Part shown: in pieces, positions 1 through 64,000 of the stretch | How the letters are laid out: each line of letters opens with the position of its first letter | Position numbering within the stretch: position 1 is the stretch's first letter | IMG/VR virus record: IMGVR_UViG_3300026059_000005 | Coordinates: 3,177 to 67,176 of that record | Source of the DNA: a virus | Taxonomy: Duplodnaviria; Caudoviricetes | Length of the DNA: 64,000 nt | Direction: 5' to 3' (one strand) | Position numbers and translations under genes: made by a program | Notes under the pieces: generated by a model | The model's input: the letters and a program-made list of their open reading frames with translations, nothing else | What the model was told of the DNA's origin: nothing | Databases searched by the model: none

Positions 1-3000
1 TCAACGCATCTGAGGCCCATTTCCCCACTTGAGGTTTCCACCGGAAAGCGACCTCGCGGTCTTGTTCGTAGATGGCATCCGCCACGGTTTCAAGGGTCGG
101 GAAAACCGTCGGCTCGGCAGGGTCATCAACATACCTCCAGTCGAATCTCTCAGAACCCCATTGGCCGTACTGCTGCAACCCGGTCGACCAGGAGATGGAT
201 TGATACCCGTTTTCGGCGGCCCACCTGACCATCCTCTTGATGGCCAAAAGGGGCCAGGTCTTTTGGAAGGGCGCTTCCGGAACGCTGGGCCCAAGGTTTG
301 TTTCCAGGTGATTTTGGTTGAAACCTAGCTGGGCGGTTTCGAAGTTGGCATTTTTTTCATGCCAAAATTTAAACGCGTTAACACCCTCGAATGCTTCTTC
401 GATACTGCCGAACAAAGATCGGTAATCGCGCATCCCCTCCATCCCAACATGGCGCGGGCGGATCTCGTCCTGCTGCGTCATGCTCGGATTAAAATAGGCA
501 GTTGCGACAAACCCAGGGCCGTCCTGTTCGATTTTCACGATTACGCGCTTGCCGCCGCCCTTGATGGGAACGCTGAACCTTACCTCGTTGGCGGTAAACA
601 TTGTTTTTTTATCGGTTAGCCCATACATGGGATTCCCGTTGTGGAAATATTCAATGACCAAATTTGGAATGCTGCTAAGCCTGGTCGTGACGATTGCGCC
701 TGGCCCCCTGTACCGCGACTTGCGCCCCTTCTGGTGCCAGTCGCTTTGGATCTCTTCGATGAAGAGCCGGGAGCCTCCGTTCAAATCGGGCCGCTCGGTA
801 AGGCGAACATGGACGACGACATTCTCCTCGTCCCAATGGCTGCGAACGAACTTCTCGCCCAGGCGCTCTTCGGTATCCGCGCCGGGGTCTTTCATGTAAT
901 CCTCGGAATCCGCTTTGTTCCCGGTGAAACGGACAACGCCATTCTGGTTAATGACGTCATACATCGGGTGCCCGATGAAATCGGTTTCTTCCTGGTTGAG
1001 CTCGAGGCGCCAGCCGCGGGGGCTCGGCCGCGGAATGATCAGCAGCAGCTCACGATAGCTGACCGGGGTGTTCATCCCCGAATTGATTCCCTGGATATAA
1101 CCAGCGTACTTGGCAGGGTTGTAAACTTCTTTAAGTTGTTCATTGAGAGTATCCGTAACGTCGCCCATGGCGTCTTCGTAAGCGCTATAACGGGTAGACC
1201 ACGTTTTGGCCACGCCGTCTTTTATTTTGGTCACCGCCCAGGATAGCTCGCCGTAATTCAATTTTGGCTCGATCACAAACAGCCCATCCGGAAGGAGCGC
1301 TGAAAACGTGGGGCCCATGCTGTCGGCCAAATCCCATTCAGCCTCTTCGTAGTTTATGATGGCCTCTCCAAAGCGGTTCCGGAGAGCGTCATCGACAGAT
1401 AGTTGCCCCAGGGTGGCGTTTTTTCGGGCCTCTTTTTTTATGAACTCAACGATTGCCATTTGGTCATCGTCGAGAAGCTGGATGATAATATCTGAACCTT
1501 CTCCGATGTTCATGTATTCCAGTATCGGGTTAGATTTCCCCCAATCAATATAGTGGGTGCCGTCATCCTCTGGCGGCTTAATGTCATATTGCCCGTAAAT
1601 TTCCTTGGGAATGCCCACCTGATGAACCGTTTCCACCACGCGGATGTTGCTGTTTGCCAGGTATTCGAGAATATCCTTGGTGGTCATCTTCTTGCTGGGA
1701 TTCAACGCAATGTATTCGCGCAGTCCGGACCAGTCGACCTCTTCCTCCTTGATATCGCCCTTCTTGGCCCAGGCGTTGACCGCTTTCAAAATCTGGTCCA
1801 CCGGGCCCGCCAGCTTGCGCTCTTTGATCACTTCCTCCATCTGCGAATAGAAGGGGCTCGGTCGCACGTTGCGCATGGAAAACAGCGGCATCCCCATTTG
1901 GACCGACCGCAGCTTGATCTCGGGGGTGATGGCGAACGCCGGGACCGTTTCGAATTTTTCTCCGCCCTCAAGAGGATGTAGCAGCTTGAACGCCTCGGGG
2001 TAATCGCGTTCAATTACTTTGTGAATCAATACCCCATTCAGGTTGCGTCCATTTTCGATCGATTTCGCGAACTCTTTTGCCTCTTTCCAGTTTTCTTTGT
2101 AGGCCGCATCATCGGATGGCTTTCGGTTCATGGCCTCAGAGCGGATGGCGTCGGCGATCTCCGCACGCTCTGTCTGGCTGTAGTCCCATTTGACGAATTC
2201 TTTTTCGCCGATCGGAATCCTGAGGGTTCCCACCCGGGCCTTTCCCCAGGCCGGCCGGTCGAAGAAACGATTCATTTCAGCTGGAAGGATCCGTTCATAA
2301 AAGCCGACCATGCCCTCGCCGCCGATGTCCAGGTCCACGCCCTTGAAGCTTTCGTACCCGGCCTCCACGCCCTTGAGTTTTTCCACCGCTTTTTTGGTGA
2401 GCTCCTTGCCGATGACCCCTTCCATCTTTTCTGGAGTAAGGTTGTCAAAAGTCTTGATAGGATTCAGCGTGCCTTTTTCGTAGGCCCGCACTTCATATCG
2501 GCCGCCTTTATCTTTTCGGACCATCACTTCGCTGATCCGCGTGCTCAACTTGTAGCGGTCGGCCTGCATCTTGCCGGTGGTCCAGGCCACCTGGTCATAT
2601 CCGTTTTCAGCCGCGTAGCGGATAATCCTTTTCATCGCCAACATGGCCCAGCTCCCCGTGTCTTGCACAAAGGGGCCGGCCGGAATGCCACGCCCAAGAT
2701 TCTTATTGTTCTCTGCTTGCAGCTCTCTCAAAACCGCTTGAGCTTCAGGTGTTCCGTTGGTGCCCTCATCAACAAACTTAAACCATTGCGCCTGCAAGGC
2801 AGCTTGTTTGACAGGATCGAAACCTTCTTGCTGGAATCCCTCCTTCCGCCCCTTTTGCCCCCAATCGCTTTGAACCTCCTGCAGGAAAAGGACTTTAATC
2901 GGAGGGGTGTATGGCGTGCCGTCAGCGGATGTGTAACGCTCGTCGAAGCGAATGTGAGCCAGAATATCTGGTTCCTGGTAGTGTGTGGAGCGGAAAGACT

Positions 3001-6000
3001 CTCGGTCTACAAGCTGTTTTTTCTGGTTACTGAGCCGATCAAATTCTGCATCATTACCGCTTTTCGCGGCCTCTTTCATTTTTCGCGTTAGCTCTCTTCT
3101 TTCTGCTTCATAGCTCTTTGCCGGCAACAGCAGCAGCAGCTCCCGGTAGCTTCCTTTTTTACCGCCGGGTATATTCAAATCAGGTGCTTTGTCGGGACCG
3201 AAAACGGCTGAACTTTCATCGCGCCTGACGGTATCGGCCACAATCTCGATCAGCCGCAGATCTTCTTGGGGAACCATTTCGAGCTCTGCAAGATTTGACC
3301 GGTAATCGCTCAGCGCGATGAGGGTGGAGCCGTATTTTCTCGGCAACATAATTTCGTTGGGGTAGGGCTCGCCATCCATGTTCTCCGAATATTCGATGGC
3401 GTAGCCGCGGTCCTCGAGCTCACCGATCGCCTCCTGGGCCGCCGCGATGGATTCCTGATCAAAAGATCCTTTGAGCACCTCCTCCACCCGGATGTTGTTT
3501 GTGGCCAGGTAATCGAGCACCTGGCGCTTGGTGACCTTGCCGGTTTGCTCGGCGGCCCAGTTCTCGATTCCGGACCACATCAGCTCGTCGCGGCTGATCT
3601 GTCCAGACCGGACATAGCTTTCCAGCAGGGGCATCAGATCGCCTGCAGGTACGCGCCCGGGCATCTTGTCCGCGATGTGCGCTTCCATCCGCGAATACCA
3701 GACGGGACCAGGGGCCGACTCTGGCCGGCGCATAGACGCCTTGAGGTCGGGGGTTCTGCCGATCGCCTTGAGGGCCTTACCCATTTCGATCGTACCGCGG
3801 CGGGTGAGCTCGGCGAAATCGGTCCCGGTGTGGTAGGAGCCATGGGCGCAGGTCGACTGGCAGGTTTGACAGGCGTCCTTGCTGGCGGAGATCCCGCAGC
3901 AAAGCGAGGAAGGATCTTTGCGCAAATGGCCGGCGAGAACGCTGAAGATCTTTTCCTGGTCGGCAGGCTTGTAGTTCGCCTTGATGTATTCCTCTACCTT
4001 GGTGTAGGGCTCCGACTCGCCGGCCTCGAGGCTCGCCTTTTCCTTTTGGCGCAGGATCCGCCATTCGCCGTCGACCTTGCGTACCGCGATCTGATACTTG
4101 AAGTTAAGCGCGTTGGCCTGGGTGATTGGAGCCCCTTCGATGTCGGACCACATCCCCGGGCGCAGCTTGGCGTGCATCCAGGTCTGGAGCACCTCCGGCA
4201 TCCGGAGGGCGTATTCGGCGATCTCCTTGGGCGTGGCCACCACGACCCTCGGTAGGAACTTCAGCTTGGGATACTTTTTCGCCAGGCCCTTCAGTTGCTC
4301 CCAGCTGTAGCCGTATTTGCGGAACACCTTCCCGTTGAGAACTTTAGCCTCGCGGTGGAATTCCTTCTTGATGGTGTCGGCCGCGCCCTGCAGGTCGCCG
4401 GCGTTGATCTTGTCGATGACCCCCAGGCGCCGGGTGGCGGAGCCCGCAACGTCGTCCACGCCCATGACCTCGACCCAGTAGGGATCGATGGAGGTCTGGA
4501 TCACGGTGTTCGCCGCGAGCGTGCTGCCGATCTTTTTGGATTTGCGGATCCGGTCGATCACCTCCATGGTGGCGTCCTGCTTGGTGATAACCTTGAGCAT
4601 CAGGCCGCGCATTTCGGCGTGCCGGAATATGTCCGCCCATTGGCCAAAGTCCTGGATCTGCGTGTCGCCCATCCCGTTGACGCGCAGGCCGCCGGCAGCG
4701 TTCAGCCGGGCGACGTCGCCGTCCTTCATCTGCAGGATCTCCGCGGTGTACATGGCGGAGTTATAATAGTTCACGATCTGGCCGGCCTGGGCCAGGCCCA
4801 CCACATAGCACCCGTCGATGTAGCAACCATGAAGGCCGACGGTCATCATGGGGCACATCGTGTTCAGGTTGAGGGCGGCCATGGTCTTGTCGGCTTTGCG
4901 CAGGGGCCGGCCGATGGCGTAGTCCTTCTTGCTCGCCATGTTGGCAAACGTGAGCCCCAGCTCGCCTTTCACGGCAATGGCCGGATCGCTGTAGGCCTCC
5001 TCGATGGAGCGCACGATGGCGCGGCGGAACGATTCCGCGGTGTCGGGATCCGTTGAATGCAGGGCATCAAGATAGGTCTGGGCAAAAGACCGGTAGAACC
5101 CCTTGAACCTCGGGACGATGTCGCCCTTCTTGTTGAACTTGCCCTGGCCGGTGTCGACCTTGGTCCTGGCCTCGATGTCGTCTTTGAGGATGTGGCCGTT
5201 TTTGTCCAGGATCCGCACGCCGGCCCGCCGCTCGATCTGGCGGATCTTCTTGACCATGTAGGGATTGGCGTCCAGCTGGGCGTCGATGTTCTGCCAATGC
5301 TGGGGCGGCCTTCCACCGCCGCCCAGGCCCAGGGCCCGGTCAAGCACGGCCAAAGCGTCGAGGTCGTTTCCGATCGCGATGTCTTCGGCGCTCATCATCC
5401 CGCGCTCGAATGCCCGGTTGATATCCCTCCGGCGCAGGCTGAACGTGCCCTTGAGCTCGGAGATCGAGCGCTTCTCGTCGTTCATCTGGAGGATGGCGGC
5501 GCCTGAATTGCTGAACGGAACAATTACCCTGCCAAGCGTGTTCTTTTCCGTAAGCGATTCTCCAGCCTCCAGGACATCCATCACTCGATTTCCCGCGCTT
5601 ATACCGCCGGCCACCCGGCCGATAAATACGCGCATCTCGGGAGATAGCTTGGTTGGAGAAACAAATATCAAACCGTTGGAGTTGGTGATCTCCATCGCCT
5701 TGACGATTTCGGCGAATGCGTCTAGCTGGGTCAAGTGGCTCAAGTTGTTAAGCCACCCCATGACGTTGTTCTGATTGTCCAGCAGCATGATGCCAGCGGT
5801 GTTGGGGTGGTTATCGGCGAGCCATTTTTTCGCATCGTCCGGTTTGGCCAAATGCGCTCCGACTCCGCTGGACGTCGCCGCCAGGAAGCGTTCCTTCACC
5901 GGGATCTTGAGCGTGCGCACGGTCGGACGGATCGACCGCGGTACCTGAAATTCTTTCGAATGCGAGCTGATGTCGACAAATTTGGAGCCCCCGATCACCA

Positions 6001-8611
6001 GCGAATGGACTCGAATGCCCTCGGCAGCCCCCAGGGCCTCAAGCCTTTGCGCCATTCCGATATCCTCGACGCTGGGCTCAACGCCACCAGACGGGTGGTT
6101 GTGGGCGAAGACAACCGCCTTGGTTCCCGGGGTGTTCCCGGCTCGGCCCATAACCTCAACCGGGTCCACATTGGCCGAATTTTTAGTTCCCTTGCTGTAG
6201 CGATGGATCTCAAGCACGGTCCCATCGCCGCCCAGCATGACGACAAACGCATTCTCCTGGGCCGCTTTACGAATCGGAGCCAGCAGGCTCGCAGCGTCAT
6301 CTACGGACAAGACCACATTGCCGGCCGCGGCGATGTGACCGGTGGTCTGTACCTTGACCCGGAAGATCTTTTCGAGGTTGACCCCTGGGACTTCGGGCGG
6401 TTTCAGGTCAAAGAGCGCGAGCTGCTTTTTCCCGGCCCTCTTCTTGACGCTGAATTTCGGCTCGTCCAGCTCGGTGTCGCGGGCGGCGGCGAGGGCCTCC
6501 GCAAGCTTCATCCCCTTCGCGTCCATCTCGTCGGCGTGCCCCTCGGCCGCCATGACCGCCTCATGCAGGAACTGGGCGCGGTAGGCCTGGGTCATCGCTT
6601 GCTCAAGGGCCTCGAGCTCGGGGGCCTGCGTGAGCTTCTTGGCGCGGTCGTTAATGAGGGTGTACAGCCGGCGCATCTCGTCGACTTGCTCGATCGTGGC
6701 AATCCGGCCGAATGCGATCGCATCGTTGCTGCCGATGAACTCCGGGATCCCCAGCTCGGATTCCACATTCATCCGGACGCTGGCGGTGATGTCGGTCTTG
6801 GTGGGGTCGAACGTCCCGATATTTCCGATCGAGGACTTGATCTGCGTAGGCTCAAAGGGCATGAAATGCACGGCCCCTATGACCCCCTGCATCCCAGGAA
6901 GACGCACGCCCATGGCCCCACGACGCGGCCCAAAGTGCCTTTCGGCGTCCATCACGATACCGTCGTAGCCCAGCTCCTTGACGATATCTTTCAGTATCGC
7001 CCCGCTGGAAATCGAATCGCCGGTGTCGGGATCGACAGGATACAGCTCCGCCAGGACTGCCATGATATCGCCGCCGCCGATCTCGGAGCCATCCACCATC
7101 ATTTCGTAAAGCTTGCCGGCAACGTCGTTGATCTCTCTTTCGGAAACTTCATACCAGCCCAACACCTCGCGTAGCGCCTCAATCAGCTTGACGCCCTCGC
7201 CGCGCTCCTCGACGACCTCTTCGCCGTCCTCGGAATACTCTATTTCAATGCCGATGGGCGTGTAGCTCTTGCCCATGCTCTTAACATCGTCCAGGTAGAA
7301 CGGCTTCTCCATTTTCAGGAAGGCAGGATAGATCGCGCCCTCATGCTTGCCGGCGATCGCGTTTTTGGCGGCCATGGAGATGGCCTCATCCAGATACTCA
7401 TCCCGTAGCTTTTCAAATTCCTCGTCGGTATCGAGCAAATCGTTTACGTCAACATCGCCAAGTATCTCGGGGTTCTCCCAGAAATAATCGCTCAGCAGAT
7501 CGCGCGCTTCATCATTTCCGACGTCGCCATACTTTTCTTTTTCAAGCTCGATCCGGCTGGTAAGGTCAGGGCCCATGCCGGCATAGTTGGCGTTCACATC
7601 GTCATAAGAAGAGGAAAAATAGAACCCCTTTCCCATGTAGTTTCCTACATGACCTCGGGTGTCGCTAAAAGACTTAAAGTCGTGGGTGCTGCCATGGAAC
7701 ACGACCATGGGCTTGCCTTTTTTGTCCACGATCTGGGACTTGCCGAACCACTTCTTGAACGCCTTGGTATTGGTATTGACCGATGCCCGCAGGGGGCGGG
7801 CGCGTACCAGGGTGCCCGGAGTGATCTCCGCCCCCGGCCAATTGCGCCGGGCCCGCTCGAGGGCGTGCTCGTAATTCATGCCCTTGATCGCGTCTATCCA
7901 CTCATCGCCCCCGGGGTATTTCACCGTGACGTTGAGCTCCGCCGGGTACCGGGTTTCCTCGAACCCCTTCTGGTCGCCCGGCTTCCCGAATCCCATGAGG
8001 TTGTCAGGGACGTTCGCATAGGGGCGATTGGGATCCCGGGTGAACCGCGGCTTGGGCTCACGGTACATCGACTCGCGCATGGTGAAATCCTTGCGCCGGC
8101 CCTTGTTTTCGACAAACCCGAAATTCTTGTAGAACTTGACCAGGCGCCTCCTGGAGGTGGTCCCGTGGAAATCGTCCTTCGTCGCCGGGGTCAGGTAGAC
8201 GTACTTGCCATCGCGGTCGGCCAGGTTGACGATGTCCCGCATCACGCTCGAGCCGATCCCACGCCGGCGCTCGCCCTTGGGAACGATGAGCGAGAACAAG
8301 GTGATGCCACCCTTCGAGCTCGGGTGCTGGGTTTCCGACAAGGAAATGGTGACCCCCCGGGCCTCCCACTTGTCCTGGATATCCTGAATGGTATTGAGCT
8401 CCGCCGGCGCCGCGGGGGCCTTCTCCCGGACCTGGCCCTCGATGTCCTTGCGCTCGTCCTTCAGCTGCGCGATGTAGTCCTTGACCGCCTCGACGGCGGC
8501 CTTATGAGCTTCGTATCCTTCGGCCCGGTAGTCTTTCACCGCGCCGTTGATGATCGCTTGCTCATGCGCTTCGAGGCCTATCTTGGAAAGGCATTTTTTA
8601 AGGGAGCTCAT
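1..8611 (-). CDS. Giant polyvalent (ejection/internal virion) protein, N-terminal >2870 aa, runs off the left edge. Domains: GNAT, ART, JAB x2, radical-SAM-like, QSDW domain x2
   Basis: Not in the ORF track. ATG at 8611 overlaps the upstream stop (TGATG). Manual translation in the frame with codon starts = 1 mod 3 was open at all segments checked down to base 2. Motifs: ERRRGIGSSVM...LVKFYKNFGF (GNAT); KWFGKSQIVDKKGKPMVVFHGS...GKGFYFS...QIKSSIGNIGTFD (ART); QEN...AHNHPSGGVEPSVED (JAMM); CPMMTVGLHGCYIDGCY; LQEVQSDWGQKGR and IEEIQSDWHQKGR. Confidence 0.9.
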   Translation of the reverse strand, partial: MSSLKKCLSKIGLEAHEQAIINGAVKDYRAEGYEAHKAAVEAVKDYIAQLKDERKDIEGQVREKAPAAPAELNTIQDIQDKWEARGVTISLSETQHPSSKGGITLFSLIVPKGERRRGIGSSVMRDIVNLADRDGKYVYLTPATKDDFHGTTSRRRLVKFYKNFGFVENKGRRKDFTMRESMYREPKPRFTRDPNRPYANVPDNLMGFGKPGDQKGFEETRYPAELNVTVKYPGGDEWIDAIKGMNYEHALERARRNWPGAEITPGTLVRARPLRASVNTNTKAFKKWFGKSQIVDKKGKPMVVFHGSTHDFKSFSDTRGHVGNYMGKGFYFSSSYDDVNANYAGMGPDLTSRIELEKEKYGDVGNDEARDLLSDYFWENPEILGDVDVNDLLDTDEEFEKLRDEYLDEAISMAAKNAIAGKHEGAIYPAFLKMEKPFYLDDVKSMGKSYTPIGIEIEYSEDGEEVVEERGEGVKLIEALREVLGWYEVSEREINDVAGKLYEMMVDGSEIGGGDIMAVLAELYPVDPDTGDSISSGAILKDIVKELGYDGIVMDAERHFGPRRGAMGVRLPGMQGVIGAVHFMPFEPTQIKSSIGNIGTFDPTKTDITASVRMNVESELGIPEFIGSNDAIAFGRIATIEQVDEMRRLYTLINDRAKKLTQAPELEALEQAMTQAYRAQFLHEAVMAAEGHADEMDAKGMKLAEALAAARDTELDEPKFSVKKRAGKKQLALFDLKPPEVPGVNLEKIFRVKVQTTGHIAAAGNVVLSVDDAASLLAPIRKAAQENAFVVMLGGDGTVLEIHRYSKGTKNSANVDPVEVMGRAGNTPGTKAVVFAHNHPSGGVEPSVEDIGMAQRLEALGAAEGIRVHSLVIGGSKFVDISSHSKEFQVPRSIRPTVRTLKIPVKERFLAATSSGVGAHLAKPDDAKKWLADNHPNTAGIMLLDNQNNVMGWLNNLSHLTQLDAFAEIVKAMEITNSNGLIFVSPTKLSPEMRVFIGRVAGGISAGNRVMDVLEAGESLTEKNTLGRVIVPFSNSGAAILQMNDEKRSISELKGTFSLRRRDINRAFERGMMSAEDIAIGNDLDALAVLDRALGLGGGGRPPQHWQNIDAQLDANPYMVKKIRQIERRAGVRILDKNGHILKDDIEARTKVDTGQGKFNKKGDIVPRFKGFYRSFAQTYLDALHSTDPDTAESFRRAIVRSIEEAYSDPAIAVKGELGLTFANMASKKDYAIGRPLRKADKTMAALNLNTMCPMMTVGLHGCYIDGCYVVGLAQAGQIVNYYNSAMYTAEILQMKDGDVARLNAAGGLRVNGMGDTQIQDFGQWADIFRHAEMRGLMLKVITKQDATMEVIDRIRKSKKIGSTLAANTVIQTSIDPYWVEVMGVDDVAGSATRRLGVIDKINAGDLQGAADTIKKEFHREAKVLNGKVFRKYGYSWEQLKGLAKKYPKLKFLPRVVVATPKEIAEYALRMPEVLQTWMHAKLRPGMWSDIEGAPITQANALNFKYQIAVRKVDGEWRILRQKEKASLEAGESEPYTKVEEYIKANYKPADQEKIFSVLAGHLRKDPSSLCCGISASKDACQTCQSTCAHGSYHTGTDFAELTRRGTIEMGKALKAIGRTPDLKASMRRPESAPGPVWYSRMEAHIADKMPGRVPAGDLMPLLESYVRSGQISRDELMWSGIENWAAEQTGKVTKRQVLDYLATNNIRVEEVLKGSFDQESIAAAQEAIGELEDRGYAIEYSENMDGEPYPNEIMLPRKYGSTLIALSDYRSNLAELEMVPQEDLRLIEIVADTVRRDESSAVFGPDKAPDLNIPGGKKGSYRELLLLLPAKSYEAERRELTRKMKEAAKSGNDAEFDRLSNQKKQLVDRESFRSTHYQEPDILAHIRFDERYTSADGTPYTPPIKVLFLQEVQSDWGQKGRKEGFQQEGFDPVKQAALQAQWFKFVDEGTNGTPEAQAVLRELQAENNKNLGRGIPAGPFVQDTGSWAMLAMKRIIRYAAENGYDQVAWTTGKMQADRYKLSTRISEVMVRKDKGGRYEVRAYEKGTLNPIKTFDNLTPEKMEGVIGKELTKKAVEKLKGVEAGYESFKGVDLDIGGEGMVGFYERILPAEMNRFFDRPAWGKARVGTLRIPIGEKEFVKWDYSQTERAEIADAIRSEAMNRKPSDDAAYKENWKEAKEFAKSIENGRNLNGVLIHKVIERDYPEAFKLLHPLEGGEKFETVPAFAITPEIKLRSVQMGMPLFSMRNVRPSPFYSQMEEVIKERKLAGPVDQILKAVNAWAKKGDIKEEEVDWSGLREYIALNPSKKMTTKDILEYLANSNIRVVETVHQVGIPKEIYGQYDIKPPEDDGTHYIDWGKSNPILEYMNIGEGSDIIIQLLDDDQMAIVEFIKKEARKNATLGQLSVDDALRNRFGEAIINYEEAEWDLADSMGPTFSALLPDGLFVIEPKLNYGELSWAVTKIKDGVAKTWSTRYSAYEDAMGDVTDTLNEQLKEVYNPAKYAGYIQGINSGMNTPVSYRELLLIIPRPSPRGWRLELNQEETDFIGHPMYDVINQNGVVRFTGNKADSEDYMKDPGADTEERLGEKFVRSHWDEENVVVHVRLTERPDLNGGSRLFIEEIQSDWHQKGRKSRYRGPGAIVTTRLSSIPNLVIEYFHNGNPMYGLTDKKTMFTANEVRFSVPIKGGGKRVIVKIEQDGPGFVATAYFNPSMTQQDEIRPRHVGMEGMRDYRSLFGSIEEAFEGVNAFKFWHEKNANFETAQLGFNQNHLETNLGPSVPEAPFQKTWPLLAIKRMVRWAAENGYQSISWSTGLQQYGQWGSERFDWRYVDDPAEPTVFPTLETVADAIYEQDREVAFRWKPQVGKWASDAL

Positions 8612-8802
8612 CAGTCCACCACCATTAGGATTATGGTCACAAACTCAAGAATCTCGTTGTCGTCGGTGATGATATCGAACTGCTTGCCGGAGATCTCGTA
8701 TGCCCCGCTGTCCTTGCGCCTCACCGGGACGATGATCACCACCACCGGAGGGAAATAGGTGGGCGCGAAATACGATGCCGGGAAATAGCTTCTGGGAAAC
8801 AT
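8611..8802 (-). CDS. Small hypothetical virion-module protein with (S/T)YF(P/A) repeats
   Basis: ORF track 63 aa, MFPRSYFPASYFAPTYFPP; coupled to both neighbours. Confidence 0.6.
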   Translation of the reverse strand: MFPRSYFPASYFAPTYFPPVVVIIVPVRRKDSGAYEISGKQFDIITDDNEILEFVTIILMVVD

Positions 8803-9410
8803 TATAGGCTAATTGTGACCGTCAGGCGATTTCCATTTGAATCGACCGCGGCCGAAATTAGATCTTTGGTGTCCTCCAGATCCCTGATCTTGACCAGGGA
8901 TGTGCCCGCCCCGGAAAGCTTCCCGGCCAGCGCGGCGCCTATGACCTGCAGCATCTGGGTAGCGGTGATCCCCCCGATAATGACCCGGGACCAGACGGCG
9001 TCGGCGATGTCCTCTTCGATCCCGCTCGGGAGCTCCCCGCCCTCGACGACGATCATGCCGGCGCTGTTGGAAGAGCGAACGGAAACCTGGTTCACGTTGG
9101 CGACGTCCGCGACGTTGTTGTTCGCCCCCACCAGGTTGACGGCATACTGGCCGTCCTCGAAGGTCACCGTGTATCCGTTGATGATCTCAACGACCCGCGC
9201 CAGCGTGAGGCCGCCCAGCTCCACCGTCGTGTTGTGGCGATGGGTGTCCAGGAAGGGCATCCCCTCTTCGGATTCCTCAAGGGCCTTGAGCTCCAGCCGG
9301 AACCAGTCAACATCCATCTCGCGGATCTCTTTCGGGTTCGACTGAATTAAAGTCAGATCCGCTCTCGGGACGTTGATGATCTTGGTTTCCCAATCAACCG
9401 TGATTGCCAT
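8802..9410 (-). CDS. Putative virion structural protein
   Basis: 202 aa, beta-rich composition, operon context among tail genes. Confidence 0.7.
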   Translation of the reverse strand: MAITVDWETKIINVPRADLTLIQSNPKEIREMDVDWFRLELKALEESEEGMPFLDTHRHNTTVELGGLTLARVVEIINGYTVTFEDGQYAVNLVGANNNVADVANVNQVSVRSSNSAGMIVVEGGELPSGIEEDIADAVWSRVIIGGITATQMLQVIGAALAGKLSGAGTSLVKIRDLEDTKDLISAAVDSNGNRLTVTISL

Positions 9411-9663
9411 CAGTCAACCGCCTTATCTCTTCTTTGAGTAGGCTGTTTTCAATCAGGACCGCATTGGACGCGGCATTCGAAGTGTTAAGCGCCTGCTGGA
9501 CGATGCTCTGCTGGATCGCCTTTTCGATGAGCCATTGTTTTTTTTCGGCCTCGAGCATGATGATGATTTGTTTGGCGTTATTGAGCTGGCCCTCGAGCTG
9601 GGTGATCCTCGAGGTGGCCCCCGCGTAAAGCTTCTGGAACTTTTCAAGGTCAGTCATTGTCAT
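9394..9663 (-). CDS. Small coiled-coil protein (possible fibre chaperone)
   Basis: 89 aa with heptad pattern (ITQLEGQLNNAKQIIIMLEAEKK); follows a fibre-like gene. Confidence 0.6.
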   Translation of the reverse strand: MTMTDLEKFQKLYAGATSRITQLEGQLNNAKQIIIMLEAEKKQWLIEKAIQQSIVQQALNTSNAASNAVLIENSLLKEEIRRLTDGNHG

Positions 9664-11510
9664 CCATCAAGCGATAAAATAGCGGTTAAGGTCGTGTCTG
9701 CCGCCGTGGATATCACCCCCGATAAGGGCCCTGTTTTGTAGTATGGCGCGGCGGAAGATTTACGCGCCCAGCCTACCACGTTTTGGTTGGCGCCAATAGC
9801 CCGCGACATGGAAATCTCGCCGCCGGTGTCGGTCAGTCCTTCCAGAAAAACGAACGAACACTTGATCGTCCCGGTGGGGTCGCTGCCAGGCGAGCTCGCC
9901 ATGTCGTAGGTATAGCTGTTGTCGCCGGTTTTTGTGATTGTGAAAACGCCGTTATTGGCGGCCAAGCTTGCTCCGGAAATGACCACCTTGTCGTTGGTCA
10001 GCATCCCGTGGCTGGTGTGAGATACGGTGGCCGTCGTCCCGCTGTTGGTGATGGTGACCGTCGCGTCGTACGGGAATCCGCCGGAGGCCGCCGCCGCGGT
10101 TTTAAGCAACACTCTCGCGCTGCCTATCTTGGTGCCATCGGCAGTTTGCACGACCGCCTTGACCGTGCGTGAGCTCGTTACGATCACGATGGTCGCGCCG
10201 TCGCTTCGGTAGGAGGGCGCCGTGCCTCCAGAAATCGTCAGCGTTACAGTCCCGGATGTCCGCTTGAAATGCAGAGCGGAGTCGTTCACGTTGTTGCTCG
10301 CGCTGAACCCGGTCAGGATGACGTTGGTGAGCGTCATGGATGTTGGGCTGTTTAACCCGAACTCAATGGCGTGATGGGCATTCGCGCCCTTCACAAAAGT
10401 GCATCCGTTCAAATCGGTGTTGGGATCGGTATTGACGTCCCAGACCAGGGCGGAGGTGTCGGCAGCAACCGATGGGGAATCGAAAAGCGTTCCGGCGAAT
10501 TTCGCGTCGTTTGCCGTGATCGTGTTGCATCGGCGGAACACGCTGGCCAGGACGTCGCTCGCCGCCTTGAAGATGAACGTGTCCATGTCCGTGAACGTGC
10601 ATCCTGAAAAATTGACATCGCAATCATCTATGACTTCGAGCGCACCTTTTGAAGCGGTTGTCGAGGGCGATGTGCAAGTGATGTTAATACCCGTCCAATC
10701 GACCCTGGAGGTCGCCTGGCGGATTTCGATCTTGTTGAACGCGGAGGAAACCTTGCGGCACTCCTGAACAAAGATGGCCGCGTTGGAATCGCGGAAGTCC
10801 ACCGCGTTCGAATATCCAAGGGTCATCAACCCCTTCCATTGATACCCACCGGGAACCGCCTGGATCAAGCCCCACCGGGCGCCGATGGCATCGTTTGCAG
10901 CGGCAAACCCGGAAAAGGTCGCGTACCCGTTGGTGCCGTCGCCATACCGTATCCGGGCTTCCCCGCGCCCAAAGCGCACGCCGTCCACCTTGTGCGGCTG
11001 GCCTTTCGACGGCCCGGCGGCGGTCATCAGAATCGCCATGCCAACGTGCTGCAGGGTCGAGGAGGGCGAGCCCTCGGTGTAATCTGGTGTAAGCGTCGGA
11101 TCTATCGCATGGTTGTACCAGCCGCCGGTCGGGTACGGCGGGGCGTTCTTTCCTGAAATCTTCCACGCCTTGAACGCGGCGGTGGAGCTCCCAACGCAGG
11201 CGCGGACTCCGCCATTTTCGATGGTGTCCAACAGGGCGCCGGCGTCGAACTTGTGCCATATAAAAAAAGCCCCGTTGGTCGGAACCGTCACACCGGAACC
11301 ATAGTCGAAAGCGATCGAGCCGACGCCTGACTTTTGCGCGGCGGCAGCGGACGCATGATAGTTCCCCTGAAAGATATCGTCCGTATCGTTGTTGACTGGG
11401 GTGCCGCCAGCGTTGTAGGCAACGGTTGTCCCGGCCAGCTCCTCAACCGTGCCGGTATTTTCGGCCAGGTTGAAAATAGAAAGATCGGTTTCGTAGGCAG
11501 GCGCAGTCAT
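9660..11510 (-). CDS. Tail fibre/spike-like structural protein (beta-helix-like middle, small beta insert near the C-terminus)
   Basis: Start moved to ATG 11510 (MTAPAYETDL), just after the stop of the upstream gene. T/G/S/A-rich; repeats such as VNFSGCTFTD and LNGCTFVK. Confidence 0.75.
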   Translation of the reverse strand: MTAPAYETDLSIFNLAENTGTVEELAGTTVAYNAGGTPVNNDTDDIFQGNYHASAAAAQKSGVGSIAFDYGSGVTVPTNGAFFIWHKFDAGALLDTIENGGVRACVGSSTAAFKAWKISGKNAPPYPTGGWYNHAIDPTLTPDYTEGSPSSTLQHVGMAILMTAAGPSKGQPHKVDGVRFGRGEARIRYGDGTNGYATFSGFAAANDAIGARWGLIQAVPGGYQWKGLMTLGYSNAVDFRDSNAAIFVQECRKVSSAFNKIEIRQATSRVDWTGINITCTSPSTTASKGALEVIDDCDVNFSGCTFTDMDTFIFKAASDVLASVFRRCNTITANDAKFAGTLFDSPSVAADTSALVWDVNTDPNTDLNGCTFVKGANAHHAIEFGLNSPTSMTLTNVILTGFSASNNVNDSALHFKRTSGTVTLTISGGTAPSYRSDGATIVIVTSSRTVKAVVQTADGTKIGSARVLLKTAAAASGGFPYDATVTITNSGTTATVSHTSHGMLTNDKVVISGASLAANNGVFTITKTGDNSYTYDMASSPGSDPTGTIKCSFVFLEGLTDTGGEISMSRAIGANQNVVGWARKSSAAPYYKTGPLSGVISTAADTTLTAILSLDG

Positions 11511-11511
11511 A

Positions 11512-11985
11512 TTATTTCCCGTTAGCCAGCTGTAGATCTTTCGCAGCAGTTCCCAAATCCGCGAGAACATCCCGCTCCGTTCTTCCGACTGGCAAAAGAA
11601 CGTGTTTATTTCGTCCGAATCCGGAACCCACCACCACCGCATTGCCGGCTTTCACCAAGTCGGCAATGAGCCCCCTGGCGGCAGGGCTCCGCCAGGCGTC
11701 AGGGCGTCCGGGATCTTGCAGCGCGAGATAGGTATCGGACTTTGGAAGCTTCTCGAACACTATCTTGCATTTGTCCGGTCGCAACGCCTGGGACAATTCC
11801 CCATGTTGATACCAGTAGCATTCGAAACGCTGGCAGGATGGCGGCCTGGTTTCGTAGATACCGCACCCCTCTCCGATCTGGCAGAACTTGCACCAGACGT
11901 AGACGGGTTTGTCGAGCTCTGGTACCGATGTGAGGCGGCAGCATAAAGTACACGCCCCACACCGGTTGTTCAGATGGGCCACCAT
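11512..11985 (-). CDS. YkgJ-family CxxCxxCC cysteine-cluster (Zn/Fe-S chelating) protein
   Basis: CGACTLCC plus C..C...GCGIYETRPPSCQRFEC, the characteristic pattern of the CxxCxxCC family. Confidence 0.8.
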   Translation of the reverse strand: MVAHLNNRCGACTLCCRLTSVPELDKPVYVWCKFCQIGEGCGIYETRPPSCQRFECYWYQHGELSQALRPDKCKIVFEKLPKSDTYLALQDPGRPDAWRSPAARGLIADLVKAGNAVVVGSGFGRNKHVLLPVGRTERDVLADLGTAAKDLQLANGK

Positions 11986-11987
11986 GA

Positions 11988-13661
11988 TTACGCGTCGCTG
12001 GTACGGTTGGCCGTTGCCGTCCCGCCGCCGGTGGTAAGGTTCGAAGTGGTTTCGAAGGTTTTGATCGGAGTCCCTCCACCGTCGCGCACGCGCACGAACA
12101 TCGTTCGATCAGCTGAGTATTTGATCGTAACTGCCTCCTGATCGGCCTCCGCGTCTTTGTCGATATAGGCCAGGAACACGTTGTTCCCAGCCGTCGCATC
12201 CAGCGGGTCGGTGAAGTCGGTGGACGCGATCGTAAAATACCGACTGCCGTCGTGGGCGGAGTAAGGAACCATGCGGTAAACGCCGGTGTCGAGCCTGATT
12301 CGCAAAGTTCCCGTTTGAGGCGTGTCGGCCGGGATGTTGCCGACGCCAACGTCCACCTGGGTTTGGCCCGCCGCGTTGAGAGTGGTGCCCAGGGTCAGCT
12401 GATCGTAATCGATCGCGTTGCCTTGCGCGTTGGTCACCAGCACTCGGTCACCAACCACCAGGCCGTAGACCGTGAACACTACGTTATTCGGCGGCTGCCG
12501 CAAGGTGTTGGTAAGATCGAAGAGCTTGTCGCTTGTGGTCAGATCCTCCGCTTCGACGCCGATTCCGAACGCGCCGATCAGGGTTGTGCCGGTGGACTGT
12601 CCGATAAAGACCGGTGACAGGGACCGGGTCGTCGGAGATCCGTTCACCGTGCAAGTCTTAGCGGATGAGCCTCCCGTGATGGTGGCCGATGCCGCCGGCG
12701 GAACGCCCTTGGTGAGCTGGATCCACATGGTGCCGGTCGTGCCCGCGTCGTTGACCGCAAGCAAAACACCTTCGCCGGCCGTCAACCCGGTGCCCCAGGT
12801 CAGGACTTCGTTCTGGGTCCAGTCGCCCGCCCCGGTTTCAGAGGTGTAGGCCCATTGGTGCGTGATGCCGCGGAAGAGCTCGGCATCCATGCCGTACAGG
12901 GTTTCGGCGGTGCCGCGGCGGGTGAGCCACTTGGCTCGCTCGTACAGCTGGTTGATCGAATAGGTGGCCTTGTTCCATTGGCTGTAATACGGCTGGGGGC
13001 CATCCCCGTTCTGCAGGTCGATCGTCTGGTAGCCCTCGACGTTTGAAATGGTCGTCCAGCCGGCAACCGTTCCGACCGCCGTCGCATTGTTGAGGTCGGG
13101 CGAGGTGAAGATAGCCGCGACGCTGTTGCCCAGGCCCATCGTGACCTCGAACTCCGCGTAGGTGTGGCCCCACTCCCGCGCATACACCCGGATGCGCTTG
13201 CCGTCGATATCGGCCGCCGCGGTGCGGGTTTTTACCATGCACCGCATCAGGATGTTGGCCCCAGCGTCGGCGTTCAGCCCGGTGCCCCAGAACGGCGCGT
13301 CAGTATCATACAGGCCGTTGTTTTGAACGATCTGGAGCGTCGTCGTCCCGGCGATGGCGCCCACCACCACCAGGCCCGAATAGAGCTCGTCGCCCCCTGC
13401 CTGCTGGATGGAGCCGTCGTACAGATACTCTGCCGCGTCGTCGTCGATATTGTACGGCGCGTTGAGCGTGATGATGTTGTCGGTCGCCCGCTCGCTGGGG
13501 GTGGCGCTGGTGATGTCCATGAGGTCATTCCCGGCCGCCGCCGCGTCATCGGCCAACCCCTGGAGCCAGCGGTGGAACTCCAAGACGGTGTAAGTGGTGC
13601 TGCCGGAAACGTGGCGAATGTCACCGTTAACAGCAATGGAAAAATCATCGGAAATGGTCAT
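11988..13661 (-). CDS. Virion structural (tail-associated) protein
   Basis: 557 aa, T/G/A-rich beta composition, RBS GAAGGAG, tail context. Confidence 0.75.
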   Translation of the reverse strand: MTISDDFSIAVNGDIRHVSGSTTYTVLEFHRWLQGLADDAAAAGNDLMDITSATPSERATDNIITLNAPYNIDDDAAEYLYDGSIQQAGGDELYSGLVVVGAIAGTTTLQIVQNNGLYDTDAPFWGTGLNADAGANILMRCMVKTRTAAADIDGKRIRVYAREWGHTYAEFEVTMGLGNSVAAIFTSPDLNNATAVGTVAGWTTISNVEGYQTIDLQNGDGPQPYYSQWNKATYSINQLYERAKWLTRRGTAETLYGMDAELFRGITHQWAYTSETGAGDWTQNEVLTWGTGLTAGEGVLLAVNDAGTTGTMWIQLTKGVPPAASATITGGSSAKTCTVNGSPTTRSLSPVFIGQSTGTTLIGAFGIGVEAEDLTTSDKLFDLTNTLRQPPNNVVFTVYGLVVGDRVLVTNAQGNAIDYDQLTLGTTLNAAGQTQVDVGVGNIPADTPQTGTLRIRLDTGVYRMVPYSAHDGSRYFTIASTDFTDPLDATAGNNVFLAYIDKDAEADQEAVTIKYSADRTMFVRVRDGGGTPIKTFETTSNLTTGGGTATANRTSDA

Positions 13662-13682
13662 CGGTGGATCTCCTTCTGGGGT

Positions 13683-14090
13683 TTATTTTTTTTCAACATG
13701 GGCGGCCAGGGATATGATCCGCCCCCAGGCGTCACGCTCGGTGACCCGCAGCTGGATGTCCTGGATGACCTCGGTCTTAAAGGTCGGAATCTCCCGCCGC
13801 GATTCGACGATGGCGGCGGTCAGGTTCTCCATGGTCTGCTGGGTCAAGTACTGGATTTCGGCGATCCTGTCTATCAGGACTTCATTGCTGGGGGGCGCAA
13901 TCGCCTGCCGCTCCAGCATGGCCTTGGTCAGGGTGTGAAGATCGACCAGCCGCTTGATGGCGCCGGTGATCTCCTTGAGGACGTCGGCCACCTCGTTCCT
14001 GGCGACCTTTTCCACCTCGGCCTTGACCGCGGCCTTCTTGATCAGTTGGACGCCGGCGTCAATGTCGGCTTTCGTTAGCTGTTTAGGCAT
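13683..14090 (-). CDS. Hypothetical helical protein
   Basis: 135 aa ORF, coupled to the upstream ejection gene. Confidence 0.65.
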   Translation of the reverse strand: MPKQLTKADIDAGVQLIKKAAVKAEVEKVARNEVADVLKEITGAIKRLVDLHTLTKAMLERQAIAPPSNEVLIDRIAEIQYLTQQTMENLTAAIVESRREIPTFKTEVIQDIQLRVTERDAWGRIISLAAHVEKK

Positions 14091-17000
14091 TCGAGTAACC
14101 TCTCCGCGAAGTCCATCTGCTTATCGTTTTCGGCGATCGCCTCGCTGGCCTTTGATTTCACCCGGGCGATATTGCCTTCCGCATCCATGGCGGTGACCTC
14201 GATCTCGACATCCTTGCGCTTCAGGCTCGCCCGCATCTGGCTTTCGGCCTCCGGCTTCCCGCCGCGCACGCCCTCTACAAAGACCTGGTCAAACGGCTCC
14301 AGCTTGAGATCCTCTTTCCCCTGCAGGAGGATAAAGCCGTCGCTGGTCCACCCGGCCTGCTGGTAGCGCTTGCCGTCGATCTGGACTTCCTGGCCCTCGA
14401 GAAAGTCGCCGGCGACCTGGCGGTCCATCACCACCTGCCACCCCTCATCCTCGAGGTTCTTGATCGTTTCCTGGGCATCGCGCATCCGCGCCATCTCGGG
14501 GTCGGTGTCTTGGACCTCGAGCATGACGTCGATCAGCTCGCGAAATCTCCAGTACTGTTTGAAGGTGAGCTTCTTGCCGGTTTCGACGTTCCGGACGATG
14601 GCGTCGAATTCCTTCCGGGACCATTGCCCGCCTTTCATCCCGAACCATTTGGGATAGGTCGTTCCGACGATGTGATTCAACCCGGGCTCGCGCCCGCCGC
14701 GCTCGACCATTCCCTGGTGGACCTGGGTCTTGATGTAATCCCAGGCGTCCAGGAGCTCGTCCGGGACCACCACCGCGCCCTTGTTCGCCTTCCGGTACGC
14801 GGATACCTCCGAAAGTAGGCGCTCAGAGTCATCAGCGATCGATGCCTTGAGCTCCTCGGTTTTCCCAGGCTCACCTACAGGCCCCTCGGAGATCTCCTCG
14901 CCTTGGGCCTCTGGTGCGGTCGCTTTTTTGGCTTTCTTGGCTTTTTTGGCCTGAGAGGCAATTTCGGCCTTCAGGAGGCCCACCTTCTCAGCTGAGCTCA
15001 TCTCGTCGTCGGTCGGCAGATCGGCCAGGCGTTTCTTTTCCGCAGCCGGCAGGTTGCCCCAGAGGTGATCGAACTCCTGCTGGGGGGTCATCTTTTTCTT
15101 GGCCGGCTTTTCGGCCGGCTCTTCGGCGGGCGCCTCGAGGTCGATATCCTGCCACTCGGATCCCTCCCCTGCCACCACCGGGCTCGCTTGGGAGGGTGTC
15201 ACCTTCGTAGTGACCTTAGTCCCTATGGTTTTCGCCTCGGCAGCAGCAGGGGAGAGAGCGGTGCCAACGGCCTCGACCACCTTCTGGCCAACGGTCTTTT
15301 CAACCGGCTGGACAGTTTGGTCGACCACCGTTTTGCGCCGGGCGAACTCCACATAGACGCCGGCGAGAGCGTCCTGGACCTGATCCAGCTCTTTAACGAA
15401 TTCCTTGTCGGCGGAATCCTTGCGCAGGCCCAGGGCCGATTTGATCTTTTCCACCAGGTCGAAAACATACCGGGCCAGCTTTTGCCCCAGGGTGGGATCG
15501 GCCGCGTTGACCTTTTCCCAGAAAGCCTTTTCCTTGAACTGGGATCCGGCGAAATCGGCGATGAACTCCTCGCGGGTGAGGGCCTCCTCCCGGGTTAGCT
15601 CCTGGACGCCGGCCTCCTTGCGGATGTCGTTCTGCTTGGCGAGCCAGGCGTCGAACCCCACCTCGTTGCCCTGGATCAGCGTGGCGATTTTGCCGTAAAG
15701 ATCGGGTGCCTCGCTCTTTATCTGATGCAGGGTTTCGTGCCCCAGCACGACCGCGAACGGGTCCGCGGAATTCTCGTTGATGAAGACGGTATTGCTCCCC
15801 TCGTCGTACAGGCCATTGAAAGAGTTGGAAGCCCCCTCGCCCTTGAAGAAAACGACTTTGGCCCCCAGGGCCTGGCCAATCTGCTGGACCATCCCCATGC
15901 CTTCGCCGCCCCTGGCCTCGCTGACAGCAACCTCCTCGCCTGCAGGAAGGGCGTCCTTCAGGTGGACCGACAGATAGGACTTGAGGGTGGCCAGGTCTTC
16001 AGGGGTGGCCGCGGTGTAGGTAGACGGCCCGGCGACCTCGAGCTCGCCGCCGGCCGCCAGGATCATCTCCTCCATGCGCGGGATGATCGGATTGTCGGGC
16101 CATTGCTCCCGGGCCTTGTTGAGCGTGCTCTGGATCTCATTGACCGAAATCGCGCCGGTTTCCAGGCCGGCCTCCATGGCATCGGCCGTCTTTTCGTAAA
16201 TCGGCAAAAGGATCTCGGTGAACTTCTGAGCGTCCTTAACGCTTTTGACGCTGCGACCGACATGGATCGCGGGACCGCCTACCCCCAGGAGCGCCATGCC
16301 AGATGCGACTTTCTTGGCGACCTCTTTCAGCTGGTCGGCCGTTTCCTCGGATCCCAAGGCCTCGATCACGTTCTCGTTGTTCATTATCGCCTTGGTGATG
16401 ATCCCCGGGAGCTCCTGCATCACCTCAGTCCCGGTTTCGCCGCCGACTCCAATGATATAGTCCTTCGCCGCTTCCAGTATTTTTTCGCGCAAAATCTTGC
16501 TCGATTTCACAAACGGCCGGATGCCGCCCTTGGTCACGCCCTTCAGGCCCGGGACCAACTTCAGGGCCGCCTCGAACCCAACCATTTCGAAGGCGCCGTC
16601 AATGGCTCCGATTATGTCGGCCGCGACCGCCTTGGTCTGGACATCCCATTTGTTCTCGGTGTCCTCCTCCATTAACTCCTTGAAAGCGAGGCCGCCCTCG
16701 ACCGCCTTGGATCTGCGATAATACTGCATCCGCATTGCCATACCGCCGGCCGCTGCCATAGCGGCTGGTATGGTAATCGGAGCCAGCGGACCAGACACAA
16801 CACCCGCGGCGACCCCAGCCCCAACGACCCCAGCTGCCAGGGCCGCATAGCCGCCGGTCAGGTACGGGTTCATCTGATCATCCATGAGCTGGTTGACCTG
16901 CTGGCCGATGAGCTCCCCCGCAGCGGGAAGCATACTGGAAAGACCCTCCTCCGTAGAATTGTAACCCATAACCTTGTCGAGGATGTCCAGGTACTTCAGC

Positions 17001-17695
17001 TCTTCCGGCGTGAGGTCTTTGCCGGCAACCATGGCCTGGCGGCGCTTCTCCCAGAGCATCCCGGCCCGGTCCATGGCCGCACCGGAAAGCGCGTCCTTGA
17101 CCGTGTCGCTTTCAAGCCAGCTGTCGGGTATGGCGCCGTGCGCCACGATCCTCATGTAGTTGGAGGCCTCCTCGTTCTGGCGCTCCTGCTGGGCTTTCTT
17201 TTCAGCCGCCTTCAGGGCCGCGGCGGCTTCTTGCTCCGGAGTCATGGCCGGCTTTTTTCTGCGCTTCGCAAGATTATGAAGGCTCTTCATGCCACCCGGG
17301 ATCGGCGGCGTGAAAGCTTCCTCGCCCTCATCGGGGGCGTTCAGGTCAAGCGTTTCCCACTCCTCCTCCGCGGGCGCTTCCTTTTTGGCAGCTGGGGTTT
17401 CAGCCGGAGCCGGCTCGCCGGTCTTGGTATCGATTCCGCCGACAAAACGATTCGGGTGATCATCGGACTTGAAACGCGAATCCCAATGATACTTACCGTC
17501 CTCCTCGTTGTACTCGGGCTCGACGCCGGCCCTGAAGGCCGCCCGGTAGTCGTACATATGCCGGGGGTCGTCCGGGTTGGGATCGAGCCCGGTCGTGTCG
17601 GCTACCCTGGTGTACCAGTCCCGAAACTCGGGCTCGTCATCAGGGCCGTCCGCTTCGAGATCGATCTCTTCCCAGTCAGCTTCGGCGCCGTTCAT
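14075..17695 (-). CDS. Large internal virion/ejection protein with a zincin-like HExxH domain
   Basis: 1206 aa. Hydrophobic Gly/Ala segment (GGYAALAAGVVGAGVAAG) typical of ejection proteins. FNGLYDEGSNTVFINENSADPFAVVLGHETLH...EEFIAD matches the polyvalent-protein metallopeptidase (MPTase) pattern. Confidence 0.8.
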   Translation of the reverse strand: MNGAEADWEEIDLEADGPDDEPEFRDWYTRVADTTGLDPNPDDPRHMYDYRAAFRAGVEPEYNEEDGKYHWDSRFKSDDHPNRFVGGIDTKTGEPAPAETPAAKKEAPAEEEWETLDLNAPDEGEEAFTPPIPGGMKSLHNLAKRRKKPAMTPEQEAAAALKAAEKKAQQERQNEEASNYMRIVAHGAIPDSWLESDTVKDALSGAAMDRAGMLWEKRRQAMVAGKDLTPEELKYLDILDKVMGYNSTEEGLSSMLPAAGELIGQQVNQLMDDQMNPYLTGGYAALAAGVVGAGVAAGVVSGPLAPITIPAAMAAAGGMAMRMQYYRRSKAVEGGLAFKELMEEDTENKWDVQTKAVAADIIGAIDGAFEMVGFEAALKLVPGLKGVTKGGIRPFVKSSKILREKILEAAKDYIIGVGGETGTEVMQELPGIITKAIMNNENVIEALGSEETADQLKEVAKKVASGMALLGVGGPAIHVGRSVKSVKDAQKFTEILLPIYEKTADAMEAGLETGAISVNEIQSTLNKAREQWPDNPIIPRMEEMILAAGGELEVAGPSTYTAATPEDLATLKSYLSVHLKDALPAGEEVAVSEARGGEGMGMVQQIGQALGAKVVFFKGEGASNSFNGLYDEGSNTVFINENSADPFAVVLGHETLHQIKSEAPDLYGKIATLIQGNEVGFDAWLAKQNDIRKEAGVQELTREEALTREEFIADFAGSQFKEKAFWEKVNAADPTLGQKLARYVFDLVEKIKSALGLRKDSADKEFVKELDQVQDALAGVYVEFARRKTVVDQTVQPVEKTVGQKVVEAVGTALSPAAAEAKTIGTKVTTKVTPSQASPVVAGEGSEWQDIDLEAPAEEPAEKPAKKKMTPQQEFDHLWGNLPAAEKKRLADLPTDDEMSSAEKVGLLKAEIASQAKKAKKAKKATAPEAQGEEISEGPVGEPGKTEELKASIADDSERLLSEVSAYRKANKGAVVVPDELLDAWDYIKTQVHQGMVERGGREPGLNHIVGTTYPKWFGMKGGQWSRKEFDAIVRNVETGKKLTFKQYWRFRELIDVMLEVQDTDPEMARMRDAQETIKNLEDEGWQVVMDRQVAGDFLEGQEVQIDGKRYQQAGWTSDGFILLQGKEDLKLEPFDQVFVEGVRGGKPEAESQMRASLKRKDVEIEVTAMDAEGNIARVKSKASEAIAENDKQMDFAERLLECLNS

Positions 17696-18909
17696 TTGCG
17701 GATCTCCGTTGTGCCGTCCTTAAAAGTTACCTTGACCTCGCCGGTCGTCTTATTGAACTGGGCCTTGACCGGGACGCCCTTTTCGGGATGGGGTTTCTTG
17801 GCCAGGGCCCGGGCCTTGTCGACGTCGACCTGGAGCTTTTTGGTTTTGGCGATCTCATCCGGCGTGCCAGGGGCTGAATTGTCGGCGGTGGCTTTATCGC
17901 CTGCAGGCTCGGCGGCGGGCGCAGCGGCCTCGGCCGGCTGAACGTCCTGGCGAGAAACATCCAGCTGGTCCATGTTCTGCTGCTGCATCTTGGCCTGCCG
18001 GTAGCCCGGGTCGGTGCGCATCTTGATTTGTTCACGCTGTTGACGCACCTGGGCGAGCTCGTTCTGCAAAGTGATGAAGGCCTCCATCATCGCCGGAGCG
18101 GGCTTTCCGCCAACCCCCTCGGCGGCCATCCTGGCCATGTCCTGGATGATTCTCATCTCAGCTGTCCGCAGGGTGTTGTCCTGCTTCTGGAGGGCTTCCA
18201 TGGCCTTGCCCTGTTTCTCCTGGATCTTGCCGGTTCGCTCCGCCCAGGCCTTGTCCTTTTCGGCTTTCTTTTTTTCCAGGGCCTCTTTGGTCTTTTGGTC
18301 GAGATCGAAACGTCCCATCAGCTCCTTGTAGGCCTCCTTCTGATGCCGCACCTTGCCCTCGATTTGTTCCTTAACGTGCGCCCGGTAGCGCTTGACCTCT
18401 TCCTGCCATGCTGCGTTTTGCTTTTTGTTCAGGCGGAACCGGTCTTCCCATATGACATTACCGCCAAACACGGCCCGGAAGAGCTCCGGCAGATCCTGAC
18501 GCGTGGCATCGTCCACCTCTTTCATAACGTCGACGACAAATGGATCGCCACCGATCTGCTGAAACACGGCTTGTTCAAAACGGGTTCGATCGGGGGGTGG
18601 CGGCTCTTCCGACTTGATTTCGCCTGGAGTGGTTTTCCCCCAGCGCTTGCTCGCCCAGTCGGCCCGCTCCTGCGCCGTCATGTTTTTCTGGCGCTCATCA
18701 AAAGTAGAATCGTCCGGGTTGAACCCGTCCGCTCCTGCAGGCGCCGGCGGAGGCGGAGCCGCCTGAGGCGGCGCCTCTGGAAGAGCTGACATATCCGACA
18801 CGCCGACCTCGGCCGTCAGGTTGGGGTCAACCTCTTCGGCGTATTCACCGGGCTCCTCGACATCCTCGTCGAATCCTTCGCCCTCGTCGAATTGATCTCG
18901 CAATCTCAT
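17692..18909 (-). CDS. Putative internal virion/ejection protein
   Basis: 405 aa, helical/coiled-coil, Pro/Ala linkers; lies in the podovirus ejection-gene position. Confidence 0.7.
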   Translation of the reverse strand: MRLRDQFDEGEGFDEDVEEPGEYAEEVDPNLTAEVGVSDMSALPEAPPQAAPPPPAPAGADGFNPDDSTFDERQKNMTAQERADWASKRWGKTTPGEIKSEEPPPPDRTRFEQAVFQQIGGDPFVVDVMKEVDDATRQDLPELFRAVFGGNVIWEDRFRLNKKQNAAWQEEVKRYRAHVKEQIEGKVRHQKEAYKELMGRFDLDQKTKEALEKKKAEKDKAWAERTGKIQEKQGKAMEALQKQDNTLRTAEMRIIQDMARMAAEGVGGKPAPAMMEAFITLQNELAQVRQQREQIKMRTDPGYRQAKMQQQNMDQLDVSRQDVQPAEAAAPAAEPAGDKATADNSAPGTPDEIAKTKKLQVDVDKARALAKKPHPEKGVPVKAQFNKTTGEVKVTFKDGTTEIRK

Positions 18910-18921
18910 CGGACATCTCCT

Positions 18922-19704
18922 TTACATTCGCCCTAGGGCGTTGGCCGTGCGACGGTCGTAATAGCCTCGCGTGTATTCGAGCTGCAGGTTTCCGCCTGGG
19001 TCGCGTTTGTAGAAAAGATCGCCCGGGCCGGCATTCGAGAATCCCACTCCTCCGCCGGCTCCACCCGATTCGTTGGTGGTCGACTCCTTGGTGGCGCTCT
19101 CGAGGTAGGTCTTGTAGGCGTTGTTGTAGGCCGTCATCATGCTTTCCGTTTTGGCCTGCCAGTTTTTCTGCGCCTCTTGGGCCAGCAGGTTGAGCTCTTG
19201 CTGATGCTCCTGGCGCGCCTGGCTGCCGGCGCCGGCCATCGCGCTCTCGAGCCCGGTACCGTACCCCTGGAGCGCCTCACGCAACGTCATGCGCCTGACG
19301 TTGGGGTTGTCGCTGTTGACGTTCATCGCCCCCTGCAGGCCTTCACGCAGCTTGCGCACCGCGGGCGCGGAGATCTCCTGGGTCAGCGCCCGAATCTTGC
19401 GCTTGTCAGGTTTTGGCATTGTCAGCGTCGGGAGATCCGGGAGCTCGGGGGCCTTCCCATTGAAAATGGTTCTGGTAATGGTTTGCCTGCTGCCGCCCCC
19501 ACCGCCACCGCCGCCGACCCTGGATCCGCCAGAGCTCGACCTTGAATTGGGGGTCAGGGTCCAGTCGTTATCACCAGGCCCAAAGCGAGTGACATAACCT
19601 CCGCTTTCCAGAACTGGGTATTTCACGCTGCCGCCGCCAGCCACCCCCTGCGATTCTTCGCCATACCTTCCGGGTGTGTAATTTCCAAAATATGAAGATG
19701 CCAT
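18922..19704 (-). CDS. Putative small ejection (pilot-like) protein
   Basis: Start at ATG 19704 with RBS AGGAGG; Gly/Ser/Gln-rich helical composition. Confidence 0.65.
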   Translation of the reverse strand: MASSYFGNYTPGRYGEESQGVAGGGSVKYPVLESGGYVTRFGPGDNDWTLTPNSRSSSGGSRVGGGGGGGGSRQTITRTIFNGKAPELPDLPTLTMPKPDKRKIRALTQEISAPAVRKLREGLQGAMNVNSDNPNVRRMTLREALQGYGTGLESAMAGAGSQARQEHQQELNLLAQEAQKNWQAKTESMMTAYNNAYKTYLESATKESTTNESGGAGGGVGFSNAGPGDLFYKRDPGGNLQLEYTRGYYDRRTANALGRM

Positions 19705-19712
19705 GAGTCCTC

Positions 19713-20255
19713 CTATTTTCCGCAACCGCCGTTTGGTCTTGCCGCAGCAGCTTGCGCCTTGTGTCGTGACCGCCTTCTTTCCATCCTCATGCTACGCGGA
19801 ACTAAGCGCATCGAAGCCCGTTTCAGTCTTCGTTTCATATCATTTTTAAACCCACCCGGAGGCAACTCTTTAACCTGTTGCGCCAGCTCTTTTTCGTAGG
19901 GCAATTCCGAATAGAGCTCATATCCACAATTCATGCCATCCATGCAAAACCAAAGCGAACGATACTTCTGGTCAACCTGGGAGCATGGCCGGTCGTTGAC
20001 CTCTACAAGTTTAAGAAAGTTACCGCAATCAGGGCATCGCCGTGAGCCCATCCGAACATCATCGCGTATTTTCTTCATGCGGGTCAGATGGTCCTGATGT
20101 CCGTTTCTTAAATCCTTGAACCATTGATCCGCGTACCCCAACAATTCGGCAACGGTGCAACCGTTGCGCTCCATTTCCTTCAAGATCGTAACCATGTCTT
20201 GAATCTGGCCCAGGGGATAATTTTCGAAAACCCACTTTGGAAAATTTTCGCTCAC
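19713..20255 (-). CDS. Zinc-ribbon protein
   Basis: CPDCG...WFC.DG.NCG; GTG start overlaps the upstream stop (GTGA). Confidence 0.6.
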   Translation of the reverse strand: MSENFPKWVFENYPLGQIQDMVTILKEMERNGCTVAELLGYADQWFKDLRNGHQDHLTRMKKIRDDVRMGSRRCPDCGNFLKLVEVNDRPCSQVDQKYRSLWFCMDGMNCGYELYSELPYEKELAQQVKELPPGGFKNDMKRRLKRASMRLVPRSMRMERRRSRHKAQAAAARPNGGCGK

Positions 20256-21592
20256 GATGAACACACCCATTCAAAAAGAATCGGTTCGCTATTTCCCTCG
20301 CACCAAATATGCATATACATCCCTTCCGGGCACATCGTGCAAGGACCGCCCCAATCTTCAACGATACAATGATTGTTAATCACGCAATTATAACCGGACC
20401 AAATATCAATTATGTTGGCGCATCCCCAGGTCGGATCGGCGGGATACCCCGTACACATGGCCTCGCAATCTCCGCAACCCATACTATTTGGGCAACCATG
20501 CTCCCCGCCGGTCAAGACAAAGCAATGCCGCACTTTCCATTTCCCAGCCACGCGCTCATGTGTTGGAAGGCTACAAAAACCTAACGCATACGGGTCGCGG
20601 GCGGTGGGAGGCCCAGGGATCATGTTTTCGAAAGGATACCTTTCTAACCAATAGCTTCTGTTGGTGGTTCTTATTTCATAAGTGTCGGAAAGGCCGCATG
20701 AGTCAGTAACCGCGATAGAGCCTACACCGCAAGCGTTTATTGTTCTAACGAAATTTACCCTCGAGGTGGTTTTGGTAACAGGAAAAGAAAACCCCTCGCC
20801 GCTGACCGACCATGTGAATGGCGGGGTTCCCGTTCCTTCCTCTAAAAAAAGAGCGGCGTCGGTCCAGCCCCCCATTGTTTCAGGTGAGCTATCAAGATCA
20901 AATTGAGGCGCGATCGATTCATCGGTGCAAGTCGCCACGGTGAGATCGGTCGAGCATGAAGACCCGGAGGCGGTGTACGCGATCAGGACCACATACAGCT
21001 CGCCGGTTCTCGGGTTGGCTTCGTATCCAGAAATATCGTCGTTCACCCGAATGATTACCGTGCATTCTGGTACGTTGCCGTAGGGGATGCCGCCTTTGGC
21101 CAGATACATCTGGTACGACTTGTTGTTGCACCCGGAGGCCACATAAGGCGGCTTGACAAAGGTCGCCGGCCCCTGGAGCTCCATCCGGATGATCTGATCA
21201 TCGCCCATCGCTAAGCGGGCGTAAGCGGTTTGCCCCGGGCGCGCCAAGCTCGGCGTGAGCGGTTGCCTGAAGAAACATCCCAAGAACTCACGGTTAGGAT
21301 CATCCGGATTATATTCATGCGGAATGATTGGGCCCCCGGGATCAAGCGGATCAACTTGAACCGGAGTGTCCGGGAGCTGGGGCCAGACCGGGTTCCACGG
21401 CGGCCAGTCGTAGCCCTCCATCTCAGGGTATTCCAAATCGTCGCGGTACGGCTGTTTGTACTCGGAATGCTTCCGCCACTTATTGGCGTGGAAGTCCGAT
21501 GCAAGGCGCTTTTGCTCGGAGTAGCTGCGCTTGCTGATGTACATCCGGCGGCCGTAGTCCCTGCCGCCTGTTGTGTCCTTAGGATCAGCCAT
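20252..21592 (-). CDS. Cys-rich tail-associated protein
   Basis: 446 aa with 20 Cys, 13 of them in the last 107 aa; Ig-like-looking middle. Confidence 0.65.
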   Translation of the reverse strand: MADPKDTTGGRDYGRRMYISKRSYSEQKRLASDFHANKWRKHSEYKQPYRDDLEYPEMEGYDWPPWNPVWPQLPDTPVQVDPLDPGGPIIPHEYNPDDPNREFLGCFFRQPLTPSLARPGQTAYARLAMGDDQIIRMELQGPATFVKPPYVASGCNNKSYQMYLAKGGIPYGNVPECTVIIRVNDDISGYEANPRTGELYVVLIAYTASGSSCSTDLTVATCTDESIAPQFDLDSSPETMGGWTDAALFLEEGTGTPPFTWSVSGEGFSFPVTKTTSRVNFVRTINACGVGSIAVTDSCGLSDTYEIRTTNRSYWLERYPFENMIPGPPTARDPYALGFCSLPTHERVAGKWKVRHCFVLTGGEHGCPNSMGCGDCEAMCTGYPADPTWGCANIIDIWSGYNCVINNHCIVEDWGGPCTMCPEGMYMHIWCEGNSEPILFEWVCSS

Positions 21593-22004
21593 CGGTCAAA
21601 GTCAGAATCCCATTCGCGTGAAACTGGATCACGGACATAAAGCCTTGCGGAGAAACCAGCCGGGTTGGGTCCAAAAGACAAACCAGAGCGTCGCTGGCGT
21701 GGCTGTCATCGTAAACCGCGACATACCTGAAATCAGGCTCCAGCTCCTCCAGCGTTATATCGGCGGCATCAAATTTGGCCGTCACCGTGTCCCTGGTGAT
21801 TTCCACGTTTGTAAGCGCAACTCCGCCGGTTGTGTACCCTCCCCCGGAAACCTCGTCGGACGAAATGTCGGAATAAAACTCGTGGCCGGATTTGCTGGGG
21901 GTGTGCGTAGCTGCCAGCAAAACCAGTTTGAACGTATGAGCCGCATCAATCTCACCGCTCAATATCCTCGGCTTTGCCTTGTCGTAAACGAAGTCGGCCA
22001 TCAA
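21585..22004 (-). CDS. Small tail structural protein
   Basis: FKLVLL...EVSGGGYTTGG.ALT...FDAADIT...YVAVYD is a pattern I recognise as common in phage tail modules. Confidence 0.75.
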   Translation of the reverse strand: MMADFVYDKAKPRILSGEIDAAHTFKLVLLAATHTPSKSGHEFYSDISSDEVSGGGYTTGGVALTNVEITRDTVTAKFDAADITLEELEPDFRYVAVYDDSHASDALVCLLDPTRLVSPQGFMSVIQFHANGILTLTDG

Positions 22005-25000
22005 TCAGTCCTCCACCCGGTAAACCGCGCCTTTGGGCGTTCCCCAGAAAAACCAAGCTGGGGCCGTTGGCCGGTAAAGGTAAGCCGCGGACGCTTCCCC
22101 TCCCACAAAAGAGTTTTTAATCGGGTCAGCGAAAAGATCTCTTTGAACCGTGCCGGGTGAGCCGCGACCTTGAGTTTTGTTTCTCCCACCCAAACGTAAA
22201 CGGTCGCCAGCGTGATAACTTCATCCAGGTAATAGGTGGTTTCGGAATCGACGTTCACGATTTGAATGTCGAGCGACTGAAGAGCTTCCAGGAAATCAGC
22301 GTCGATGTTGGCAATGTCGAGAGAAAAGCTTTGCCATACGTTTGCCGATTCTATGTTGGGCTCGATCCAGGCGTGTTCGATGTCATCGTATTCATAGGAA
22401 ATGATGACCACTCCATCGGCGCCCATCCCACCGCCGGGCCTCACATCGGCCCCACCGCCGCCTCCGCTTCCCGTGTTCTGAACCGCATCCCGGCCCAATG
22501 ATTCAACCGCCATCCCGCCATCACCGCCAAGCTTGCTGCCGCCAGCCCCCAATACCCCTGCTTGTGTGGCCCATGCCCCACCGCCGCCGCCAGCCGCGTA
22601 AAGCGTAGCAATGCCGGTAATCGAGTTGGAAACGCCAGGCCCGCCATCTCCACCGTTGGCGCCGCTTCCATCCGAACCAACACCCCCGGCTCCACCGCCG
22701 CCACCGCCGCCACCGTTTGTGCCGTTGTACCCACCAGCCCCGCCGGCATACCCTTGGTCAGTCGTGCCGGAGCCCCCGGCGCCAGCCGATACCGAACCGG
22801 ACGCCCCGCCGCCGGAGCCGCCATCGCGGCCGGTTTTAAGGGAATCGTCGGACTTGAAACAGCCGCCCCCGCCGCCGCCGATTGCGGTCAAGGTGTCGAA
22901 AACGGAATTCCCGCCGTCTGATCCCTTTTGGTCTTCTTGCCCCGTACCTGGAAGGCCTCCCTTGCCGACCGTGATTGCGTAAGGCTGAGAGGTGACAGTA
23001 TGCCCGGTTGCGTAAATAACCCCACCGCCACCGCCTCCCCCACCGTTTGCGGTCCCGCCGCCGCCCCCGCCGGCCACCACTAAGACATCGACCTCCCCGC
23101 CGTTGGGCGGATAGAAAATACCGTCTTCGGTGAAGGTGAGAACGACCCTGGAGCCGTTGAAAGTCTTCTTGCCACCGATATTCACGGGAAGGCTTACGCG
23201 AAGATTGGCGCCTGTACGGGTAGCCCTTAACTTGAAATTGAAATTGGACCGGCCGGCGATGTCCAGCTTCAAGTCGATGGTCGGGTAGCTGATAATCACG
23301 ATACCGGAGCCTCCGTTACCGGCCCGCATCGCCAGATTGTCAACATTCGCTCCGCCGCCCCCGCCAGTAAAAGGCAACCCGCTATATGGATTTCCGCCTT
23401 GCCCACCGGCTGAACCGCCGCCGCCGATCCCGCCTATTCCGTCCGGGCTAAAATTGTAACCGCCCCCACCCCCGCCGCCGCCGTAGTAAACTTCTTCACC
23501 CGAAATCGAACTTGCGATCCCTGGGCCACCGTCGCCGGCCCAGGTATTAGCCGACGTTTTTCCAGGCCCGCCCGCTCCGCCGCCGCCGCCCGCGTTGTAA
23601 GGGAATACGCCCGATCCGGCCAAGCCTCCGTTGTACCCCTGTCCAGGAGTCCCGGCGCCGCCCGCTTTTGTTTGGCCCCCACCGCCCCCGCTTCCTCCGG
23701 TACGGCCTACCGACGATGACAAGCCACCTCCACCCCCGCCACCCCCGCCGTAGGCATAGGCGATATAAGCCCTGACAAACGTAGCAACCGGCAAATGTTC
23801 TTTATCCCCTGCAATAAAACTTGGCCGGCCATCGGCGCCCTGGGCGCCTTGCGAATTGGAGGCGCCCATGCCTCCCGCACCGACCTGGACAAAGTATTCG
23901 CCGGGATTCAAAATAGTGGAAAGCTGTACGACTCCGCCGGCCCCGCCGCCCCCGCCGGAATAACCGCCCCCGCCGCCGCCGCCGGCCACCACAAGCAAAT
24001 CGGCGTTCAAAGAAATTCCTGGCGGGATTTTAAGCCAATCATCTTGCTTGAAAGTGTGAATGGTGCGACCGTTGGCGGTTGTGATCGTGCCGCCTTCCAC
24101 AAGGAGGTTGCGCGTCAAATTCTCGTCCAGCGTGTCGGTTGTGGCCACCAGCCGTAGCGCGGCGCTTCCTTCATTCACAATCGGAGAAGGGGGTGCATAG
24201 GGGGCGCTGGGCGGCGTGAAGTTTGCGTTCCAACGATAGGTGCCAACCGAAAGGCGGTACTCATCTATGTAGCCGTCAAGATAGTGGGTGCCGTCCCATC
24301 CTTTCCCAATCCACAACGGAGTGGCGTAATCCGGGATGCTGGCGGAGGAAGTATAGTTACTTCCGACTTGAACACCGTCCACAAACCATCGAAACGTACT
24401 CCCATCGCGCGTGTACGCTATGTGATACCATTTATGGGGGGTAAGGTTAATAATGGCATTGTGACCGTTGATGATCCAAGTGTAATTATTTCGGCAGTTG
24501 GCATAAAACTGAAGCACCCCACCAGCCTGGGAATATTTTAAGTTAAAATAGTGACCAGCTGATTCATTCCCCTGGAAATAGAAATATTTGTTATAAAAAT
24601 TGGCCGGGTTGGTGGTCATGCAAAGCCAAAAATCAATGCAAAAGTTATCCGTCCCAAGAACAAAATCGGCTGAGTCTTGGATTTCAATATTGGCGTATGG
24701 GTAAAGATGAAGACTTGATCGACCGAATTTTTTCTTTAAAGTCGAAAGGCGGGCATCGTAAAAAAACTGAACGGTTTGGCCGGTTTCAGCTTTATAAAAC
24801 CCGTCGAGGTGTTCGCCTTCGAAGTGCATTAGGAGCTTGGTGTAACTGTCATCCGGGCCATCAATTCCGCGTTCTACTTTGGGAATATCGTTTGAATAAA
24901 ACGGTTTTGCGGGCGGCCTGAAATTGGTAACGTACCGGGCAATCCCCTTGCTGATTCTCACCTCGTCTATATATCCGGCAAAACCGTTGACCATCCCAAC

Positions 25001-27295
25001 CCCGTCAACGCCGATAGCCGGGCGGTTTGCGCCCACCCCCCAGTTGACCGTATCGGACCACGGAGTTCCCTGCAAAACGCCATCCAAAAACAAGCGGGTC
25101 AAATTCCTACACCTTGCCACGGCAATATGGTGCCATTCCGAATTGGCGACAAAGGTGTGACCCGTTATTCGAAGGTCGTTGTTTTGGTAAAATCTAATTT
25201 TATTTGCTAGAAGGTGGATAAACGGGTATTGAGAGGAAAAAGACGATTGCCTAAAATCAATGATCGCCCGGTCCTGGTTGAAATCAGACGAATAAACCCA
25301 ACATTCAATCGTCCAATCAAGAGTCGCCCCAAAGATGAAATCAACCCCGTTATTGCCAAGCACATAATCGCCAGTACCATCCAGCTTCAAGCTGGAAGTG
25401 CCGAACTTTGCTTGCTCGGTCGAGGTGATGGCGTTTCCGCCCACGGTCCATATTTTTCCGGTTTCATCGGTGAAAACGGTTCCCTGATCCGCCCCCTCGA
25501 AATGCAAAAGCGCCTTGGTGAAATGGTCGAATTTTCTATCCGAATTTGGCGACCACGCCTTTAGAATGTCGGAGTGGGAGGGGTATTCCATCAGGTCCAA
25601 AGAAAGATCGGTGCCGGTCGTGCCGTACAAATTATCCAAATAGAAAGTGGTCGCCGAATCGGCGTTAATGACGCTTATTTGAATGCTTCTGATGCGCTTT
25701 AATTTCTTCATCCCCGGGAAAGCATAGGTGAAGGTTCCCCAGGTGTCGGCCTGAGTGACGTTGGGAATAAAATCCCAAGAATAACCGGAGCCGTTAAACG
25801 TGATCTTGATGTTGCTCCCGGAGCGGTTGGAACGAAGATCGAACTTGATAAACTTGCAAGCGGTCAAATCAAGCGGGGTGTCGAAATGCCTGGCAACGGC
25901 TGGCCCATAAATTTCGTTGACAACATTGTCCGTTCGCACCGTGCCGGCTTGCGCTACCAGCTTGAGCGCATAAGAGCCCTCGTTGACGATGCTGGCTTCG
26001 GAAGAAATCACAAGCCCCTGATAGGGCTCGTTTGGCGGCGTGAAGGTGTCGAACCAGCGGGCAATCCCCTTGCTGACTCGAAATTCGGCTATGTAGCCCG
26101 GGGTGCAAATGTTTGTGTCCATCCCTCTGGCCAAAAGCACCGGGCGCCGCGCATCGACCAAAGCGAGTGTTATGGGGGTGGGGTAGTTATTGGCATCGGT
26201 CCAGGTGCTTCCTTCCTGAACGCCATTTAAAAAAAGCTTGGTTTCCCCGGATTGTCGGACAAGCGCAACATGGTTCCAGGTCTTATCAACCATTACCGTT
26301 GTGCCTGAAATCACATCGGCGCTGTTCATGTAAAGCCTAACCACGCGCCCGGTGGTCGTGTAGATGCACGGATAATAGCCGTTAACGGCTGGCCTGAAAT
26401 CGCACCATTCCTTGCTGGCGGTGTCGAAACTGGAAGCCCAAATCCAAAAATCAATCGTGTAATCCCCGGTCCCGAACCCGAAATCGGGCCGGCCATCAGC
26501 ATACAGACAATCCCCCGTCCCATCCCCAGCGATAGCCGCCCCGCCCACGCGGGAGCCGACCGTGTGCCTGATTTTCGTATCGCCGTTGAATTCCCAAAAG
26601 CGCCCGCACTCGTCCCGCAACCGATCGACTTGAAAGTCAACCCCGTAAAAATGGAGAAGCGACATGGTATAAATGTCATCCGGCCCCAGGGAAAACCTGG
26701 GCCGGCTCATCAACGTCAAGCGTCGGACGGCCATGTAGGACGCATCGCCCCAATTATCGGCGAACTTGAAGGCGTAATACCGATAGGGGATGCTGGCCGT
26801 TACGTCGAAATACTGGGGGTCGGAGTTGTTGTGATATTCAGCCGCGTGTTTGGCAAATTGCGAAATGCTGGTGGTGAGCTGGGTCCATCCGGTGTCAGTC
26901 CCGTAGGTCAATTCGGCAAAGGCGGAGGGATCGTTAGACCCCCAGAGCGTGAAATTCTTGGCCCCTCGCGTAGTATTGGCGGCGGTGTCATGCCCGTTTT
27001 CGTAATAAACCTTTTCGATGAAGCGGGCCACCCCCAGGTCGATGTGGAAGCGCTGATTGGTTGCCGCGTTGCTCTGCCACCCGTTTGGGTTTTGGTTTGC
27101 GGTTAGCAGCTTGCCCGGGTCGGCGGCGTTGGGCGGGACCGTGTTGGCGTCATAGTAGGAAGTGGCCTTGACATAGGTGTCCGTAAAAAACGGCGGAAAG
27201 ACAGGGATCGGCGGAATGGTCGTGTTCCGCAACCACGCCTTTTCGGCCTCGAAATTCGAGGCGTACTCCATCAGGTCTATGGTGACGTTCGACAT
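22001..27295 (-). CDS. Modular tail fibre / receptor-binding protein (discoidin-like, 3x LamG-like, 2x Gly-rich domains, 2x CBM-like scaffold)
   Basis: 1764 aa. Three LLHF(Y/E)G...FT/RPP..P(F/Y) LamG-like units and two LVVAGGGGGG...GGSGGG...G..GIVIISY Gly-rich units. Confidence 0.85.
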   Translation of the reverse strand: MSNVTIDLMEYASNFEAEKAWLRNTTIPPIPVFPPFFTDTYVKATSYYDANTVPPNAADPGKLLTANQNPNGWQSNAATNQRFHIDLGVARFIEKVYYENGHDTAANTTRGAKNFTLWGSNDPSAFAELTYGTDTGWTQLTTSISQFAKHAAEYHNNSDPQYFDVTASIPYRYYAFKFADNWGDASYMAVRRLTLMSRPRFSLGPDDIYTMSLLHFYGVDFQVDRLRDECGRFWEFNGDTKIRHTVGSRVGGAAIAGDGTGDCLYADGRPDFGFGTGDYTIDFWIWASSFDTASKEWCDFRPAVNGYYPCIYTTTGRVVRLYMNSADVISGTTVMVDKTWNHVALVRQSGETKLFLNGVQEGSTWTDANNYPTPITLALVDARRPVLLARGMDTNICTPGYIAEFRVSKGIARWFDTFTPPNEPYQGLVISSEASIVNEGSYALKLVAQAGTVRTDNVVNEIYGPAVARHFDTPLDLTACKFIKFDLRSNRSGSNIKITFNGSGYSWDFIPNVTQADTWGTFTYAFPGMKKLKRIRSIQISVINADSATTFYLDNLYGTTGTDLSLDLMEYPSHSDILKAWSPNSDRKFDHFTKALLHFEGADQGTVFTDETGKIWTVGGNAITSTEQAKFGTSSLKLDGTGDYVLGNNGVDFIFGATLDWTIECWVYSSDFNQDRAIIDFRQSSFSSQYPFIHLLANKIRFYQNNDLRITGHTFVANSEWHHIAVARCRNLTRLFLDGVLQGTPWSDTVNWGVGANRPAIGVDGVGMVNGFAGYIDEVRISKGIARYVTNFRPPAKPFYSNDIPKVERGIDGPDDSYTKLLMHFEGEHLDGFYKAETGQTVQFFYDARLSTLKKKFGRSSLHLYPYANIEIQDSADFVLGTDNFCIDFWLCMTTNPANFYNKYFYFQGNESAGHYFNLKYSQAGGVLQFYANCRNNYTWIINGHNAIINLTPHKWYHIAYTRDGSTFRWFVDGVQVGSNYTSSASIPDYATPLWIGKGWDGTHYLDGYIDEYRLSVGTYRWNANFTPPSAPYAPPSPIVNEGSAALRLVATTDTLDENLTRNLLVEGGTITTANGRTIHTFKQDDWLKIPPGISLNADLLVVAGGGGGGGYSGGGGGAGGVVQLSTILNPGEYFVQVGAGGMGASNSQGAQGADGRPSFIAGDKEHLPVATFVRAYIAYAYGGGGGGGGGLSSSVGRTGGSGGGGGQTKAGGAGTPGQGYNGGLAGSGVFPYNAGGGGGAGGPGKTSANTWAGDGGPGIASSISGEEVYYGGGGGGGGYNFSPDGIGGIGGGGSAGGQGGNPYSGLPFTGGGGGANVDNLAMRAGNGGSGIVIISYPTIDLKLDIAGRSNFNFKLRATRTGANLRVSLPVNIGGKKTFNGSRVVLTFTEDGIFYPPNGGEVDVLVVAGGGGGGTANGGGGGGGGVIYATGHTVTSQPYAITVGKGGLPGTGQEDQKGSDGGNSVFDTLTAIGGGGGGCFKSDDSLKTGRDGGSGGGASGSVSAGAGGSGTTDQGYAGGAGGYNGTNGGGGGGGGAGGVGSDGSGANGGDGGPGVSNSITGIATLYAAGGGGGAWATQAGVLGAGGSKLGGDGGMAVESLGRDAVQNTGSGGGGGADVRPGGGMGADGVVIISYEYDDIEHAWIEPNIESANVWQSFSLDIANIDADFLEALQSLDIQIVNVDSETTYYLDEVITLATVYVWVGETKLKVAAHPARFKEIFSLTRLKTLLWEGKRPRLTFTGQRPQLGFSGERPKARFTGWRTD

Positions 27296-27637
27296 TTAAC
27301 CCAGTTCCGGCTCGATGTTCAAAAGGCATTGCTGGCGAAAAACCTTGTCGGTTCCGTAGGTGATCGAATCGTAAAGACCATAGACGGTGATAAGCCTGGC
27401 CGCGACCGCATCGGAGCGATTCCGGAGGTCTTCTCCCGTGAGCTCAATCGTGATCGTGACGTCGAGATCTAGCAGCGGGATTTGAACGGCGTCCCGCTCG
27501 TTCACGATATTACCGGCCATGTCGGTCAGCTTCCAATACACTTCGGAAGGGACAAACGGCGCGTCGTTTTCATCGAAAAACCCAACGGTGACATAGTAGG
27601 TAGATCGCTCCTTGGCGGTCTTGGCGAGGATGTCCAT
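27296..27637 (-). CDS. BppU-N-like fibre attachment/adaptor protein
   Basis: 113 aa beta protein (YYVTVGFFDEND.PFVPSEVYWKL) directly upstream of the fibre gene. Confidence 0.5.
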   Translation of the reverse strand: MDILAKTAKERSTYYVTVGFFDENDAPFVPSEVYWKLTDMAGNIVNERDAVQIPLLDLDVTITIELTGEDLRNRSDAVAARLITVYGLYDSITYGTDKVFRQQCLLNIEPELG

Positions 27638-27799
27638 CTATCTCTTCCCCTTCTCGATCGGGATGCCGTGCTCTGGCTTTTTCCAGAACCCGTGTGGGTT
27701 GAGGGGCGGTGTCTTGCCGATCTCCTTGCACTCGAAAAACTGCCGGCGCCAGGGATGGGTGACGTCTTTGACCTCTTTTTTTTCTATCTCGGTTCCCAT
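27638..27799 (-). CDS. Small hypothetical protein
   Basis: Likely start ATG 27799 (MGTEIEKKEV), 53 aa, fills the gap between tail genes. Confidence 0.45.
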   Translation of the reverse strand: MGTEIEKKEVKDVTHPWRRQFFECKEIGKTPPLNPHGFWKKPEHGIPIEKGKR

Positions 27800-30192
27800 A
27801 GCTGCAAGAAAGTCCCGATCTCGTATAGGTTCATGGTTTCTCCCTCCGCGGCGTTGGTGAGCACCATCGTCATCAGATCGCTGGTGACGTCGCATGAGAA
27901 GCGGTGGCGCCTGGAGGTGTTGCTCGCCCGCTCGCCGGCCATGGAGAGCTGCTTGGTAAACTTGTGGATCTCGTTGTCGTAGACGCTGAGCGCTACGGAT
28001 CCCGCCGACTGGGCCGCCATCCGCACCAAAATCTCCGCCAGGCGCAGCACGGTGGCCTTGTGGTTGATCACCATCTCAACGGTGGATACCACGGCAGCGT
28101 CGACATCGTTGACGCCGTAGTTGAGCTGATAAACGGTGCCATCGTCAATCCCGCCGCCCACCATGACGACCGGCGCCTGGCCGGAGCCAGGCTCGATGAC
28201 GGTCGCGCAAGAGAGCTCCTGGGCCGGGGTGTCGAAGCTCCAGGTCTTGGTCGTCAGGTCGAACACCGGGAAGACGTTGCACTTGGTCGCGGTGGGCCCG
28301 GAAACCAGCCCGATCCGGATCACGTTGAAGGCGGAGTCGTGGGCGAGCCACATCTCTTGCTCGTACCCATGGCGGATGCACTCCTCCTTGGTGGGGTCAA
28401 AATAGTTCTGGATGTCGTCGGAGCATATCGAAACCGTCATCCCGTCGGTCACGCACACGCCGTACCTGGAGAGCGAGAAGGCGAGCGTCTTGATCGTTTC
28501 ATCGGTCTTGGTGGCCGTGAGCACGCCGTCGACGACGCACATCGAGTTGTTATTCATCGAGCCGATGCGAGTGGAGAGCACCAGCTTTCCGAACGTCACC
28601 GGGCTGTAGCCTTCAAAGATCGTGATGCACCCGCCCTCGACGCCTAGCTCCTGCTGCCAGACCATCAGGTCGTTGTGAAACTTGCGCATCCCCACGACCC
28701 GGTTCGCCCGGCCGTCGCCAGCTTTGAGGATCCCGTAGTCGATTCCGTTGAGAGCGAGGGGGCTGTTGGTCGCCGACACATAAATGTAGGCCCCCCAGCG
28801 GTCGAACGTATAGCAGGCGCGATCCTTCCAGACGCAGTTGGCGTACGAATTCCCCAGCTCGTTGATGTTAAAGAACGGCATCCCCTGGAAGGCGACGACG
28901 GTGTCGACCGCGATCTCCTGGCTCCAGGTGAGCTCGTACCAATAGGCCTGATACATACTGGTATGCAGCTGGTGGGGCTGGGCGGGTTTCCGCGGGAAAG
29001 TGATCCAGCCGGCCTGAGAGATGCCCACCGTGCCGTCGGTCGGCGTGCCCACGGTGGTGAACGCCGCCCCGTCCCAGTACTTGAGCGAAGAGAGCGAGCA
29101 CCCGCTGGTGTTGGGCGTGCCCCCGGGGTCCAGGTAAATGCCTTCGACCGGATCGCTGAAGGCGACGTAAACCTTTTTGCCGGAGGCGAGCTCGGAGAGG
29201 TCCACGGCGCCGGCCGCGTAGGTTTCCCATTGGCTGGTGCCCTCGACCTGGACCTCGATGCCGTAGACCGTGACCGAATCCCAGATGTTCTCGATCGGCT
29301 TCCAATCGGACGCGTAGGTGACCTGGGAGATCTCCACCTCGGAGTCGAGCGTCGCGGAAAAACGCAACTGGTACCAGTAGCCGTCCACGCCGAACGCGTA
29401 TTTGGGAATCATGTCGGTGGGCGCGGTCCAGGAGATCGTCCCGCTCTGGGCCAGGGTGGCGCCGCCGGAATCGGTGCCGTCGGTGCCCATGGTGGCCGCG
29501 GCCCAGGTGTTGTCGCTCTTCCAGTAATAAACTGCCGCGGTGGCCGTGTTGCCGTTGGGCTTGGTGACGGTCAGATTGATCGATTTGCCCGGAACCGGCA
29601 GCTTGAAAAAGATCAAGTCGAACCCGGTGGTGTAGTCGGCTAAACTGTCCAGAACCGCGACCGTGCCGTCATCCCCATCCATCACCTGGTCGGTATAGTC
29701 CTCGCCCCCCTGGGGCACATCCGGAGGCGCGGCCGCTCCGCGGAACACGATGAATTTGTCGATCGTGCTCGAAATGCCGCCGTAGATTTGGTGCTTGTCC
29801 TTGCCGTTGGAAAACAACAGCATATCCCGAATGACAGACCAGCTCGCCGGAACCTGGCCGGCCGCACCGGCGAAGATGACCGTCCCGAATGCACCGGTCG
29901 TCACGGTCGGCGGCAGGTTGGTGGCCTCCCAGATGTCGCCGTCGCTCATCTGCGCGTAGAAGTGCTTTTCGGGTACCAGGGTCTTGCTGTACTGGTAAAG
30001 GCTTTGGACCTTGTTGGTGGAATCCGGGGTGGAATGCAGCTTGCGCTGGCCCGGGCGCTGCAGGAACCCGGGGTGGGTGTTGCGGATGTTTCGCAAATAA
30101 GAGAAAGCCCCCAGGGGAAGGAGGGCTTTGTCGAGCGCCGTAATACACCCGCCCTTGAGGGGTCGGGCGTCGATCTTGGTTAAGTCTTTCAC
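27784..30192 (-). CDS. Podovirus tail nozzle/stabilisation protein (P22 gp10 / tail tubular B-like)
   Basis: 802 aa, beta-propeller-like repeats, position after the adaptor gene. Confidence 0.7.
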   Translation of the reverse strand: MKDLTKIDARPLKGGCITALDKALLPLGAFSYLRNIRNTHPGFLQRPGQRKLHSTPDSTNKVQSLYQYSKTLVPEKHFYAQMSDGDIWEATNLPPTVTTGAFGTVIFAGAAGQVPASWSVIRDMLLFSNGKDKHQIYGGISSTIDKFIVFRGAAAPPDVPQGGEDYTDQVMDGDDGTVAVLDSLADYTTGFDLIFFKLPVPGKSINLTVTKPNGNTATAAVYYWKSDNTWAAATMGTDGTDSGGATLAQSGTISWTAPTDMIPKYAFGVDGYWYQLRFSATLDSEVEISQVTYASDWKPIENIWDSVTVYGIEVQVEGTSQWETYAAGAVDLSELASGKKVYVAFSDPVEGIYLDPGGTPNTSGCSLSSLKYWDGAAFTTVGTPTDGTVGISQAGWITFPRKPAQPHQLHTSMYQAYWYELTWSQEIAVDTVVAFQGMPFFNINELGNSYANCVWKDRACYTFDRWGAYIYVSATNSPLALNGIDYGILKAGDGRANRVVGMRKFHNDLMVWQQELGVEGGCITIFEGYSPVTFGKLVLSTRIGSMNNNSMCVVDGVLTATKTDETIKTLAFSLSRYGVCVTDGMTVSICSDDIQNYFDPTKEECIRHGYEQEMWLAHDSAFNVIRIGLVSGPTATKCNVFPVFDLTTKTWSFDTPAQELSCATVIEPGSGQAPVVMVGGGIDDGTVYQLNYGVNDVDAAVVSTVEMVINHKATVLRLAEILVRMAAQSAGSVALSVYDNEIHKFTKQLSMAGERASNTSRRHRFSCDVTSDLMTMVLTNAAEGETMNLYEIGTFLQLWEPR

Positions 30193-30202
30193 CGGCCCCC
30201 CT

Positions 30203-31090
30203 TTAAATCAACAACGCGCCGTAGGATTTCGCCTCCGGGTGGAAAAACAGCTCCTCGTAATCTTGGTCCTCTTCAGGCCCGGCGTGTTCGCGGAACGCGG
30301 AAATCAGCATATCCTTGTAAGCGTCGAGCTCGTCCCTCTTGGGCTTTTCCTTGCTGATGGGGTTGAGCTTGGCGAAGATGGTCGCGCGCGGCGCGATCAG
30401 GTGGTGCGCCCACTCCGGGATTTCGGGTACCAGCCCGTAGAAGTCGCCGTCGGTCGGCTCAAATCCGGTGGCGAAGGTGACCACTCGGTTGGCGGCATAG
30501 TCGGTGATCAGCGTGTCCCATTCGGCCGTGATGTTCTCCAGCAGCATCCCGTTATAGAAATCAACGGTGGTCTTGGAGTCCTTGGGATCCAGGTGGTAGA
30601 CGGCCGGAGTGGGCGGCTCTACAATCTCAGCCGTGACAGCGAACCGGCCCTGGTGGATGTCCCGCGGCTTCTTCTTGTAGACCAGGCCGTAGGTGCCGGT
30701 GTCGGAGAGATGATCGATCACCAGGGTGCTGCCGCGTTTGTAATACACATACGCGTGCCCCTGGTCGGCCGTGCGCCGGCGCTGGACCTCTTCGATGGAA
30801 TTGACCTTGATCCCGTCAGAATTCCGCAGGAGCACCAGCTTGGAAAAATCAGAAGGCAAGGTGATCACCGAATTGACGGCGGTCAGGCTTGCCTCTGTCG
30901 TGAACGCATCCGGCCGGCGCTTGGCGATCAGCGCGTAGAGCTCGCGGATGGCGATGTTTATTTGGGCGATTAAGAACTGATTCTTATAGGCGCCGATGAC
31001 GTCGTCGCCGCTGGCCAGGGCGTCGTCGTATTCGTTTACGCCGTACCTGACCTCCTTGACCAACTCAAAACAGTTCTTGTGGTTTGACAT
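30203..31090 (-). CDS. Head-tail adaptor (tail tubular A / gp4-like)
   Basis: 295 aa; LIAQINIAIRELY...ITLPSDFSKL...IPEWAHHLI pattern of podovirus adaptors. Confidence 0.7.
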   Translation of the reverse strand: MSNHKNCFELVKEVRYGVNEYDDALASGDDVIGAYKNQFLIAQINIAIRELYALIAKRRPDAFTTEASLTAVNSVITLPSDFSKLVLLRNSDGIKVNSIEEVQRRRTADQGHAYVYYKRGSTLVIDHLSDTGTYGLVYKKKPRDIHQGRFAVTAEIVEPPTPAVYHLDPKDSKTTVDFYNGMLLENITAEWDTLITDYAANRVVTFATGFEPTDGDFYGLVPEIPEWAHHLIAPRATIFAKLNPISKEKPKRDELDAYKDMLISAFREHAGPEEDQDYEELFFHPEAKSYGALLI

Positions 31091-31116
31091 CCCATCCTCA
31101 TTTTTCGGTCACCGAT

Positions 31117-31860
31117 CTAGGCTGCCGACTGCGCTGCCGTTCTCGCCTCGAGCTCGTTGGTCGGGAATGGCATCCCATACAGCCGCTGGTACTTGTCCGC
31201 CAGCTCCTCCTGGACTTCCGGGGGTGCGGTCGTGATCTCGGTCCAGTTCTCGGCGACCCAGTTGTGGAAGTGTTTGCCGTTGATGCTGCGTGTCTTCTTG
31301 GCGAATTCCGCCCAGTAGGCGACGGCCGCCGGATCCGCCGCGGCTGCCTGGGTTCCCAGCACCTGGCCGACCATCTTGGTCAGCTGCGCGACCTGCGCCT
31401 GCAGGAGGGCCAGCGCGTCGTCCTTCTTTTGGAGCTCGCGGTCCTTGGAATCCAGCTCCTGCTTGAGGTCGGCGTGGACCCTCATGGCGTCATCGGAGCT
31501 CGAGTAGGGCTCGAACAACTTGATGCCCAGCTCCCGGGAATACTCTTTGATCTGGGCGCTCGGCACGATGTAGCCCTGCTTCTTCTGCTGGCGGTCGTCG
31601 TTCATGGTGTTGAAGTCCATGATCTGCTTCCGCTTGAATGCCATGTTACGCTCGCGGCCCTGGGCGGCCTTGCGTTGCTCGCCCTCGCCCTCGTCGCCGT
31701 ATTCAAGCGTCACCAGGCCCCTGGGGCCCATGACGTTCAACATATGGCGCCCGCGGGCGTCGTCGACGCGCACCTTGGATCCAGGCGGCAGCACGACATC
31801 CTCTCCGATGTACTGGTCCTTCAGCGTTTCGTTGGTCGGGTTGAATAGGATGATCGCCAT
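31117..31860 (-). CDS. Hypothetical head-associated protein with coiled coil
   Basis: 247 aa ORF with RBS GGAGG. Confidence 0.7.
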   Translation of the reverse strand: MAIILFNPTNETLKDQYIGEDVVLPPGSKVRVDDARGRHMLNVMGPRGLVTLEYGDEGEGEQRKAAQGRERNMAFKRKQIMDFNTMNDDRQQKKQGYIVPSAQIKEYSRELGIKLFEPYSSSDDAMRVHADLKQELDSKDRELQKKDDALALLQAQVAQLTKMVGQVLGTQAAAADPAAVAYWAEFAKKTRSINGKHFHNWVAENWTEITTAPPEVQEELADKYQRLYGMPFPTNELEARTAAQSAA

Positions 31861-31920
31861 CTTCGTTTCCTCCGGTTGGTTCTCCCGTCATACCTTTTGA
31901 CAGGCATGGTGGAAGGCGGG

Positions 31921-32388
31921 TTAGGGTTGAAAGGACACTCCGCGGGGGCGCAGGTTCACCCGGCGGAACTGCGAATTGTTCTTGCTCACGTTGGCAGCCT
32001 TGCCGAACGCCCGGGTCAGCTGGATCTTGTCGTCTTTGGTCATGTTCCGGATGTTGTCCTTGGCCTGGGCCCGCTTGTGGGCGCGGTCCTCCTCGAGGTA
32101 CTTGGCCAGGGCTTTCATGCGGTCTTTGACCGGGATCCGGTGGGTGTCGCTCGCCAGGATCTTGTTGATGTCGCGCTGATCCGGCTGGCGGAAACCCCCG
32201 GTGTCGGATTCGATCAGCAGGATCGGGACCGGCGGGCCGATCGCTCGGCGGTGGGTGACGACAAAGTGTTCATGGCCGGGCTCGTAGTGGCAGCCCAGGT
32301 CCGGAGAGATTTCCTTTAAGCGCTTCATAAAGGATCGATCCGGTGTGTACATATCATCCTCGTTGGGAATAAAGGGGTGGACGGTCAT
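31921..32388 (-). CDS. Hypothetical protein (start may be ATG 32352)
   Basis: ORF track 155 aa; AGGATG RBS before MYTPDRSF. Confidence 0.65.
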   Translation of the reverse strand: MTVHPFIPNEDDMYTPDRSFMKRLKEISPDLGCHYEPGHEHFVVTHRRAIGPPVPILLIESDTGGFRQPDQRDINKILASDTHRIPVKDRMKALAKYLEEDRAHKRAQAKDNIRNMTKDDKIQLTRAFGKAANVSKNNSQFRRVNLRPRGVSFQP

Positions 32389-32446
32389 CCCCGGCAGGAA
32401 TCACGCCCACCCCCAACGCGGGGGGTGTGCCCGCGAGCTTCAGGGT

Positions 32447-32824
32447 TTAGGTGAACGCGACCGCACCGACGTTGCTGTAAACGAACCAGCGCGTCAGGCT
32501 GATGGCCACGGCGAAAATCGCATCGTCGTTGTCAGCGAAGGTCGCCACATCATTGGTGCCGTCCCAGGTCACGCCGGCGCCGGTGGTGGCGGTGGCGTTG
32601 GTGGTCGAGTCCGGACAGATGATGGCGATCTTCTGGCCGATGAATTTCGGCGTGACGTTGGTGATGTCGATGCCGGAGCCCAGGATATGCAGCTCGTAGT
32701 CCATGTCGGCCACGGCATCCGCGCCGTAGGTCTTGGCGGCGCTTGCGAGCATGGAGCCCAGGACGTTCTCGGCGATGCCCAGCCGTTTCTGCAAAGAGGG
32801 ATCGAGGTTGCGCTGTTTGATCAT
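32447..32824 (-). CDS. Capsid decoration/minor head protein candidate
   Basis: Start ATG 32824 with RBS GGAGG; small beta protein directly after the coat gene. Confidence 0.6.
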   Translation of the reverse strand: MIKQRNLDPSLQKRLGIAENVLGSMLASAAKTYGADAVADMDYELHILGSGIDITNVTPKFIGQKIAIICPDSTTNATATTGAGVTWDGTNDVATFADNDDAIFAVAISLTRWFVYSNVGAVAFT

Positions 32825-32945
32825 GGTGGTCCTCCGATAGTTCTCCCCTGCAGGCGCAGGATACTTGGTTGAAGATGGGGGCCGGCCCAGTTGCACCGGC
32901 CCCCCCGGGGCTTAACGCCCACCGTTAGGCCTTATTGGCCATGGG

Positions 32946-34265
32946 TTATGTGTAGAGCGCGGGCTCGATCAGGTCTTTCAGGAGCACCAGGCAATTCCGT
33001 TGCTCCGCGCCCAGGTTGGTGTAGATGCGCAGGAACTGATCCCACTCATCGTAGCCAGCACGCTGGTGGATCTGCTGGTCGAGGTTGCCCCAGCCCAGCC
33101 CGGTCATCTCGTACTTCTGGATCGCCCCATCCGGCTCCATGTACACCTTGTTGGTGGCGAGATCCGGGTCGACGACGATCTTGACCAGGCCATCTCCGGC
33201 GGCGAAGGTGAGGGTTTCGTAACCGCCCCTCAACTCGGTCGGAGCAAAACGGACATCCGGCAGCAGGAGGCCGGCATACTTCCGGCGCTGGCCCAGGCCC
33301 ATGCGCATGGTCGTGATGCGTTTGCCGCTCTGGGTGCGGGCGAGGTCGATGCCCTGCAGCATCAGGTCGATGGACAGCTCGCGGTTCACGCCGCTGTTGC
33401 CCAGGACGTTGGCCTTCCACCAGGGGTTGGTGGCGACGGCGATATTCTCAAAAGTGGCCAACAACGTCCCGTCGTCATAGATGCCATCGATGCCGGTCAT
33501 CTCCACCGGTACGTTGGTGGTGGCGTGGACTGCCTCGCGGGCGCCCATCCGGACCATGAAGGATCCCTGGGCAACCGTGTCGGTCGCAACCGTGTAGGAC
33601 CGGGCCGCGATGATCGGGTGGTTGGTCTTGAAGGAGCTGTCATTCGGCTCCATCTCGATGGACTTGCCCGCGAAATCGACGCTGGCGACCCGGCTTGCGA
33701 TCGCTGACTGGTCGATGTTGCCGGCGTTGAAGAAGTCCACCAGCATCCCCGGGACAACGCGCTTGCAACCCATGTCGTTGTTCAAGGGAACGGTCCAGGT
33801 GGTGGCGGAGGTGGTGAGGGCATCCGACGCCGCGGAGAGCGTGCCCAGCAGGCCGAACCCGTCGGAAACCGACTGGCGGTTCAGGTCGTTCACCAGGGAC
33901 TGGTAGATGTCATCTACCGCATCGGAGAGGCCGTCGACAAAGGCCGCGACGTCGCCCTTGGCCGCCTCGATGGCAGGGCCGGTCAGGCGCAAGGTGCCGT
34001 AGATGTACTTGGGTTTGATGAGCCCCTGGTCGTACTTGCCGGCCAGCGGGTCAGGCAGGATCTCAGACTCGCGCCGCGCGCCGACGCCCTGGGCGCGTGC
34101 ATAGCGTGCGCCGAAAACGTAACCCAGCCCGCGGGGGGCCCGGCCGGTCTTCGGGAACTGGTTGTAGGTGGTGCGCTCGTCGGCGAACTGGGCCTGGAGG
34201 CCTGCGCCGTAAACGGTCTTGAGGGTTTCTTGGATCGCAGAAAGATCGTGATATACGCCAGCCAT
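32946..34265 (-). CDS. Major capsid protein (HK97 fold)
   Basis: 439 aa directly after the scaffold. KYIYGTLRLTGPAIEA, DLNRQ..SDGFG and YTNLGAEQRN motifs are typical of coat proteins. Confidence 0.85.
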   Translation of the reverse strand: MAGVYHDLSAIQETLKTVYGAGLQAQFADERTTYNQFPKTGRAPRGLGYVFGARYARAQGVGARRESEILPDPLAGKYDQGLIKPKYIYGTLRLTGPAIEAAKGDVAAFVDGLSDAVDDIYQSLVNDLNRQSVSDGFGLLGTLSAASDALTTSATTWTVPLNNDMGCKRVVPGMLVDFFNAGNIDQSAIASRVASVDFAGKSIEMEPNDSSFKTNHPIIAARSYTVATDTVAQGSFMVRMGAREAVHATTNVPVEMTGIDGIYDDGTLLATFENIAVATNPWWKANVLGNSGVNRELSIDLMLQGIDLARTQSGKRITTMRMGLGQRRKYAGLLLPDVRFAPTELRGGYETLTFAAGDGLVKIVVDPDLATNKVYMEPDGAIQKYEMTGLGWGNLDQQIHQRAGYDEWDQFLRIYTNLGAEQRNCLVLLKDLIEPALYT

Positions 34266-34289
34266 TGGTCTATCCTCCGGTCGTCCTCG

Positions 34290-35102
34290 TTACTTGGGCG
34301 CCCAGAGCTTGCTGATCAAGGTGTGCGCCATGGCACGGGACTCCTTTAAATTTTTCGGTTTAGTGTCGGTTGTAACCGGAGTCTGATCGCTGGCGCCGTC
34401 GGGTACCTTGGGGATCTCCACTTTGCCGTCGCGATATCGCTTGATCACGACTTGTTCGAACTCCAGCATCCGCTTGATGCCGTAGTCCTTGGCGAGCTTC
34501 TTCACCGCGGCCCTGTCTTGAATGTTCACATCGTTCACCGGGTTGTTGACTCCCATGAATTCCTGGATGAACGGGACATACTCGGAAGGCAGCTTTTCAG
34601 CTTTGACGGTGGAGGTCACAACGTCGGTGAAGGTCTTGACCGCTTTCCTGGCGGCTTCGGACTGCTGACGCTGTTTGGCCCGCTGGAGATTCTTGTTTTC
34701 CCTTTCGGCGGCCTCGCGCTCGAGGCGTGCGATCGTTTGCTCCGGTGTTTCGGAAGCCTTCAGCTTCTCTTGCTCCGCCTTCGCCCATTCGCGTTGGTAG
34801 GCGTCCAAAGTGTTCTTGGCCTTCAGCAATTCTTCCGGGTCATAGTCACCGATCTGGCCATCTCTTTCGGCGATGCGGTCAACGAATTCCGCCAGCTCCT
34901 CAGGGGAGCTCAGACCGTGCTTGTCCAGGATCGTGCTGATAAGGTCGGTTGTTGCCGGGCGGGACTCTTCCGCGGACTTCCCACCGTCCTTCGCGGCACC
35001 GTCGCCAGGAGGCTTCTCGCCCTCTGGAGGTGTACCAGGAGGAGGGGTCGATAGAAGACCCTTCGCCGCTACGTCTACTTGGGTTGAATCGAAAACTGTC
35101 AT
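34290..35102 (-). CDS. Capsid scaffolding protein
   Basis: 270 aa, charged coiled coil, between portal and coat. Confidence 0.75.
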   Translation of the reverse strand: MTVFDSTQVDVAAKGLLSTPPPGTPPEGEKPPGDGAAKDGGKSAEESRPATTDLISTILDKHGLSSPEELAEFVDRIAERDGQIGDYDPEELLKAKNTLDAYQREWAKAEQEKLKASETPEQTIARLEREAAERENKNLQRAKQRQQSEAARKAVKTFTDVVTSTVKAEKLPSEYVPFIQEFMGVNNPVNDVNIQDRAAVKKLAKDYGIKRMLEFEQVVIKRYRDGKVEIPKVPDGASDQTPVTTDTKPKNLKESRAMAHTLISKLWAPK

Positions 35103-35244
35103 GGCCTTTGCCTCCCCATTGTGGCCTACATCAAAGGCGGAACCCGCACTTGATGGGGCCGGGATTGTGGTTACGATTATGTATTACACTTCCCGTTGTA
35201 CCAATTAGATCAATCAAGCGCCAATTCAGTCAAACTCTATTTGG

Positions 35245-37527
35245 CTACGTTGCCATCGGGTTGGTCCCGGCTCCGGCCTCGGATGCCGACCCACCGCCAA
35301 CGGGTTCCCCTCCCTCGGCCAACATCTCAAGATCCTGGCCGGCGAACTGGGGCGGGATCTCACCGCCGTCGCCACCCCCTATGGGGTCGCCGAATGGGGT
35401 CTTGCCCCCTCCGCTACCGTTGCCGCCGCCTGCCACGCCCATGGCCTCCTTGGCGCCCATCGCCTGGGCCTCGTAATCAGCCGCGGCCTGCATCATCTCC
35501 TCCTGCTTTTTCTTCTCCTCCATCTGCAACGTCCACATATGATAGTCCATATGGACCAGCATGGCCTCCTGGGCGTTGGGGTCGATATGCAGGAATGCCC
35601 GGTCCATCACAAAACGCCGATGCGTTTCATAGTGGACCTGGTGATTGTCGTATTTGAAGAGCGGATCCTCGCTGATCACGATGCCATCCCCCGCGCCGTC
35701 GCCGATCGCCAGGAACAACCCGGGCACGACCGGGATCTCGACCATCTCCGGTGGGGCGTTGGGGTCGTCGGGGTCAGGGATCTCGCCCTTCCAGGTCGCG
35801 AAGTCTTCCGCCTTGATGTTGGCGACCCGTTCGTTCTCGTCGACCGCCCGCTGGGTGTCGACGTTGCTCTTGTCCTTGAACCCACTCAACCCCATCTTTT
35901 TCAGCAGCTCGATGCGGTATTCGGGATCCAGGGGGTTGTCGGCGTTGAAGAACCCGGTTTCGGTCAGCTTGATCAGCATCTGGGACTGACCGGCCTTGGT
36001 GCTCGAGATGCCGGATGAGAGCTCGATCCGGATGTCGGTGTTGTTGCGCAGGTTGGCGCCCTTGAACGTGATGGCCGCCGGCCGGCCGCCCTTGTCAGGG
36101 ATCTTGATCATCCGCTCCTCGGTGTAGCCCTCCTGGGCCAGGATCAGCTGCTTGCGCTTGACGCGCTTGAGGGCCCGGTAGAACCGGTTGACGTCCGGGA
36201 GGTGGCCTTGCTCGGCCGCATCCCTCAGGATGTCCACCATGACGCCGGAGGGGTTGCTCGAGGGGGCCTTGCCGCGGAGCACGTTCTTGGGGTCGCCGGC
36301 CGCGTCCTGGGTCGTCTGCATATGGATGGCCCGCTCTTCGAGCACCTGCTGGGGCAACGGCTTGCCGCTCTGGATCTCGGGGGCGATGCCTCCGGACAGC
36401 AGGCCGTCGAACTGCAGGACGGTCACACTCTGGCCCAGGTGGGTCTTGCGCGACATATTGACGTCGGTGCCCACCAGCACGATCGGCCGGCCGATGCCCT
36501 TGCGGTTGACCGCCAGATCCTGGTCGATGTCGTTGACCGTGTTCTGGGGGCTGATCAGGTCGTTGATTCCGCCGTCAGGCCAGTAGCGCCCGGGCACATA
36601 GTGATAGTGGAAGTCGGTGAGGCTGTATTCCCAGCGGCCGCTCTCCTCGACTTTGATCGGCAGCCGGTTGTATTTGAAGATGAACTGGTTGCCCACCATG
36701 GCCGCATAGATGCCGTTGGGGTTCTTTATGGTCGGCCGGATCTCGACCTCCTTGAAAAGCACCATGTCCTCATCGGCCAGATCGGTCATCTGGTCCAGGC
36801 CGTCGCCCTTCCAGGGGCTCACGTTGGCCACCAGCTTGGCGAGCTTGCGCTCGTAGTCGATGATCTCGCGCTCCTGGGCCTCGGCCACCGCGGAGATGTG
36901 GAACGTGTCCTCCACCCACTCCCGGGGGCGCAGGCTCTTGATGCCGATGTAGCGCTTCTTGCGGAGGGTATCGCCATAGGTGTCAAGCGACACGGCGAAG
37001 GGGCTAACGGATTCCGACACGATATTCCCGGTCGTGATGGGGTTTCCGTTCTTGTCAAAGGTCCAGGCGTCGTTCTCGGTCGAGAGATAGGTGCGGTCGA
37101 AGCCGATCCCGGTGATGATCACCCAGATCGCGATCTTCTCGCGCTCGTCCATGTGGCGCTCGTCGTCCCAGGTTTCCAGCCACCGCAGGAATTGTTCTCC
37201 CATTTCGGCCGCGACGCGATCGTCCTGGTCGTTGGAATTCGGCCAGATCGTGACCGCATACTCTTTGTTGATGATCAGGCTCTTCATGCTCCGGACATAG
37301 TCGCGGATCATGTTGGAAACCGGGGTGGGCGTGTTGATGTTGGGGATCATCCGCCGGAACGTGTTCTGGCCCCTCACCCATTCGAACCATTGTTCGCCCA
37401 GGTAATAGAGCACGTTCCGAAACCAGACGCGGTGGAGGATCTCGATCTCGGTCATCGCCTGGATGGCGAAGAGCTTGTCAAATATTTTGCGGACTTTGGT
37501 TTCGTCGATCGGGTCTTTCGCGGCCAT
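35245..37527 (-). CDS. Portal protein
   Basis: 760 aa; WFRNVLYYLGEQW, NMIRDYVR, PGRYWPDGGINDLISPQNTVN, acidic/Gly tail. Confidence 0.88.
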   Translation of the reverse strand: MAAKDPIDETKVRKIFDKLFAIQAMTEIEILHRVWFRNVLYYLGEQWFEWVRGQNTFRRMIPNINTPTPVSNMIRDYVRSMKSLIINKEYAVTIWPNSNDQDDRVAAEMGEQFLRWLETWDDERHMDEREKIAIWVIITGIGFDRTYLSTENDAWTFDKNGNPITTGNIVSESVSPFAVSLDTYGDTLRKKRYIGIKSLRPREWVEDTFHISAVAEAQEREIIDYERKLAKLVANVSPWKGDGLDQMTDLADEDMVLFKEVEIRPTIKNPNGIYAAMVGNQFIFKYNRLPIKVEESGRWEYSLTDFHYHYVPGRYWPDGGINDLISPQNTVNDIDQDLAVNRKGIGRPIVLVGTDVNMSRKTHLGQSVTVLQFDGLLSGGIAPEIQSGKPLPQQVLEERAIHMQTTQDAAGDPKNVLRGKAPSSNPSGVMVDILRDAAEQGHLPDVNRFYRALKRVKRKQLILAQEGYTEERMIKIPDKGGRPAAITFKGANLRNNTDIRIELSSGISSTKAGQSQMLIKLTETGFFNADNPLDPEYRIELLKKMGLSGFKDKSNVDTQRAVDENERVANIKAEDFATWKGEIPDPDDPNAPPEMVEIPVVPGLFLAIGDGAGDGIVISEDPLFKYDNHQVHYETHRRFVMDRAFLHIDPNAQEAMLVHMDYHMWTLQMEEKKKQEEMMQAAADYEAQAMGAKEAMGVAGGGNGSGGGKTPFGDPIGGGDGGEIPPQFAGQDLEMLAEGGEPVGGGSASEAGAGTNPMAT

Positions 37528-37930
37528 GGCGTTGAATCTCCTTCAGTCGGGATTCGATCCATTGCCGGATGGACCAGGTGGGTATGGTGATCAGATAGTG
37601 CGCATCGTCGATCGCCTCGTTGAGCTCAAAGGCCCCTTTGATTTCGATCGACCCGTTGTTCACCTTGGCGTAGATGACATCGCCAGGCTTGGTGCTGCCG
37701 TGCTCCTGGTACCAGCGCGAGATCTTGCCGGCAGTCGGCCGGCGGATGTTCTTGCGCAGGCGGTTGAATATCTCCGCGGCGATGAGCCCCTGCATATCGA
37801 ACTGAGCGGAAATGCCGCGGGACTTGGCGACCTTGGTGGGAAGCACATAGCCCTGGATCACCCATTCATAGAAGGCTACGCGCTCGACCTGGATGACGTC
37901 GGCCACTTCCTGGGTGGAGATCGGGTTCAT
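37478..37930 (-). CDS. MerR-like HTH DNA-binding protein
   Basis: ISTQEVADVIQVERVAFYEWVIQGYVLP...RG...FD pattern. Confidence 0.7.
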   Translation of the reverse strand: MNPISTQEVADVIQVERVAFYEWVIQGYVLPTKVAKSRGISAQFDMQGLIAAEIFNRLRKNIRRPTAGKISRWYQEHGSTKPGDVIYAKVNNGSIEIKGAFELNEAIDDAHYLITIPTWSIRQWIESRLKEIQRHGRERPDRRNQSPQNI

Positions 37931-38184
37931 TTATGGGCCCTCAGGACCAGCAGGAATTGTTCGAGTGCGTTGATCGCGGCGGCTTTGTCGCCCAGGTCCA
38001 CGCCCATGGGGAGCTGCTTGTCGCTCGCGCCGTTGCGGGTCTTGGGATAGCACATCCGCAGGAAATTCTTGCCCTGGGTGCTCTCGTTGTAGCGGAAGAG
38101 CCCGATCTTCCCGCCGTAGTCAGTCATCATCACGCCATCGTTGCTTCCGCCCAACAGGATCGTGTGGAGCTCTTTTGATTCCAT
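37927..38184 (-). CDS. Small protein, possibly PC4/YdbC-like ssDNA-binding fold
   Basis: 85 aa, beta-beta-beta-helix pattern (KIGLFRYNE...MGVDLGD..AAINAL); weak assignment. Confidence 0.4.
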   Translation of the reverse strand: MESKELHTILLGGSNDGVMMTDYGGKIGLFRYNESTQGKNFLRMCYPKTRNGASDKQLPMGVDLGDKAAAINALEQFLLVLRAHK

Positions 38185-38360
38185 CAGTAGCTGAATCCTT
38201 TCCGCTTGTGTTTTGGTTTGTCGGCCTTGAACCCGTGTTCGATGGCGTTCAGCAGGCGTTCCTGGGCCTTCGCGTTGCGCAGCGTCATGCCCTTGCCCTT
38301 CACGCCCTTGGGGGTGCGGACGGTGTAGCCGTCGTCCTCTTTCTCTATTTTGACTGGCAT
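38184..38360 (-). CDS. Small basic hypothetical protein (58 aa, below the track cutoff)
   Basis: Manual translation MPVKIEKEDDGYTVRTPKGVKGKGMTLRNAKAQERLLNAIEHGFK...; RBS GGAGGG; stop overlaps the next ATG. Confidence 0.7.
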   Translation of the reverse strand: MPVKIEKEDDGYTVRTPKGVKGKGMTLRNAKAQERLLNAIEHGFKADKPKHKRKGFSY

Positions 38361-38578
38361 TTGGTTCCCTCCTGTATGACCAGGTTGTGGATCCCCTTGG
38401 TCGTGCTCTCGTTCAGCATATAAACCGCCATGCCGTCAGGGGTCACGCTCGAGATCAGGTACTCGACGATCGTTATCCGCCGCTGCGAGTCAACGAAGGA
38501 CCGCGTGATCTTCGGAAACCTTCCGCGGCTCACGATCCTGCGCGGCAGCACGATGCGCACGGTGTCCTGTTTACCCAT
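38345..38578 (-). CDS. Hypothetical protein
   Basis: Likely start ATG 38578 (MGKQDTVRI), overlapping the upstream stop. Confidence 0.5.
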   Translation of the reverse strand: MGKQDTVRIVLPRRIVSRGRFPKITRSFVDSQRRITIVEYLISSVTPDGMAVYMLNESTTKGIHNLVIQEGTKCQSK

Positions 38579-38711
38579 ACGATTGCCACACCGCCAGAGC
38601 GTAGCCGACCACCAGGCCGGCCACCGCGCCATAGATCAACGCGCACACCAGGCCTACGACGACGTTGCGTCGGTTGCCGATGTTCGCTCCCGGGACCAAC
38701 AGTCCGATCAT
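38571..38711 (-). CDS. Small single-TM membrane protein
   Basis: Likely start ATG 38711; VVVGLVCALIYGAVAGLVVGYALAVW. Confidence 0.45.
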   Translation of the reverse strand: MIGLLVPGANIGNRRNVVVGLVCALIYGAVAGLVVGYALAVWQSYG

Positions 38712-38722
38712 GCAGTCCCAGC

Positions 38723-39031
38723 CTAATTTACCGGCAACCCCAGATCGTCTTGGCGCCCAGTCTGACCATCGTCGGGCTCCTTCTGGCCTTTCTTCTTGCT
38801 CCATCCTGCGAGCTCCCTCAGGGTGCGGCGCTTATGGTTCTGGACCTGCTGAATGCGCCTGCTGGCCAAGTAGGCATTAAAGTCCTGCGCCATGAGCCGG
38901 TCCATCAAGTTGTCGTGCGCCCTGATCGCACGGGACCGGTCGAGGTGATAGATCACCGCCTGGTAGACGATGACGGCAATCAGGATCAGGATGACAGTCA
39001 CCAGCCCATAATCAAGCATTTGGATGTCCAT
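38723..39031 (-). CDS. N-terminal-anchored membrane protein (lysis-cassette candidate)
   Basis: TM segment YGLVTVILILIAVIVYQAVIY followed by a helical charged tail. Confidence 0.6.
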   Translation of the reverse strand: MDIQMLDYGLVTVILILIAVIVYQAVIYHLDRSRAIRAHDNLMDRLMAQDFNAYLASRRIQQVQNHKRRTLRELAGWSKKKGQKEPDDGQTGRQDDLGLPVN

Positions 39032-39522
39032 TATGGTTTCACCTGCATTTTCACGGGGGCGCCCGGGGGCCGGATCGGGTCGGGCGGTAGGATAAAGTCG
39101 TCGCAGGCCGTGTTCGACGGCCCGGTTTCAGACGGCGGCGTCCGGTCGTTGCCCAGGGCGGTGGCGTGCCAGCACCTCTGGACGGTCGTGCCGCCCACGC
39201 CGGTCGCCGTAATGCTCATCGGGCCGTAGGTATAAGTCCGATAGCCGTTGACCGGCGCGCTGAGCTTGCTCGGGTCATACGGGACGGCTATCGTGCCAGT
39301 TACCGGACCATCGGGCGTGTCCTTCTGGTAAAGCTTCCAGCTGTTGAGCGGGATGGTGCTCGAGCCTTCGGGCGCAATGAACGCTGACTCCTCTTGCTCC
39401 CAGGCGAGCGTGACCGGCTTGGTGAGCGAGGCGGCCTCGGAGGCGCCGGCGAGCGCCAGGATGAAAAGCACGACGCAGGCGCAGACCATGGCGATCGAAA
39501 GGATTTCGATAATGCGCTTCAT
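39031..39522 (-). CDS. Secreted Fn3-like protein
   Basis: True start ATG 39522 (RBS AAGGAG, ATGA overlap). Signal peptide MKRIIEILSIAMVCACVVLFILALAGASEA, then VTLAWEQ...WKLYQ...CWHATA...SNTAC. Confidence 0.65.
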   Translation of the reverse strand: MKRIIEILSIAMVCACVVLFILALAGASEAASLTKPVTLAWEQEESAFIAPEGSSTIPLNSWKLYQKDTPDGPVTGTIAVPYDPSKLSAPVNGYRTYTYGPMSITATGVGGTTVQRCWHATALGNDRTPPSETGPSNTACDDFILPPDPIRPPGAPVKMQVKP

Positions 39523-40016
39523 GCTTGTTGCTCCTTCTTGTTGGTCAGTTTGCAAAGATAGGTCGATCCGACCTCCAGCATCTTGGCGGCCTCGGTCTTG
39601 GTCTTGAAGCGGCCGGTGACGTACTCCAGGTAGCGGGCCTGCATCAGCTCCTGCATGGGTTTCCAGGGGATCCGTTGCTCGAACATGAACGCGCAGCAGG
39701 CATCGATCGGATCCTCGTCCTCCTCGATCGTCGGCGCCGGCAGCTGCAGAGCGACCGGCGGCAGCTGGAGGGGCTCCTCGAGATCGTCCAGGGCCTGGAG
39801 CACCTTGACCATGGTGGGCACGATGCGGGCGTACACCTCGACGTTCTGGTTCTGGACGATCACCACGCCGCCGTCGCGCTTGACGGCGTTGCTCAAGTTG
39901 ATGCCCATCTGCTGGTTCGCCTGGACGTCGCTCGGCTGAAAGGCCTGGCTCAACATCTCGAGCATCAGGCCCTTTATTTCGGCTCGCGTGCTCAAGGCAC
40001 AACCCGGATCAGCCAT
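39519..40016 (-). CDS. Protein with C-terminal Fis-like HTH
   Basis: LMQARYLEYVTGRFKTKTEAAKMLEVGSTYLCKL resembles the Fis/NtrC-type HTH. Confidence 0.6.
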   Translation of the reverse strand: MADPGCALSTRAEIKGLMLEMLSQAFQPSDVQANQQMGINLSNAVKRDGGVVIVQNQNVEVYARIVPTMVKVLQALDDLEEPLQLPPVALQLPAPTIEEDEDPIDACCAFMFEQRIPWKPMQELMQARYLEYVTGRFKTKTEAAKMLEVGSTYLCKLTNKKEQQA

Positions 40017-40390
40017 GGCGCTTGGTTGCCATTAACGAACCCGAACGCCGGGTCAGTCGACTGGGACCAGGGGCCGCATTGCTTTACGCCGTCAATGGTC
40101 TTGCAGGCCTGAACCCAGAGCGAATAGGTGCCGATCGTCCGGAATCGTATGGTCGTCGTCGGAACGCCCACCGCGCCGCGGCCGAATATGTTCCCGCTCT
40201 CCATCTGGAGAAAATAGTAGTTGTACGAATCAGGGCTATCGCCGGGCTGGGGCTCCCAGGTCAGGCCCTTGATGCCGCCGCTCGAGATCTGGTAGACCTC
40301 GCAACTCCCGGTCGCAATAAAGATCGCGATGGTGGCGCATAGCACCATCAGGGCGATGGCCAATCGTTTCACTTGGCTGTTGGTCAGCAT
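39992..40390 (-). CDS. Secreted/membrane-anchored Fn3-like protein
   Basis: N-terminal hydrophobic segment, then LTWEP...YNYYF...YSLWVQAC...CGPWS. Confidence 0.6.
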   Translation of the reverse strand: MLTNSQVKRLAIALMVLCATIAIFIATGSCEVYQISSGGIKGLTWEPQPGDSPDSYNYYFLQMESGNIFGRGAVGVPTTTIRFRTIGTYSLWVQACKTIDGVKQCGPWSQSTDPAFGFVNGNQAPWLIRVVP

Positions 40391-40484
40391 GGATCTCTCC
40401 TTGAAGAGCCCCCAGGGCCCGCGGCTGCCTCACCTCAGGGAACGCCATTCCCAGGTTGATTCCGCAAGCCCCGGGGGTTTTCGG

Positions 40485-40898
40485 TTACACCTCGCCTTCG
40501 ACCGGGGGCTCGACCGGGGGCGGCTCGACCGGCTCGACCGGGTTCTCGTCCAGGGCCACCTGGATCTCGGCGCTCACGCCCTTGGCCTCCAGGAAGATCG
40601 CATCGATCTTGGCCTGCAGGTTGGGCGGGACGATCTCGCCGGCCAGCAGGTCTGAGATCTTCTGGCGCATCGAATCCATCAGGGTGTTGAGGGATTGCAC
40701 GCCGGCCTTGGTGTTCTGCAACTCGGTGATGATCTCTTCGAATGTTGCCATGTTCCCATCCTCCATTCGTTTAAGTGTTTGGACGATCCCGTCCACTTTC
40801 GCGCTGAGTGTGGTCAGCGCAACCTCGACGGCCTGGGCTGAAAACCTGACCGTCGCCTTCTTGCCTTCGACTTCAAATGTAGCGCTCATATCAGACAT
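40485..40898 (-). CDS. Coiled-coil protein with Pro/Glu tail; possible internal start at 40751
   Basis: Start ATG 40898 or 40889; an in-frame GGAGG-N8-ATG precedes MATFEEIITEL. Confidence 0.6.
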   Translation of the reverse strand: MSDMSATFEVEGKKATVRFSAQAVEVALTTLSAKVDGIVQTLKRMEDGNMATFEEIITELQNTKAGVQSLNTLMDSMRQKISDLLAGEIVPPNLQAKIDAIFLEAKGVSAEIQVALDENPVEPVEPPPVEPPVEGEV

Positions 40899-41370
40899 TC
40901 CGCGGTCCTCCAGTCGTGCTGGGTCCGGAAGCAACCGACTCGCGATAATGAAAGGGGTTAAGGACGCCGGCCAGGTTGGGTCGAGTGGCGAAGGGCCGGA
41001 TCTTGATGTAGCTGTTTTTCCTCCAGGCATCTGAAGCCGTGAGGACCGCTGAGCCACCGCCTGACGCGCCAATGCTACGCTCAGAGTCCACCACAATCTC
41101 AACATGGATAATAGCATCGGACTCGGCCCCCTTCCAGAAGACAAGGTCGCCGGGTTTATATTCCGATATCCAGTCGCGTCGCCCCTTCTTGAACATATCG
41201 TACAGCCCGCCGGCGGCCCAGTCACCACGACGCGGAAGGATGCCAACCGACTGCAGGCACTCGATGGCGAACCCGCTGCAATCGAACCCGGAAGGATCAT
41301 CACCGCCCCAGATATAGGGTGTGCCCAGGAAATGCCAGGCCACCTTCAGCAGCAGCTCGCGGTCGTCCAT
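40891..41370 (-). CDS. NlpC/P60 peptidoglycan endopeptidase (endolysin candidate)
   Basis: LGTPYIWGGDDPSGFDCSGF...PGDLVFW...HVEIV; start ATG 41370 with RBS GAGGAGG. Confidence 0.88.
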   Translation of the reverse strand: MDDRELLLKVAWHFLGTPYIWGGDDPSGFDCSGFAIECLQSVGILPRRGDWAAGGLYDMFKKGRRDWISEYKPGDLVFWKGAESDAIIHVEIVVDSERSIGASGGGSAVLTASDAWRKNSYIKIRPFATRPNLAGVLNPFHYRESVASGPSTTGGPRNV

Positions 41371-41371
41371 G

Positions 41372-41581
41372 TTATTCCCTCCTCGCGATCGCGGCATTGG
41401 CCCACATCATCACCTCTTCGAGCTTGGTGAAGGCGAGGGACTTCTCGCGGGATTCCGGCACCATCTCCTCGATGACCAGGGCGAACGCCTTGGCGTGGCC
41501 GCGGATGACCTCGTAACGCTTCGGCTGGTCGGCTTTGGGTGCGTGATAGGTGAAGCGGTTTTCGATCTCTTCTCTCTCCAC
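41372..41581 (-). CDS. Acb2/Tad1-like helical-hairpin protein (putative signalling-nucleotide sponge)
   Basis: RFTYHAPK...IRGHAKAFALVI...PESREKSLAFTKLEEVMMWANAAIAR. The RE.SLA.T.LEEA.MW.N helix resembles Tad1 (RENACALTHVEEALMWMN). GTG start with RBS AAGGAGG. Confidence 0.7.
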   Translation of the reverse strand: MEREEIENRFTYHAPKADQPKRYEVIRGHAKAFALVIEEMVPESREKSLAFTKLEEVMMWANAAIARRE

Positions 41582-41586
41582 GACGA

Positions 41587-41841
41587 CTACCTCCTTTCGT
41601 ATTTAGCGCACGCGAACCAGTTGACCCGGTGATCGGTTGCCGGGCCGCTGGTGTTGTTGCGCAGCTGGCACTTGTAGTAGGTGTTAGCGTACTGCCTGAC
41701 CTCGAGGCGCTTGCAGGTCTTGCACCGGACGCCGGCCGGCCCAGGGCCCAGCAGGCGCCTGCAGGGGTTGGGATCGATGGCGACCTCGCGCCCCTTGAAC
41801 TGCATCAGATATCCGTAATCGGTCGGCTTGAGCTCAGTCAT
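41587..41841 (-). CDS. Small Zn-binding protein
   Basis: RCKTC-x14-KC-x19-C, W before the last Cys. Confidence 0.6.
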   Translation of the reverse strand: MTELKPTDYGYLMQFKGREVAIDPNPCRRLLGPGPAGVRCKTCKRLEVRQYANTYYKCQLRNNTSGPATDHRVNWFACAKYERR

Positions 41842-42007
41842 CCTTCAGGTTCCGTTCAATGTTCTTTTCGGCGATGCCCTTGATCGTTTCTTTGATGTCG
41901 GCGATCAGCAGGATGGCCCGGGCCATGGAAACCGTATGCAGGCAAGTGCCGACCGGGATCTCGATCTGCCAGCCCTGCTTGTTCTTGTAGGCCTTGAGCT
42001 CAGCCAT
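41834..42007 (-). CDS. Small hypothetical protein (57 aa, not in track)
   Basis: Manual translation MAELKAYKNKQGWQIEIPVG...; overlaps both neighbours. Confidence 0.55.
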   Translation of the reverse strand: MAELKAYKNKQGWQIEIPVGTCLHTVSMARAILLIADIKETIKGIAEKNIERNLKDD

Positions 42008-42185
42008 CGAGCGCCTCCTTGACGATCTTGTCGACCTCCGCCTTGGCCTGATACTGGACGTCGTGCTTCCAGGCCTGATCCACCGTTTTCATAATCGATT
42101 CCGCCAGGTCGACGGCATCATCAACCGTGAGCGTATGCAGGACGTTTTCAATCTGGATGCAGATGCGGTAGTTCTCCTTACTCAT
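42000..42185 (-). CDS. Small hypothetical protein
   Basis: Likely start ATG 42185 (MSKENYRI), overlapping the terL end. Confidence 0.55.
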   Translation of the reverse strand: MSKENYRICIQIENVLHTLTVDDAVDLAESIMKTVDQAWKHDVQYQAKAEVDKIVKEALDG

Positions 42186-43644
42186 CCTCAACGCCCTCGA
42201 TGCGCCGGCGGAGCTCCTCGAGCTCGTCCCAGATGGCGCGGTGATGCTTTGGGATCTGCGCGAGGGTTTCCTCACGCTTCTTGGCCGCGGCCTTCTTGGC
42301 TATGTTCTCCACCGCGATCCCGGTCGCTTTGAACATAACGATGTGTGCGGCCTCGTCATACACATGGTCCTCTTGCTCGGTGTCGATATCCTCGGGGTTG
42401 TCCTCGTCCATAGCCAAAGACGGGATCGTGCGCAAGAACTGTTTGCAAGTGCTGTAGACCACCAGCTTCGGCAGATCTCGATCGCTCGCCGGAAGAGCGA
42501 TGCGCTCGCGGAATGCTCTGATCTTAATCGCTCTGTTAGGATCTCCAGGGCGCAGCGTGAGGCCCTTCTGTTGGAAGACTGTCGCCGTGCTCGGGCCCTG
42601 TCCGCCGCCCTTGTAATCCGGCTTCTTGTTCCAGCAGTCTGGGCCGGCAAGGCGAACGATTGGCCGATCGGAAATGCCAAGCTTGTGCTCGCGCTCATGG
42701 ATTCCATCAGCGATGAGGGAGTCCTCGAGCCGGAGCCCTTCGTTCTCGGATCCGTTCCAGCCATACCATTCGGCGAATCGGTAGAGTCGGTCCTCACTAT
42801 CACACCACCACCAGCCAATCGAGAAGGGGTGCCCAAAGCCCCAGTCCATGGTCATGTATAGCTGACAGTATTCGGGTAAGGGTATAGGCGCCACGACATG
42901 GCGAGCCGTGATTCTGAACGCCTGGCCCAGGTAGACATCCCAGTCGCCATCAAGCCACGCCTTCCGGAGGACCGGGTCAGAAATCCCCATGAGGCGGCGG
43001 ACGTACTTGGGGTCAGCATCGCATAGGATTCTATTGTCTGCGAGAAAGCTGGGGATGAAGACGCGCGCGGATCCCTGGTCGTCGAACCAGATCTTTCCTG
43101 GGGTCTGGCCGCCGGTACCCAGTCGGAAATAGTCCTTGGTGGCCATATGCCCCGGGCCGCCAGGGTTTCCGGTGAAGAACAAATGAGTAGGCACGCCATG
43201 AGGCGAGCGATTAGCCCCTCGGAGCTTGTCAACCAGCTTGGCGAACCAGGGGAAGTTGGTGCATTCATCTACGCTGATCTCCGGATACTGGTGGCCCTGG
43301 ATGTCCTCGAGTTGCTCCAGGCGCTGCATCGCCATCATCACGACCTGGGCGGCGGAATTCTTGAACCGGATGTAGTTGCTCTGGTTCTCGCCCCCGATGC
43401 GCTCTGCCGGCAGGCCTGAACCTATCAGCTCATCCCAGCGCCGGCGGAGCTCGGCAAAATCCTTGTACTTGCGCCGGATGATCAGGCCGTTCCAATGGTC
43501 CCTGTACAGCTCGGCGCCGGCGATGTGGCGCCCTATCAGAACGTCGCTCTTGCCCCCACCGCGGCTGCCGCCGAATAGGATTTCATCAGCGGGACAGGTT
43601 ACCGCCAGCAGCTGGGGGCCGGGCTGGGGTGACCAAAACGTCAT
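42178..43644 (-). CDS. terL: Terminase large subunit
   Basis: PQPGPQ, Walker A FGGSRGGGKS, Walker B ISVDE, TGNPGGPGH, nuclease MDWGF and DHVYDEAAH. Confidence 0.95.
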   Translation of the reverse strand: MTFWSPQPGPQLLAVTCPADEILFGGSRGGGKSDVLIGRHIAGAELYRDHWNGLIIRRKYKDFAELRRRWDELIGSGLPAERIGGENQSNYIRFKNSAAQVVMMAMQRLEQLEDIQGHQYPEISVDECTNFPWFAKLVDKLRGANRSPHGVPTHLFFTGNPGGPGHMATKDYFRLGTGGQTPGKIWFDDQGSARVFIPSFLADNRILCDADPKYVRRLMGISDPVLRKAWLDGDWDVYLGQAFRITARHVVAPIPLPEYCQLYMTMDWGFGHPFSIGWWWCDSEDRLYRFAEWYGWNGSENEGLRLEDSLIADGIHEREHKLGISDRPIVRLAGPDCWNKKPDYKGGGQGPSTATVFQQKGLTLRPGDPNRAIKIRAFRERIALPASDRDLPKLVVYSTCKQFLRTIPSLAMDEDNPEDIDTEQEDHVYDEAAHIVMFKATGIAVENIAKKAAAKKREETLAQIPKHHRAIWDELEELRRRIEGVEDE

Positions 43645-43955
43645 CAGACCTTTGTTTCATCGAGGCGGTGCTCGCCGCACCAGTCGTGCTCGAACATCAC
43701 CGGGAAACCGCTCATGGCCGGAGCCCGGCGCCGACAGCGGCCGATCCTGGTCCCGCCCTTGCGGAGCCACCACATACAGGTTTTGCAGCGCATCCCATCC
43801 GACCGGTGCTTCCAGGGGTCCGGGTCTTCGGGCTGTTGGCCCATGAAAGTCGGCATCGGAGCTTGCGGGACATCTTTCCCGGTAGTCCCGCCCGATTGCA
43901 TATCAGGGAACCGCTCCATCACTTCCATCAGGGTTTTGGGCTTTTTCTTTTTCAT
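43644..43955 (-). CDS. Small Zn-binding protein between terS and terL
   Basis: RCKTC...GRCRRRAP...DWCGEH. Confidence 0.65.
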   Translation of the reverse strand: MKKKKPKTLMEVMERFPDMQSGGTTGKDVPQAPMPTFMGQQPEDPDPWKHRSDGMRCKTCMWWLRKGGTRIGRCRRRAPAMSGFPVMFEHDWCGEHRLDETKV

Positions 43956-44590
43956 GGACAGGTCGCTTTCTCCTCTTTCTGGCGTGCCAGGATCGCTTCA
44001 GCTTGACGTTGCCACTCCTCGAGGCTCATGGGCCCGGTCGGGAAGGCGACCATCGCCTGGGGGGCCGTAGGGGCCTGCTGCTTATTGTCCTTCTCGAACA
44101 AGCCATGATACCGCCCCAGCTCGACAGCTGCCTTTTGGCGGTCGACCAGCTTGAACTTGTAGGTCGTTTCGGTTTCGGGGGGCGTGTCCTCGCCGCTACG
44201 GGACCACACCGTGCGTTCCTTCACCTCGTAGCCGGCGAGCGCCTGGGCCTGGCGGTCGGTCATGTTGGCCGGCGTGATGAGCGCCTTGGTTTCCGGGTCG
44301 AAGAGCTGATTCGGCAGCACGCGCAGCTGGGTCGTGAGGGCCTCGAGCACCTCGTCGGCGGTCGCGATGTTGGGATTTCCGCGGCGCTCGGCCTTGATGG
44401 CATCGATCTCTCTCTGAATACCTACATTTTCCAACAGTTTATACGCCTGCGACGACGCGTAGGATTCCTTGTAGCCCGCGGCCAGGGCGCTCTGGTAGAC
44501 GTTCAGGTAGGTCGTCGAGTTGGCAGCGTTGAGATAGGCCTCCGCGAACGCCCGGAAGCGCTCGCGCTTCGAACGGGTCTTGTTGGCCAT
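43952..44590 (-). CDS. terS: Terminase small subunit
   Basis: FAEAYL...YQSALAAGYKESYASSQAYKLL...ADEVLEAL...KLVDRQKAAVELGRYHGLF. Confidence 0.88.
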   Translation of the reverse strand: MANKTRSKRERFRAFAEAYLNAANSTTYLNVYQSALAAGYKESYASSQAYKLLENVGIQREIDAIKAERRGNPNIATADEVLEALTTQLRVLPNQLFDPETKALITPANMTDRQAQALAGYEVKERTVWSRSGEDTPPETETTYKFKLVDRQKAAVELGRYHGLFEKDNKQQAPTAPQAMVAFPTGPMSLEEWQRQAEAILARQKEEKATCP

Positions 44591-44593
44591 GGC

Positions 44594-44779
44594 TCAGATC
44601 TCCGGTATCAGGCTCAGATCCAGATCGGTGGCTGGCGTGACTTGTACCGGCTTTGTCACCGTGACCGTGTTGGTGAGGGTGGAGCCCTCCGCCATATGGA
44701 CCTCGGTGATGTAGGTGGGTTTGGTCACACAAGCCATCAAGCCGGCGGCCAGAATGGTTATGTAAAGTAGGTGTTTCAT
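44594..44779 (-). CDS. Small lipoprotein
   Basis: Lipobox LMAC after a short signal peptide. Confidence 0.65.
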   Translation of the reverse strand: MKHLLYITILAAGLMACVTKPTYITEVHMAEGSTLTNTVTVTKPVQVTPATDLDLSLIPEI

Positions 44780-44784
44780 GGGTG

Positions 44785-44982
44785 TTATTCCTCCGCCTCG
44801 TCCATGACGGCCTGGCGAGCCTCGCGGCCCCCCTTGATGTAGCCGCTGGCGCTCTTGCCCTGTTGCAGCAGGCGTTCGCGCTCTTTGCGTTTGCGCTCCT
44901 CTTCCGCGGCCTCCTCCTCCTCGGGGGTCATTGCCGCTTCCTTCTTGGCCTTCCTGAGTCCGAATAGATCGTAGCCAGCCAC
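44785..44982 (-). CDS. Small charged hypothetical protein
   Basis: 65 aa, RBS AAAGGAGG. Confidence 0.6.
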   Translation of the reverse strand: MAGYDLFGLRKAKKEAAMTPEEEEAAEEERKRKERERLLQQGKSASGYIKGGREARQAVMDEAEE

Positions 44983-44986
44983 TTGA

Positions 44987-45550
44987 TCACCTCCTTTCGT
45001 AAGATGCCATGGGCAATTCGATTGCGTTGAGCTCCTCGAGGGTCGCCGGCAAGATGCCCTCGAACACGGTGATCCACTCGCGGTAGTGCTGGATCACATC
45101 GGTGACATGGTCAGGGTTGACCCCCTTCCAATACTCAAACAGCCCTGCGCCCACTAAGAACTTAGCGGCGAGCTCAGAGCACACCGCAAATTTCCCGGTG
45201 GCGAAATACTTGGCCAGCGGCGGGATGAGGTTGAGCGGCAGGCGGTGGAACGGATACCAGCGACCCTCGAGATCGGAAACCTTATCCCAGCCGGCCTGGT
45301 AGCGCTCCTTGGTCATCAACAGGTTGCGCCCGATCAGGATCTTCTTGCCGGCGTAGGAATTGAATAGGCCGTTGCGGCGGATTGTCCAGAGGGCTTCGAA
45401 CGTCGTCGCGGTGGGGCCCAGGATGATGCCAGAGTGTGAGTATTCGGCCCGGTTGTCGGTCGCGTTGAAGCGCTCGACTGCCATGATGGCCTTGCCCAGC
45501 CACATGGGGTTGGCCGTACAGAAGATGTCACCGGCCTGCAGGATCGGCAT
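44987..45550 (-). CDS. Permuted papain-like NlpC/P60 enzyme (YaeF/YiiX type)
   Basis: LQAGDIF...YSHSGII...FEAL...AVCSELAA; His precedes Cys (permuted order). Confidence 0.8.
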   Translation of the reverse strand: MPILQAGDIFCTANPMWLGKAIMAVERFNATDNRAEYSHSGIILGPTATTFEALWTIRRNGLFNSYAGKKILIGRNLLMTKERYQAGWDKVSDLEGRWYPFHRLPLNLIPPLAKYFATGKFAVCSELAAKFLVGAGLFEYWKGVNPDHVTDVIQHYREWITVFEGILPATLEELNAIELPMASYERR

Positions 45551-45938
45551 TGATCTCCCCTTTAAACAGATTCGATGAGATGTGCATCTTGAGGAACGGG
45601 ATGGCCCTGGCGAATTCGGGCATGGCCACCTTGATCAGCTCATAGGCCTGGTCGACTATGGCGCCTCGCTTCACCAGGTCGACGTTCTCAAGGGTGCCGT
45701 GCTTCTTTTCGAGGATCGCCCGGATGATCTTCAGGCCCGCCATCACCTGGTCGATCATGGGGTCGCACTTCTCGGTTTCCTTGTGCTTGCCCAGCCAGCG
45801 CGCCATTTTCATCTCGAGATAGTTGAGATAGGTCCGGATCACTTTTCTGACCCAGTTGGCCGCGTAGGTCGCTCCCGCCAGCGCAAGCGCCCCCAGCGCC
45901 GTGTTGATGTTCTCCGTTATCCATTTCAGGTCTTCCAT
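45528..45938 (-). CDS. Holin-like membrane protein
   Basis: N-terminal TM (INTALGALALAGATYAANWV) plus helical cytoplasmic tail; RBS AGGA. Confidence 0.5.
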   Translation of the reverse strand: MEDLKWITENINTALGALALAGATYAANWVRKVIRTYLNYLEMKMARWLGKHKETEKCDPMIDQVMAGLKIIRAILEKKHGTLENVDLVKRGAIVDQAYELIKVAMPEFARAIPFLKMHISSNLFKGEINADPAGR

Positions 45939-46353
45939 CGCCGTCCTCGATGAATGGGTTGCGGTCAGGATGCGGGAAATCGCATCTCGCTGCCTTGTCC
46001 TTGTCGGGATCCTTGGGCTTCTTTTCCTTAGGCTTGCGCGAGGCCCAGATGATCTTCACCGTGCGGAACGTCATCGACAAAACAATGCACCCCATCGCGA
46101 TGTATTCCGGCAGGGTGCGCATGACGTACCACCATGATCCGAAAATTGCCTCGGGAACGCTGTTGTGGTTGACCGTGTGCCTGACGATCAGCTCGACGGC
46201 CTGGCCGACAGCAATTCCGTAGAGCGCAAAAGTCGTGTAGGCATAGATGTCCGATGCCTGGCCAATGGTTATCCACCACCAGGTGAACAACAATCCGCCA
46301 AAAAGCGCAACCAGAAAGAAGACGAAGTTATAAACAAATCCGATGTGCTCCAA
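45688..46353 (-). CDS. Multi-pass membrane protein
   Basis: Likely TTG start at 46353; three to four hydrophobic segments. The C-terminal ~83 codons overlap the next gene. Confidence 0.55.
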   Translation of the reverse strand: MEHIGFVYNFVFFLVALFGGLLFTWWWITIGQASDIYAYTTFALYGIAVGQAVELIVRHTVNHNSVPEAIFGSWWYVMRTLPEYIAMGCIVLSMTFRTVKIIWASRKPKEKKPKDPDKDKAARCDFPHPDRNPFIEDGDGRPEMDNGEHQHGAGGACAGGSDLRGQLGQKSDPDLSQLSRDENGALAGQAQGNREVRPHDRPGDGGPEDHPGDPRKEARHP

Positions 46354-46355
46354 CC

Positions 46356-46583
46356 TTAGGAATCCTTTGGCGGATCCTGGCACTTGGCGATGCAGTCAAG
46401 CGAACACGTTGGGTTTTTCTTGATGGCCTCGAGAATCCAGGTGTCCTCCGAATCGAGAGCGGCCTTCGCGATCGTTTGCAGGCGGTCTGCCTGGTTCTTT
46501 CGCTCCTCCGCGGCCTTCTCAATTATAGCCTGGAATTCCGGGTCGTTGTGTGTCCACTTGTACAAGCGCCGTTTGAGCTCCAT
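46356..46583 (-). CDS. Small hypothetical protein
   Basis: Likely start ATG 46583 (MELKRRLY) after a purine-rich RBS. Confidence 0.55.
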   Translation of the reverse strand: MELKRRLYKWTHNDPEFQAIIEKAAEERKNQADRLQTIAKAALDSEDTWILEAIKKNPTCSLDCIAKCQDPPKDS

Positions 46584-46590
46584 AAACACA

Positions 46591-46875
46591 CTAATCCCCC
46601 CTCTTTCTGCTGGTTTGGCGCTGTACCAGCAATTCCAACAGCGTGAGAATCTTGCTCCCACGCTCTATATCGCCCTGGTTGGCGATCACCAGGGCGTGCA
46701 TAGCTTTGTCTTTATTGAAAATCAGGCGGATGAGCCAGTAGATTACAGCGAGAAGCGCAGCGATGGCGGGTGATATTTCAAGGGCCCTCAACCAGATAGT
46801 GGGGTCAACGGCCCTTAATGGCTCCGCGGCGGTGGCAGCGGCTACGGGTGTTATCAGTTGAAGCACAAGGCCCAC
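46591..46875 (-). CDS. Single-TM holin-like protein (first late gene)
   Basis: ISPAIAALLAVIYWLIRLIF followed by a helix; RBS GGAGG. Confidence 0.55.
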   Translation of the reverse strand: MGLVLQLITPVAAATAAEPLRAVDPTIWLRALEISPAIAALLAVIYWLIRLIFNKDKAMHALVIANQGDIERGSKILTLLELLVQRQTSRKRGD

Positions 46876-46986
46876 CTCCGCTAAGAAGTGAGCGCCGGGG
46901 GTGAACCCATTGGGGGTGGGCGCACCCCACGGCGCCCTGGCAAGGGATGGTAGAGTCGGGAGAGGGCCGACCCCTGATGTAGTATA

Positions 46987-47015
46987 ACTCTACCATCAGG
47001 CAAGGTGGGAATCAA
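46987..47015 (-). promoter_or_regulatory. Candidate leftward (late) sigma70-type promoter
   Basis: TTGATT-N17-TAGAGT on the minus strand at the head of the late operon. Confidence 0.5.
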
Positions 47016-47278
47016 GTGTTTTTTATGAGCTTGAGAGATAGCCTGCCGCCCGGCCGCACCCCTTTGACCTTGAACATCCCCGGGTAAATCATCGTGCGCT
47101 TGTCAATCGTCCGCCACATAATGGCCACCGCCATGCCCTCGCGCAGCGTTCCAGGAGCCGACTTCTCGATCTTCACATCTTGAGGCGGCGGCGGATCTGC
47201 CGGCGGGGTTGGCGGGATGGTAGCTACGCCATTCGCCTCGATCTCAGCCTGTATCTCCGAATTCCTCAACGTATCCAT
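47012..47278 (-). CDS. Hypothetical protein
   Basis: Likely start ATG 47278 with RBS GAGGAG. Confidence 0.6.
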   Translation of the reverse strand: MDTLRNSEIQAEIEANGVATIPPTPPADPPPPQDVKIEKSAPGTLREGMAVAIMWRTIDKRTMIYPGMFKVKGVRPGGRLSLKLIKNT

Positions 47279-47375
47279 ATCGCTCCTCGCGTTTGATCCC
47301 AATAAGAAGGGCCGCGACCACTACACCGACGTTGGCGCCGACAAAAAGCCCTACAGCAACACCAGCCCAGAACAT
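47244..47375 (-). CDS. Small single-TM protein (43 aa, not in track)
   Basis: MFWAGVAVGLFVGANVGVVVAALLIGIKREE; RBS GGAGG. Confidence 0.6.
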   Translation of the reverse strand: MFWAGVAVGLFVGANVGVVVAALLIGIKREERYGYVEEFGDTG

Positions 47376-47393
47376 GGCGCGGCCCTCCAGTTA

Positions 47394-48131
47394 CTATTCG
47401 AGAATTGCGCTTTCGGGATACCCCATAAGATTCTCGCCCAACCACCTGGCGATGCGAGTCTTGGTCCCGCGCTCCCACTCGTCGTACTTGGTTTCGAACA
47501 ACGCCAGATTCACCCCCTTATCACCGACCTGGCGAAGCCTCAAGAAGAATTCCGACTCGTATTGCATGATCTCCGGGAACGTGCGCCGGAACTCGAGCTT
47601 CAGGAACGGCGGCAGGTCGGTCATCTCGTACTGGATCCCCTGTTTGGTGGCAACCGACTGGGCGATCCCGGAGTCCTTCATCGTGCTGAGATGCTCCACG
47701 CTGATCGAGCTGGCGAGCTTCAGCAGTAAACTGTAGTCCGAAATCTCTTTGCCGTACGGCTCAACGGCGCAGGATTTGAAGTTGACGATGAACTCCTCGG
47801 GGGTCATCCATTGGCCGAACTTGAAATCATGGGCGCCCTCGAACCTCGCGTCGACCATGTAATCGCGCCGGCGCTTCATTAGGCGGGTGAACACGCGCAC
47901 CACCTGGGAATTCTGAACGTGGATAAAAACTTGCTGATTGTCCGGGTTTATGCTCTGGGCCTCGCCGGATTTGAGGTAGTTGACCAGCCCGGTCAAGCTG
48001 TTGAGCATGATGGGCTCGATCCTGGGCTCCTCCACCAGGTTGAGCTTGCGATCGGAATAGACGTACTGGCCGATGTCGCGCACCATGGTGGGCGCCAGCT
48101 CTATGATTTTCTCGATGGCCTCTTTGATCAT
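47394..48131 (-). CDS. Conserved phage hypothetical protein
   Basis: MIKEAIEKI...SLTGLVNYL...RTFPEI.Q.ES.F..R; typically paired with the upstream 122-aa gene. Confidence 0.7.
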   Translation of the reverse strand: MIKEAIEKIIELAPTMVRDIGQYVYSDRKLNLVEEPRIEPIMLNSLTGLVNYLKSGEAQSINPDNQQVFIHVQNSQVVRVFTRLMKRRRDYMVDARFEGAHDFKFGQWMTPEEFIVNFKSCAVEPYGKEISDYSLLLKLASSISVEHLSTMKDSGIAQSVATKQGIQYEMTDLPPFLKLEFRRTFPEIMQYESEFFLRLRQVGDKGVNLALFETKYDEWERGTKTRIARWLGENLMGYPESAILE

Positions 48132-48496
48132 ACCGGTTCTCCTCTCTCTGCCGTTGCCGGCCGGATGGGGGTGACCCCCTGGTTGAATAGCTCCTGCTGC
48201 CGGGTGATGAACTCCCGGGCCTCTCCCTTGCCCTGCGCGTTGATGCCGATGGCCGCCTCGAACGCCTTCATGCGCTGTTTGCCGCGGATGATCTCGAACT
48301 CCGGGATGATGGCGACCCTGTTGCGCTCCTCGTTGGGCGTCAGGCGCAAAGTGACCTTGACCTTGCGCGTGCTCAAGTCGTAATCGAGCGCCAGGCAGTT
48401 CTTTACAACCTCCTCCAGCATACAGTTGATCCGCTCCGCCACCGTCCCGTCGAGGACGTTCTCGATCGTCAGCCCCTGATTTTTAGTGAACATCAT
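48128..48496 (-). CDS. Conserved phage hypothetical protein (so-called replication-terminator-like)
   Basis: LDGTVAERIN..LEEVVKNC.......RKVKVTLRLTPNEER pattern. Confidence 0.6.
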   Translation of the reverse strand: MMFTKNQGLTIENVLDGTVAERINCMLEEVVKNCLALDYDLSTRKVKVTLRLTPNEERNRVAIIPEFEIIRGKQRMKAFEAAIGINAQGKGEAREFITRQQELFNQGVTPIRPATAERGEPV

Positions 48497-48509
48497 TCCC
48501 CCTTTCTGG

Positions 48510-48593
48510 TTACCATCGGATGTTGGTGTAAAGTTGAAGAAAAATAGTTGAAATGGCCGACAAAATCAAAACCCACTTGATATCGCTGGGCAT
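48510..48593 (-). CDS. Possible 27-aa hydrophobic peptide
   Basis: MPSDIKWVLILSAISTIFLQLYTNIRW fills the intergenic gap; G-rich RBS-like sequence upstream. Confidence 0.3.
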   Translation of the reverse strand: MPSDIKWVLILSAISTIFLQLYTNIRW

Positions 48594-48605
48594 CCCCACC
48601 CCCTC

Positions 48606-49277
48606 TCATTCAACGTGAGTGCCAAGTGTCTTGGCCAGTTTGAGAACCCGTTGGATATCAACCCCATCCCCCGTGCGCAGCACCGGGGGCTTGTATTCGA
48701 GCACCCGCCGGGCCGCCTCCTTGTCGCCGATCAACACCACCTCCCCTTCATCGTAGAGCATGGAATCCTTTGCCCAGCTCCGGTTAAGCTCGTTGGTCTG
48801 ATGCGTCCTGCCGTAGCAGATCCCGTGATTTTCCAGACCGCCGCGTCGATAGGCGATGTAGGTGTTCACAAAATCCTTGCGCACCCACTTTTCGTTTTCG
48901 CCAAGAGCGCTCTCGCAAAAACTGACCCACCCGCCAAAGCATTGCACGACGACCGCCTGGGTTGTGGGGTTGTCAAATACGACGTTACGACGATCGCCCA
49001 CTTCGCGCGCCGCGGTCATTGCCTTGGCCGCCTCGACCTGGGCCTCATCCTCGATCGGAATCGGAACCCCCAGGACCATTTCCCGGATCTCAGCCGGCTT
49101 GGGAAACCACTTCGACCCCTTCACCAGGTTGCTGAAGGCTATCGAAACATCTTTGATGTTCAAGTCCTCGAGCGCTGCGATGTAAAGCCTGATCGCGGGC
49201 TCCGACAATTCCCGGCCGTAGACCTCGGCAGCGCCGGCCAGGATCCCCAACAGCTTCTTTTTATCGCGTTCATCCAT
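48606..49277 (-). CDS. Helicase-loader/inhibitor-like protein (DUF6475-type) following the initiator
   Basis: True start ATG 49277 (TGATG overlap). EVYGRELS..AIRLYIAAL...KWFPKPAEIRE...FDNP..QAVV..FGGW..FC. Confidence 0.7.
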   Translation of the reverse strand: MDERDKKKLLGILAGAAEVYGRELSEPAIRLYIAALEDLNIKDVSIAFSNLVKGSKWFPKPAEIREMVLGVPIPIEDEAQVEAAKAMTAAREVGDRRNVVFDNPTTQAVVVQCFGGWVSFCESALGENEKWVRKDFVNTYIAYRRGGLENHGICYGRTHQTNELNRSWAKDSMLYDEGEVVLIGDKEAARRVLEYKPPVLRTGDGVDIQRVLKLAKTLGTHVE

Positions 49278-50155
49278 CACACCTTGCCCTCCTCGATTAG
49301 TTTTTCGACTGCGCTTACGGCGCGGAGGTTCGATCTTGTCCGCGCCGGCATTTCGCTGATCCCTCCCTTCGATCTGTTTTTGTATGCCCCGTTCAAGATC
49401 TTGGAAAAATTCTCCGGCTTGAAAATCCAGGTGAAATAGACCAACCATTTTCCGGCCCGGCCCGATAGAAAATCAGACATGGCCATCTCCTTGAACAAGT
49501 CCGCCCACCATTCCAGGTTTTGGCGCTCCTGGTTTTCGCGCCAGCGCCCCACCACCGATTTCCTGGAGGCCTCCGAAAGGATCTGGACCCTCGGACTGGC
49601 TGGCAGGTGCTGGTGATAGAGCTCGATGATTTTTTCGACAGGACAGGGGGGTGTTTTGGGAATGGCCTGAGGCCCGATTTCGCCAAGAGAGTCTACGCTA
49701 GTAGACTCTCTTTCTAATTCTTTATGTGTTCTATGTGATTGTTTGTGGCCCCTTGCTGGCCCCTTGCTGGCCCCTTGCTGGCCCTTTTGCTGGCCCTTTT
49801 TGTTCTCGCTGATAACCTCGTCATCTTGGTATTCTGACCAATTTATTATACTTACGATGCTAAACTTATTCGATGATTTGATGGCCACTCTGTTGGCCGA
49901 TTTTAGGCTTTGTAAACATCTCCTCACCGATTTTTCCGAAACCATTGTTTCCTTTGAACAAATCTTGCGTCCAAAAATAAACTCACCTGGGTTTAGTGTG
50001 ACGGATTGATATCCAACCATTTGATTTATTTGCTTATGAGTTGCTTTCATCAACATCCAACACCAGATCCGCCACACTTTTGGGTTTTGCCAGACATCAC
50101 TTTTGAGCGTCCTACGCCAAAGCTTGACGTACCCCTCCTCCTTGCCCTCTTCCAT
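49277..50155 (-). CDS. Replication initiator (lambda O-like)
   Basis: True start ATG 50155. GYVKLWRR...W..P..WRIWCWMLMKA.H...GEFI.GR; C-terminal F.WIFKPENF.KILNG.Y; contains iterons. Confidence 0.85.
   Translation of the reverse strand: MEEGKEEGYVKLWRRTLKSDVWQNPKVWRIWCWMLMKATHKQINQMVGYQSVTLNPGEFIFGRKICSKETMVSEKSVRRCLQSLKSANRVAIKSSNKFSIVSIINWSEYQDDEVISENKKGQQKGQQGASKGPARGHKQSHRTHKELERESTSVDSLGEIGPQAIPKTPPCPVEKIIELYHQHLPASPRVQILSEASRKSVVGRWRENQERQNLEWWADLFKEMAMSDFLSGRAGKWLVYFTWIFKPENFSKILNGAYKNRSKGGISEMPARTRSNLRAVSAVEKLIEEGKV
49746..49800. repeat. Five tandem 11-12 bp iterons (putative ori)
   Basis: TGGCCCCTTGC x3, TGGCCCTTTTGC and TGGCCCTTTT, tandem inside the initiator gene. Confidence 0.8.
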
Positions 50156-50186
50156 AAACGTCCCATCGCCTTCTTTCCAGTTAGGG

Positions 50187-50432
50187 TTATGCCGCCCTGG
50201 CCGGGTTGGCCTTTCGGTTGGCCCGCACGATCTTGGCGCGGAGCTCGAGCACCTGGAGGAACTTGTCGGCCTGGGGAACGGTCCTTCCCTTTTCCCAGTT
50301 AGCCGCCACCTCATAGCTGATATCAAAAAATTCAGCAAACTCCGCCCGGCTCATCCCGGACATCGCCCGGGTCTGCCTGATCGTGTACCTGATTTGCTCC
50401 CGGAGATCCGGGATCTTCTTTTCGGCTTCCAT
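50187..50432 (-). CDS. Cro/C1-type (XRE) HTH regulator
   Basis: IRQTRAMSGMSRAEFAEFFDISYEVAANWEKGRTVP. Confidence 0.85.
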   Translation of the reverse strand: MEAEKKIPDLREQIRYTIRQTRAMSGMSRAEFAEFFDISYEVAANWEKGRTVPQADKFLQVLELRAKIVRANRKANPARAA

Positions 50433-50452
50433 GGTATCCCCCTTTCAGCCGT

Positions 50453-50482
50453 ACGATATACCCAAATGAATTTGATTGTCAA
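50453..50482 (-). promoter_or_regulatory. Leftward sigma70 promoter for the cro/replication operon
   Basis: TTGACA-N18-TATCGT on the minus strand. Confidence 0.6.
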
Positions 50483-50572
50483 GCCCCAACCATGGCACGC
50501 TTATCGCATATGGTTTTTGTGTACGATGGTATTTTTATATCCTGGTAGCGGTTTTTTATGTACGTTTTTCTA

Positions 50573-50601
50573 TTGACATCACATTTTAGGTGGAGTATAT
50601 T
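50573..50601 (+). promoter_or_regulatory. Rightward early sigma70 promoter
   Basis: TTGACA-N17-TATATT. Confidence 0.8.
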
Positions 50602-50635
50602 TGGGCCCTACATAACAAACCACCTCTGGCAAGGG

Positions 50636-51064
50636 ATGGCAAAAAAAATGGAAATCAAGATCAGGTACCAGTCAGTAGACCGCTTCCGCGAATCGCGCAA
50701 ATTCAAGTCCCTGGCGGGCGCACGCAGATACGCCCAGAAAATGGTCGGCAAGTTTCCGGAGATGGGATTCGCCTACGCGGTTTCCCAGGACGGGATCGGC
50801 ACGCTCCACGCTGAAGGCTGCCGGCTCGAGGATCTTTTCGGAAATGATAAGCCAAAGACCTGCCAGGTCTGCAAGGGCTCCGGCATCTTCGAAAAGCTGG
50901 TGGCGATCGAGTGCCAGGGCGAGCTGCTGGACTATGAGCCGGTCAGCGCCTTTTGTGATTGCGCGGCCGGCCAGGCAGCCAAGGAAAAGCATGAGCGCGA
51001 ATTCCAGGAAGCGGAAGCCGCCAGGATGAAGTTCAACCCCAACGATCCCAACATTCCATTCTGA
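50636..51064 (+). CDS. First early protein; C-terminal Zn ribbon
   Basis: Start ATG 50636, downstream of the promoter; CQVCKGSG...CDC. Confidence 0.7.
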   Translation: MAKKMEIKIRYQSVDRFRESRKFKSLAGARRYAQKMVGKFPEMGFAYAVSQDGIGTLHAEGCRLEDLFGNDKPKTCQVCKGSGIFEKLVAIECQGELLDYEPVSAFCDCAAGQAAKEKHEREFQEAEAARMKFNPNDPNIPF

Positions 51065-51076
51065 GAGGAGAGGACA

Positions 51077-51469
51077 ATGGCAAGGATTATCCAGCAACGC
51101 GAGTACGTCGAGGAAACCTATTACCAGCACATCTTTTCGTATCCTGATCGCTCCGGCGCCGGCTACTACGTCGACGCCATAGACGCGAATGGCAACGTGC
51201 GCCAGGCGGATGCCGACGCCCTGGGCAAGTTTTTGCTCCAGGCGGCGAACGGCGAGCTCATCTACAACGGCGTGCGGGAACTCCACCGGAGCTGGTGGGA
51301 AGACGCCGTCCTGCGCTGCGACTGCGGGCGGGACGTCGTTCTGAGCGGCTTTACAAACACCTGCGCGTGCCACGCGGATTACAACAGCGCTGGCCAGAGG
51401 CTGGCTCCGCGGTCCCAATGGGGCGAGGAAACCGGCGAACATCTTTCCGACATTCTCAACATTCGATAG
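51077..51469 (+). CDS. Early protein with C-terminal Zn ribbon
   Basis: CDCG...TNTCAC..DYN..GQRLAPRSQWGEETGE; RBS GAGGAG. Confidence 0.75.
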   Translation: MARIIQQREYVEETYYQHIFSYPDRSGAGYYVDAIDANGNVRQADADALGKFLLQAANGELIYNGVRELHRSWWEDAVLRCDCGRDVVLSGFTNTCACHADYNSAGQRLAPRSQWGEETGEHLSDILNIR

Positions 51470-51477
51470 GGGGGTGC

Positions 51478-51831
51478 ATGATGAGAAAGTGCTTTGTGGT
51501 TGAATTCGACGACAACGACCCGGCCAGAGATAGCTTTGAGCGTCTGAGCACGGCAATCCAAGACCTCAATCGCGGCTCGATGATTGTCTATCAAATCGAG
51601 CCCGGCAAGGTCGTCCCGGTCATCCAGGACGACGTCGCCAACGTCGCTTCCAAGATCAACCGAAAAGAGCTGCAGGACCGGGCCCGCCTGATCATTGCGA
51701 ACGCACGCAAGGCCCTGGGTCACGACCTGAACGGATCCCTGACCGACCTCCTCCTGGACAACATCCATGAGCTCCGGTCGGTCGCCGACGCCAGAAAGCT
51801 TATTCTGGAGATTGGCGAGGTGGCGCGATGA
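51478..51831 (+). CDS. Early hypothetical protein
   Basis: Start ATG 51478 or 51481 after a G-rich RBS. Confidence 0.65.
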   Translation: MMRKCFVVEFDDNDPARDSFERLSTAIQDLNRGSMIVYQIEPGKVVPVIQDDVANVASKINRKELQDRARLIIANARKALGHDLNGSLTDLLLDNIHELRSVADARKLILEIGEVAR

Positions 51832-52079
51832 TGAAAACCGTTGCCATTCAGGACGCGCATAGCCAGATGCACAACGCCATCACCGACCTGGCAGAGGCCA
51901 AGGCCCACCTGGGGTCCATCCGCCGCGCCGCTCTTTCCGACGGCGGACTGCGGCACATCAAGTCCCAGATGCAGAAAATCGAAAACTTGTTGATGGAGCT
52001 CCGCGATTACGCGGACACCATCGACTACGAGCTGGACGATCTGAAATACGTCCATGAGAACGGAAATGGGGGTGAATGA
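51828..52079 (+). CDS. Early coiled-coil hypothetical protein
   Basis: 83 aa, RBS GAGG, coupled. Confidence 0.65.
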   Translation: MMKTVAIQDAHSQMHNAITDLAEAKAHLGSIRRAALSDGGLRHIKSQMQKIENLLMELRDYADTIDYELDDLKYVHENGNGGE

Positions 52080-52825
52080 TGGCCGTCGAACCCAAACGCG
52101 GATGCGGTTACCGCAAGGTCGGGGGCCTCTACCTGGTGGCTGAACCCGGGAGCTGGAAATGCGATCGGCTCCCGATCGCGATGGTGGTGTGCCCTTGCTG
52201 CGGCGAGGGCATCCGCCAAACCAGGGGATGGAAGTGGATCGACCCCTTGAAGATGTTTGGCTCGCATAACCACTTCGATCCGGGATACTGCGAGTGCCCG
52301 GAATCATGCCCGGCCTGCCACCCGGCAAATTACTTTGGAACGGATCCGGAGGTCAACGCTGGGCTGTTGTGGATCGGGACGGCCTTCTACCCCACCCCCC
52401 AGGATTTTCTCGCTGAAGGGGCCCAGCTGGGGTTTAGCCGGCGGATTTCGACCCTCCCCAAGGAATTCCATGCAGGCAAGACCTGGGTCTTCCTGGGGCA
52501 TCCCAAGGCCGTAGTCAAGGCGGCCGACGGCACCGCCCTCGAGGAGCCGGCCCCCGGGATATTCGCGGCGATCAGGCCCAAGGGCGTCGAGCGCATCGTC
52601 AAGCAAAGCGAGCTCGACGTCTTCAAGAAGGTGACGCGGGTTGAGCTCCGGTGTTTCAGCGAATTCAACTACGACTCCGACTCTATTCGCAAATTGCAAA
52701 TAGAGGCGGTTGGCGAGGATGGGATGGAGATCTACCGGCAGATTCAAGGCGACATAAACCGCGGGATCCGGATCGTGCCGGTCCCGGACGACGATCCTGA
52801 TCATCAGGGAAAGGCGGGAAAATGA
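52076..52825 (+). CDS. Cys-rich conserved phage hypothetical protein
   Basis: RGCGYRK.GGLYLV, CPCCG, CECPESCPAC, LLWIG..FYPTP.DF..E...LGFSRRI. Confidence 0.75.
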   Translation: MMAVEPKRGCGYRKVGGLYLVAEPGSWKCDRLPIAMVVCPCCGEGIRQTRGWKWIDPLKMFGSHNHFDPGYCECPESCPACHPANYFGTDPEVNAGLLWIGTAFYPTPQDFLAEGAQLGFSRRISTLPKEFHAGKTWVFLGHPKAVVKAADGTALEEPAPGIFAAIRPKGVERIVKQSELDVFKKVTRVELRCFSEFNYDSDSIRKLQIEAVGEDGMEIYRQIQGDINRGIRIVPVPDDDPDHQGKAGK

Positions 52826-53175
52826 CTCTATTCAAGATCACATTTTTCTTTCTGGTGGCGGCCCTCATCATATTGGTCGTTATGCTCACCCAATGCCGGG
52901 CCGACTGCTATTATGGGTGTAGCGACGACAACCCGCCCGATGATGGCATCGCTTACTGGATGAGCCGCGACGGCGATTATATCCCGATACCGTCGCCCCC
53001 GCCGGCCGTCGTTTATGGACCCCCGGTCTACTACCGCAACGGCTACCCCATCCCGGTGGATCCGTACCCACCGGACAATTATTACCGCGGGCACCACCGC
53101 CGTGGGCTTTCGGATGATGCCATCCGGCAGCATGAACGTGCGGTTCAACAATATCACCAACGACCCAGATGGTAG
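52822..53175 (+). CDS. Exported/membrane Pro/Tyr-rich protein
   Basis: Signal-like FFFLVAALIILVVMLTQCRA followed by a PPPAVVYGPPVYY region. Confidence 0.6.
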   Translation: MTLFKITFFFLVAALIILVVMLTQCRADCYYGCSDDNPPDDGIAYWMSRDGDYIPIPSPPPAVVYGPPVYYRNGYPIPVDPYPPDNYYRGHHRRGLSDDAIRQHERAVQQYHQRPRW

Positions 53176-53187
53176 GAGGAGAGGCAA

Positions 53188-54468
53188 ATGGACGACAAGA
53201 TTCTTGAGAGCATCAAAGGCAAGGTCAGCGAGGATGAATTCAAGGCAGTCCTCGACGTCAACAACCGCAACATCGTCGCCCTGGGAACCGACCAGGTGTT
53301 CGCTCTCCGCGATAGTGACGGCGAGATCCGCGCCTTCAAACAGCGTGTGCGCTTGTCCAAGGTGGAAGGCACGCTGGTCCAGCCGGTTCCGCATGGGCCC
53401 TGGGTCGTGAGCGCCCAGGGTTACGAAGTCCTGGCGGAGGCCGCCGGCGTGTGCGTAATCTTCCCGCAAGACGTTATTGTCGACGGCAATACGGTGCGCA
53501 ATCCTTACACGCTGCGCGATACAACCAACGGACGGGTGCTCGCCGTCTATTCCCGGGCGGTGGCCTATCGGTTCTCCAGCAAGGGGCTTCCCCAGGTCTG
53601 CGACTGGACGTCGATGTTCGATCTCCCCAGCTACCGGCTGATCGACCTGTTGGGAAAGGCCAAAGACGCCCCCACCGCCTTCAGGCTGTTGCCGATCGAG
53701 ATGGGCCCGCCAGAAGACAAGACGCCAGGTGCGACCTGGGCCAAGTATCCGTTCGACGGGTCCACCACGTTGTGGATCAACACCGCCCACGTTACCGCGC
53801 TCGACTGGTACAAGGCCATCATCAACCGCGAGAAAAAGGCGGTGGATTTTTCCCAGACGTTCGCCAGGCGCAACGCCACCAAGCACCTGTTGGGGATCCA
53901 GAAGAGCCCATGCTCGCCAAAGGACGAAAACCCGGTGTGGGATCTCACGGTCCTCTGCTGGCGCCCCACCAGCGGGAACCTGGTGAAGTGGGACTATACC
54001 AAGTACGTCGACATCCGCAAAAGAATCGAGGGCGCAGCGGGCGGACAGTTCGATATGGACGGTAAGGCGGAGATTAAAAAGGGCATGGATGATGGGGTCG
54101 AGCCCGAACCGTCAGAGGTCGACCTCGAAGACGCGATCGACGTCGAGCACTCGGAGGTCGTTCCCGAAAAGCCGGTGGAAGACGTCAAGCCCGCGGAGCC
54201 CGAACCCCCCAAGGCACCCAAGCCGGCCGCCCCACCCAAGCCGGCCGCCCCACCCAAGGCTCCGGAGCCCCCCAAGCCGCCGGCGAACGGCCTGACCCGC
54301 GAGCAAGCGGCCACCGCGCGCGGTCTGGAGATGAGCAAGACCGCCTTCCCGGACGCCTACAAGAAGGCCCTGATCAAACTGGGCCTGGAGGAGCCGCTCG
54401 ACCCGGATGAAATGAAGTCGGTCGAGCAAACGATCAACCGCATTCTGGACGAGGAGAACCTGGGATGA
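53188..54468 (+). CDS. Putative recombination / ssDNA-annealing protein
   Basis: 426 aa. VSAQGYEVLAEAAGV resembles annealase N-terminal motifs; acidic/Pro linker and small C-terminal domain; position upstream of the SbcC-like ATPase. Confidence 0.45.
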   Translation: MDDKILESIKGKVSEDEFKAVLDVNNRNIVALGTDQVFALRDSDGEIRAFKQRVRLSKVEGTLVQPVPHGPWVVSAQGYEVLAEAAGVCVIFPQDVIVDGNTVRNPYTLRDTTNGRVLAVYSRAVAYRFSSKGLPQVCDWTSMFDLPSYRLIDLLGKAKDAPTAFRLLPIEMGPPEDKTPGATWAKYPFDGSTTLWINTAHVTALDWYKAIINREKKAVDFSQTFARRNATKHLLGIQKSPCSPKDENPVWDLTVLCWRPTSGNLVKWDYTKYVDIRKRIEGAAGGQFDMDGKAEIKKGMDDGVEPEPSEVDLEDAIDVEHSEVVPEKPVEDVKPAEPEPPKAPKPAAPPKPAAPPKAPEPPKPPANGLTREQAATARGLEMSKTAFPDAYKKALIKLGLEEPLDPDEMKSVEQTINRILDEENLG

Positions 54469-55499
54469 TCAAAACAGTCGTGGCAAAAAATTTCAAGGGG
54501 CGCGATCTGGACGTCGAGATCGGCCCCAAAACGCTGATCGTCGGCCCCAACGGGACCGGCAAGTCAGCAATCGTACAGGCGCTCGAGCTCGCCCTGAACG
54601 GGAACGTGTCCGGTGGGGCCCACAAGACCAACCAGGGGATCCTGGAGGCATTCGGCGGGGGCGACAAGCTGACCGTGGAAGTCGGCATCAACGGCGAGGG
54701 GCTCACCCGGGTGGGCCGGCAGTTCGCCCGGGACGGCAAGGGCCAGGTTTCCCAGATGTACCTGGTGGACCGCCGCCGGGCGGACGCCAAGGCCTTCGCC
54801 GCCACCGTGGCAACCTCCGGCGGCCCCCGGGTGGTGGTGGTGGATGAGATCCTGGCCCTGACGCCGCTCAAGCTGATCTCATACCTGGCGTCGTTTGTGG
54901 GCGATGCCGACATCGAGAACCTCCAGGCTCAGATCACGGCCACCAGCAACCGGCTGAACCAGGCCCGCGCCAAGCTCAAGGAGAGCGAGGGTTATATCTC
55001 GCGCACCATGGCCGGGATTGCGGGCCTCAACCTGCCGGCCGGAAGCCTCGCGGAGGTCCAGGCGGAGATCAAGAGCGTCGAGGCGGATCTTTCCAAGGCG
55101 AAGCGCTCACTCAGAGAGGCCGAAAAGGCGGAGGCGGAGCGACTGGCAGCTCTCGAGGCCGAAAAAGAGGCGCTGGCAAAACAGATCGCCGACGCGGAAA
55201 AGAAGGCCACGCAACCGCCGGCGCAGCGGCGCATGGACGACATCCCGGCGTCACTCGAAGGCGAGCTGGGAGGAATGCCGCCCACGCAGCGCACGCTTTA
55301 CCCGGTAGGTAAAGAGCACATCGGGACGCCGGAGCCGGAGCGGCCCTACTACTACAAGCTTGACCCGATCGAGAGCATCGAGCGGATCATCAAGGCGATC
55401 GTCGAGTTTGATTGCCCAACTTGCGGAAATAGCGTCGTTCTGATGACTGCCAAGGCAGAACTGGCGAAATGGAAGACGGAAAAGAGGAGGAACCGATAA
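54465..55499 (+). CDS. Rad50/SbcC-like ATPase, N-terminal half
   Basis: KNFKG, Walker A GPNGTGKS, coiled coil, CPTCG near the C-terminus. Confidence 0.8.
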   Translation: MIKTVVAKNFKGRDLDVEIGPKTLIVGPNGTGKSAIVQALELALNGNVSGGAHKTNQGILEAFGGGDKLTVEVGINGEGLTRVGRQFARDGKGQVSQMYLVDRRRADAKAFAATVATSGGPRVVVVDEILALTPLKLISYLASFVGDADIENLQAQITATSNRLNQARAKLKESEGYISRTMAGIAGLNLPAGSLAEVQAEIKSVEADLSKAKRSLREAEKAEAERLAALEAEKEALAKQIADAEKKATQPPAQRRMDDIPASLEGELGGMPPTQRTLYPVGKEHIGTPEPERPYYYKLDPIESIERIIKAIVEFDCPTCGNSVVLMTAKAELAKWKTEKRRNR

Positions 55500-56041
55500 T
55501 GGAGCTGATCAAACAGCAGATCGACGGCCTGACCCTGCGCCTCGCCCAGTTGAAGGCAACCGAAAAGATGTTCCTGCAGGCGTCCGGGCTCGAGGTCCAG
55601 GCGGCCAACGCCCGAAAAGAAGCGGAGGGCCTGCAGGCGGAAGCCGAAACCATCAAAAATGAGCTCGCCGACAAACAGCAGGAGCTCGCCGCCAAGACGT
55701 CCAAGGCCCTGTCCGGGTTCCTGGAGCGCATGGATGCGGCCCTGCCAGAGGGCCAGGCGTACTTTATCTTGGGCGAAAAGTCCGTTGACATAGGATGGGT
55801 CATCAACGGCGTCAAGCGCCCCCTGCAGGCCCTCTCCGGCGGCGAGCGGGTGGCTTTTGATGTCGCCCTCGCCCACGCCCTGGGGGCCGGCATCCTGGTC
55901 AAGGAGGTCGCGGAGCTAGATCAAGATCGATTGCATCTGGTCATGGAGAAGATGTTGTCGATCGAACCCCAGGTCGTTCTGGTGACCTGCCACGCCCCGG
56001 AAGTTGTCCGGGCGGAATGGACCGTATGCCAAACGTCCTGA
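55499..56041 (+). CDS. Rad50/SbcC-like ATPase, C-terminal half
   Basis: RBS GAGGAGG and TAATG coupling at 55499. Coiled coil, ABC signature LSGGE, degenerate Walker B ILVKE, D-loop-like ELD, H-loop VTCH. Confidence 0.8.
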   Translation: MELIKQQIDGLTLRLAQLKATEKMFLQASGLEVQAANARKEAEGLQAEAETIKNELADKQQELAAKTSKALSGFLERMDAALPEGQAYFILGEKSVDIGWVINGVKRPLQALSGGERVAFDVALAHALGAGILVKEVAELDQDRLHLVMEKMLSIEPQVVLVTCHAPEVVRAEWTVCQTS

Positions 56042-56442
56042 TACCAGCTGAAAAGAAGGGCGGCCGACTGAAGATCCTGAACGAGGCACTTTACAAGCGC
56101 GTCGTCGAGGAGCTCCGGGAAGGCCGCCCCTACGTCATCCAGATCAAACAGGCCCGGCAGCGGACCATTTCGGACCCGCTGCGCCGCTACTACTGGGCCG
56201 TCGTCGCCACCATGATCGCGGAGGAAACCGGGCATTCCAAGGAGATGGTCCATGAGGCCCTCAAAATCAAGATCCTGGCCTACAAGGACGAGGCGAGCGG
56301 CCTGGTGATCGTCCCGTCGGTGTTTTCGGACGGGTCCACCATGACCGTGGCGGAAAAGAAAAACTTTATCGAGGAGTGCCGGCGCTGGGCCTTCGACTTC
56401 CTCAACCTTGCGATCCCTGACCCATCAACCACGGTTTATTAG
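56017..56442 (+). CDS. NinB/Orf-like recombination protein
   Basis: RYYWAVV..IAEETGHSKEMVHEALK...MTVAE...FIE...WA pattern. Confidence 0.7.
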   Translation: MDRMPNVLIPAEKKGGRLKILNEALYKRVVEELREGRPYVIQIKQARQRTISDPLRRYYWAVVATMIAEETGHSKEMVHEALKIKILAYKDEASGLVIVPSVFSDGSTMTVAEKKNFIEECRRWAFDFLNLAIPDPSTTVY

Positions 56443-56451
56443 GAGATCAAA

Positions 56452-56673
56452 ATGGCACAAACTGAAAAAGTATCTTTCGAGCTGACCGCCATCATCCGGG
56501 CCGACATCAAGGCCCGGGTCAAGTTCTACGCGAAAACAAATACAGGGCCCATGCTCTGGCAGCGCCTGAACAAAAGGACTCCCATGCCGCCCATGTTGCC
56601 GGGTGATACCAAGGCGCTGCGGATGATGTACACCGCCATGCGGTTCTGGATTCTCGCTCACAAGGACTTCTGA
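56452..56673 (+). CDS. Hypothetical protein
   Basis: 73 aa, RBS AGGAG. Confidence 0.6.
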   Translation: MAQTEKVSFELTAIIRADIKARVKFYAKTNTGPMLWQRLNKRTPMPPMLPGDTKALRMMYTAMRFWILAHKDF

Positions 56674-56675
56674 CC

Positions 56676-56978
56676 ATGTTGAAATTCTACGGGATCTACA
56701 GGTCGCCGGCCTACCGGGATTGGGTCAGGAGGCAGGCGTGCGCGATTTGCTCATGCGTCGCAGAACACGCCCACCATGAACCGCTTGGCGAAAACTACGT
56801 CGGCGGCAAGCCACCCGATTCCCACTCCATCCCATTGTGCGCCATCTGCCATGAAATCCGGCACCGTCAAGGCGTGGAGTGGATAGAGAAGATGATCAAT
56901 CCCGAACGCGTCATTATCAAACTTCTAACCCGCTACATCAGAGAACTGGAGGCAAACAATGGTCGAAAGATTAGATGA
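56676..56978 (+). CDS. HNH-like (DUF968/Ref-type) nuclease
   Basis: RS.AYRDWVR...CAIC...AHH...IPLCAICH..RH. Confidence 0.75.
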   Translation: MLKFYGIYRSPAYRDWVRRQACAICSCVAEHAHHEPLGENYVGGKPPDSHSIPLCAICHEIRHRQGVEWIEKMINPERVIIKLLTRYIRELEANNGRKIR

Positions 56979-58692
56979 GGCCCAGCTGGCCGCGGTGACT
57001 ACCGAAAGCAAGCTTGCCATGGTGGTCGCCGGCGCCGGCGCCGGAAAAACGCGAGTGCTGGTGGAAAGGATCGCTTACCTGGTGGAAAAGCACAAGGTCC
57101 AGCCCGCGGAGATCCTGGCCATGACCTTTACGAGGAAGGCCGCCCAACAGATGCGTGACCGCCTCGAGGGCCGGCTGGGGAATAAGGCTCACGGCGTCAC
57201 CATCGGCACGATCCACTCCCTGGCCCTCAAATACGTCAAGATGTTTGGCGACCGCCTGGGCCTTCGATCTGACAAGGTTTCAGTTTATGGCCCCTGGGAG
57301 GAGGCATTCCTTCTGAAGGACACGGCCAGGCGGACCAAGACCCGCGGACCACTCACGGTCATGGAGGAATATTACAAGCACGGCATCCCGCCGGCGGACG
57401 ATCACCCGCAAAAGCGCCTGTTTGACGTTTTCATGCACTTGTTGCGGCAGAACAACGCGGTCACCTACGGGATGCTGATCGTCGCGATGGGCCTGCTGGT
57501 GGAAGACATCGTCAAGCGGCAGATCCATCACCTGCTGGTCGACGAGGTCCAGGACATCGACCCGGCGCAATGGGCAATCATCTACGGGATCCGCACCGCC
57601 AACCCGGACATCTCGGTGTTCATCGTCGGCGACATCGACCAGTCGATCTATGAGTGGCGGGGGGCCGCGCCTGAAACCATGCTGACGCTCGATCAGGTCT
57701 ACCAGGTCTACAAGCTTGAAACCAATTACCGATCGCGTCCCGAAATCGTCGAGGCAGCCGACCGCCTGATCCAGCACAACATCCGCCGGATCCCCAAGAG
57801 GATGGTCCCGCACCGGGAGGTCAATAAGAAGTTGCCAGCCCTGCAGGTGCTAAGCGGAATTGATTCGGCCACCGCGGCCGGGCTGATCGCGGAGATGCAT
57901 AAGGAGGGCTCGAGCGTCGCGATCCTGGGCCGCACCCACTTCCTGCTGGTCAAGCTTTCCCAGGAGCTCGAGAAGCTCAATGTCCCGCACCACTACTGCG
58001 GACGCGAGGGCAAACTTCTTCAGAGCGAGCCCTTCCGGCGGTCCCACGCCATCCTGCAGCTGCTGAACAACCGGTATGATAATTTCAGTTTTGCGCTGGC
58101 GCGTGAAATCCTTTTGGTCACCGATGGCCAGTACACCAACCTGATGGCGCGTGCGGCCGAATCCGGAGTGTCACATCTCGAGGCCTGGCTAACCAACTGC
58201 GAATTGAAATGGGCGACCTTCTTTGAGCTGGGCGCCAGGAGCACGCTAAGCGAAATCGTGGGGGTGGTCCATGGACTAGTAGACGGTACCGGATACGACG
58301 TCGCGATGTCGCTCCAGCTGGCGGCCTCCATGGGCGAAAAGGGCATGACGCTCGAGGAATACCTCGAGTGGGTTGCGACCTACGACATCCAGGAAGATGT
58401 CAAGGCCGATCTCGACGGCGTTCAGCTGATGACGATCCACGCCGCCAAGGGCCTCGAGTTCCCCACCGTGCTCCTGGTGGGCTGGAATGAGGGTCTGCTG
58501 CCGTCCTCTCAGTCGATTCCGGACGAGATCGAGCAAGAGCGCCGGCTGGCCTATGTGGCGCTCACCCGGGCCGAAAATGTATCGTATGTGACCACGCGGC
58601 CTGAGTCGTCAGAGGACAAGCGCGGCAGGGTATACGTCAACCCGCCAAGTAGATTTATACAAGAACTGGGGGTGATCGATGGGGATCTATAA
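56959..58692 (+). CDS. UvrD/PcrA/Rep-like SF1 helicase
   Basis: AGAGAGKT, MTFTRKAA, VDEVQD, GDIDQSIYEWRGA, LETNYRS, MTIHAAKGLEF, ERRLAYVALTRA. Confidence 0.95.
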   Translation: MVERLDEAQLAAVTTESKLAMVVAGAGAGKTRVLVERIAYLVEKHKVQPAEILAMTFTRKAAQQMRDRLEGRLGNKAHGVTIGTIHSLALKYVKMFGDRLGLRSDKVSVYGPWEEAFLLKDTARRTKTRGPLTVMEEYYKHGIPPADDHPQKRLFDVFMHLLRQNNAVTYGMLIVAMGLLVEDIVKRQIHHLLVDEVQDIDPAQWAIIYGIRTANPDISVFIVGDIDQSIYEWRGAAPETMLTLDQVYQVYKLETNYRSRPEIVEAADRLIQHNIRRIPKRMVPHREVNKKLPALQVLSGIDSATAAGLIAEMHKEGSSVAILGRTHFLLVKLSQELEKLNVPHHYCGREGKLLQSEPFRRSHAILQLLNNRYDNFSFALAREILLVTDGQYTNLMARAAESGVSHLEAWLTNCELKWATFFELGARSTLSEIVGVVHGLVDGTGYDVAMSLQLAASMGEKGMTLEEYLEWVATYDIQEDVKADLDGVQLMTIHAAKGLEFPTVLLVGWNEGLLPSSQSIPDEIEQERRLAYVALTRAENVSYVTTRPESSEDKRGRVYVNPPSRFIQELGVIDGDL

Positions 58693-58939
58693 AAAGATCG
58701 CTGAAATGTTTTGGTACGACTACTCGATGGAGCACGCTCTGCCGCCCCTGGTCCACACCAAGGTCGAGATGGCCGGCCTCGGCGAGCACTCCATGGAGGA
58801 GGTCTTGATTGCACTCCTGAAATGGATGCAAGCCCGGCAATCAACTGGACCGCTCCGCGACCTGCGGCTGGTCCGCAACCAGACTGCGCAAGCCGCGGTC
58901 GATCATATCATGGGGGTGAGCGATGAGAGGACTACCTGA
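58679..58939 (+). CDS. Hypothetical protein
   Basis: 86 aa, coupled in the operon. Confidence 0.55.
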   Translation: MGIYKKIAEMFWYDYSMEHALPPLVHTKVEMAGLGEHSMEEVLIALLKWMQARQSTGPLRDLRLVRNQTAQAAVDHIMGVSDERTT

Positions 58940-59552
58940 AAGATCAAGAAAGATGCATTGCAGCTTGCTGGAAGAGATGTACACCGGCCCGGATACCATA
59001 AACCGAAATAAAATCATCGCGTATATGCGTTTAAGGCATCCAGATGAAAAAATCGAACACATTCAAAACGTCTGGCATCATCAAAGAAAAGCCCTGCTGA
59101 GCATCGCCATCTTGCAGCTTACCCCAACAGATTACAGAATCCTGAAACGCGACTACATAGGAAAGCGCCTGGAACGGTTTTCTTGCGAAGGGGCGAAAAA
59201 ACAGATCAAACCGAAAAGGCAGAGATCTCCAAAGCGCGAGATTGAACCGTCGATCACGGTCACCGACTTCCACCATCAATATTCCACGAAAGTTATTCCG
59301 CCGCTACCTGCCGTCGTGGGAGAAAGCTATACCGACAAAGTTATCCGCGCCATGGCCGCGACAATCAAACAGCTGCGCCTTGAGATCGCGGAGCTGCTTG
59401 ATGAAAGGTCGAAAAGCCTCGCGGTGATTCACGAAGCAAGCGCCGCGGTAGCGCGATCCAAAGAAAGTGTTTTGGCCTGCAGCAGGCTCCCGCCCGGAAT
59501 CGACTTAGAGGAGCTCGGTGTAACCGTTGAACCAATGGAGGTGGTGTTGTGA
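58923..59552 (+). CDS. Hypothetical protein with C-terminal coiled coil
   Basis: 209 aa, coupled in the operon. Confidence 0.6.
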   Translation: MRGLPERSRKMHCSLLEEMYTGPDTINRNKIIAYMRLRHPDEKIEHIQNVWHHQRKALLSIAILQLTPTDYRILKRDYIGKRLERFSCEGAKKQIKPKRQRSPKREIEPSITVTDFHHQYSTKVIPPLPAVVGESYTDKVIRAMAATIKQLRLEIAELLDERSKSLAVIHEASAAVARSKESVLACSRLPPGIDLEELGVTVEPMEVVL

Positions 59553-59800
59553 AAAAAAACCATGGGCCGTTGTTTACGTTCCATCCGGATGGCAGGATCA
59601 CTTCAGAAAAGTGGCTCTTGACCATCGAAGAGGCGTCCTACGCCCTGGGGTATAAAAAAGAGTACCTGCAGAAACAGGTGATGCCGTCGGCAAAAAAGGG
59701 TTTCGCCATTCAGCCGGTGCGGATCGGAAAGCAAGTCAGGTTCCGCCTGCTGGACATTGTCAACTATTTGAAGGAGAGGGAGGATGCCGTACCCAAGTAG
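59549..59800 (+). CDS. Excisionase-like HTH (HTH_17/AlpA-type) protein
   Basis: LLTIEEASYALGYKKEYL...PVRIGKQVRFRLLDIVNYL. Confidence 0.8.
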   Translation: MKKNHGPLFTFHPDGRITSEKWLLTIEEASYALGYKKEYLQKQVMPSAKKGFAIQPVRIGKQVRFRLLDIVNYLKEREDAVPK

Positions 59801-60338
59801 GCCAAAGGAATTCGACAACCCAAAAAAATCCAGATGGAATGCCGGGTTATTAACCGTGATGCAAGAGGCCCAGTCTACAGGCGGACGTTCCAGGGATGGG
59901 TTGCAATTCGCGGTCGAACAACTTCAAAAACCAGTATCTAATTTTTTTGCGACAGGGAGGTTTATGGAAATTGCAGCGAAAGAATTGAAAGCGATTTCAG
60001 ACGAGGTCAAGGAATGTACCGAAACTTTGAAAACATCCTACAATGACGTCAGAACGGCATTCGGTATGCTGGAACCAAATCTGTTGGATACCATACAAAA
60101 GATCAGGGCTTTTAGGCAGAACATCACCATAGAATTCAATAAATCCCTGAAAGAGATGCAGGATGTGCGCAAATTTTTTCTTGAAAAGGACTACAAGGAG
60201 GAGGTCGAACGGCTGGAGAGGTTCGCCACCATAGCAGAACGAATCAAGGTGCTCATGGACGATGGCACGCTGGAGGCGATATCCGATGTGATGCTGAAGT
60301 TATCTGTCAAAAAAGGAGATCCAGATGGGCGCACTTAA
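59784..60338 (+). CDS. Coiled-coil hypothetical protein
   Basis: 184 aa, helical heptads. Confidence 0.65.
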   Translation: MPYPSRPKEFDNPKKSRWNAGLLTVMQEAQSTGGRSRDGLQFAVEQLQKPVSNFFATGRFMEIAAKELKAISDEVKECTETLKTSYNDVRTAFGMLEPNLLDTIQKIRAFRQNITIEFNKSLKEMQDVRKFFLEKDYKEEVERLERFATIAERIKVLMDDGTLEAISDVMLKLSVKKGDPDGRT

Positions 60339-61083
60339 AGGCAAGGCATTGCGTCGAGCGATGGCGACCAAAGATGCACACCGGTTGAGCAATAAGATTC
60401 CGTTGATCCAAGATACGACTGAACTGGTTACGCCAGAAATGGCCGAAAAACTTCTACGCGCCAACACCAACAACAGGCCGATCAACTGGAATAAAGTCGA
60501 AGAATACCGCAAGATGATGGAGGCCGGAACCTGGAAATTCCACGCCCAGGGAATTATCCTAGACGCCAAGGGGAATATTCTTACTGGACAAAAGAGGTTG
60601 TGGGCGATCGTGTATAGCGGAATTCCGCAATATTTGAGGATCAGCCGCGGCAGCCCTGCTGATACGGCGAGCTTGATAGACCGCGGCACTCCACAAAGCA
60701 GCAGGGATTTGGCGTCAAGGATTTCAGATAGAAGGCACTCTCCTGTCGAAGTTAGCATCATAAGGGCGACCATGGCGGCGGCCGGTAACAGCAAGCCCAC
60801 GACTGATCAAATAGCTGACCAGCTTGCTCGGAACGCGGACATACTCGCGGTTATCATGCAACAGACCAAGGGAATAAAAAAAACAAAAGAGCTGCTTATG
60901 ATTCTTGGTGCGTTTATTTTTCTTAAAAACGCCGGTCGGCTTGGAGAGCTTGAACAACTTGGCGCGAAGCTATCAAAAAAAATGGACCCGATTAAAGTGG
61001 ATGCGTGCTGGAATAAGGGCGCAGCGTTTATACTCGCGATGGAGAAGGCCGTATCTGTCGTAGACAGGGGGGGCAATGATTAG
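60325..61083 (+). CDS. ParB-like N-terminal domain phage protein
   Basis: VTPEMAEKLL..N.NNRP....V..Y...M..G.W......I..D..G.ILTGQKRLWAIV..G...IDRG..QS..D; the usual DGQHRL is TGQKRL here. Confidence 0.7.
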   Translation: MGALKGKALRRAMATKDAHRLSNKIPLIQDTTELVTPEMAEKLLRANTNNRPINWNKVEEYRKMMEAGTWKFHAQGIILDAKGNILTGQKRLWAIVYSGIPQYLRISRGSPADTASLIDRGTPQSSRDLASRISDRRHSPVEVSIIRATMAAAGNSKPTTDQIADQLARNADILAVIMQQTKGIKKTKELLMILGAFIFLKNAGRLGELEQLGAKLSKKMDPIKVDACWNKGAAFILAMEKAVSVVDRGGND

Positions 61084-61708
61084 ACACCCACCGCGTAAAC
61101 CAAGTGAGTATTTGATAGCCCCGGCAGGTGGACCGGTTCCTGATCCGAAACGAAACCCCACCCGTACGGATTCGATCGAGGTCCGCCTGGATCCCCAGGA
61201 CATCAAGTTCGCAGACTGGGTGGAGGAAGAGCGCCACAAGATCTTTTCCCATCCTGGCCGGATGGGGATCAAAAAAGAGTTCCAGCGCGAAGCGCACCAC
61301 ATCGGAGCCCGCTGCGAGGTGGCACTCAACAAGTGGATGAATATTTATTACAACGGGACGATCGGAGTGTTTGATCGCGGAGATTGCGGCAACTGGTTCG
61401 AGTCCCGCGGCTCGAAGCATTTTCATATGTGCCTACGCTTAGACCCGTTGCGCAATCCAGAAAAAGAGCCGGGCGACTGGCCTAACAAGATTTATGTCGC
61501 CATATGCCTGAAGAGGCCGGATCTAGCTCTTCTGCTGGGCTGGTGCTGGGGATCTTTTGTACAAGATCACCCGGAGCTCTTCAGTAAAAAGGGCCTTGAC
61601 CGGGATTTCCCGTCCTGGTGGATTCCCCAGGATTTGCTCGAATCACCGGAGCTGCTGGAACAATTCCGCCATGTGCCCAGGCTGCCGGGCATGGACAAGG
61701 ATCCTTGA
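61076..61708 (+). CDS. PD-(D/E)xK-like hypothetical protein
   Basis: GARCEVAL...D.G...ESR...LLGWCWG...WIPQ..L resembles a phage nuclease-fold family; catalytic residues uncertain. Confidence 0.45.
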   Translation: MIRHPPRKPSEYLIAPAGGPVPDPKRNPTRTDSIEVRLDPQDIKFADWVEEERHKIFSHPGRMGIKKEFQREAHHIGARCEVALNKWMNIYYNGTIGVFDRGDCGNWFESRGSKHFHMCLRLDPLRNPEKEPGDWPNKIYVAICLKRPDLALLLGWCWGSFVQDHPELFSKKGLDRDFPSWWIPQDLLESPELLEQFRHVPRLPGMDKDP

Positions 61709-61749
61709 AAAAGGGGTGAAATATTCCAGGTACCTGTAATCATTAACAT

Positions 61750-61786
61750 AAAATAGCCTGGTGGCAACCTGCTGCCAGGCTATTTT
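61750..61786. terminator. Bidirectional intrinsic terminator
   Basis: AAAATAGCCTGG ... CCAGGCTATTTT, a perfect 12-bp inverted repeat with A/T tracts on both sides. Confidence 0.85.
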
Positions 61787-61835
61787 GCTTCCAAAACCAA
61801 TTATAACTATCCGATATCACTCCGGATAATACCTG

Positions 61836-61864
61836 TTGACTTGCCGGCTATAATATAGTATAAT
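61836..61864 (+). promoter_or_regulatory. Near-consensus sigma70 promoter
   Basis: TTGACT-N17-TATAAT. Confidence 0.85.
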
Positions 61865-61931
61865 GATATCAGATGGTTGGGATATTTCCAACCGATTGGG
61901 GATCTTTGACAACTGGCAAGGGAGGTGTGGT

Positions 61932-62108
61932 ATGGCGGATGTGGTATGGGCTTTCATCGAGAGGATTGGCAAGTGGAAGCCGATCGAAAACGGGAAATTC
62001 AGAATCATCAACCGCGGTAAGCACAAGGGGTGGTTCCTGGTCCGATACATGGTCGGCAAGAACCGCTGGAGGCCGGCCCTGACCAAGACGATCAGGGTGC
62101 CTAAGTAG
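61932..62108 (+). CDS. 58-aa basic, aromatic-rich protein in its own transcription unit
   Basis: RBS GGAGG then ATG 61932: MADVVWAFIERIGKWKPIENGKFRIINRGKHKGWFLVRYMVGKNRWRPALTKTIRVPK. Confidence 0.75.
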   Translation: MADVVWAFIERIGKWKPIENGKFRIINRGKHKGWFLVRYMVGKNRWRPALTKTIRVPK

Positions 62109-62113
62109 GGTAT

Positions 62114-62162
62114 GGGCCAGGGAAGATCGCCGCGTGGCGGTCCTCCCTGGCCCTGTCTTTTT
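62114..62162 (+). terminator. Intrinsic terminator (long GC hairpin + T tract) at the convergence point
   Basis: GGGCCAGGGA-a-GATCGCC-gcgt-GGCGGTC-c-TCCCTGGCCC followed by TGTCTTTTT. Confidence 0.8.
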
Positions 62163-62167
62163 GGAGT

Positions 62168-62518
62168 TTACTGGACGTTCAGGTCCAGGGTGAGCACCGC
62201 GGCGTTGGCCCCACCGGTTTCTGTCGCCCGGATCTTGATGAAGGGGGTGAGGACCGGGGTGAAGGCGTACGACCCGGACCCCACGGTCAGGCCGGTCGCG
62301 ATGTCGGAGGCGGCCGCCGGCTCGATGAAAGGGCCCTCCTTGGTGGGGGCCGCCAGGTACTCGAGCTTGACCGTCCCGGTCCCGGTGATCGTGTAGCTCA
62401 CCGAATACCGCCCCTGGTCCAGGATGTGCCGGAGGTCCACCACTTCAGATTCCTTGACCGCGGACGCCGCCAGGGAGTGGGCCGTCAGCAGTCGATTGGT
62501 CGTGATCTGGTTCAGCAT
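62168..62518 (-). CDS. Small beta-sandwich virion protein (paralog of 62528-63136)
   Basis: 116 aa; shares ES.V.DLR.I, G.G..K.EY...PTK.G.F.E and AFTP...PF.KI..TE with its neighbour. Confidence 0.7.
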   Translation of the reverse strand: MLNQITTNRLLTAHSLAASAVKESEVVDLRHILDQGRYSVSYTITGTGTVKLEYLAAPTKEGPFIEPAAASDIATGLTVGSGSYAFTPVLTPFIKIRATETGGANAAVLTLDLNVQ

Positions 62519-62527
62519 CGGACCCTC

Positions 62528-63136
62528 CTATGCGACGTTCAGCCAGACGTCGGCGTAGTCGATTGCGCCCGCGTTCAGCTCGGTCATTTTGATCTTCAGG
62601 AAAGGCATGGCCGCGATCGGGGTGAACGCCGCCCGGCCCACTTTCAGATCGCCGATCAGCCCACCCGTGTCGGCGATCGGACCCGGGATGGCTTCGCCGT
62701 CGTCCTCGTCGGCCAGACCGGGAACGGCAAAAGTGAAAGTCGTCCCATCCGGCGCGCTTGCCACCTTGTGGATGCCGTTGTAGTCGATGTTTTTCATCCC
62801 GGTCACCAGGGCGTATTCGTTGGCGATCAGGTTGTGGGCCGCCCCCGTGATAATGGTCGCGACCTCGCTTGCGATTTGCCTGGAGGCCGATGCGACCCGG
62901 GCCCCACCGCCGGCGACGCTCGCGATGATGTCGGCCGCGCCCTCGGTGAACACGCCGTCTTTTGTCGGCGAGGTGAAATACTCGAACTTCAGGCTGCCAG
63001 CTCCGGCGAATTGCCAGTTGAGCGAAAACAGAAACAGGGGCGTGATGTACCGCAAGTCGATTACCGGGCTTTCCACGTTGGTGTTGATCAACATGGACTT
63101 GCCCTCCCAGAGCTTCATGGTCACGATGTTATTCAT
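62528..63136 (-). CDS. Beta-sandwich virion protein with an inserted beta domain
   Basis: 202 aa; paralog of the downstream gene plus an ~85-aa insertion. Confidence 0.7.
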   Translation of the reverse strand: MNNIVTMKLWEGKSMLINTNVESPVIDLRYITPLFLFSLNWQFAGAGSLKFEYFTSPTKDGVFTEGAADIIASVAGGGARVASASRQIASEVATIITGAAHNLIANEYALVTGMKNIDYNGIHKVASAPDGTTFTFAVPGLADEDDGEAIPGPIADTGGLIGDLKVGRAAFTPIAAMPFLKIKMTELNAGAIDYADVWLNVA

Positions 63137-63146
63137 GCGCCTCCTC

Positions 63147-64000
63147 CTACTTCAGTAGTTTGATGCCTTCCCTAAGGGTCATGCCGGTATCCTCTTCCTC
63201 CGGCGGCTCCTGATTGATCATGGCCTTGGCCGCCTCGCGGGTTTCGCCGCGGTACGTCCGGTTGTACCACTCCTCGGCCAGCTGCAAGCGGTAGAGCTCC
63301 TCCTCGCTCAAGGTTTCCTTGAACTTGGCCTGATCCTTTTTGGCGAGCTGTCCCAGGGGGTGGGCCCGCTTGATGGCGCCGATCTCCGCCTTCTCCGTTC
63401 CGCCCAGGTCGCGGTACCGCTGCAGGTATTTGGCCGCGGCCTTGATGTCGCCAAACTTCAAGGCCTGCTTGTAATAGTACATGGCATCGGCCTTGTCCTT
63501 TGGATCCGGCCCGGCGTCCTGTTTGTAATCGGACACGATCCGCGTCACATCGTAATAGGCCATCTCCCCGGGGTCCGATGTGTAGGTCAGCAGGCCCGCC
63601 AGGTCGTTAAATATTTGTTTGTAGATGTCGTCGCCACGCTTGGGGCGGCCGGCCGCCCAGTTGTAAACGCTTCCCAGGCTGAAAGTGCGTGCAATGTATT
63701 CAACCCGGTCCCGGATTGTCCGCGGATGGAACGGATCCGGGTAGAACGATTTGCCGCTCAAGAGCTCGGCAAATGCCTTGACGTCAGGCCTGACTGCGCC
63801 GATGACCTTCTTGGGGGTGGCCAGCAGCATATCTTTGGCCTGGTCGCTGATCGACTTCTTGCCGGCGATCATCTTGGTGACATCGGCCACCGCGGTTTCC
63901 AGGCCGAACCAGGAGAGCGCATCGGAGAACGCCCCCTGCAGGCGCATGGTGATGATGCTGCCATCCTCGCGCCGGCCAAGTATCAGATGCATCTGATACT
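63147..64000 (-). CDS. C-terminal part of a large polyvalent/ejection protein (runs in from the right edge)
   Basis: Frame is open from the window edge (xYQMHLILGRREDG...GAFSDALSWFGL...PDPFHPRTIRDR..YIA..FSL). This resembles the helical C-terminal (LPD38-like) region of large polyvalent proteins. Confidence 0.75.
   Translation of the reverse strand, partial: YQMHLILGRREDGSIITMRLQGAFSDALSWFGLETAVADVTKMIAGKKSISDQAKDMLLATPKKVIGAVRPDVKAFAELLSGKSFYPDPFHPRTIRDRVEYIARTFSLGSVYNWAAGRPKRGDDIYKQIFNDLAGLLTYTSDPGEMAYYDVTRIVSDYKQDAGPDPKDKADAMYYYKQALKFGDIKAAAKYLQRYRDLGGTEKAEIGAIKRAHPLGQLAKKDQAKFKETLSEEELYRLQLAEEWYNRTYRGETREAAKAMINQEPPEEEDTGMTLREGIKLLK

Follow-up and report, generated by a model that had tools for sequence, protein, structure and literature searches.

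A giant polyvalent phage protein with constant ends, variable cargo, and candidate iron–sulfur and acyltransferase modules

One reading frame at the end of a late operon

What is encoded by a frame that runs unbroken to the edge of a phage contig, and where might such a product act? This question was raised by a 64,000-nucleotide stretch of viral DNA (the window; bases 3177-67176 of the 67,176-bp IMG/VR record IMGVR_UViG_3300026059_000005), in which the ORF listing gave a minus-strand frame at 2..8611 with its ATG at 8611, 2,870 amino acids and no stop before the window edge. The frame is also open across contig bases 1-3176, reaching 3,929 amino acids with no stop yet. Bases 1-108 of the contig are identical to bases 67064-67171, a 108-bp terminal repeat, and circularising the contig on this repeat placed the stop of the ORF at window position 63147, in a single 12.5-kb frame. 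The full product is therefore 4,175 amino acids long, and most of its C-terminal module (aa 3101-4175) falls beyond the window, in contig bases 1-3176. An earlier note, made from the letters alone, had described a frame open from 8611 to the edge, which was correct, but its figure of more than 2,870 amino acids understated the size. It had also named an in-frame stop as grounds for giving up its reading; none was found from 8611 to the edge and beyond.

Because the contig is metagenomic and the ORF closes only across the contig ends, we considered whether the long frame could be an assembly chimera or open by chance. Two colinear orthologues were recovered from other metagenomes at the same genomic place, P0004 (4,491 amino acids; 44-68% identity to the giant protein; found in two independent samples) and P0005 (4,290 amino acids), so that the homologues with matching domain order that the earlier note had suggested seeking do exist. 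Every segment of the giant protein also has conserved homologues. Against these independent contigs, a chimeric or chance frame is extremely improbable, and we regard the giant ORF as real.

On the same strand, genes for TerL, a P22-like portal, the major head protein, an SU10-type adaptor and a 1,764-amino-acid fibre precede the giant gene, which is the last of the late (structural) operon and is followed by a divergent replication block; the orthologous contigs L003 and L005 share this position. The ATG of the giant gene overlaps the stop of a 63-amino-acid ORF (TGATG), which is coupled in turn to a 202-amino-acid ORF (TAATG), and L003 and L005 retain the order 202, 66-70, giant. Immediately upstream, the genes look less like proven ejection proteins than like tail or fibre proteins, and a T7_gp14 match was not found in this genome. 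There were no tRNAs within the window, and a megablast search of deposited phages and plasmids with the region as query returned nothing. The source is an uncultured, podovirus-like 67-kb phage.

Table 1. Features of the giant gene and its surroundings, with positions in the window
Feature	Residues	Window position	Strand	Basis
Two coupled upstream ORFs (202 aa at 8802-9410; 63 aa at 8611-8802)		8611..9410	-	Overlapping stop/start codons
N-terminal leader, helical, no family	1-70	8402..8611	-	phmmer matches at other giants' N-termini
GNAT acetyltransferase domain	75-200	8012..8389	-	Sub-threshold Pfam, phrog_10691, motifs A and B
ART-PolyVal ADP-ribosyltransferase, ~200-aa insertion	275-615	6767..7789	-	PF18760
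Helical linker	616-759	6335..6766	-	No family match; flanked by border motifs at aa 610 and 720
RadC-like JAB, active-site motif intact	760-885	5957..6334	-	PF04002
Possible degenerate second RadC-like domain (JAB*), no His pair	886-1060	5432..5956	-	Weak profile match
Radical-SAM-like Fe-S domain	1105-1625	3737..5299	-	Fold comparison and conserved Cys
Cys triad C1253-x9-C1263-x4-C1268, putative SAM-cluster ligands		4808..4855	-	Conservation
Distal CC-x8-C-x2-C-x3-C, putative auxiliary cluster (C1571, C1572, C1581, C1584, C1588)		3848..3901	-	Conservation
QSDW copy 1: small N-terminal domain and GNAT-fold core with large insertions	1631-2247	1871..3721	-	
QSDW copy 2, continuing to aa ~3100	2251-2870 in window	2..1861	-	HMM of alignment A1
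Last 246 codons and stop of C-terminal module		63147..63887	-	Wrap through 108-bp terminal repeat

Modules of the cargo

The earlier note had placed a GNAT, an ADP-ribosyltransferase (ART) and a JAB domain in one chain, and Pfam and phrog matches together with conserved motifs support this arrangement. The ART and JAB domains scored above their Pfam thresholds; the GNAT remained below its cut-offs, with motifs A and B kept. Domain coordinates proposed from the letters agreed with the tool output for all modules, from the GNAT through the second QSDW copy. The N-terminal GNAT did not reach the gathering thresholds of PF00583 and PF13508 (Acetyltransf_7, E 0.0023, 18.7 bits against a cut-off of 27; Acetyltransf_1, E 0.0093, 16.7 bits against 20.7) and matched phrog_10691 at E 6.8e-28; six relatives keep both motif A (R115-x-x-G118-x-G120) and motif B (F160, Y161, F164, F166) unchanged. 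PF18760 matched the ART in two separate stretches (E 1.1e-16, 62.3 bits against 31.2). The first catalytic residue, H306, is kept in 79 of 81 relatives and the last, D550, in 19 of 19, while the middle Tyr was not picked out by the conservation filter. Conservation of the helical linker that follows is limited to P0004 and P0005.

PF04002 identified the JAB domain (E 2.4e-17, 63.4 bits against 22.1), and RadC was the only NCBIfam entry to match the giant protein (E 1.7e-16). Its metal-site residues E786, H837, H839, S847 and D850 are each conserved in 11 of 11 relatives, and the RadC/JAB family is also on record in about ten other homologous giants. It is plausible that aa 886-1060 are a second copy. 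This stretch aligned in register with the JAB domain in hhalign, a weak match (probability 12.9%, pairwise E 0.002), and RadC clusters ranked second and third in an Atlas feature search (0.86 and 0.85; 179 and 174 shared features); BLASTP of the stretch against the JAB domain gave no match. The "deconjugation" previously ascribed to the JAB module was not upheld, as RadC-type JAB domains have been argued to lack the groove for a ubiquitin tail and to target nucleic acids or nucleotides (PMC5512222).

The cysteine-rich domain downstream had been guessed to be radical-SAM-like, and both its fold and its conserved cysteines now back this guess. In two structure comparisons, the top 29 and the top 40 rows were all radical SAM enzymes, with a partial (beta/alpha) barrel. 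Three near-invariant cysteines share one loop (C1253 in 114 of 115 relatives, 99%; C1263 in 115 of 118, 97%; C1268 in 105 of 117, 90%), and relatives close the loop with the canonical C-x-aromatic-C. Each of the distal cysteines is kept in 51-53 of the 53-54 relatives that span that part. Many radical SAM enzymes have auxiliary clusters that this second cluster resembles. Across the family the triad is spaced CX9CX4C (n=52), CX8CX2C (n=42) or CX9CX2C (n=3). Variant spacings of this kind occur in the radical SAM superfamily, for example in QueE, Elp3 and HmdB.

Alternatively, this could be a TIM-barrel-like domain whose cysteines hold structural zinc or a redox-inert cluster. Consistent with that, the canonical CX3CX2C is missing, Pfam Radical_SAM (PF04055) did not match the giant protein, and at the GGE-like position, which is Gly in 92% of relatives, the giant protein has Ala. 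These points have to be set against structure comparisons that returned radical SAM enzymes exclusively, the loop of three cysteines with its C-x-aromatic-C ending in relatives, the second conserved cluster, and the finding that Radical_SAM was the Pfam family matched most often among relatives (4 of 27, weakly, best E 0.0056). On balance we consider the zinc or inert-cluster explanation unlikely and retain the radical-SAM-like assignment. Distant relatives had no Pfam match on the Cys domain, and neither its profile nor aa 871-1625 matched anything among the sequences of solved structures. Pfam GP88 (PF17338) and DUF1848 (PF08902) were tried as homes for the domain and gave no match in the genome at E <= 10.

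The duplication of the QSDW module, noted earlier, is a true internal repeat: self-BLAST of the giant protein did not reveal it, but the HMM of alignment A1 matched the second copy at aa 2246-2646, 2708-2819 and 3023-3206, and E-x-Q-S-D-W is retained there at aa 2620-2625. By fold comparison, the QSDW core has the GNAT alpha/beta fold, a point absent from the earlier note. None of 66 QSDW members matched a Pfam GNAT family, and the QSDW profile found nothing among solved-structure sequences; tblastn of the QSDW half against deposited genomes gave two weak phage matches, and a search for related loci with a single QSDW sequence returned no viral contig. Two further interpretations were discarded. 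The top Foldseek rows (Eis, FemX, NMT) raised the possibility of a tandem GNAT, but the VIA comparison aligned only one GNAT domain's worth. We also asked whether the radical-SAM-like and QSDW modules form an Elp3-like dyad of radical SAM and KAT domains. Among 96 giants with a radical-SAM-like domain and room downstream, QSDW occurred anywhere in 13 and adjacent in 4; this reading was rejected because the two modules seldom adjoin in relatives.

The Cys-cluster and QSDW modules belong to no described family. Grouped at 50% identity, the Cys-domain family comes to no fewer than 125 clusters, almost solely as cargo in giant phage proteins. We tentatively suggest that the Cys domain may found an undescribed, widespread, non-canonical radical SAM family (CX8-9CX2-4C plus a five-Cys auxiliary cluster) delivered with the genome as cargo, and that QSDW may likewise be a new acyltransferase family. 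If this is true, phages would import radical chemistry at infection, possibly a viperin-like chemistry on nucleotides, or a chemistry on nucleic acids. Of the unannotated modules in these proteins, QSDW is the most widespread, and its GNAT fold points to a testable chemistry, acyl transfer.

Constant ends, proposed delivery and possible processing

The cargo is enclosed by ends that recur in other giants. Six other giants with different cargo, P0004, P0005, P0221, P0013, P0251 and P0318, begin with the leader (~65 amino acids; phmmer E 4e-32 to 4e-3). At the other end, 96 relatives were recovered for the C-terminal module (~1,075 amino acids), the strongest at E 2e-282; in these it is invariably terminal, in proteins of 600-1,850 amino acids with variable N-terminal cargo. 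The layout is thus a constant leader, variable cargo and a constant C-terminal module. The leader, the C-terminal module and their role as constant ends are new observations here; the layout suggests how cargo loads and could be used for spotting such carriers in metagenomes.

No Pfam family was found for the C-terminal module, and tblastn against 50,697 phage genomes gave no match and no cultured relative. LPD38 (PF18857), the customary C-terminal domain of phage polyvalent proteins, is similarly placed, as the C-terminal module likewise stands at the extreme C-terminus of giants sharing its cargo modules. The sole support for equating the two was an Atlas feature score of 0.97 to LPD38 clusters. 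We did not file the module as LPD38 because none of 26 members matched PF18857 and the profile-profile probability in hhalign was below 1%.

We consider it probable (roughly 0.6) that the giant is a packaged polyvalent protein, in which constant ends enclose a cargo of enzymes delivered with the genome. As the last product of the late operon of a podovirus-like phage, it would be made late, packaged and carried into the next host with the DNA; the earlier note had also proposed packaging and co-injection, which we infer from the position of the gene. The constant ends would serve incorporation into the particle, exit with the DNA, or both. The cargo would comprise a RimI-type GNAT and an H-Y-D-type ADP-ribosyltransferase; a RadC-type JAB metal hydrolase that looks active, with a copy behind it that is probably dead; a radical-SAM-like domain, in which a CX9CX4C site would bind the catalytic [4Fe-4S] cluster and a second, five-Cys cluster is present; and two GNAT-fold QSDW modules. 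These modules may modify host proteins, or nucleic acids and nucleotides, ahead of phage gene expression. The common view is that polyvalent proteins act before any other phage molecule in a newly infected cell, although to our knowledge hardly any have been studied experimentally.

It is also conceivable that the giant is an enzyme polyprotein expressed late but never packaged, acting late in infection in the cytoplasm of the producing cell, on targets such as phage DNA, virion parts or host machinery, with its place in the operon reflecting timing only. Fe-S and radical SAM chemistry would fit a reducing cytoplasm better than storage in a particle, no hydrophobic membrane-type segment was found in the giant protein, and its leader and C-terminal module have no sequence resemblance to T7 gp14/gp16, N4 vRNAP or any solved chain, so that neither sequences nor profiles connect the protein with known ejection proteins. 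Such a role would hardly explain constant ends around freely swapped cargo. In some relatives, moreover, the giant with the radical-SAM-like module comes after a T7_gp14-like gene and a ~700-amino-acid gene, the position of T7 gp16, and relatives carry lysozyme or SLT domains (PF00959, PF01464) as ejected proteins do. Those polyvalent proteins that have been characterised, among them the Dar proteins of P1 and N4 vRNAP, are carried by the virion (PMC5512222; PMC13434306). We therefore hold an unpackaged enzyme to be improbable and favour the packaged protein. One element of the earlier proposal, a "ready-made" radical enzyme, is doubtful, because unfolding for passage through the tail, if required, would probably cost an oxygen-labile [4Fe-4S] enzyme its clusters. 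If the radical enzyme is delivered and active, how does its oxygen-sensitive cofactor survive the virion and passage through the tail?

The module borders suggest that the chain may be processed. The motif [FA]-S-[VLM]-[RK] occurs six times in the giant protein against 1.5 expected, each time at a module border, and P0004, P0005 and P0313 (~45-50% identity) have 7-9 sites at aligned borders. P0216, a stand-alone C-terminal-module protein, begins exactly at the module border, just past the last motif. Judged from these patterns, the clade-specific motif may mark cut sites that release separate enzymes, and the giant could be a true polyprotein cut by its own JAB or by a protease of host or phage origin. 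Autoproteolytic release of modules has been proposed for the class (PMC5512222), but the peptidase proposed for it, a zincin MPTase, is missing here, S78, S77 and ClpP prohead proteases were not detected in this genome, and P0313 has the motif with no JAB domain detected. Nor is the motif a general feature of polyvalent proteins, with 147 occurrences against 153 expected across 259 giants. In stand-alone proteins, 'PLF', one part of the motif, is no more than the conserved end of the QSDW fold, so the border motif may instead be a structural seam. A cut polyprotein is possible but less likely than not. Cutting would be compatible with packaging either before or after it.

Comparison with known systems

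The giant is a phage-type large polyvalent protein. Proteins of this class combine two to fifteen conflict-type domains, and this one has at least seven modules in its 4,175 residues. The class hallmark, PF18760, is above its curated threshold (62.3 bits against 31.2), and the gene shares its strand with late and structural neighbours (TerL, portal, head, adaptor and fibre), in agreement with the earlier assignment. About 180 proteins of 1.6-5 thousand amino acids share modules with it, most of them carrying PF18760 plus LPD, InPase or MuF_C. Calling the locus an "undescribed system" was therefore an overstatement: the phage-type class, ART-PolyVal and a GNAT next to an ART were described by Iyer, Burroughs, Anand, de Souza and Aravind in 2017 (PMC5512222).

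Like the members of that class, the giant is a long chain of many conflict-type enzyme domains encoded with late and structural genes. It differs in lacking both the zincin MPTase and a MuF domain, and in having RadC in a phage protein; RadC domains are thus not restricted to the polyvalent proteins of conjugative elements. No Pfam family covers QSDW, the C-terminal module or the leader, and one of them may equal an LPD of the 2017 paper that is absent from Pfam. Neither a radical SAM nor an iron-sulfur or cysteine-cluster domain appears in the 2017 text (PMC5512222). With N4 vRNAP (about 3,500 amino acids) and T7 gp16 the giant shares size class and late-operon position, and the large helical C-terminal domain of N4 vRNAP, of unknown fold, is a further likeness (PMC13434306); it has no RNA polymerase, and it has no sequence similarity to any solved chain.

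Among GNAT-fold acyltransferases, the closest solved structures to QSDW are the acetyl-CoA-binding C-terminal domain of M. tuberculosis ICL2, the tRNA-acetylating toxins AtaT, TacT and KacT, NatD and the KAT domain of Elp3. QSDW departs from these enzymes in its core of ~530 residues with very large insertions, and in having its own invariant E-x-Q-S-D-W and no recognised Q/R-x-x-G-x-G/A. With radical SAM enzymes, the Cys domain shares the partial barrel, the three-Cys loop, a second Cys cluster and a G-E-x-L past the next strand. Its closest solved folds are viperin and viperin-like enzymes, spore photoproduct lyase and PFL-activase; because the top structural matches are tied within 1 Z unit, none points to a function. 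The domain is set apart from the superfamily by CX9CX4C instead of CX3CX2C, by lying below Pfam detection and by being embedded in giant phage proteins, in more than 100 clusters of which this radical-SAM-type Fe-S module recurs without a family entry.

Extent of the giant gene

The earlier note described a minus-strand frame running from the ATG at 8611 to the window edge, and this frame (2..8611, 2,870 codons with an ATG start in the ORF listing) is open throughout. The window comprises bases 3177-67176 of a 67,176-bp IMG/VR virus record; when the remaining 3,176 bases were fetched, the frame stayed open through to contig base 1, giving 3,929 aa with no stop yet. Contig bases 1-108 (L002:1-108, in the phage's own contig record) are identical to bases 67064-67171, with just the last 5 bases of the record unmatched. 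Because of this repeat at both contig ends, we take the genome of about 67,063 bp to be probably complete, and either circular or circularly permuted. The IMG/VR record is labelled linear despite the exact 108-base terminal repeat (window 63888-64000 versus contig 1-108). Across the contig junction, the giant ORF runs on to a stop at window position 63147, for a full product of 4,175 aa.

At 8611 the ATG shares bases with the stop of a 63-aa ORF (TGATG), as does the start of that ORF with the stop of a 202-aa ORF (TAATG), and the chain of 202-aa, 66-70-aa and giant genes is repeated in two orthologous contigs, L003 and L005. These overlapping junctions and the retained gene chain make a start at ATG 8611 credible. 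We found that P0004 (4,491 aa), an orthologue assembled in two different samples, is colinear with the whole giant protein at 44-68% identity, and that colinearity with a second orthologue, P0005 (4,290 aa), starts at the JAB domain, which indicates that the giant ORF is no assembly artefact. Translationally coupled to both of its neighbours, the 63-aa ORF starts with a stretch rich in Tyr, Phe and Pro and carries a hydrophobic run (PPVVVIIVPV); its equivalents directly precede the giant gene in L003 and L005. Its product might serve the giant protein as a small partner or chaperone.

Domains of the giant protein

GNAT, ART and JAB domains had been proposed in one chain, and the ART and JAB assignments stood. 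ART-PolyVal (PF18760) scored 62.3 bits against a cut-off of 31.2, with the match split by an insertion of about 200 aa and with His306 and Asp550 conserved. RadC-type JAB (PF04002) scored 63.4 bits against a cut-off of 22.1 and was also matched by NCBIfam RadC; its metal site, E...HxH...S...D, is complete and invariant in 11 relatives. The N-terminal GNAT domain fell below both Pfam cut-offs, although motif A (R-x-x-G-x-G) and motif B are kept, both invariant in relatives, and it has a strong PHROG match. For phage polyvalent proteins, Iyer et al. 2017 (PMC5512222) had already described both the ART-PolyVal family and a GNAT family whose usual neighbour is the ART domain, and had set out the idea that these proteins accompany the DNA, which takes away the claim that this combination is an undescribed system. 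In the same work (PMC5512222), RadC domains are argued to lack a ubiquitin-tail groove and to have nucleic acids or nucleotides as their probable substrates; the previously suggested 'deconjugation' by the JAB domain is therefore not the favoured reading. In the present case RadC lies within a phage protein; about ten further homologous giants also have the RadC/JAB family on record.

A second, degenerate JAB domain had been suspected at residues 886-1060. BLASTP of this segment against the JAB domain gave no match, a three-sequence profile aligned weakly but in register with the JAB profile (probability 12.9%, pairwise E 0.002), and an Atlas feature search placed RadC clusters at ranks 2-3 (0.86 and 0.85; 179 and 174 shared features). 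The His pair is absent. The segment is plausibly, and in our estimate somewhat probably, a dead RadC-like duplicate.

The whole giant protein contains nine cysteines, and the Cys-cluster domain (residues ~1105-1625) holds three as C1253-x9-C1263-x4-C1268 and five as CC-x8-C-x2-C-x3-C at 1571-1588. Searching 1.84 billion representatives exhaustively with HMMER recovered 125 relatives of this domain, almost all inside proteins of 2,000-5,900 aa. The three cysteines are conserved in 99%, 97% and 90% of relatives and each of the five distal ones in 51-53 of the 53-54 relatives covering that part; K-T, Y-x-G-E-x-L, N-x-x-G-G-L-R, G-D and K-x-I-T-K are also nearly invariant. About half of the family has the spacing CX9CX4C and the other half CX8CX2C, where the last cysteine is preceded by an aromatic residue; the latter form corresponds to the end of the canonical radical SAM superfamily motif behind a lengthened first spacer. 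With an AlphaFold2 model of the domain (27-sequence alignment; pLDDT 81.3, pTM 0.85), the most confident Foldseek rows were PFL-activase and viperin (probability 0.82-0.85, E 0.02-0.04). The conserved cysteines and these rows support the earlier suggestion of a radical-SAM-like domain. Radical_SAM was the Pfam family commonest among the relatives (4/27, best E 0.0056); it did not match the giant protein itself, and no Pfam, NCBIfam, GP88 or DUF1848 model covered the domain. No paper in the literature that we could search describes polyvalent proteins carrying a radical SAM module, and the survey of Iyer et al. 2017 (PMC5512222) mentions none. In the replication block of L005 (24751-27060), a DUF5131 gene neighbours a gene with a faint Radical_SAM match; these would be a second, separate radical-SAM-type system there.

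QSDW copy 1 (residues 1631-2247) is the piece most widely common to other giants (~100/120), and the module also occurs as stand-alone phage proteins of 500-800 aa without any Pfam family. In a 66-sequence alignment, the E, Q, S and D of the motif and seven further residues are invariant. Copy 2 (residues 2251 to ~3100) was found by the family HMM as three pieces split by insertions and keeps E-x-Q-S-D-W. Pfam GNAT families matched 0/66 members, so it is structure alone that suggests a GNAT fold for the module. Its BFVD matches were only uncharacterised giants of uncultured phages.

Constant ends and module borders

The last ~1,075 aa (3101-4175) form a module with 96 relatives (E down to 2e-282) that always lies at the C terminus, behind N-terminal parts that differ (ART, InPase, lysozyme, methyltransferase or QSDW). 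P0216, a stand-alone relative, begins exactly at the border of this module, for which no Pfam family or solved relative was found. An Atlas feature lead pointed to LPD38, the domain with which phage polyvalent proteins usually end; because Pfam scans and profile-profile comparison gave no confirmation, we treat the two as positional analogues only. Such a carrier module can be separable as its own gene, as is the 947-aa LPD38 gene of L006, a relative's contig, which follows a 2,261-aa giant with a radical-SAM-like module (L006:3001-12662). Six other giants, with differing cargo, share the first ~65 aa at their very N terminus. The resulting picture from these comparisons is one of exchangeable cargo between constant ends.

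The giant protein has six copies of the motif [FA]-S-[VLM]-[RK] (1.5 expected), all of them at module borders; P0004, P0005 and P0313, a relative sharing modules, have 7-9 copies at aligned borders. Across 259 giants overall there was no enrichment (147 observed versus 153 expected), and stand-alone QSDW proteins conserve the 'PLF' portion simply as the end of their fold. We found no zincin peptidase in the giant protein and no S78, S77 or ClpP proteases in the genome. The motif may be a cleavage code or a mere structural seam.

Genomic setting and the carrier reading

A podovirus-type late block lies on the same strand as the giant gene.

Late-block genes and small or repetitive neighbours of the giant gene (window coordinates)
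Feature	Position	Strand	Remarks
Large terminase	42178-43644	as giant gene	
P22-like portal	35245-37527	as giant gene	
Major head protein	32946-34265	as giant gene	
SU10-type adaptor	30203-31090	as giant gene	
802-aa protein	between adaptor and fibre in late-block order	as giant gene	
1,764-aa fibre	22001-27295	-	three Laminin_G_3, two Gly_rich_2, one discoidin-like domain; lectin-type
Eight ORFs without family	between 1,764-aa fibre and giant gene	as giant gene	
660-aa protein	9660-11642	-	repetitive Gly/Asn/Thr-rich strands; resembles beta-helix tailspike or fibre; sole match phrog_9998, unknown function (E 1.3e-6)
63-aa ORF	8611-8802	-	

Past the giant gene's stop lies a divergent replication block that includes a UvrD-type helicase, and the layout of late block, giant gene and replication block is the same in L003 and L005. 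In L005, a second large protein of at least 1,337 aa, also with ART-PolyVal, is encoded upstream of P0005 in the same operon (L005:1-3415), and phages of this type may encode more than one polyvalent protein. The head protein is ~25% identical to those of actinobacterial phages, and tblastn of the C-terminal third of the giant protein against 50,697 deposited phage genomes gave no match; the lineage is uncultured. No tRNA genes were found in window 1-64000, and its G+C content is 50-64%, lower at 24-26 kb and 60-62 kb.

Two more distant relatives have a giant with the Cys-cluster module behind a weak T7_gp14-like gene and another gene of ~700 aa, a slot that in T7 is the place of the internal virion protein gp16; the phage's own genome has no T7_gp14 match. 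The best-supported reading is that the giant protein, a member of the known polyvalent class, would be a virion-borne carrier in which both cargo and end modules are new. Its packaging and injection are suggested by gene position and by analogy to the virion-borne P1 Dar proteins and N4 vRNAP. Storage in the particle and transit through the tail pose a difficulty for an Fe-S enzyme, whose clusters would have to survive both or be rebuilt afterwards, and this leaves room for the giant protein acting in the producing cell instead. The giant protein contains two module families for which our search found no description, within a class that is itself known.

Follow-up and report, generated by a model that had tools for sequence, protein, structure and literature searches.

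A conserved [F/A]-S junction peptide at the module borders of a giant phage polyvalent protein, with a zincin-like domain of the adjoining virion protein as its candidate reader

The window analysed in this study, a stretch of 64,000 nucleotides, belongs to a phage genome recovered as a single contig of 67,176 nt, the terminal overlap of which (about 108 nt) indicated a circular molecule of 67,063 nt. A giant open reading frame leaves the window; the gene wraps round the circular genome of about 67 kb, its reading frame is continuous across the junction of the circular contig, and the full product has 4,175 residues. The genes for the terminase, portal, major head protein, SU10-type adaptor and fibre share the strand of the giant gene, which lies downstream of them. 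With its many domains, an ART-PolyVal signature (PF18760; Pfam, 1e-16, 62 bits against a cut-off of 31) and this late or virion gene context, the product is a phage-type polyvalent protein, and its packaging in the virion and delivery into the host are presumed by analogy with gp47 of phage phi24B. Moreover, it showed module-wise homology to 120 polyvalent proteins. The parts of the gene are as follows.

2..8611, minus strand: giant protein, residues 1-2870, from the open reading frame and its translation, Pfam and the 120 polyvalent homologues
G000:C1:1-3177, outside the window: giant protein, residues 2871-3929
63147..63887, minus strand: last 246 residues of the giant protein and the stop codon, from the terminal overlap and the continuous frame

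The modules encoded within the window are, in order, an N-terminal region with a weak Pfam match to GNAT, the ART-PolyVal domain, a helical mini-module, a RadC-JAB module, a Cys-rich module, QSDW1 and the start of QSDW2. The protein as a whole comprises seven motif-delimited modules; its C-terminal module of 1,079 aa is preceded by the seventh motif copy. Pfam (E <= 0.1) returned neither LPD38 nor any other LPD family in the C-terminal 1,300 residues. Among cultured phages, megablast gave no match, the C-terminal module had none and the capsid protein matched actinophages only at about 25% identity. The phage collection held no sequence relative of the window phage, and neither a search of viral contigs with the QSDW region nor one of metagenome contigs with the Cys-rich alignment yielded a further clade member that could be confirmed.

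The initial annotation had proposed that a recurring motif, [FA]-S-[VLM]-[RKN], stands at each domain boundary. All six in-frame copies that it listed were present on the minus strand, with the [FA] codons starting at 7786, 6784, 6454, 5443, 3739 and 1882, and a seventh copy was located just beyond the window.

7775..7786, minus strand: ASVN (in LRASVN), residues 276-279, between the N-terminal/GNAT module and ART
6773..6784, minus strand: ASVR, residues 610-613, at the end of the ART tail FDPTKTDIT-AS
6443..6454, minus strand: FSVK, residues 720-723, between the helical mini-module and the JAB module
5432..5443, minus strand: FSLR, residues 1057-1060, between the JAB module and the Cys-rich module
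3728..3739, minus strand: ASMR, residues 1625-1628, between the Cys-rich module and QSDW1
1871..1882, minus strand: FSMR, residues 2244-2247, between QSDW1 and QSDW2, at the tail GMPLFS
Just outside the window: FSMR (in PLFSMR), residues 3097-3100, before the C-terminal 1,079-aa module

The 2,870 in-window residues of the giant protein contain the motif 6 times, against 0.54 copies expected from composition, and no shuffled sequence among 5000 reached that number. The initial observation was confirmed and proved stronger than first claimed. The full 4,175-aa protein carries 7 copies (0.79 expected), and the remainder of the window proteome (about 17,250 residues) was not enriched, with 2 strict copies against 3.1 expected. 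The motif was defined post hoc from these data and was validated on joints that are absent from the window phage. An internal match previously noted, VRFSVP, has Pro at position 4 and falls outside the motif; thus, the giant protein has no strict copy away from a junction. A further copy, RASMR in a 185-aa zinc-ribbon protein, was considered as a third substrate and rejected, since it reads RAARR in sister phage L005 and is not conserved; it is probably a chance occurrence.

All 7 joints of the giant protein carry the motif, as had been proposed, and their borders could be set independently of it. BLAST HSPs from 118 distant homologues without the motif start and end in clusters close to the sites, and each motif copy is no more than about 10 residues away from a border set by these homologues. 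Furthermore, the segments between motif sites align end to end across the sister proteins. The motif was also kept at every joint in three sister phages and one fused relative, P0128, conservation at boundaries in homologues being one of the checks that the initial annotation had suggested; in these four relatives, strict internal copies were found only at P0002:3114 and P0128:4946. Outside this group the motif is not a general feature. Among the 120 homologues, only P0002 (9 copies, 0.82 expected) and P0003 (7 copies, 0.74 expected) were enriched, the others having 66 copies in total against about 80 expected, and among 95 further giant proteins only P0128 was enriched (9 copies, 0.78 expected).

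The relatives also carry cassettes that the window phage lacks, and the seven joints of these cassettes all bear the motif.

S2: 276/441
S3: 315, 471 and 571
S4: 356
L004 ejection protein: 648 and 832

The L004 orthologue of the ejection protein described below contains an ART cassette flanked by ASVK and ASMK, and the giant protein of that phage is without ART. These alignments show that modules have been acquired, dropped and relocated precisely at the motif, also between the two virion proteins. Such insertion, deletion and movement would be expected if the motif were a functionless scar or handle left by cassette shuffling through recombination at conserved ends; the initial annotation had mentioned recombination-friendly module ends. 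However, conservation was not seen at the level of DNA. The Ser codons of the motif belong to both the TCN and AGY families, the Phe and Ala codons have nothing in common, and the flanks diverge with indels; since both Ser codon families are used, selection acts on the peptide and not on the DNA, and the idea of a repeat or recombination handle in the DNA sequence was set aside on this codon diversity. Moreover, a stretch of only four codons would not suffice for homologous recombination. Pairwise identity was 100% at motif positions 0 and 1, 81% at position +4 and 15-37% in the flanks, and this sharp peak at two residues shows selection of the peptide and leaves the scar a very improbable explanation. 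Internal translation starts at position 3 (V/L/M) were rejected as well, because Val is mostly encoded by GTC, which the gene uses more often than any other Val codon, and nothing resembling a pattern of start codons was seen.

The [FA]S motif is one clade's version of a junction tail that is more widespread among polyvalent proteins, with RFSK, LYSRA and LFQ as the dialects of other lineages, and it is not peculiar to the biology of this one protein. A universal junction expression, [ILVMP]x[FY][SQ], was tried across polyvalent proteins and dropped, for there was no overall enrichment (623 copies against 634 expected). The narrower form P[ILVM][FY][SQ] was enriched (60 against 21 expected), particular lineages were enriched as well, and P0062 and P0030 possess strong junction dialects of their own. 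Part of this wider pattern follows the modules: the ART tail ...FDPxxxDI-x-[F/A]-S and the QSDW tail EGMPLFS travel with the upstream module in distant lineages, so that parts of the motif could be structural tails.

This inheritance is one argument for a junction element that is not cleaved. Such an element would be bound by a common partner (the capsid interior, the portal or ejection machinery, or a chaperone) or would cap the upstream module, and the protein would be packaged and ejected whole, like the N4 vRNAP. It is consistent with this that residues after the motif can be conserved, FSLRRxDIxRAFERG being invariant at several positions, that AlphaFold2 (AF2) placed a short strand, at low confidence, on the ASV of site 610, and that several polyvalent proteins are delivered uncut (PMC5512222). 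On the other side, modules of six unrelated families carry the same peptide in this one lineage, while the dialect differs between lineages, and such lineage-bound sharing argues for a trans-acting reader rather than for the needs of individual folds. In addition, an alternation of Phe and Ala would be odd for a packing residue, and the last module, which needs no motif, has none. A binding partner would be compatible with all of these points. An uncleaved element is, on balance, rather unlikely. Flank composition was only mildly linker-like (P 0.02-0.16), and the AF2 model of the junction region, built from a 4-sequence alignment, had a mean pLDDT of 49.6, a low confidence at which exposure of the sites is only weakly suggested.

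No residue of the motif other than its Ser is strictly invariant; Phe often stands before this Ser and basic residues after it, and the giant protein has an ART module of its own. A modification site (phosphorylation or ADP-ribosylation) could therefore be considered, or a self-cleavage nucleophile acting through an N-to-O acyl shift, like the HF|S of Nup98 and PIDD. However, such self-cleavage needs a dedicated fold at the site and the flanks here are unrelated modules, the LFQ dialect has Gln in place of Ser, and no kinase was found; a role of this kind is hardly probable at all.

A further copy of the motif was reported near the C-terminus of a second protein, MRASLK in the 1206-aa ejection-type virion protein, and it was found as described at residue 1156 (window position 14230). 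This ASLK is kept in all four phages of the clade, and the same protein contains the HExxH domain that was among the proteases first proposed.

14075..17695, minus strand: 1206-aa ejection-type virion protein, with the candidate protease and one junction motif
14219..14230, minus strand: junction motif ASLK, residues 1156-1159, about 50 residues before the C-terminus
15206..16033, minus strand: zincin-like metallopeptidase domain, residues about 555-830
15725-15739, minus strand: HETLH
15566-15568, minus strand: Glu710

In an alignment of the family, H653, E654, H657 and E710 were invariant in 21 members, the Glu lying 53 residues after the second His. The AF2 model of the domain (pTM 0.61, core pLDDT 65-89) placed HExxH in helix 108-123 and the Glu in helix 171-180. 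Profile searches were silent: the domain matched no Pfam family (E <= 0.1), no PHROG and no curated peptidase family, MPTase-PolyVal included, and a PDB profile search returned only insignificant IrrE and BaP1 rows. Structural comparison pointed to zincins throughout. VIA ranked first the catalytic domain of lethal factor, a middling match (Z 5.2 over 148 residues, rmsd 4.4), with PPEP-1/3 in the same leading group (Z 4.6-5.2), followed by IrrE/PprI, ArdC, CapP and Ste24, the top of the ranking being zincins only. Foldseek found nothing at E <= 1e-3 (all E > 0.09), its top rows likewise being all zincins, and the Atlas comparison led to LPD23/LPD1-like clusters. The assignment of this domain as a zincin-like metallopeptidase, with predicted activity, is well supported by its invariant H/E/H/E residues, and the model-based fold matches are consistent with it.

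Two observations link the domain to the motif. In P0128, two parts of the 1206-aa protein, its N-terminal domain and the zincin, are fused to an FSVK-punctuated cargo chain and to the same C-terminal module. Additionally, 87 of 121 polyvalent homologues have HExxH in cis (109 copies, 6.8 expected), and the three giant proteins of this clade have none. The HExxH...E domain is the best candidate for the reader of the motif. The other two candidates named at the outset fared less well.

5981..6301, minus strand: RadC-like JAB domain, residues 771-877 (Pfam PF04002, 2.4e-17; AF2 core pLDDT 55-84)
44987..45550, minus strand: 187-aa permuted papain-like (C92/NlpC-P60-type) amidase

The JAB domain is a RadC-type module that nothing links to the motif. 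The permuted papain-like enzyme matched neither Pfam nor PHROGs and resembled Peptidase_C92 clusters (Atlas feature score 0.96-0.97, structural TM 0.73-0.74); this structural match points to a C92/NlpC-P60-like amidase, more likely a cell-wall hydrolase than the protease sought.

The sites could also be cut by a host protease or by a phage protease that escaped recognition, the zincin having another job on host proteins or on the cell wall. The zincin is tied to the motif only by context, a cell-wall role has been suggested for the metallopeptidase domain of phi24B gp47 (bioRxiv 10.64898/2026.04.10.717836), and P0062 and P0030 have their dialects with other HExxH modules present and this zincin type not found within 10 kb. 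However, Pfam and PHROGs revealed no further protease elsewhere in the phage. Neither was a prohead protease detectable, and the capsid protein aligned over its full length with no delta domain or propeptide. Furthermore, the P0128 fusion and the absence of a cis HExxH from this clade's giant proteins alone point to the zincin itself, and the involvement of another enzyme seems unlikely.

The explanation that we favour, though its probability falls somewhat short of even, is that the motif separates cargo modules and that the zincin of the neighbouring 1206-aa protein reads and cuts it. The giant gene would then encode a cargo string of independently folding effector modules followed by the conserved C-terminal module of 1,079 residues, and x-[F/A]-S-[V/L/M]-[K/R]-(R) would be the clade's module-separating junction peptide, on which one common reader acts at the level of protein. 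That reader would be the gluzincin-type metallopeptidase domain of the adjoining virion protein, cutting at or next to the invariant [F/A]-S and also removing roughly the last 50 residues of the protein that carries it. Individual cargo proteins would be set free in this way, in the filled capsid or once injected. Cleavage at the motif is a proposal from analogy with the systems discussed below, and the bond cut, the enzyme and the timing are likewise proposals. A broader and more tentative reading takes such proteins as true effector polyproteins with a lineage-specific junction code that is cut in trans by a zincin on a separate ejection protein; any cassette between two code peptides in either carrier might be packaged, injected and set free as an enzyme, in a plug-and-play cargo system of which the code and the protease would co-evolve.

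Few unexplored proteins of phages and plasmids are as large or as common as the polyvalent proteins, whose cutting into effectors has been proposed since 2017. The present locus offers exact candidate sites (the invariant [F/A]-S), a candidate enzyme with predicted catalytic residues and a natural fusion that joins the two. If the proposal is true, the mature products of thousands of giant metagenomic open reading frames would become predictable, and the swapping of anti-defence cargo without disturbance of packaging would be explained. It would also provide a modular route for loading proteins into phage particles.

Iyer, Burroughs, Anand, de Souza and Aravind (2017, J Bacteriol; PMC5512222) predicted that zincin-like MPTases process polyvalent proteins, and the same work lists P1 DdrB as processed before packaging and N4 vRNAP, ArdC and TraC1 as polyvalent proteins delivered uncut. 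A text search of that paper found no junction or cleavage motif, and in the literature we found neither a described junction motif nor a measured processing of a polyvalent protein. The giant protein resembles the polyvalent proteins of Iyer et al. in its giant size and many effectors, in the position of its gene among late virion genes, in combining ART-PolyVal with RadC-JAB, and in the association of a zincin with a cargo chain. In contrast, a defined peptide stands here at every joint, the zincin lies on a separate adjoining protein instead of the same chain, and Pfam recognised neither MPTase-PolyVal nor LPD38. Phage phi24B, likewise of podovirus type, also has a very large polyvalent protein: the LPD-type gp47 was detected in virions by proteomics and is absent from the cryo-EM map, and its ejection has been proposed, whereas neither processing nor a junction motif was reported for it (bioRxiv 10.64898/2026.04.10.717836).

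As in T4 and phiKZ head proteolysis and in P1 DdrB, a short motif common to several packaged proteins would direct their trimming, and the cargo would be injected with the DNA. T4 gp21 cuts at L/I-x-E, and the phiKZ-type motif is S/A/G-x-E. The motif of the present phage is unrelated to these, prohead protease and capsid propeptide were not detectable, and its sites divide whole enzyme modules instead of removing targeting peptides. MARTX toxins and viral polyproteins likewise have several effector or functional modules in one chain with short, recurring, lineage-specific linker sites between them, which an encoded protease cuts after delivery. Their enzymes are a cysteine protease domain or proteases of the 3C/NS3 type, whereas the candidate here is a zincin; the delivery route differs, and cleavage has been demonstrated in those systems while here it is only inferred. 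Finally, polymorphic toxin genes have conserved junctions, which the exchange of cassettes at the [F/A]-S motif resembles.

The initial annotation had described [FA]-S-[VLM]-[RKN] as a possible processing code at the domain boundaries of the giant polyvalent cargo protein, and the six copies that it named were all found in frame and in place. One further copy, PLFSMR at giant-protein residue 3097, lies just beyond the window edge and brings the total to seven. The genome was recovered as one contig of 67,176 nt, and it is circular, with 67,063 nt, since the contig ends share an overlap of ~108 nt. The contig junction falls inside the giant gene, and what looks like a separate 281-aa 'ORF' at the opposite window edge therefore encodes the C-terminus of the giant protein, whose ORF comprises 4,175 codons when read across the junction (stop end at window 63147).

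Features referred to in the text (window coordinates unless otherwise stated)
8611 to 2, minus strand: in-window part of the giant ORF, which continues past the window edge
3740-5443 (giant residues 1057-1624): Cys-rich 'radical-SAM-like' module
G000:C1:1-2499 plus window 63147-63887 (giant residues 3097-4175): C-terminal module, 1,079 aa
17404-17650 (residues about 15-97 of the 1206-aa ejection-type protein): conserved N-terminal domain
Residues about 555-830 of the 1206-aa protein: HExxH region
L004:1-3415: orthologue, in the sister phage L004, of the 1206-aa protein (window 14075-17695)
44987-45550: 187-aa permuted papain-like amidase (Atlas 0.96-0.97, TM 0.73-0.74)
19713-20270: 185-aa protein

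The six in-window copies compared with 0.54 expected from composition (7 versus 0.79 in the whole protein) and were reached in none of 5000 shuffles, while the rest of the encoded protein sequence in the window (~17,250 residues) held 2 copies versus 3.1 expected. The sequence VRFSVP, previously taken as a sign of incomplete specificity, does not fit the motif; HETLH and MRASLK were found in the 1206-aa protein as annotated. A copy in the 185-aa protein was dismissed, as it is not kept in a sister phage. The 185-aa protein itself is kept in sister phage L005; it has a zinc ribbon of two CxxC pairs, its tail is very basic, and GGCGK is conserved at its C-terminal end. As the motif had been derived from these same data, the decisive test lay in other sequences. 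Among 120 polyvalent homologues, enrichment was found in the closest two only, P0002 (9 versus 0.82) and P0003 (7 versus 0.74), and the remaining 118 carried 66 pooled copies versus ~80 expected. The Cys-rich module led to 95 further giants, of which P0128, the closest, was the only enriched one (9 versus 0.78).

The location at module borders was borne out independently of the motif, as the 118 distant homologues, which are motif-free, gave local alignments whose starts and ends lie no more than about 10 residues from sites 276, 610, 1625, 2244 and 3097. Moreover, when the four clade proteins were split at the motif, the fragments matched their counterparts end to end. No joint lacks the motif in any of the four sister proteins or in P0128 once position 1 may also be L or Y and position 3 may also be I (LSVK at S3:471, FSIK at S4:883 and YSLK preceding the Cys-rich module of P0128), and strict internal copies were limited to P0002:3114 and P0128:4946. 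The motif also stands at 7 of 7 joints that the window phage does not have: in P0002 two ASVK copies enclose an additional module of 165 aa, in P0003 two FSVK copies enclose a unique one of 271 aa, and the fourth phage, L006, has an additional ART-like insert terminating in ASLK. The 1206-aa protein carries one copy ~50 residues from its C-terminus, kept in all four phages, and at this point the L004 orthologue has two additional cassettes, each flanked by motif copies. One of them is an ART-PolyVal domain, which the giant protein of L004 lacks; cassettes therefore move between the two carrier proteins. These comparisons indicate that modules are exchanged exactly at the motif.

Two modules deserve mention. 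The C-terminal module, on which Pfam did not call LPD38, holds no motif and is the best-conserved stretch of the giant protein (49-57% identity over the full length in sisters, 46% in P0128, E = 0 to P0017); it is a candidate for a structural or anchoring role in the cargo chain. The Cys-rich module, without a Pfam family, had 125 relatives in a search of 1.84 billion representatives, nearly all internal modules within proteins of 1,500-5,900 aa, with the short matches apparently coming from fragmentary contigs. This module seems to be dedicated to polyvalent proteins.

In motif-anchored comparisons, [F/A] and S were 100% identical in all orthologous pairs and position +4, mostly Arg, was 81% identical, compared with only 15-37% in the flanks from -12 to -3; indels were present in the surrounding linker. 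Ser was encoded by both TCN and AGY, the Phe and Ala codons had nothing in common, and Val was mostly GTC. An invariant [FA]-S amid diverged flanks, with mixed codon usage, argues for selection at the peptide level, and these data exclude a DNA repeat, an RNA element or an internal start codon as its basis. That the motif is only a scar of shuffling would agree with the exchange of modules, and is very improbable beside such constancy; Ser modification or self-cleavage would suit the invariant Ser, and is hardly credible.

Related tails occur at equivalent joints in distant polyvalent proteins. An unbiased search for tripeptides over-represented within single proteins placed junction peptides at the top of its ranking (LFQ 9 times in P0006, FSP 7 times in P0008, FSV 6 times in P0003, YSR 6 times in P0030). 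The generic junction pattern was not enriched across all homologues, and junction peptides therefore belong to particular lineages.

Junction tails and dialects in other polyvalent proteins
ART tail, distant proteins: N-x-G-x-F-D-P-x-N-P-D-I-[RL]-[FY]-S
QSDW tail, distant proteins: E-G-M-P-L-F-[SQ]
P0006: [VI]LFQ[DEN]
P0030: [FVL]LYSRA[AP], with LYSRA[AP] 6 times
P0062: [VIP]RFSK[RKQ]P, 9 times
P0008: [RL]FSP[AP]R

The sharing of one joint peptide by six unrelated module families, varying as a set between lineages, calls for one trans-acting reader. No prohead protease was recognisable in the phage, and the capsid protein aligned over its full length without a propeptide. Of the candidate proteases listed by the initial annotation, the HExxH domain gained ground and the other two fared worse: the JAB domain is of the common RadC type, and the 187-aa protein is an amidase of the C92/NlpC-P60 type usual among cell-wall enzymes, and probably serves in lysis or the cell wall despite its place upstream of the terminase gene. 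The HExxH-region family occurs in 17 of 121 polyvalent proteins and in 30 of the 95 further long proteins, with H653, E654, H657 and E710 invariant, a gluzincin signature. In its AlphaFold model (10-sequence alignment, pTM 0.61, core pLDDT 65-89), HExxH sits on a helix after a small sheet. Foldseek returned no significant match, with nearly all top rows zincins, and a structural aligner ranked the lethal-factor catalytic domain and Pro-Pro endopeptidases best (Z 4.6-5.2), followed by IrrE/PprI, ArdC, CapP and Ste24. A zincin fold is thus probable from the model.

HExxH is present in 87 of 121 polyvalent homologues (109 copies versus 6.8 expected) and in none of the three full-length giants of the clade. 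P0128 (5140 aa), which uses the same FSVK dialect as the clade, is a natural fusion that combines two parts of the 1206-aa protein, the N-terminal domain (63% identity) and the zincin (41% identity, HMM E 6e-51), with motif-punctuated cargo modules and the C-terminal module of the giant protein. The absence of HExxH from the clade giants, together with this fusion, suggests the link between zincin and motif, and P0128 acts as a Rosetta stone joining the two window genes. The N-terminal domain (core DPNPD-x-P-x-H-x-YDYRAA-x-RAG) recurs at 53-68% identity in P0125, P0126 (with LPD38) and P0128, large proteins that are unrelated in other respects; it may serve in virion targeting or docking.

The observation behind the processing code was thus confirmed and extended, and its interpretation held in part. 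Cleavage of some kind at the motif is mildly favoured in our analysis; cleavage by the putative zincin in particular can be proposed tentatively. An AlphaFold model of residues 540-1120 (four sequences, mean pLDDT 49.6) gave sites 610, 720 and 1057 a pLDDT of about 30-37, in stretches that separate better-modelled cores; this weakly supports their exposure, and flank composition was only mildly linker-like. However, some polyvalent proteins reach the host intact (PMC5512222), and this zincin type was not found within 10 kb in two other dialect-bearing lineages, which have other HExxH modules. On these grounds a junction peptide left uncut, as a docking or structural motif bound by some partner, is a serious rival, if a rather unlikely one. 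Cutting by a protease other than the zincin is improbable.

No description of a junction motif was found in Iyer et al. 2017 (PMC5512222) or elsewhere in the searchable literature. The protein type itself was already known, with processing predicted; what appears to be new is the dialect and its arrangement, with a candidate protease in trans, two carrier proteins and one fused relative.

Follow-up and report, generated by a model that had tools for sequence, protein, structure and literature searches.

A radical-SAM-like module with two cysteine clusters in a giant polyvalent protein of an uncultured phage

The giant gene and its cysteine-rich module

The window, by which we mean the whole 64,000-nucleotide stretch of viral DNA from an IMG/VR record that was analysed, begins within a minus-strand gene for a giant polyvalent protein (Table 1). 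Translation of the minus strand gives an open frame of at least 3929 amino acids, which leaves the window and runs on to the start of the contig; a relative with 77% identity is 4491 amino acids long. Simple circular closure of the contig would complete the gene but was rejected: at the right end, the open minus-strand frame (window positions 63147–63998) is two bases out of register. Pfam identifies an ART-PolyVal domain at residues 296–344 (E 1e-16) and a RadC/JAB domain at residues 771–877 (E 2e-17), and a GNAT-like region at about residues 95–168 gives a sub-threshold match. Several unrelated effector domains, hallmark ones among them, are thus carried on one polypeptide, which is what defines a polyvalent protein.

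The giant gene ends a leftward operon that also contains a P22-like portal gene and a tail-fibre-like gene, and it lies downstream of both on the same strand. From this position and from the class of protein, we infer that the giant protein is virion-associated. No GenBank phage was matched by tblastn with the C-terminal 1059 amino acids, so that there is no tie to a virion protein confirmed by proteomics, such as Bcep22 gp75, and none of the GenBank phage proteins with proteomic evidence matches the giant protein. All the sequencing runs that contain the sequence are wetland metagenomes from a single year; several of these runs could be the source, and no RNA run is listed among them. Scans of IMG/VR returned only four related loci, and a scan of genome contigs matched two MAG contigs, from Pseudomonadota and Acetobacteraceae, which are too few to name a host. 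In the stringing together of unrelated enzymatic modules, the virion-gene context and the swapping between relatives, the protein is like the polyvalent proteins of phages and conjugative elements described by Iyer, Burroughs, Anand, de Souza and Aravind (2017, PMC5512222), the text of which makes no mention of a radical SAM, Fe-S, cysteine or TIM-barrel domain.

Within this protein lies a module that starts with an N-terminal helical extension, continues as a predicted (beta/alpha)6 barrel interrupted by two insertions, and finishes with a cysteine cluster at the C terminus. The short strings reported in the original prediction are all found in one minus-strand frame (translation of window positions 2–8611). 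In LNTMCPMMTVGLHGCYIDGCYV the cysteine codons start at window positions 4855, 4825 and 4810, corresponding to residues 1253, 1263 and 1268 with the spacing Cx9Cx4C, and these three cysteines are putative ligands of a SAM-binding [4Fe-4S] cluster. The second cysteine cluster that had been described at the C terminus of the module is present too and is conserved in relatives, and Cys1571–1588 form a putative auxiliary metal site, either Fe-S or Zn. Eight of the nine cysteines in the frame fall in a stretch of 336 residues (p about 3e-7, binomial, corrected for the number of windows), and giant relatives have 1.8 cysteines per 100 amino acids inside the module versus 0.08 outside it, a 22-fold enrichment. 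The cysteine pattern is far beyond chance.

Conserved polar residues mark the C-terminal ends of the barrel strands (G-x-G-D, T-K, S-x-D, R and T-x-x-H). The G-x-G-D that ends beta2 would correspond in position to the "GGE" motif of radical SAM enzymes, K1344 varies little if at all in the family, and S1374 and D1376 are conserved; the insertion ahead of beta5 is specific to the subfamily of the window. Candidate processing motifs flank the module on both sides, and the pattern [FA]S[VLM][RKN] to which they belong is found seven times where 0.8 would be expected, the relatives P0167 and P0168 having it at equivalent junctions.

Table 1. Features of the giant gene and its module, in window coordinates
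Feature	Position	Strand	Remarks
Giant polyvalent protein gene	2..8611	minus	first 2870 codons inside the window
GTFSLRR, residues 1055–1061	5429..5449	minus	candidate inter-module processing motif, upstream of module
Radical-SAM-like module, residues ~1165–1600	3812..5119	minus	helical extension, predicted barrel, Cys cluster
DKT, beta1 strand (LNLN) and cluster loop, TMCPMMTVGLHGCYIDGCYV	4802..4891	minus	Cys1253/Cys1263/Cys1268
LNAAGGLRVNGMGD, beta2 strand ending G-x-G-D	4664..4705	minus	includes LRVNGMGD (4664–4687); family-conserved
GLMLKVITKQ, beta3	4577..4606	minus	near-invariant T-K; KVITKQ at 4577–4594
VIQTSID, beta4	4484..4504	minus	conserved S-x-D; IQTSID at 4484–4501
LPRVVVAT, beta5	4232..4255	minus	conserved Arg1455; after ~70-residue insertion
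VLQTWMHA, beta6	4169..4192	minus	conserved Thr1477 and His1480
C-terminal cluster CCGISASKDACQTCQSTC, CCx8Cx2Cx3C	3848..3901	minus	Cys1571, 1572, 1581, 1584 and 1588
LKASMRR, residues 1623–1629	3725..3745	minus	candidate processing motif, downstream of module

Relatives of the module and its predicted fold

At the 50% cluster level the module has 126 relatives, nearly all of which lie inside phage polyvalent proteins of 2000–5800 amino acids; standalone members are 215–250 amino acids long. The module moves as a separate unit and is swapped among different giant proteins, in which LPD38, methyltransferase and M23 domains also occur. The subfamilies are only ~25% identical to each other and the cysteines are nonetheless conserved: among 114 relatives whose sequence spans the motif, 113 retain the triad. 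Its spacing is Cx8Cx2C, Cx9Cx2C, Cx6Cx2C or Cx9Cx3C in relatives, and the canonical Cx3Cx2C occurs in none of the 114. The residue preceding the third cysteine is Gly in the subfamily of the window, where the usual aromatic is lost. In the C-terminal cluster of the standalone family four cysteines are invariant, as Cx5Cx2Cx3C.

The family is nearly confined to uncultured phages and carries no annotation. Just one of 50,697 GenBank phages has the module (Moorella phage MTATph1, as a standalone gene), and none of the 72,556 plasmids searched matched it. The module has no match in Pfam, PHROGs, NCBIfam or PDB sequences; PHROGs gave nothing useful for the standalone members, and two family profiles run against PDB sequences found nothing significant, the best alignment being to a ferredoxin-like CxxGxCxxC stretch (E 2.5). 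Our literature search found no paper on the family.

A partial TIM barrel of the radical SAM type, with the three cysteines close together, had been anticipated, and AF2 does predict one, placing all three in the loop after beta1; as modelled, the module is a (beta/alpha)6 partial TIM barrel. The model of the window domain (pLDDT 84, pTM 0.85) has beta1 at model positions 80–83 and the triad at 89, 99 and 104, after beta1 and before alpha1. The same arrangement is seen in P0110, a 232-amino-acid standalone homologue modelled at pLDDT 92 (beta1 at 11–14, cysteines at 20, 29 and 32), which hhalign connects to the subfamily of the window with a probability of 99.1% and E 5e-19. The first 31 and the first 36 rows of the wide VIA-align structure searches are all radical SAM enzymes, Foldseek gives viperin at E 5.5e-5, and the closest minimal folds are QueE, spore photoproduct lyase (SPL), viperin and the PFL-activating enzyme (PFL-AE).

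In the window protein, the model of the C-terminal cysteine cluster is of low confidence (pLDDT ~40–60), which lends something to the notion that the cysteine pattern is a chance or structural trait, such as a disulfide or zinc staple, of a non-enzymatic spacer domain. We consider this notion scarcely credible in the face of a triad that persists between such distant subfamilies, the extreme depletion of cysteine outside the module and a confidently predicted enzyme-type barrel with conserved polar strand ends.

Comparison with radical SAM enzymes and GP88

The module is predicted to have the same partial barrel and the same three cysteines following beta1 as QueE (5TGS), SPL (4FHC), viperin (5VSL) and PFL-AE (3C8F), and it would resemble the minimal radical SAM enzymes in the acidic G-x-G-[DE] that ends beta2, the small polar pair that ends beta3 and the S/x/D at beta4. 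In size the standalone form matches PFL-AE and QueE, whereas the window module sits within a phage protein of 4000 amino acids. Three conserved cysteines between beta1 and alpha1, a feature of radical SAM enzymes, are thus found both in the models and in the relatives; the CX3CX(aromatic)C spacing is not, and the family has Cx9Cx4C, Cx8Cx2C or Cx6Cx2C in place of Cx3Cx2C. The family also has motifs of its own, N-x-K-T ahead of beta1 and [ST]-x-C-P at the first cysteine, and its C-terminal Cx5-9Cx2Cx3C cluster is unlike SPASM or twitch: there is no SPASM or Fer4 Pfam match, and the CX2CX5CX3C motif is absent.

At the level of sequence profiles, membership of the superfamily is not confirmed. 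The Pfam Radical_SAM model (PF04055; cut-off 29.5 bits) does not match the window domain even at E 10, nor does it match anything across the phage's own genome. It is the commonest Pfam family among the matches of the relatives, all of them below threshold (best E 2.4e-4), and these come from 6 of 38 standalone members and 4 of 8 other relatives. Alignment of the family by hhalign to E. coli PFL-AE, as a single sequence and as a family profile, gave non-significant E values of 0.045–0.049, the profile at E 0.049 and ~1% probability. This non-significant alignment is in register at SFGD/SGGE, ITKQ/DTNG, SVD/LDLK and VRAAIL/IRYVVV.

These departures from the canonical pattern could mean that the radical SAM fold was kept while its chemistry was lost or changed, the cysteines holding Fe-S or Zn for non-radical catalysis or for binding, with a nucleotide or DNA as a conceivable target and no cleavage of SAM. 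Every member has a non-canonical spacing, the subfamily of the window has lost the aromatic before the third cysteine, G-x-G-D stands in place of GGE and T-K in place of T-N-G, and no sequence profile reaches significance. Yet having three cysteines in the beta1 loop, and not four, is what keeps one iron of the cluster available to SAM, and expanded or altered spacings occur in working radical SAM enzymes (QueE, Cx14Cx2C; ThiC, Cx2Cx4C; HmdB, Cx5Cx2C). The strand-end residues, moreover, are conserved across subfamilies at what would be the positions that bind SAM in radical SAM enzymes, and we regard a loss or change of the radical chemistry as fairly unlikely.

A likeness to phage GP88 proteins had also been proposed, and the GP88 motifs that were cited are real: P0295, a true GP88 member (PF17338, E 7e-29), has SCPx5Cx3CY, RLHSSGD, YTYTK and a C-terminal cysteine cluster. 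The family GP88, named after mycobacteriophage L5 gp88, and DUF7227 (PF23872) have the same motif order as the module family, with [ST]CP...C...CY, R-x-H-x-x-GD, Y/I-T-K and a C-terminal cysteine cluster. Both are of ~230 amino acids and restricted to viruses, like the module family; the GP88 spacing is Cx5-6Cx3C as against Cx9Cx4C in the window module. Structure comparison places BFVD models of GP88 among the best viral structural neighbours of P0110 (E 3.3e-4 and 2.8e-3). In ESM language-model features the window domain is nearest to DUF7227 (0.94), followed by GP88 clusters (0.92 and 0.90), and 18 of its 30 best matches are in GP88 clusters. The Pfam GP88 model matches neither the window domain nor any of 46 scanned relatives; hhalign of the family against a seven-sequence GP88 alignment is not significant (E 0.28), against one GP88 sequence it covers 23 columns only (E 0.003), and global runs were uninformative. 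The GP88 resemblance is one of motifs, fold and language-model features only. Our literature search found no paper for the further claim that GP88-like proteins are established radical SAM enzymes, nor any that connects radical SAM to GP88 or to polyvalent proteins. Since GP88 is without a published function, the likeness explains nothing yet.

Proposed function and the question of delivery

We favour the reading, to which we give a probability of roughly 55%, that residues ~1165–1600 are a divergent member of the radical SAM superfamily with a second metal site, probably carried as capsid cargo. In the mechanism proposed, the cysteine triad would coordinate a [4Fe-4S] cluster, leaving one iron to bind S-adenosylmethionine. 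On reduction SAM would be split, and the resulting 5'-deoxyadenosyl radical would attack the substrate inside the barrel; the C-terminal cluster would act as an auxiliary site with Fe-S or Zn. As one interchangeable effector cassette of the polyvalent protein, the module would probably travel in the capsid and act once a new cell is infected, and it may be excised at the flanking F/A-S-x-R/K motifs.

Most standalone members lie in blocks of nucleotide or DNA metabolism without adjoining cysteine-rich substrates. One such neighbourhood has RNR, thioredoxin, NUDIX and thymidine kinase, another RNR, UvrD and ThyX, and a third PolA and RecA. Together with the many conserved basic residues of the barrel and the closest minimal folds, these neighbours make a nucleotide or DNA our best guess at the substrate. 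One standalone member is found elsewhere, among T4-like head genes (portal, protease, scaffold and Gp23) with a GP88 gene two genes away, as might suit a radical SAM enzyme that is active in the producer cell and modifies the polyprotein, a different component of the virion or the DNA of the phage, either before packaging or in the course of it. Fe-S loading requires the assembly machinery of a cell, and ejection would probably destroy the cluster, which speaks for the producer cell as well. The module nevertheless travels and swaps with host-directed effector domains (ART, GNAT and RadC), and it is in the metabolic blocks, away from cysteine-rich substrates, that its standalone forms mostly occur; we judge action in the producer cell to be unlikely.

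The capsid-cargo reading has its own difficulties. To leave through a podovirus tail, the protein would probably have to unfold at least in part, so that an Fe-S cluster would be stripped, and virions may sit in oxic water. A bolder version, which we hold to be improbable, would make the module the first radical SAM enzyme to serve as an injected phage effector acting on DNA or a nucleotide, and the founder of a virus-only clade that reaches GP88. The module would first have to refold and acquire its cluster inside the new host, and its radical chemistry might then alter the incoming genome, deplete or convert a nucleotide, or destroy an immune signal. The clade would have its own cluster motif within the superfamily and would extend to GP88 of Mycobacterium and Streptomyces phages.

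To our knowledge, radical SAM enzymes perform chemistry that is beyond any other enzyme class, and prokaryotic viperins use it against phages. If true, radical chemistry delivered within injected multi-enzyme proteins would extend the counter-attack repertoire of phages, and how an oxygen-labile Fe-S enzyme survives packaging and ejection would be a puzzle. The short standalone members should be easy targets for expression. An oxygen-sensitive injected enzyme had been suggested to fit an anaerobic host, which is conjectural; GP88 itself is common in phages that infect the aerobes Mycobacterium and Streptomyces. A link between GP88 and the module, if there is one, would offer the first hint of function for a gene that hundreds of sequenced actinobacteriophages carry.

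Predicted fold and cysteine motifs of the module

The original prediction placed a radical-SAM-like domain with a Cx9Cx4C motif and a second Cys cluster in a virion protein; its observation was confirmed, every string it quoted being found in place in the translated minus-strand frame, and its interpretation is supported in part. The two cysteine motifs lie in the module (residues ~1165-1600) and hold eight of the nine Cys among the 3929 residues encoded in the record, a concentration with a chance probability of ~3e-7, corrected for window choice, that leaves one Cys per ~3590 residues elsewhere. An AlphaFold2 model of residues 1165-1600, built from a 41-sequence alignment (pLDDT 84, pTM 0.85), has two N-terminal helices followed by beta1 (model positions 80-83), Cys 89 immediately after it, a short helix, then Cys 99 and Cys 104, and five further strand-helix units with a ~70-residue insertion after beta4 and another insertion after beta6; the C-terminal Cys cluster is poorly modelled. 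The fold is very probably radical-SAM-like (probability about 0.85-0.9).

Sequence-level tests do not confirm membership of the radical SAM superfamily. Pfam Radical_SAM does not match the window domain; it is the Pfam family most often matched by the relatives, always below the cut-off, in 6 of the 38 standalone members (the best at E 2.4e-4) and in 4 of 8 other relatives (E 0.006-0.06); these matches begin at profile positions 3-8 and end at 115-157. Comparison by hhalign with the known radical SAM enzyme PFL-AE (the PFL-activating enzyme), as the E. coli sequence alone or a 24-sequence profile, was not significant (E 0.045-0.049), and its 88 columns are in structural register (SFGD/SGGE, ITKQ/DTNG, SVD/LDLK, VRAAIL/IRYVVV).

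Features of the giant protein, its surroundings and a related locus (window coordinates unless stated)
Feature	Position	Strand or setting	Basis or remark
Giant polyvalent protein gene	8611 down to 2	minus	single very long open frame
GNAT-like region	residues ~95-168	giant protein	Pfam, below threshold
ART-PolyVal	residues 296-344	giant protein	Pfam, E 1e-16
RadC/JAB domain	residues 771-877	giant protein	Pfam, E 2e-17
Cys triad Cx9Cx4C	codon starts 4855, 4825, 4810 (residues 1253, 1263, 1268)	minus	translation
C-terminal cluster CCx8Cx2Cx3C	3848-3901 (residues 1571-1588)	minus	translation
[FA]-S-[VLM]-[RKN] sites	7786-1868 (residues 276, 610, 720, 1057, 1625, 2244)	giant protein	residue 3097 beyond window (L003)
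QSDW-marked module copies	~2843-2869, ~719-745 (residues ~1915, ~2623)	giant protein	
Large genes, 1206, 660, 557, 446, 405 aa	9660-21592	minus	between tail-fibre-like and giant genes
Tail-fibre or baseplate-like protein, 1764 aa	22001-27295	leftward run	match
P22-like portal	35245-37527	leftward run	match
GP88 gene and standalone member	L012:4904-5599 and L012:6001-6762	minus and plus	directly after portal, prohead protease, scaffold and Gp23 genes

Distribution of the module and its likeness to GP88

A HMMER search of 1.84 billion cluster representatives with residues 1130-1640 returned 126 proteins at E<=1e-3, 55 of them at E<=1e-30 and nearly all 2000-5800 aa long. When the whole giant protein was tiled against its relatives, residues ~1126-1625 alone were common to most, the flanks recurring in 3-17 of 134, and the module is therefore shuffled among giant proteins, whose precomputed Pfam content differs (RadC, ART-PolyVal, LPD38, PF18834, methyltransferase, M23). 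In group A, which includes the window copy, a Y follows the Cx9Cx4C triad and the C-terminal cluster is CCx8Cx2Cx3C; in group B the triad reads T-x-C-P-Q-M-x-x-N-x-G-C-x-Y-C-Y (Cx8Cx2C) and the C-terminal cluster CCITGRCATCxGKC. Beyond these two main groups are a small one with Cx6Cx2C spacing and standalone proteins only 215-270 aa long. All three triad Cys are kept in 113 of the 114 relatives covering the motif, and canonical Cx3Cx2C spacing in none. The groups share N/D-x-K-T, [ST]-x-C-P, Y-x-G-E-I-L, L-N-x-x-G-G-L-R-x-x-x-x-G-D, G-L-x-L-K-x-I-T-K-Q, x-S-x-D, R-x-V, T-x-x-H and then the C-terminal cluster, each intact in the window copy, and hhalign aligns the window subfamily (A2) with the standalone family (A4) at 99.1% probability (E 5e-19).

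Pfam, PHROG and NCBIfam have no model of the module. None of 72,556 plasmids carries it, and of 50,697 GenBank phages just one does; Moorella phage MTATph1 carries a family member near DNA polymerase. Radical SAM, Fe-S, cysteine and TIM barrel go unmentioned in Iyer et al. 2017 (PMC5512222), and wider literature searches found no description of the module.

The proposed likeness to GP88 (PF17338) is real, in motifs, fold and language-model features. In a comparison with viral structures, models of GP88 domains rank near the top for a 232-aa standalone homologue (E 3.3e-4, 2.8e-3 and 0.011), alternating with viral proteins annotated as radical SAM, and DUF7227 (PF23872) and GP88 clusters are nearest the window domain in ESM-Atlas features (0.94, 0.92, 0.90; 18 of the top 30 hits). 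Its description as established did not stand, because no paper calling GP88 radical SAM was found among the searchable literature. The GP88 HMM matched neither the window domain nor any relative scanned, and hhalign against the GP88 alignment was not significant (E 0.28). The motifs originally given for GP88 were accurate: a genuine GP88 protein (PF17338 at E 6.6e-29), encoded two genes from a standalone family member on a 238-kb T4-like contig, carries SCPNASECYKDCY, VVRLHSSGD and FYTYTKT, with a Cys cluster at its C-terminus. Among GenBank phages 389 encode GP88, most of them phages of Mycobacterium or Streptomyces, and its annotation is always 'hypothetical'.

Putative activity and delivery

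What computation shows is the fold, where the Cys lie and that they are conserved, the conserved residues at the strand ends, the shuffling of the module and its setting in a polyvalent protein. With Cys1253/1263/1268 as ligands, a [4Fe-4S] cluster would bind and cleave SAM, and the 1571-1588 cluster, which has a Cx4-5Cx2C core with a faint likeness to motifs of plant-type ferredoxins, may be an auxiliary Fe-S or Zn site; on balance we lean slightly towards an active SAM-cleaving enzyme. An anionic ligand is suggested by the K, R, K, R and H conserved around the mouth of the barrel. Enzymes with the nearest minimal folds have nucleotides, DNA or a protein glycine as substrates, and standalone members adjoin thioredoxin, class II RNR, NUDIX and thymidine kinase; RNR, UvrD and ThyX; or PolA, RecA and a PD-(D/E)xK nuclease. 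From these basic residues, folds and neighbours, a nucleotide or DNA is a best guess at the putative substrate, and no more. Nucleotide-metabolism blocks with standalone members occupy L011:3651-9254 and L013:1-8816.

Short-tailed phage ejection proteins probably traverse the tail at least partly unfolded. Such passage would strip an Fe-S cluster, so reloading by host machinery would be needed; alternatively, the putative enzyme would work in the producer cell rather than after injection. That the module is injected and then acts on DNA or a nucleotide seems to us unlikely. Cys depletion outside the module, seen in the protein at 2-8611 and in 134 relatives (1.8 Cys per 100 aa inside versus 0.08 outside in the giant relatives, 22-fold denser inside), may adapt these proteins to being packaged, to ejection or to an oxidising passage. 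The anaerobic host originally envisaged is only weakly addressed by the source of the DNA (wetland metagenomes of one year), by two MAG contigs with the module (Pseudomonadota, Acetobacteraceae) and by the frequency of GP88 in phages of aerobes.

The giant protein and its genomic setting

Because GNAT-like, ART-PolyVal and RadC/JAB regions occur in one protein, it is a 'polyvalent protein' as Iyer et al. 2017 (PMC5512222) use the term. Its frame extends to the first base of the 67,176-bp IMG/VR virus record, of which the window takes up positions 3177-67176, giving at least 3929 residues; a 77% identical relative has 4491. The gene runs off the contig start and the minus-strand frame open at the right end (63147-63998) is two bases out of register, so the record would lack the gene end, unless junction bases are missing; CheckV rates it 100% complete.

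The giant gene is the last in a long leftward run. The large genes beside it are candidates to encode the ejection proteins of a podovirus lineage not yet described; none of their products has a Pfam match, and the 660-aa product alone matches PHROGs, weakly, in a family whose function is not known. Since these lack an informative match and the C-terminal 1059 aa of the giant protein match no GenBank phage, its status as a 'virion protein' is one we infer from gene position and protein class.

Seven copies of the motif [FA]-S-[VLM]-[RKN] lie at inter-module junctions of the giant protein, where shuffled sequences predict 0.8 and none of 2000 shuffles reaches seven. Equivalent junctions of the relatives P0167 and P0168 carry it too (for instance GTFSLRR/GTFSLRRK before the module, L[KR]ASM[RK]RP after), and P0169 lacks it; it may be a protease processing code, and cleavage there would release the module as a fragment of ~570 aa. 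Another, unassigned module is present in two copies (marked by QSDWGQKGRK and QSDWHQKGRK), each followed by a PLFSMR junction, and part of the first aligns with a segment of PHROG 7348, whose profile of 2564 positions carries the label endolysin.
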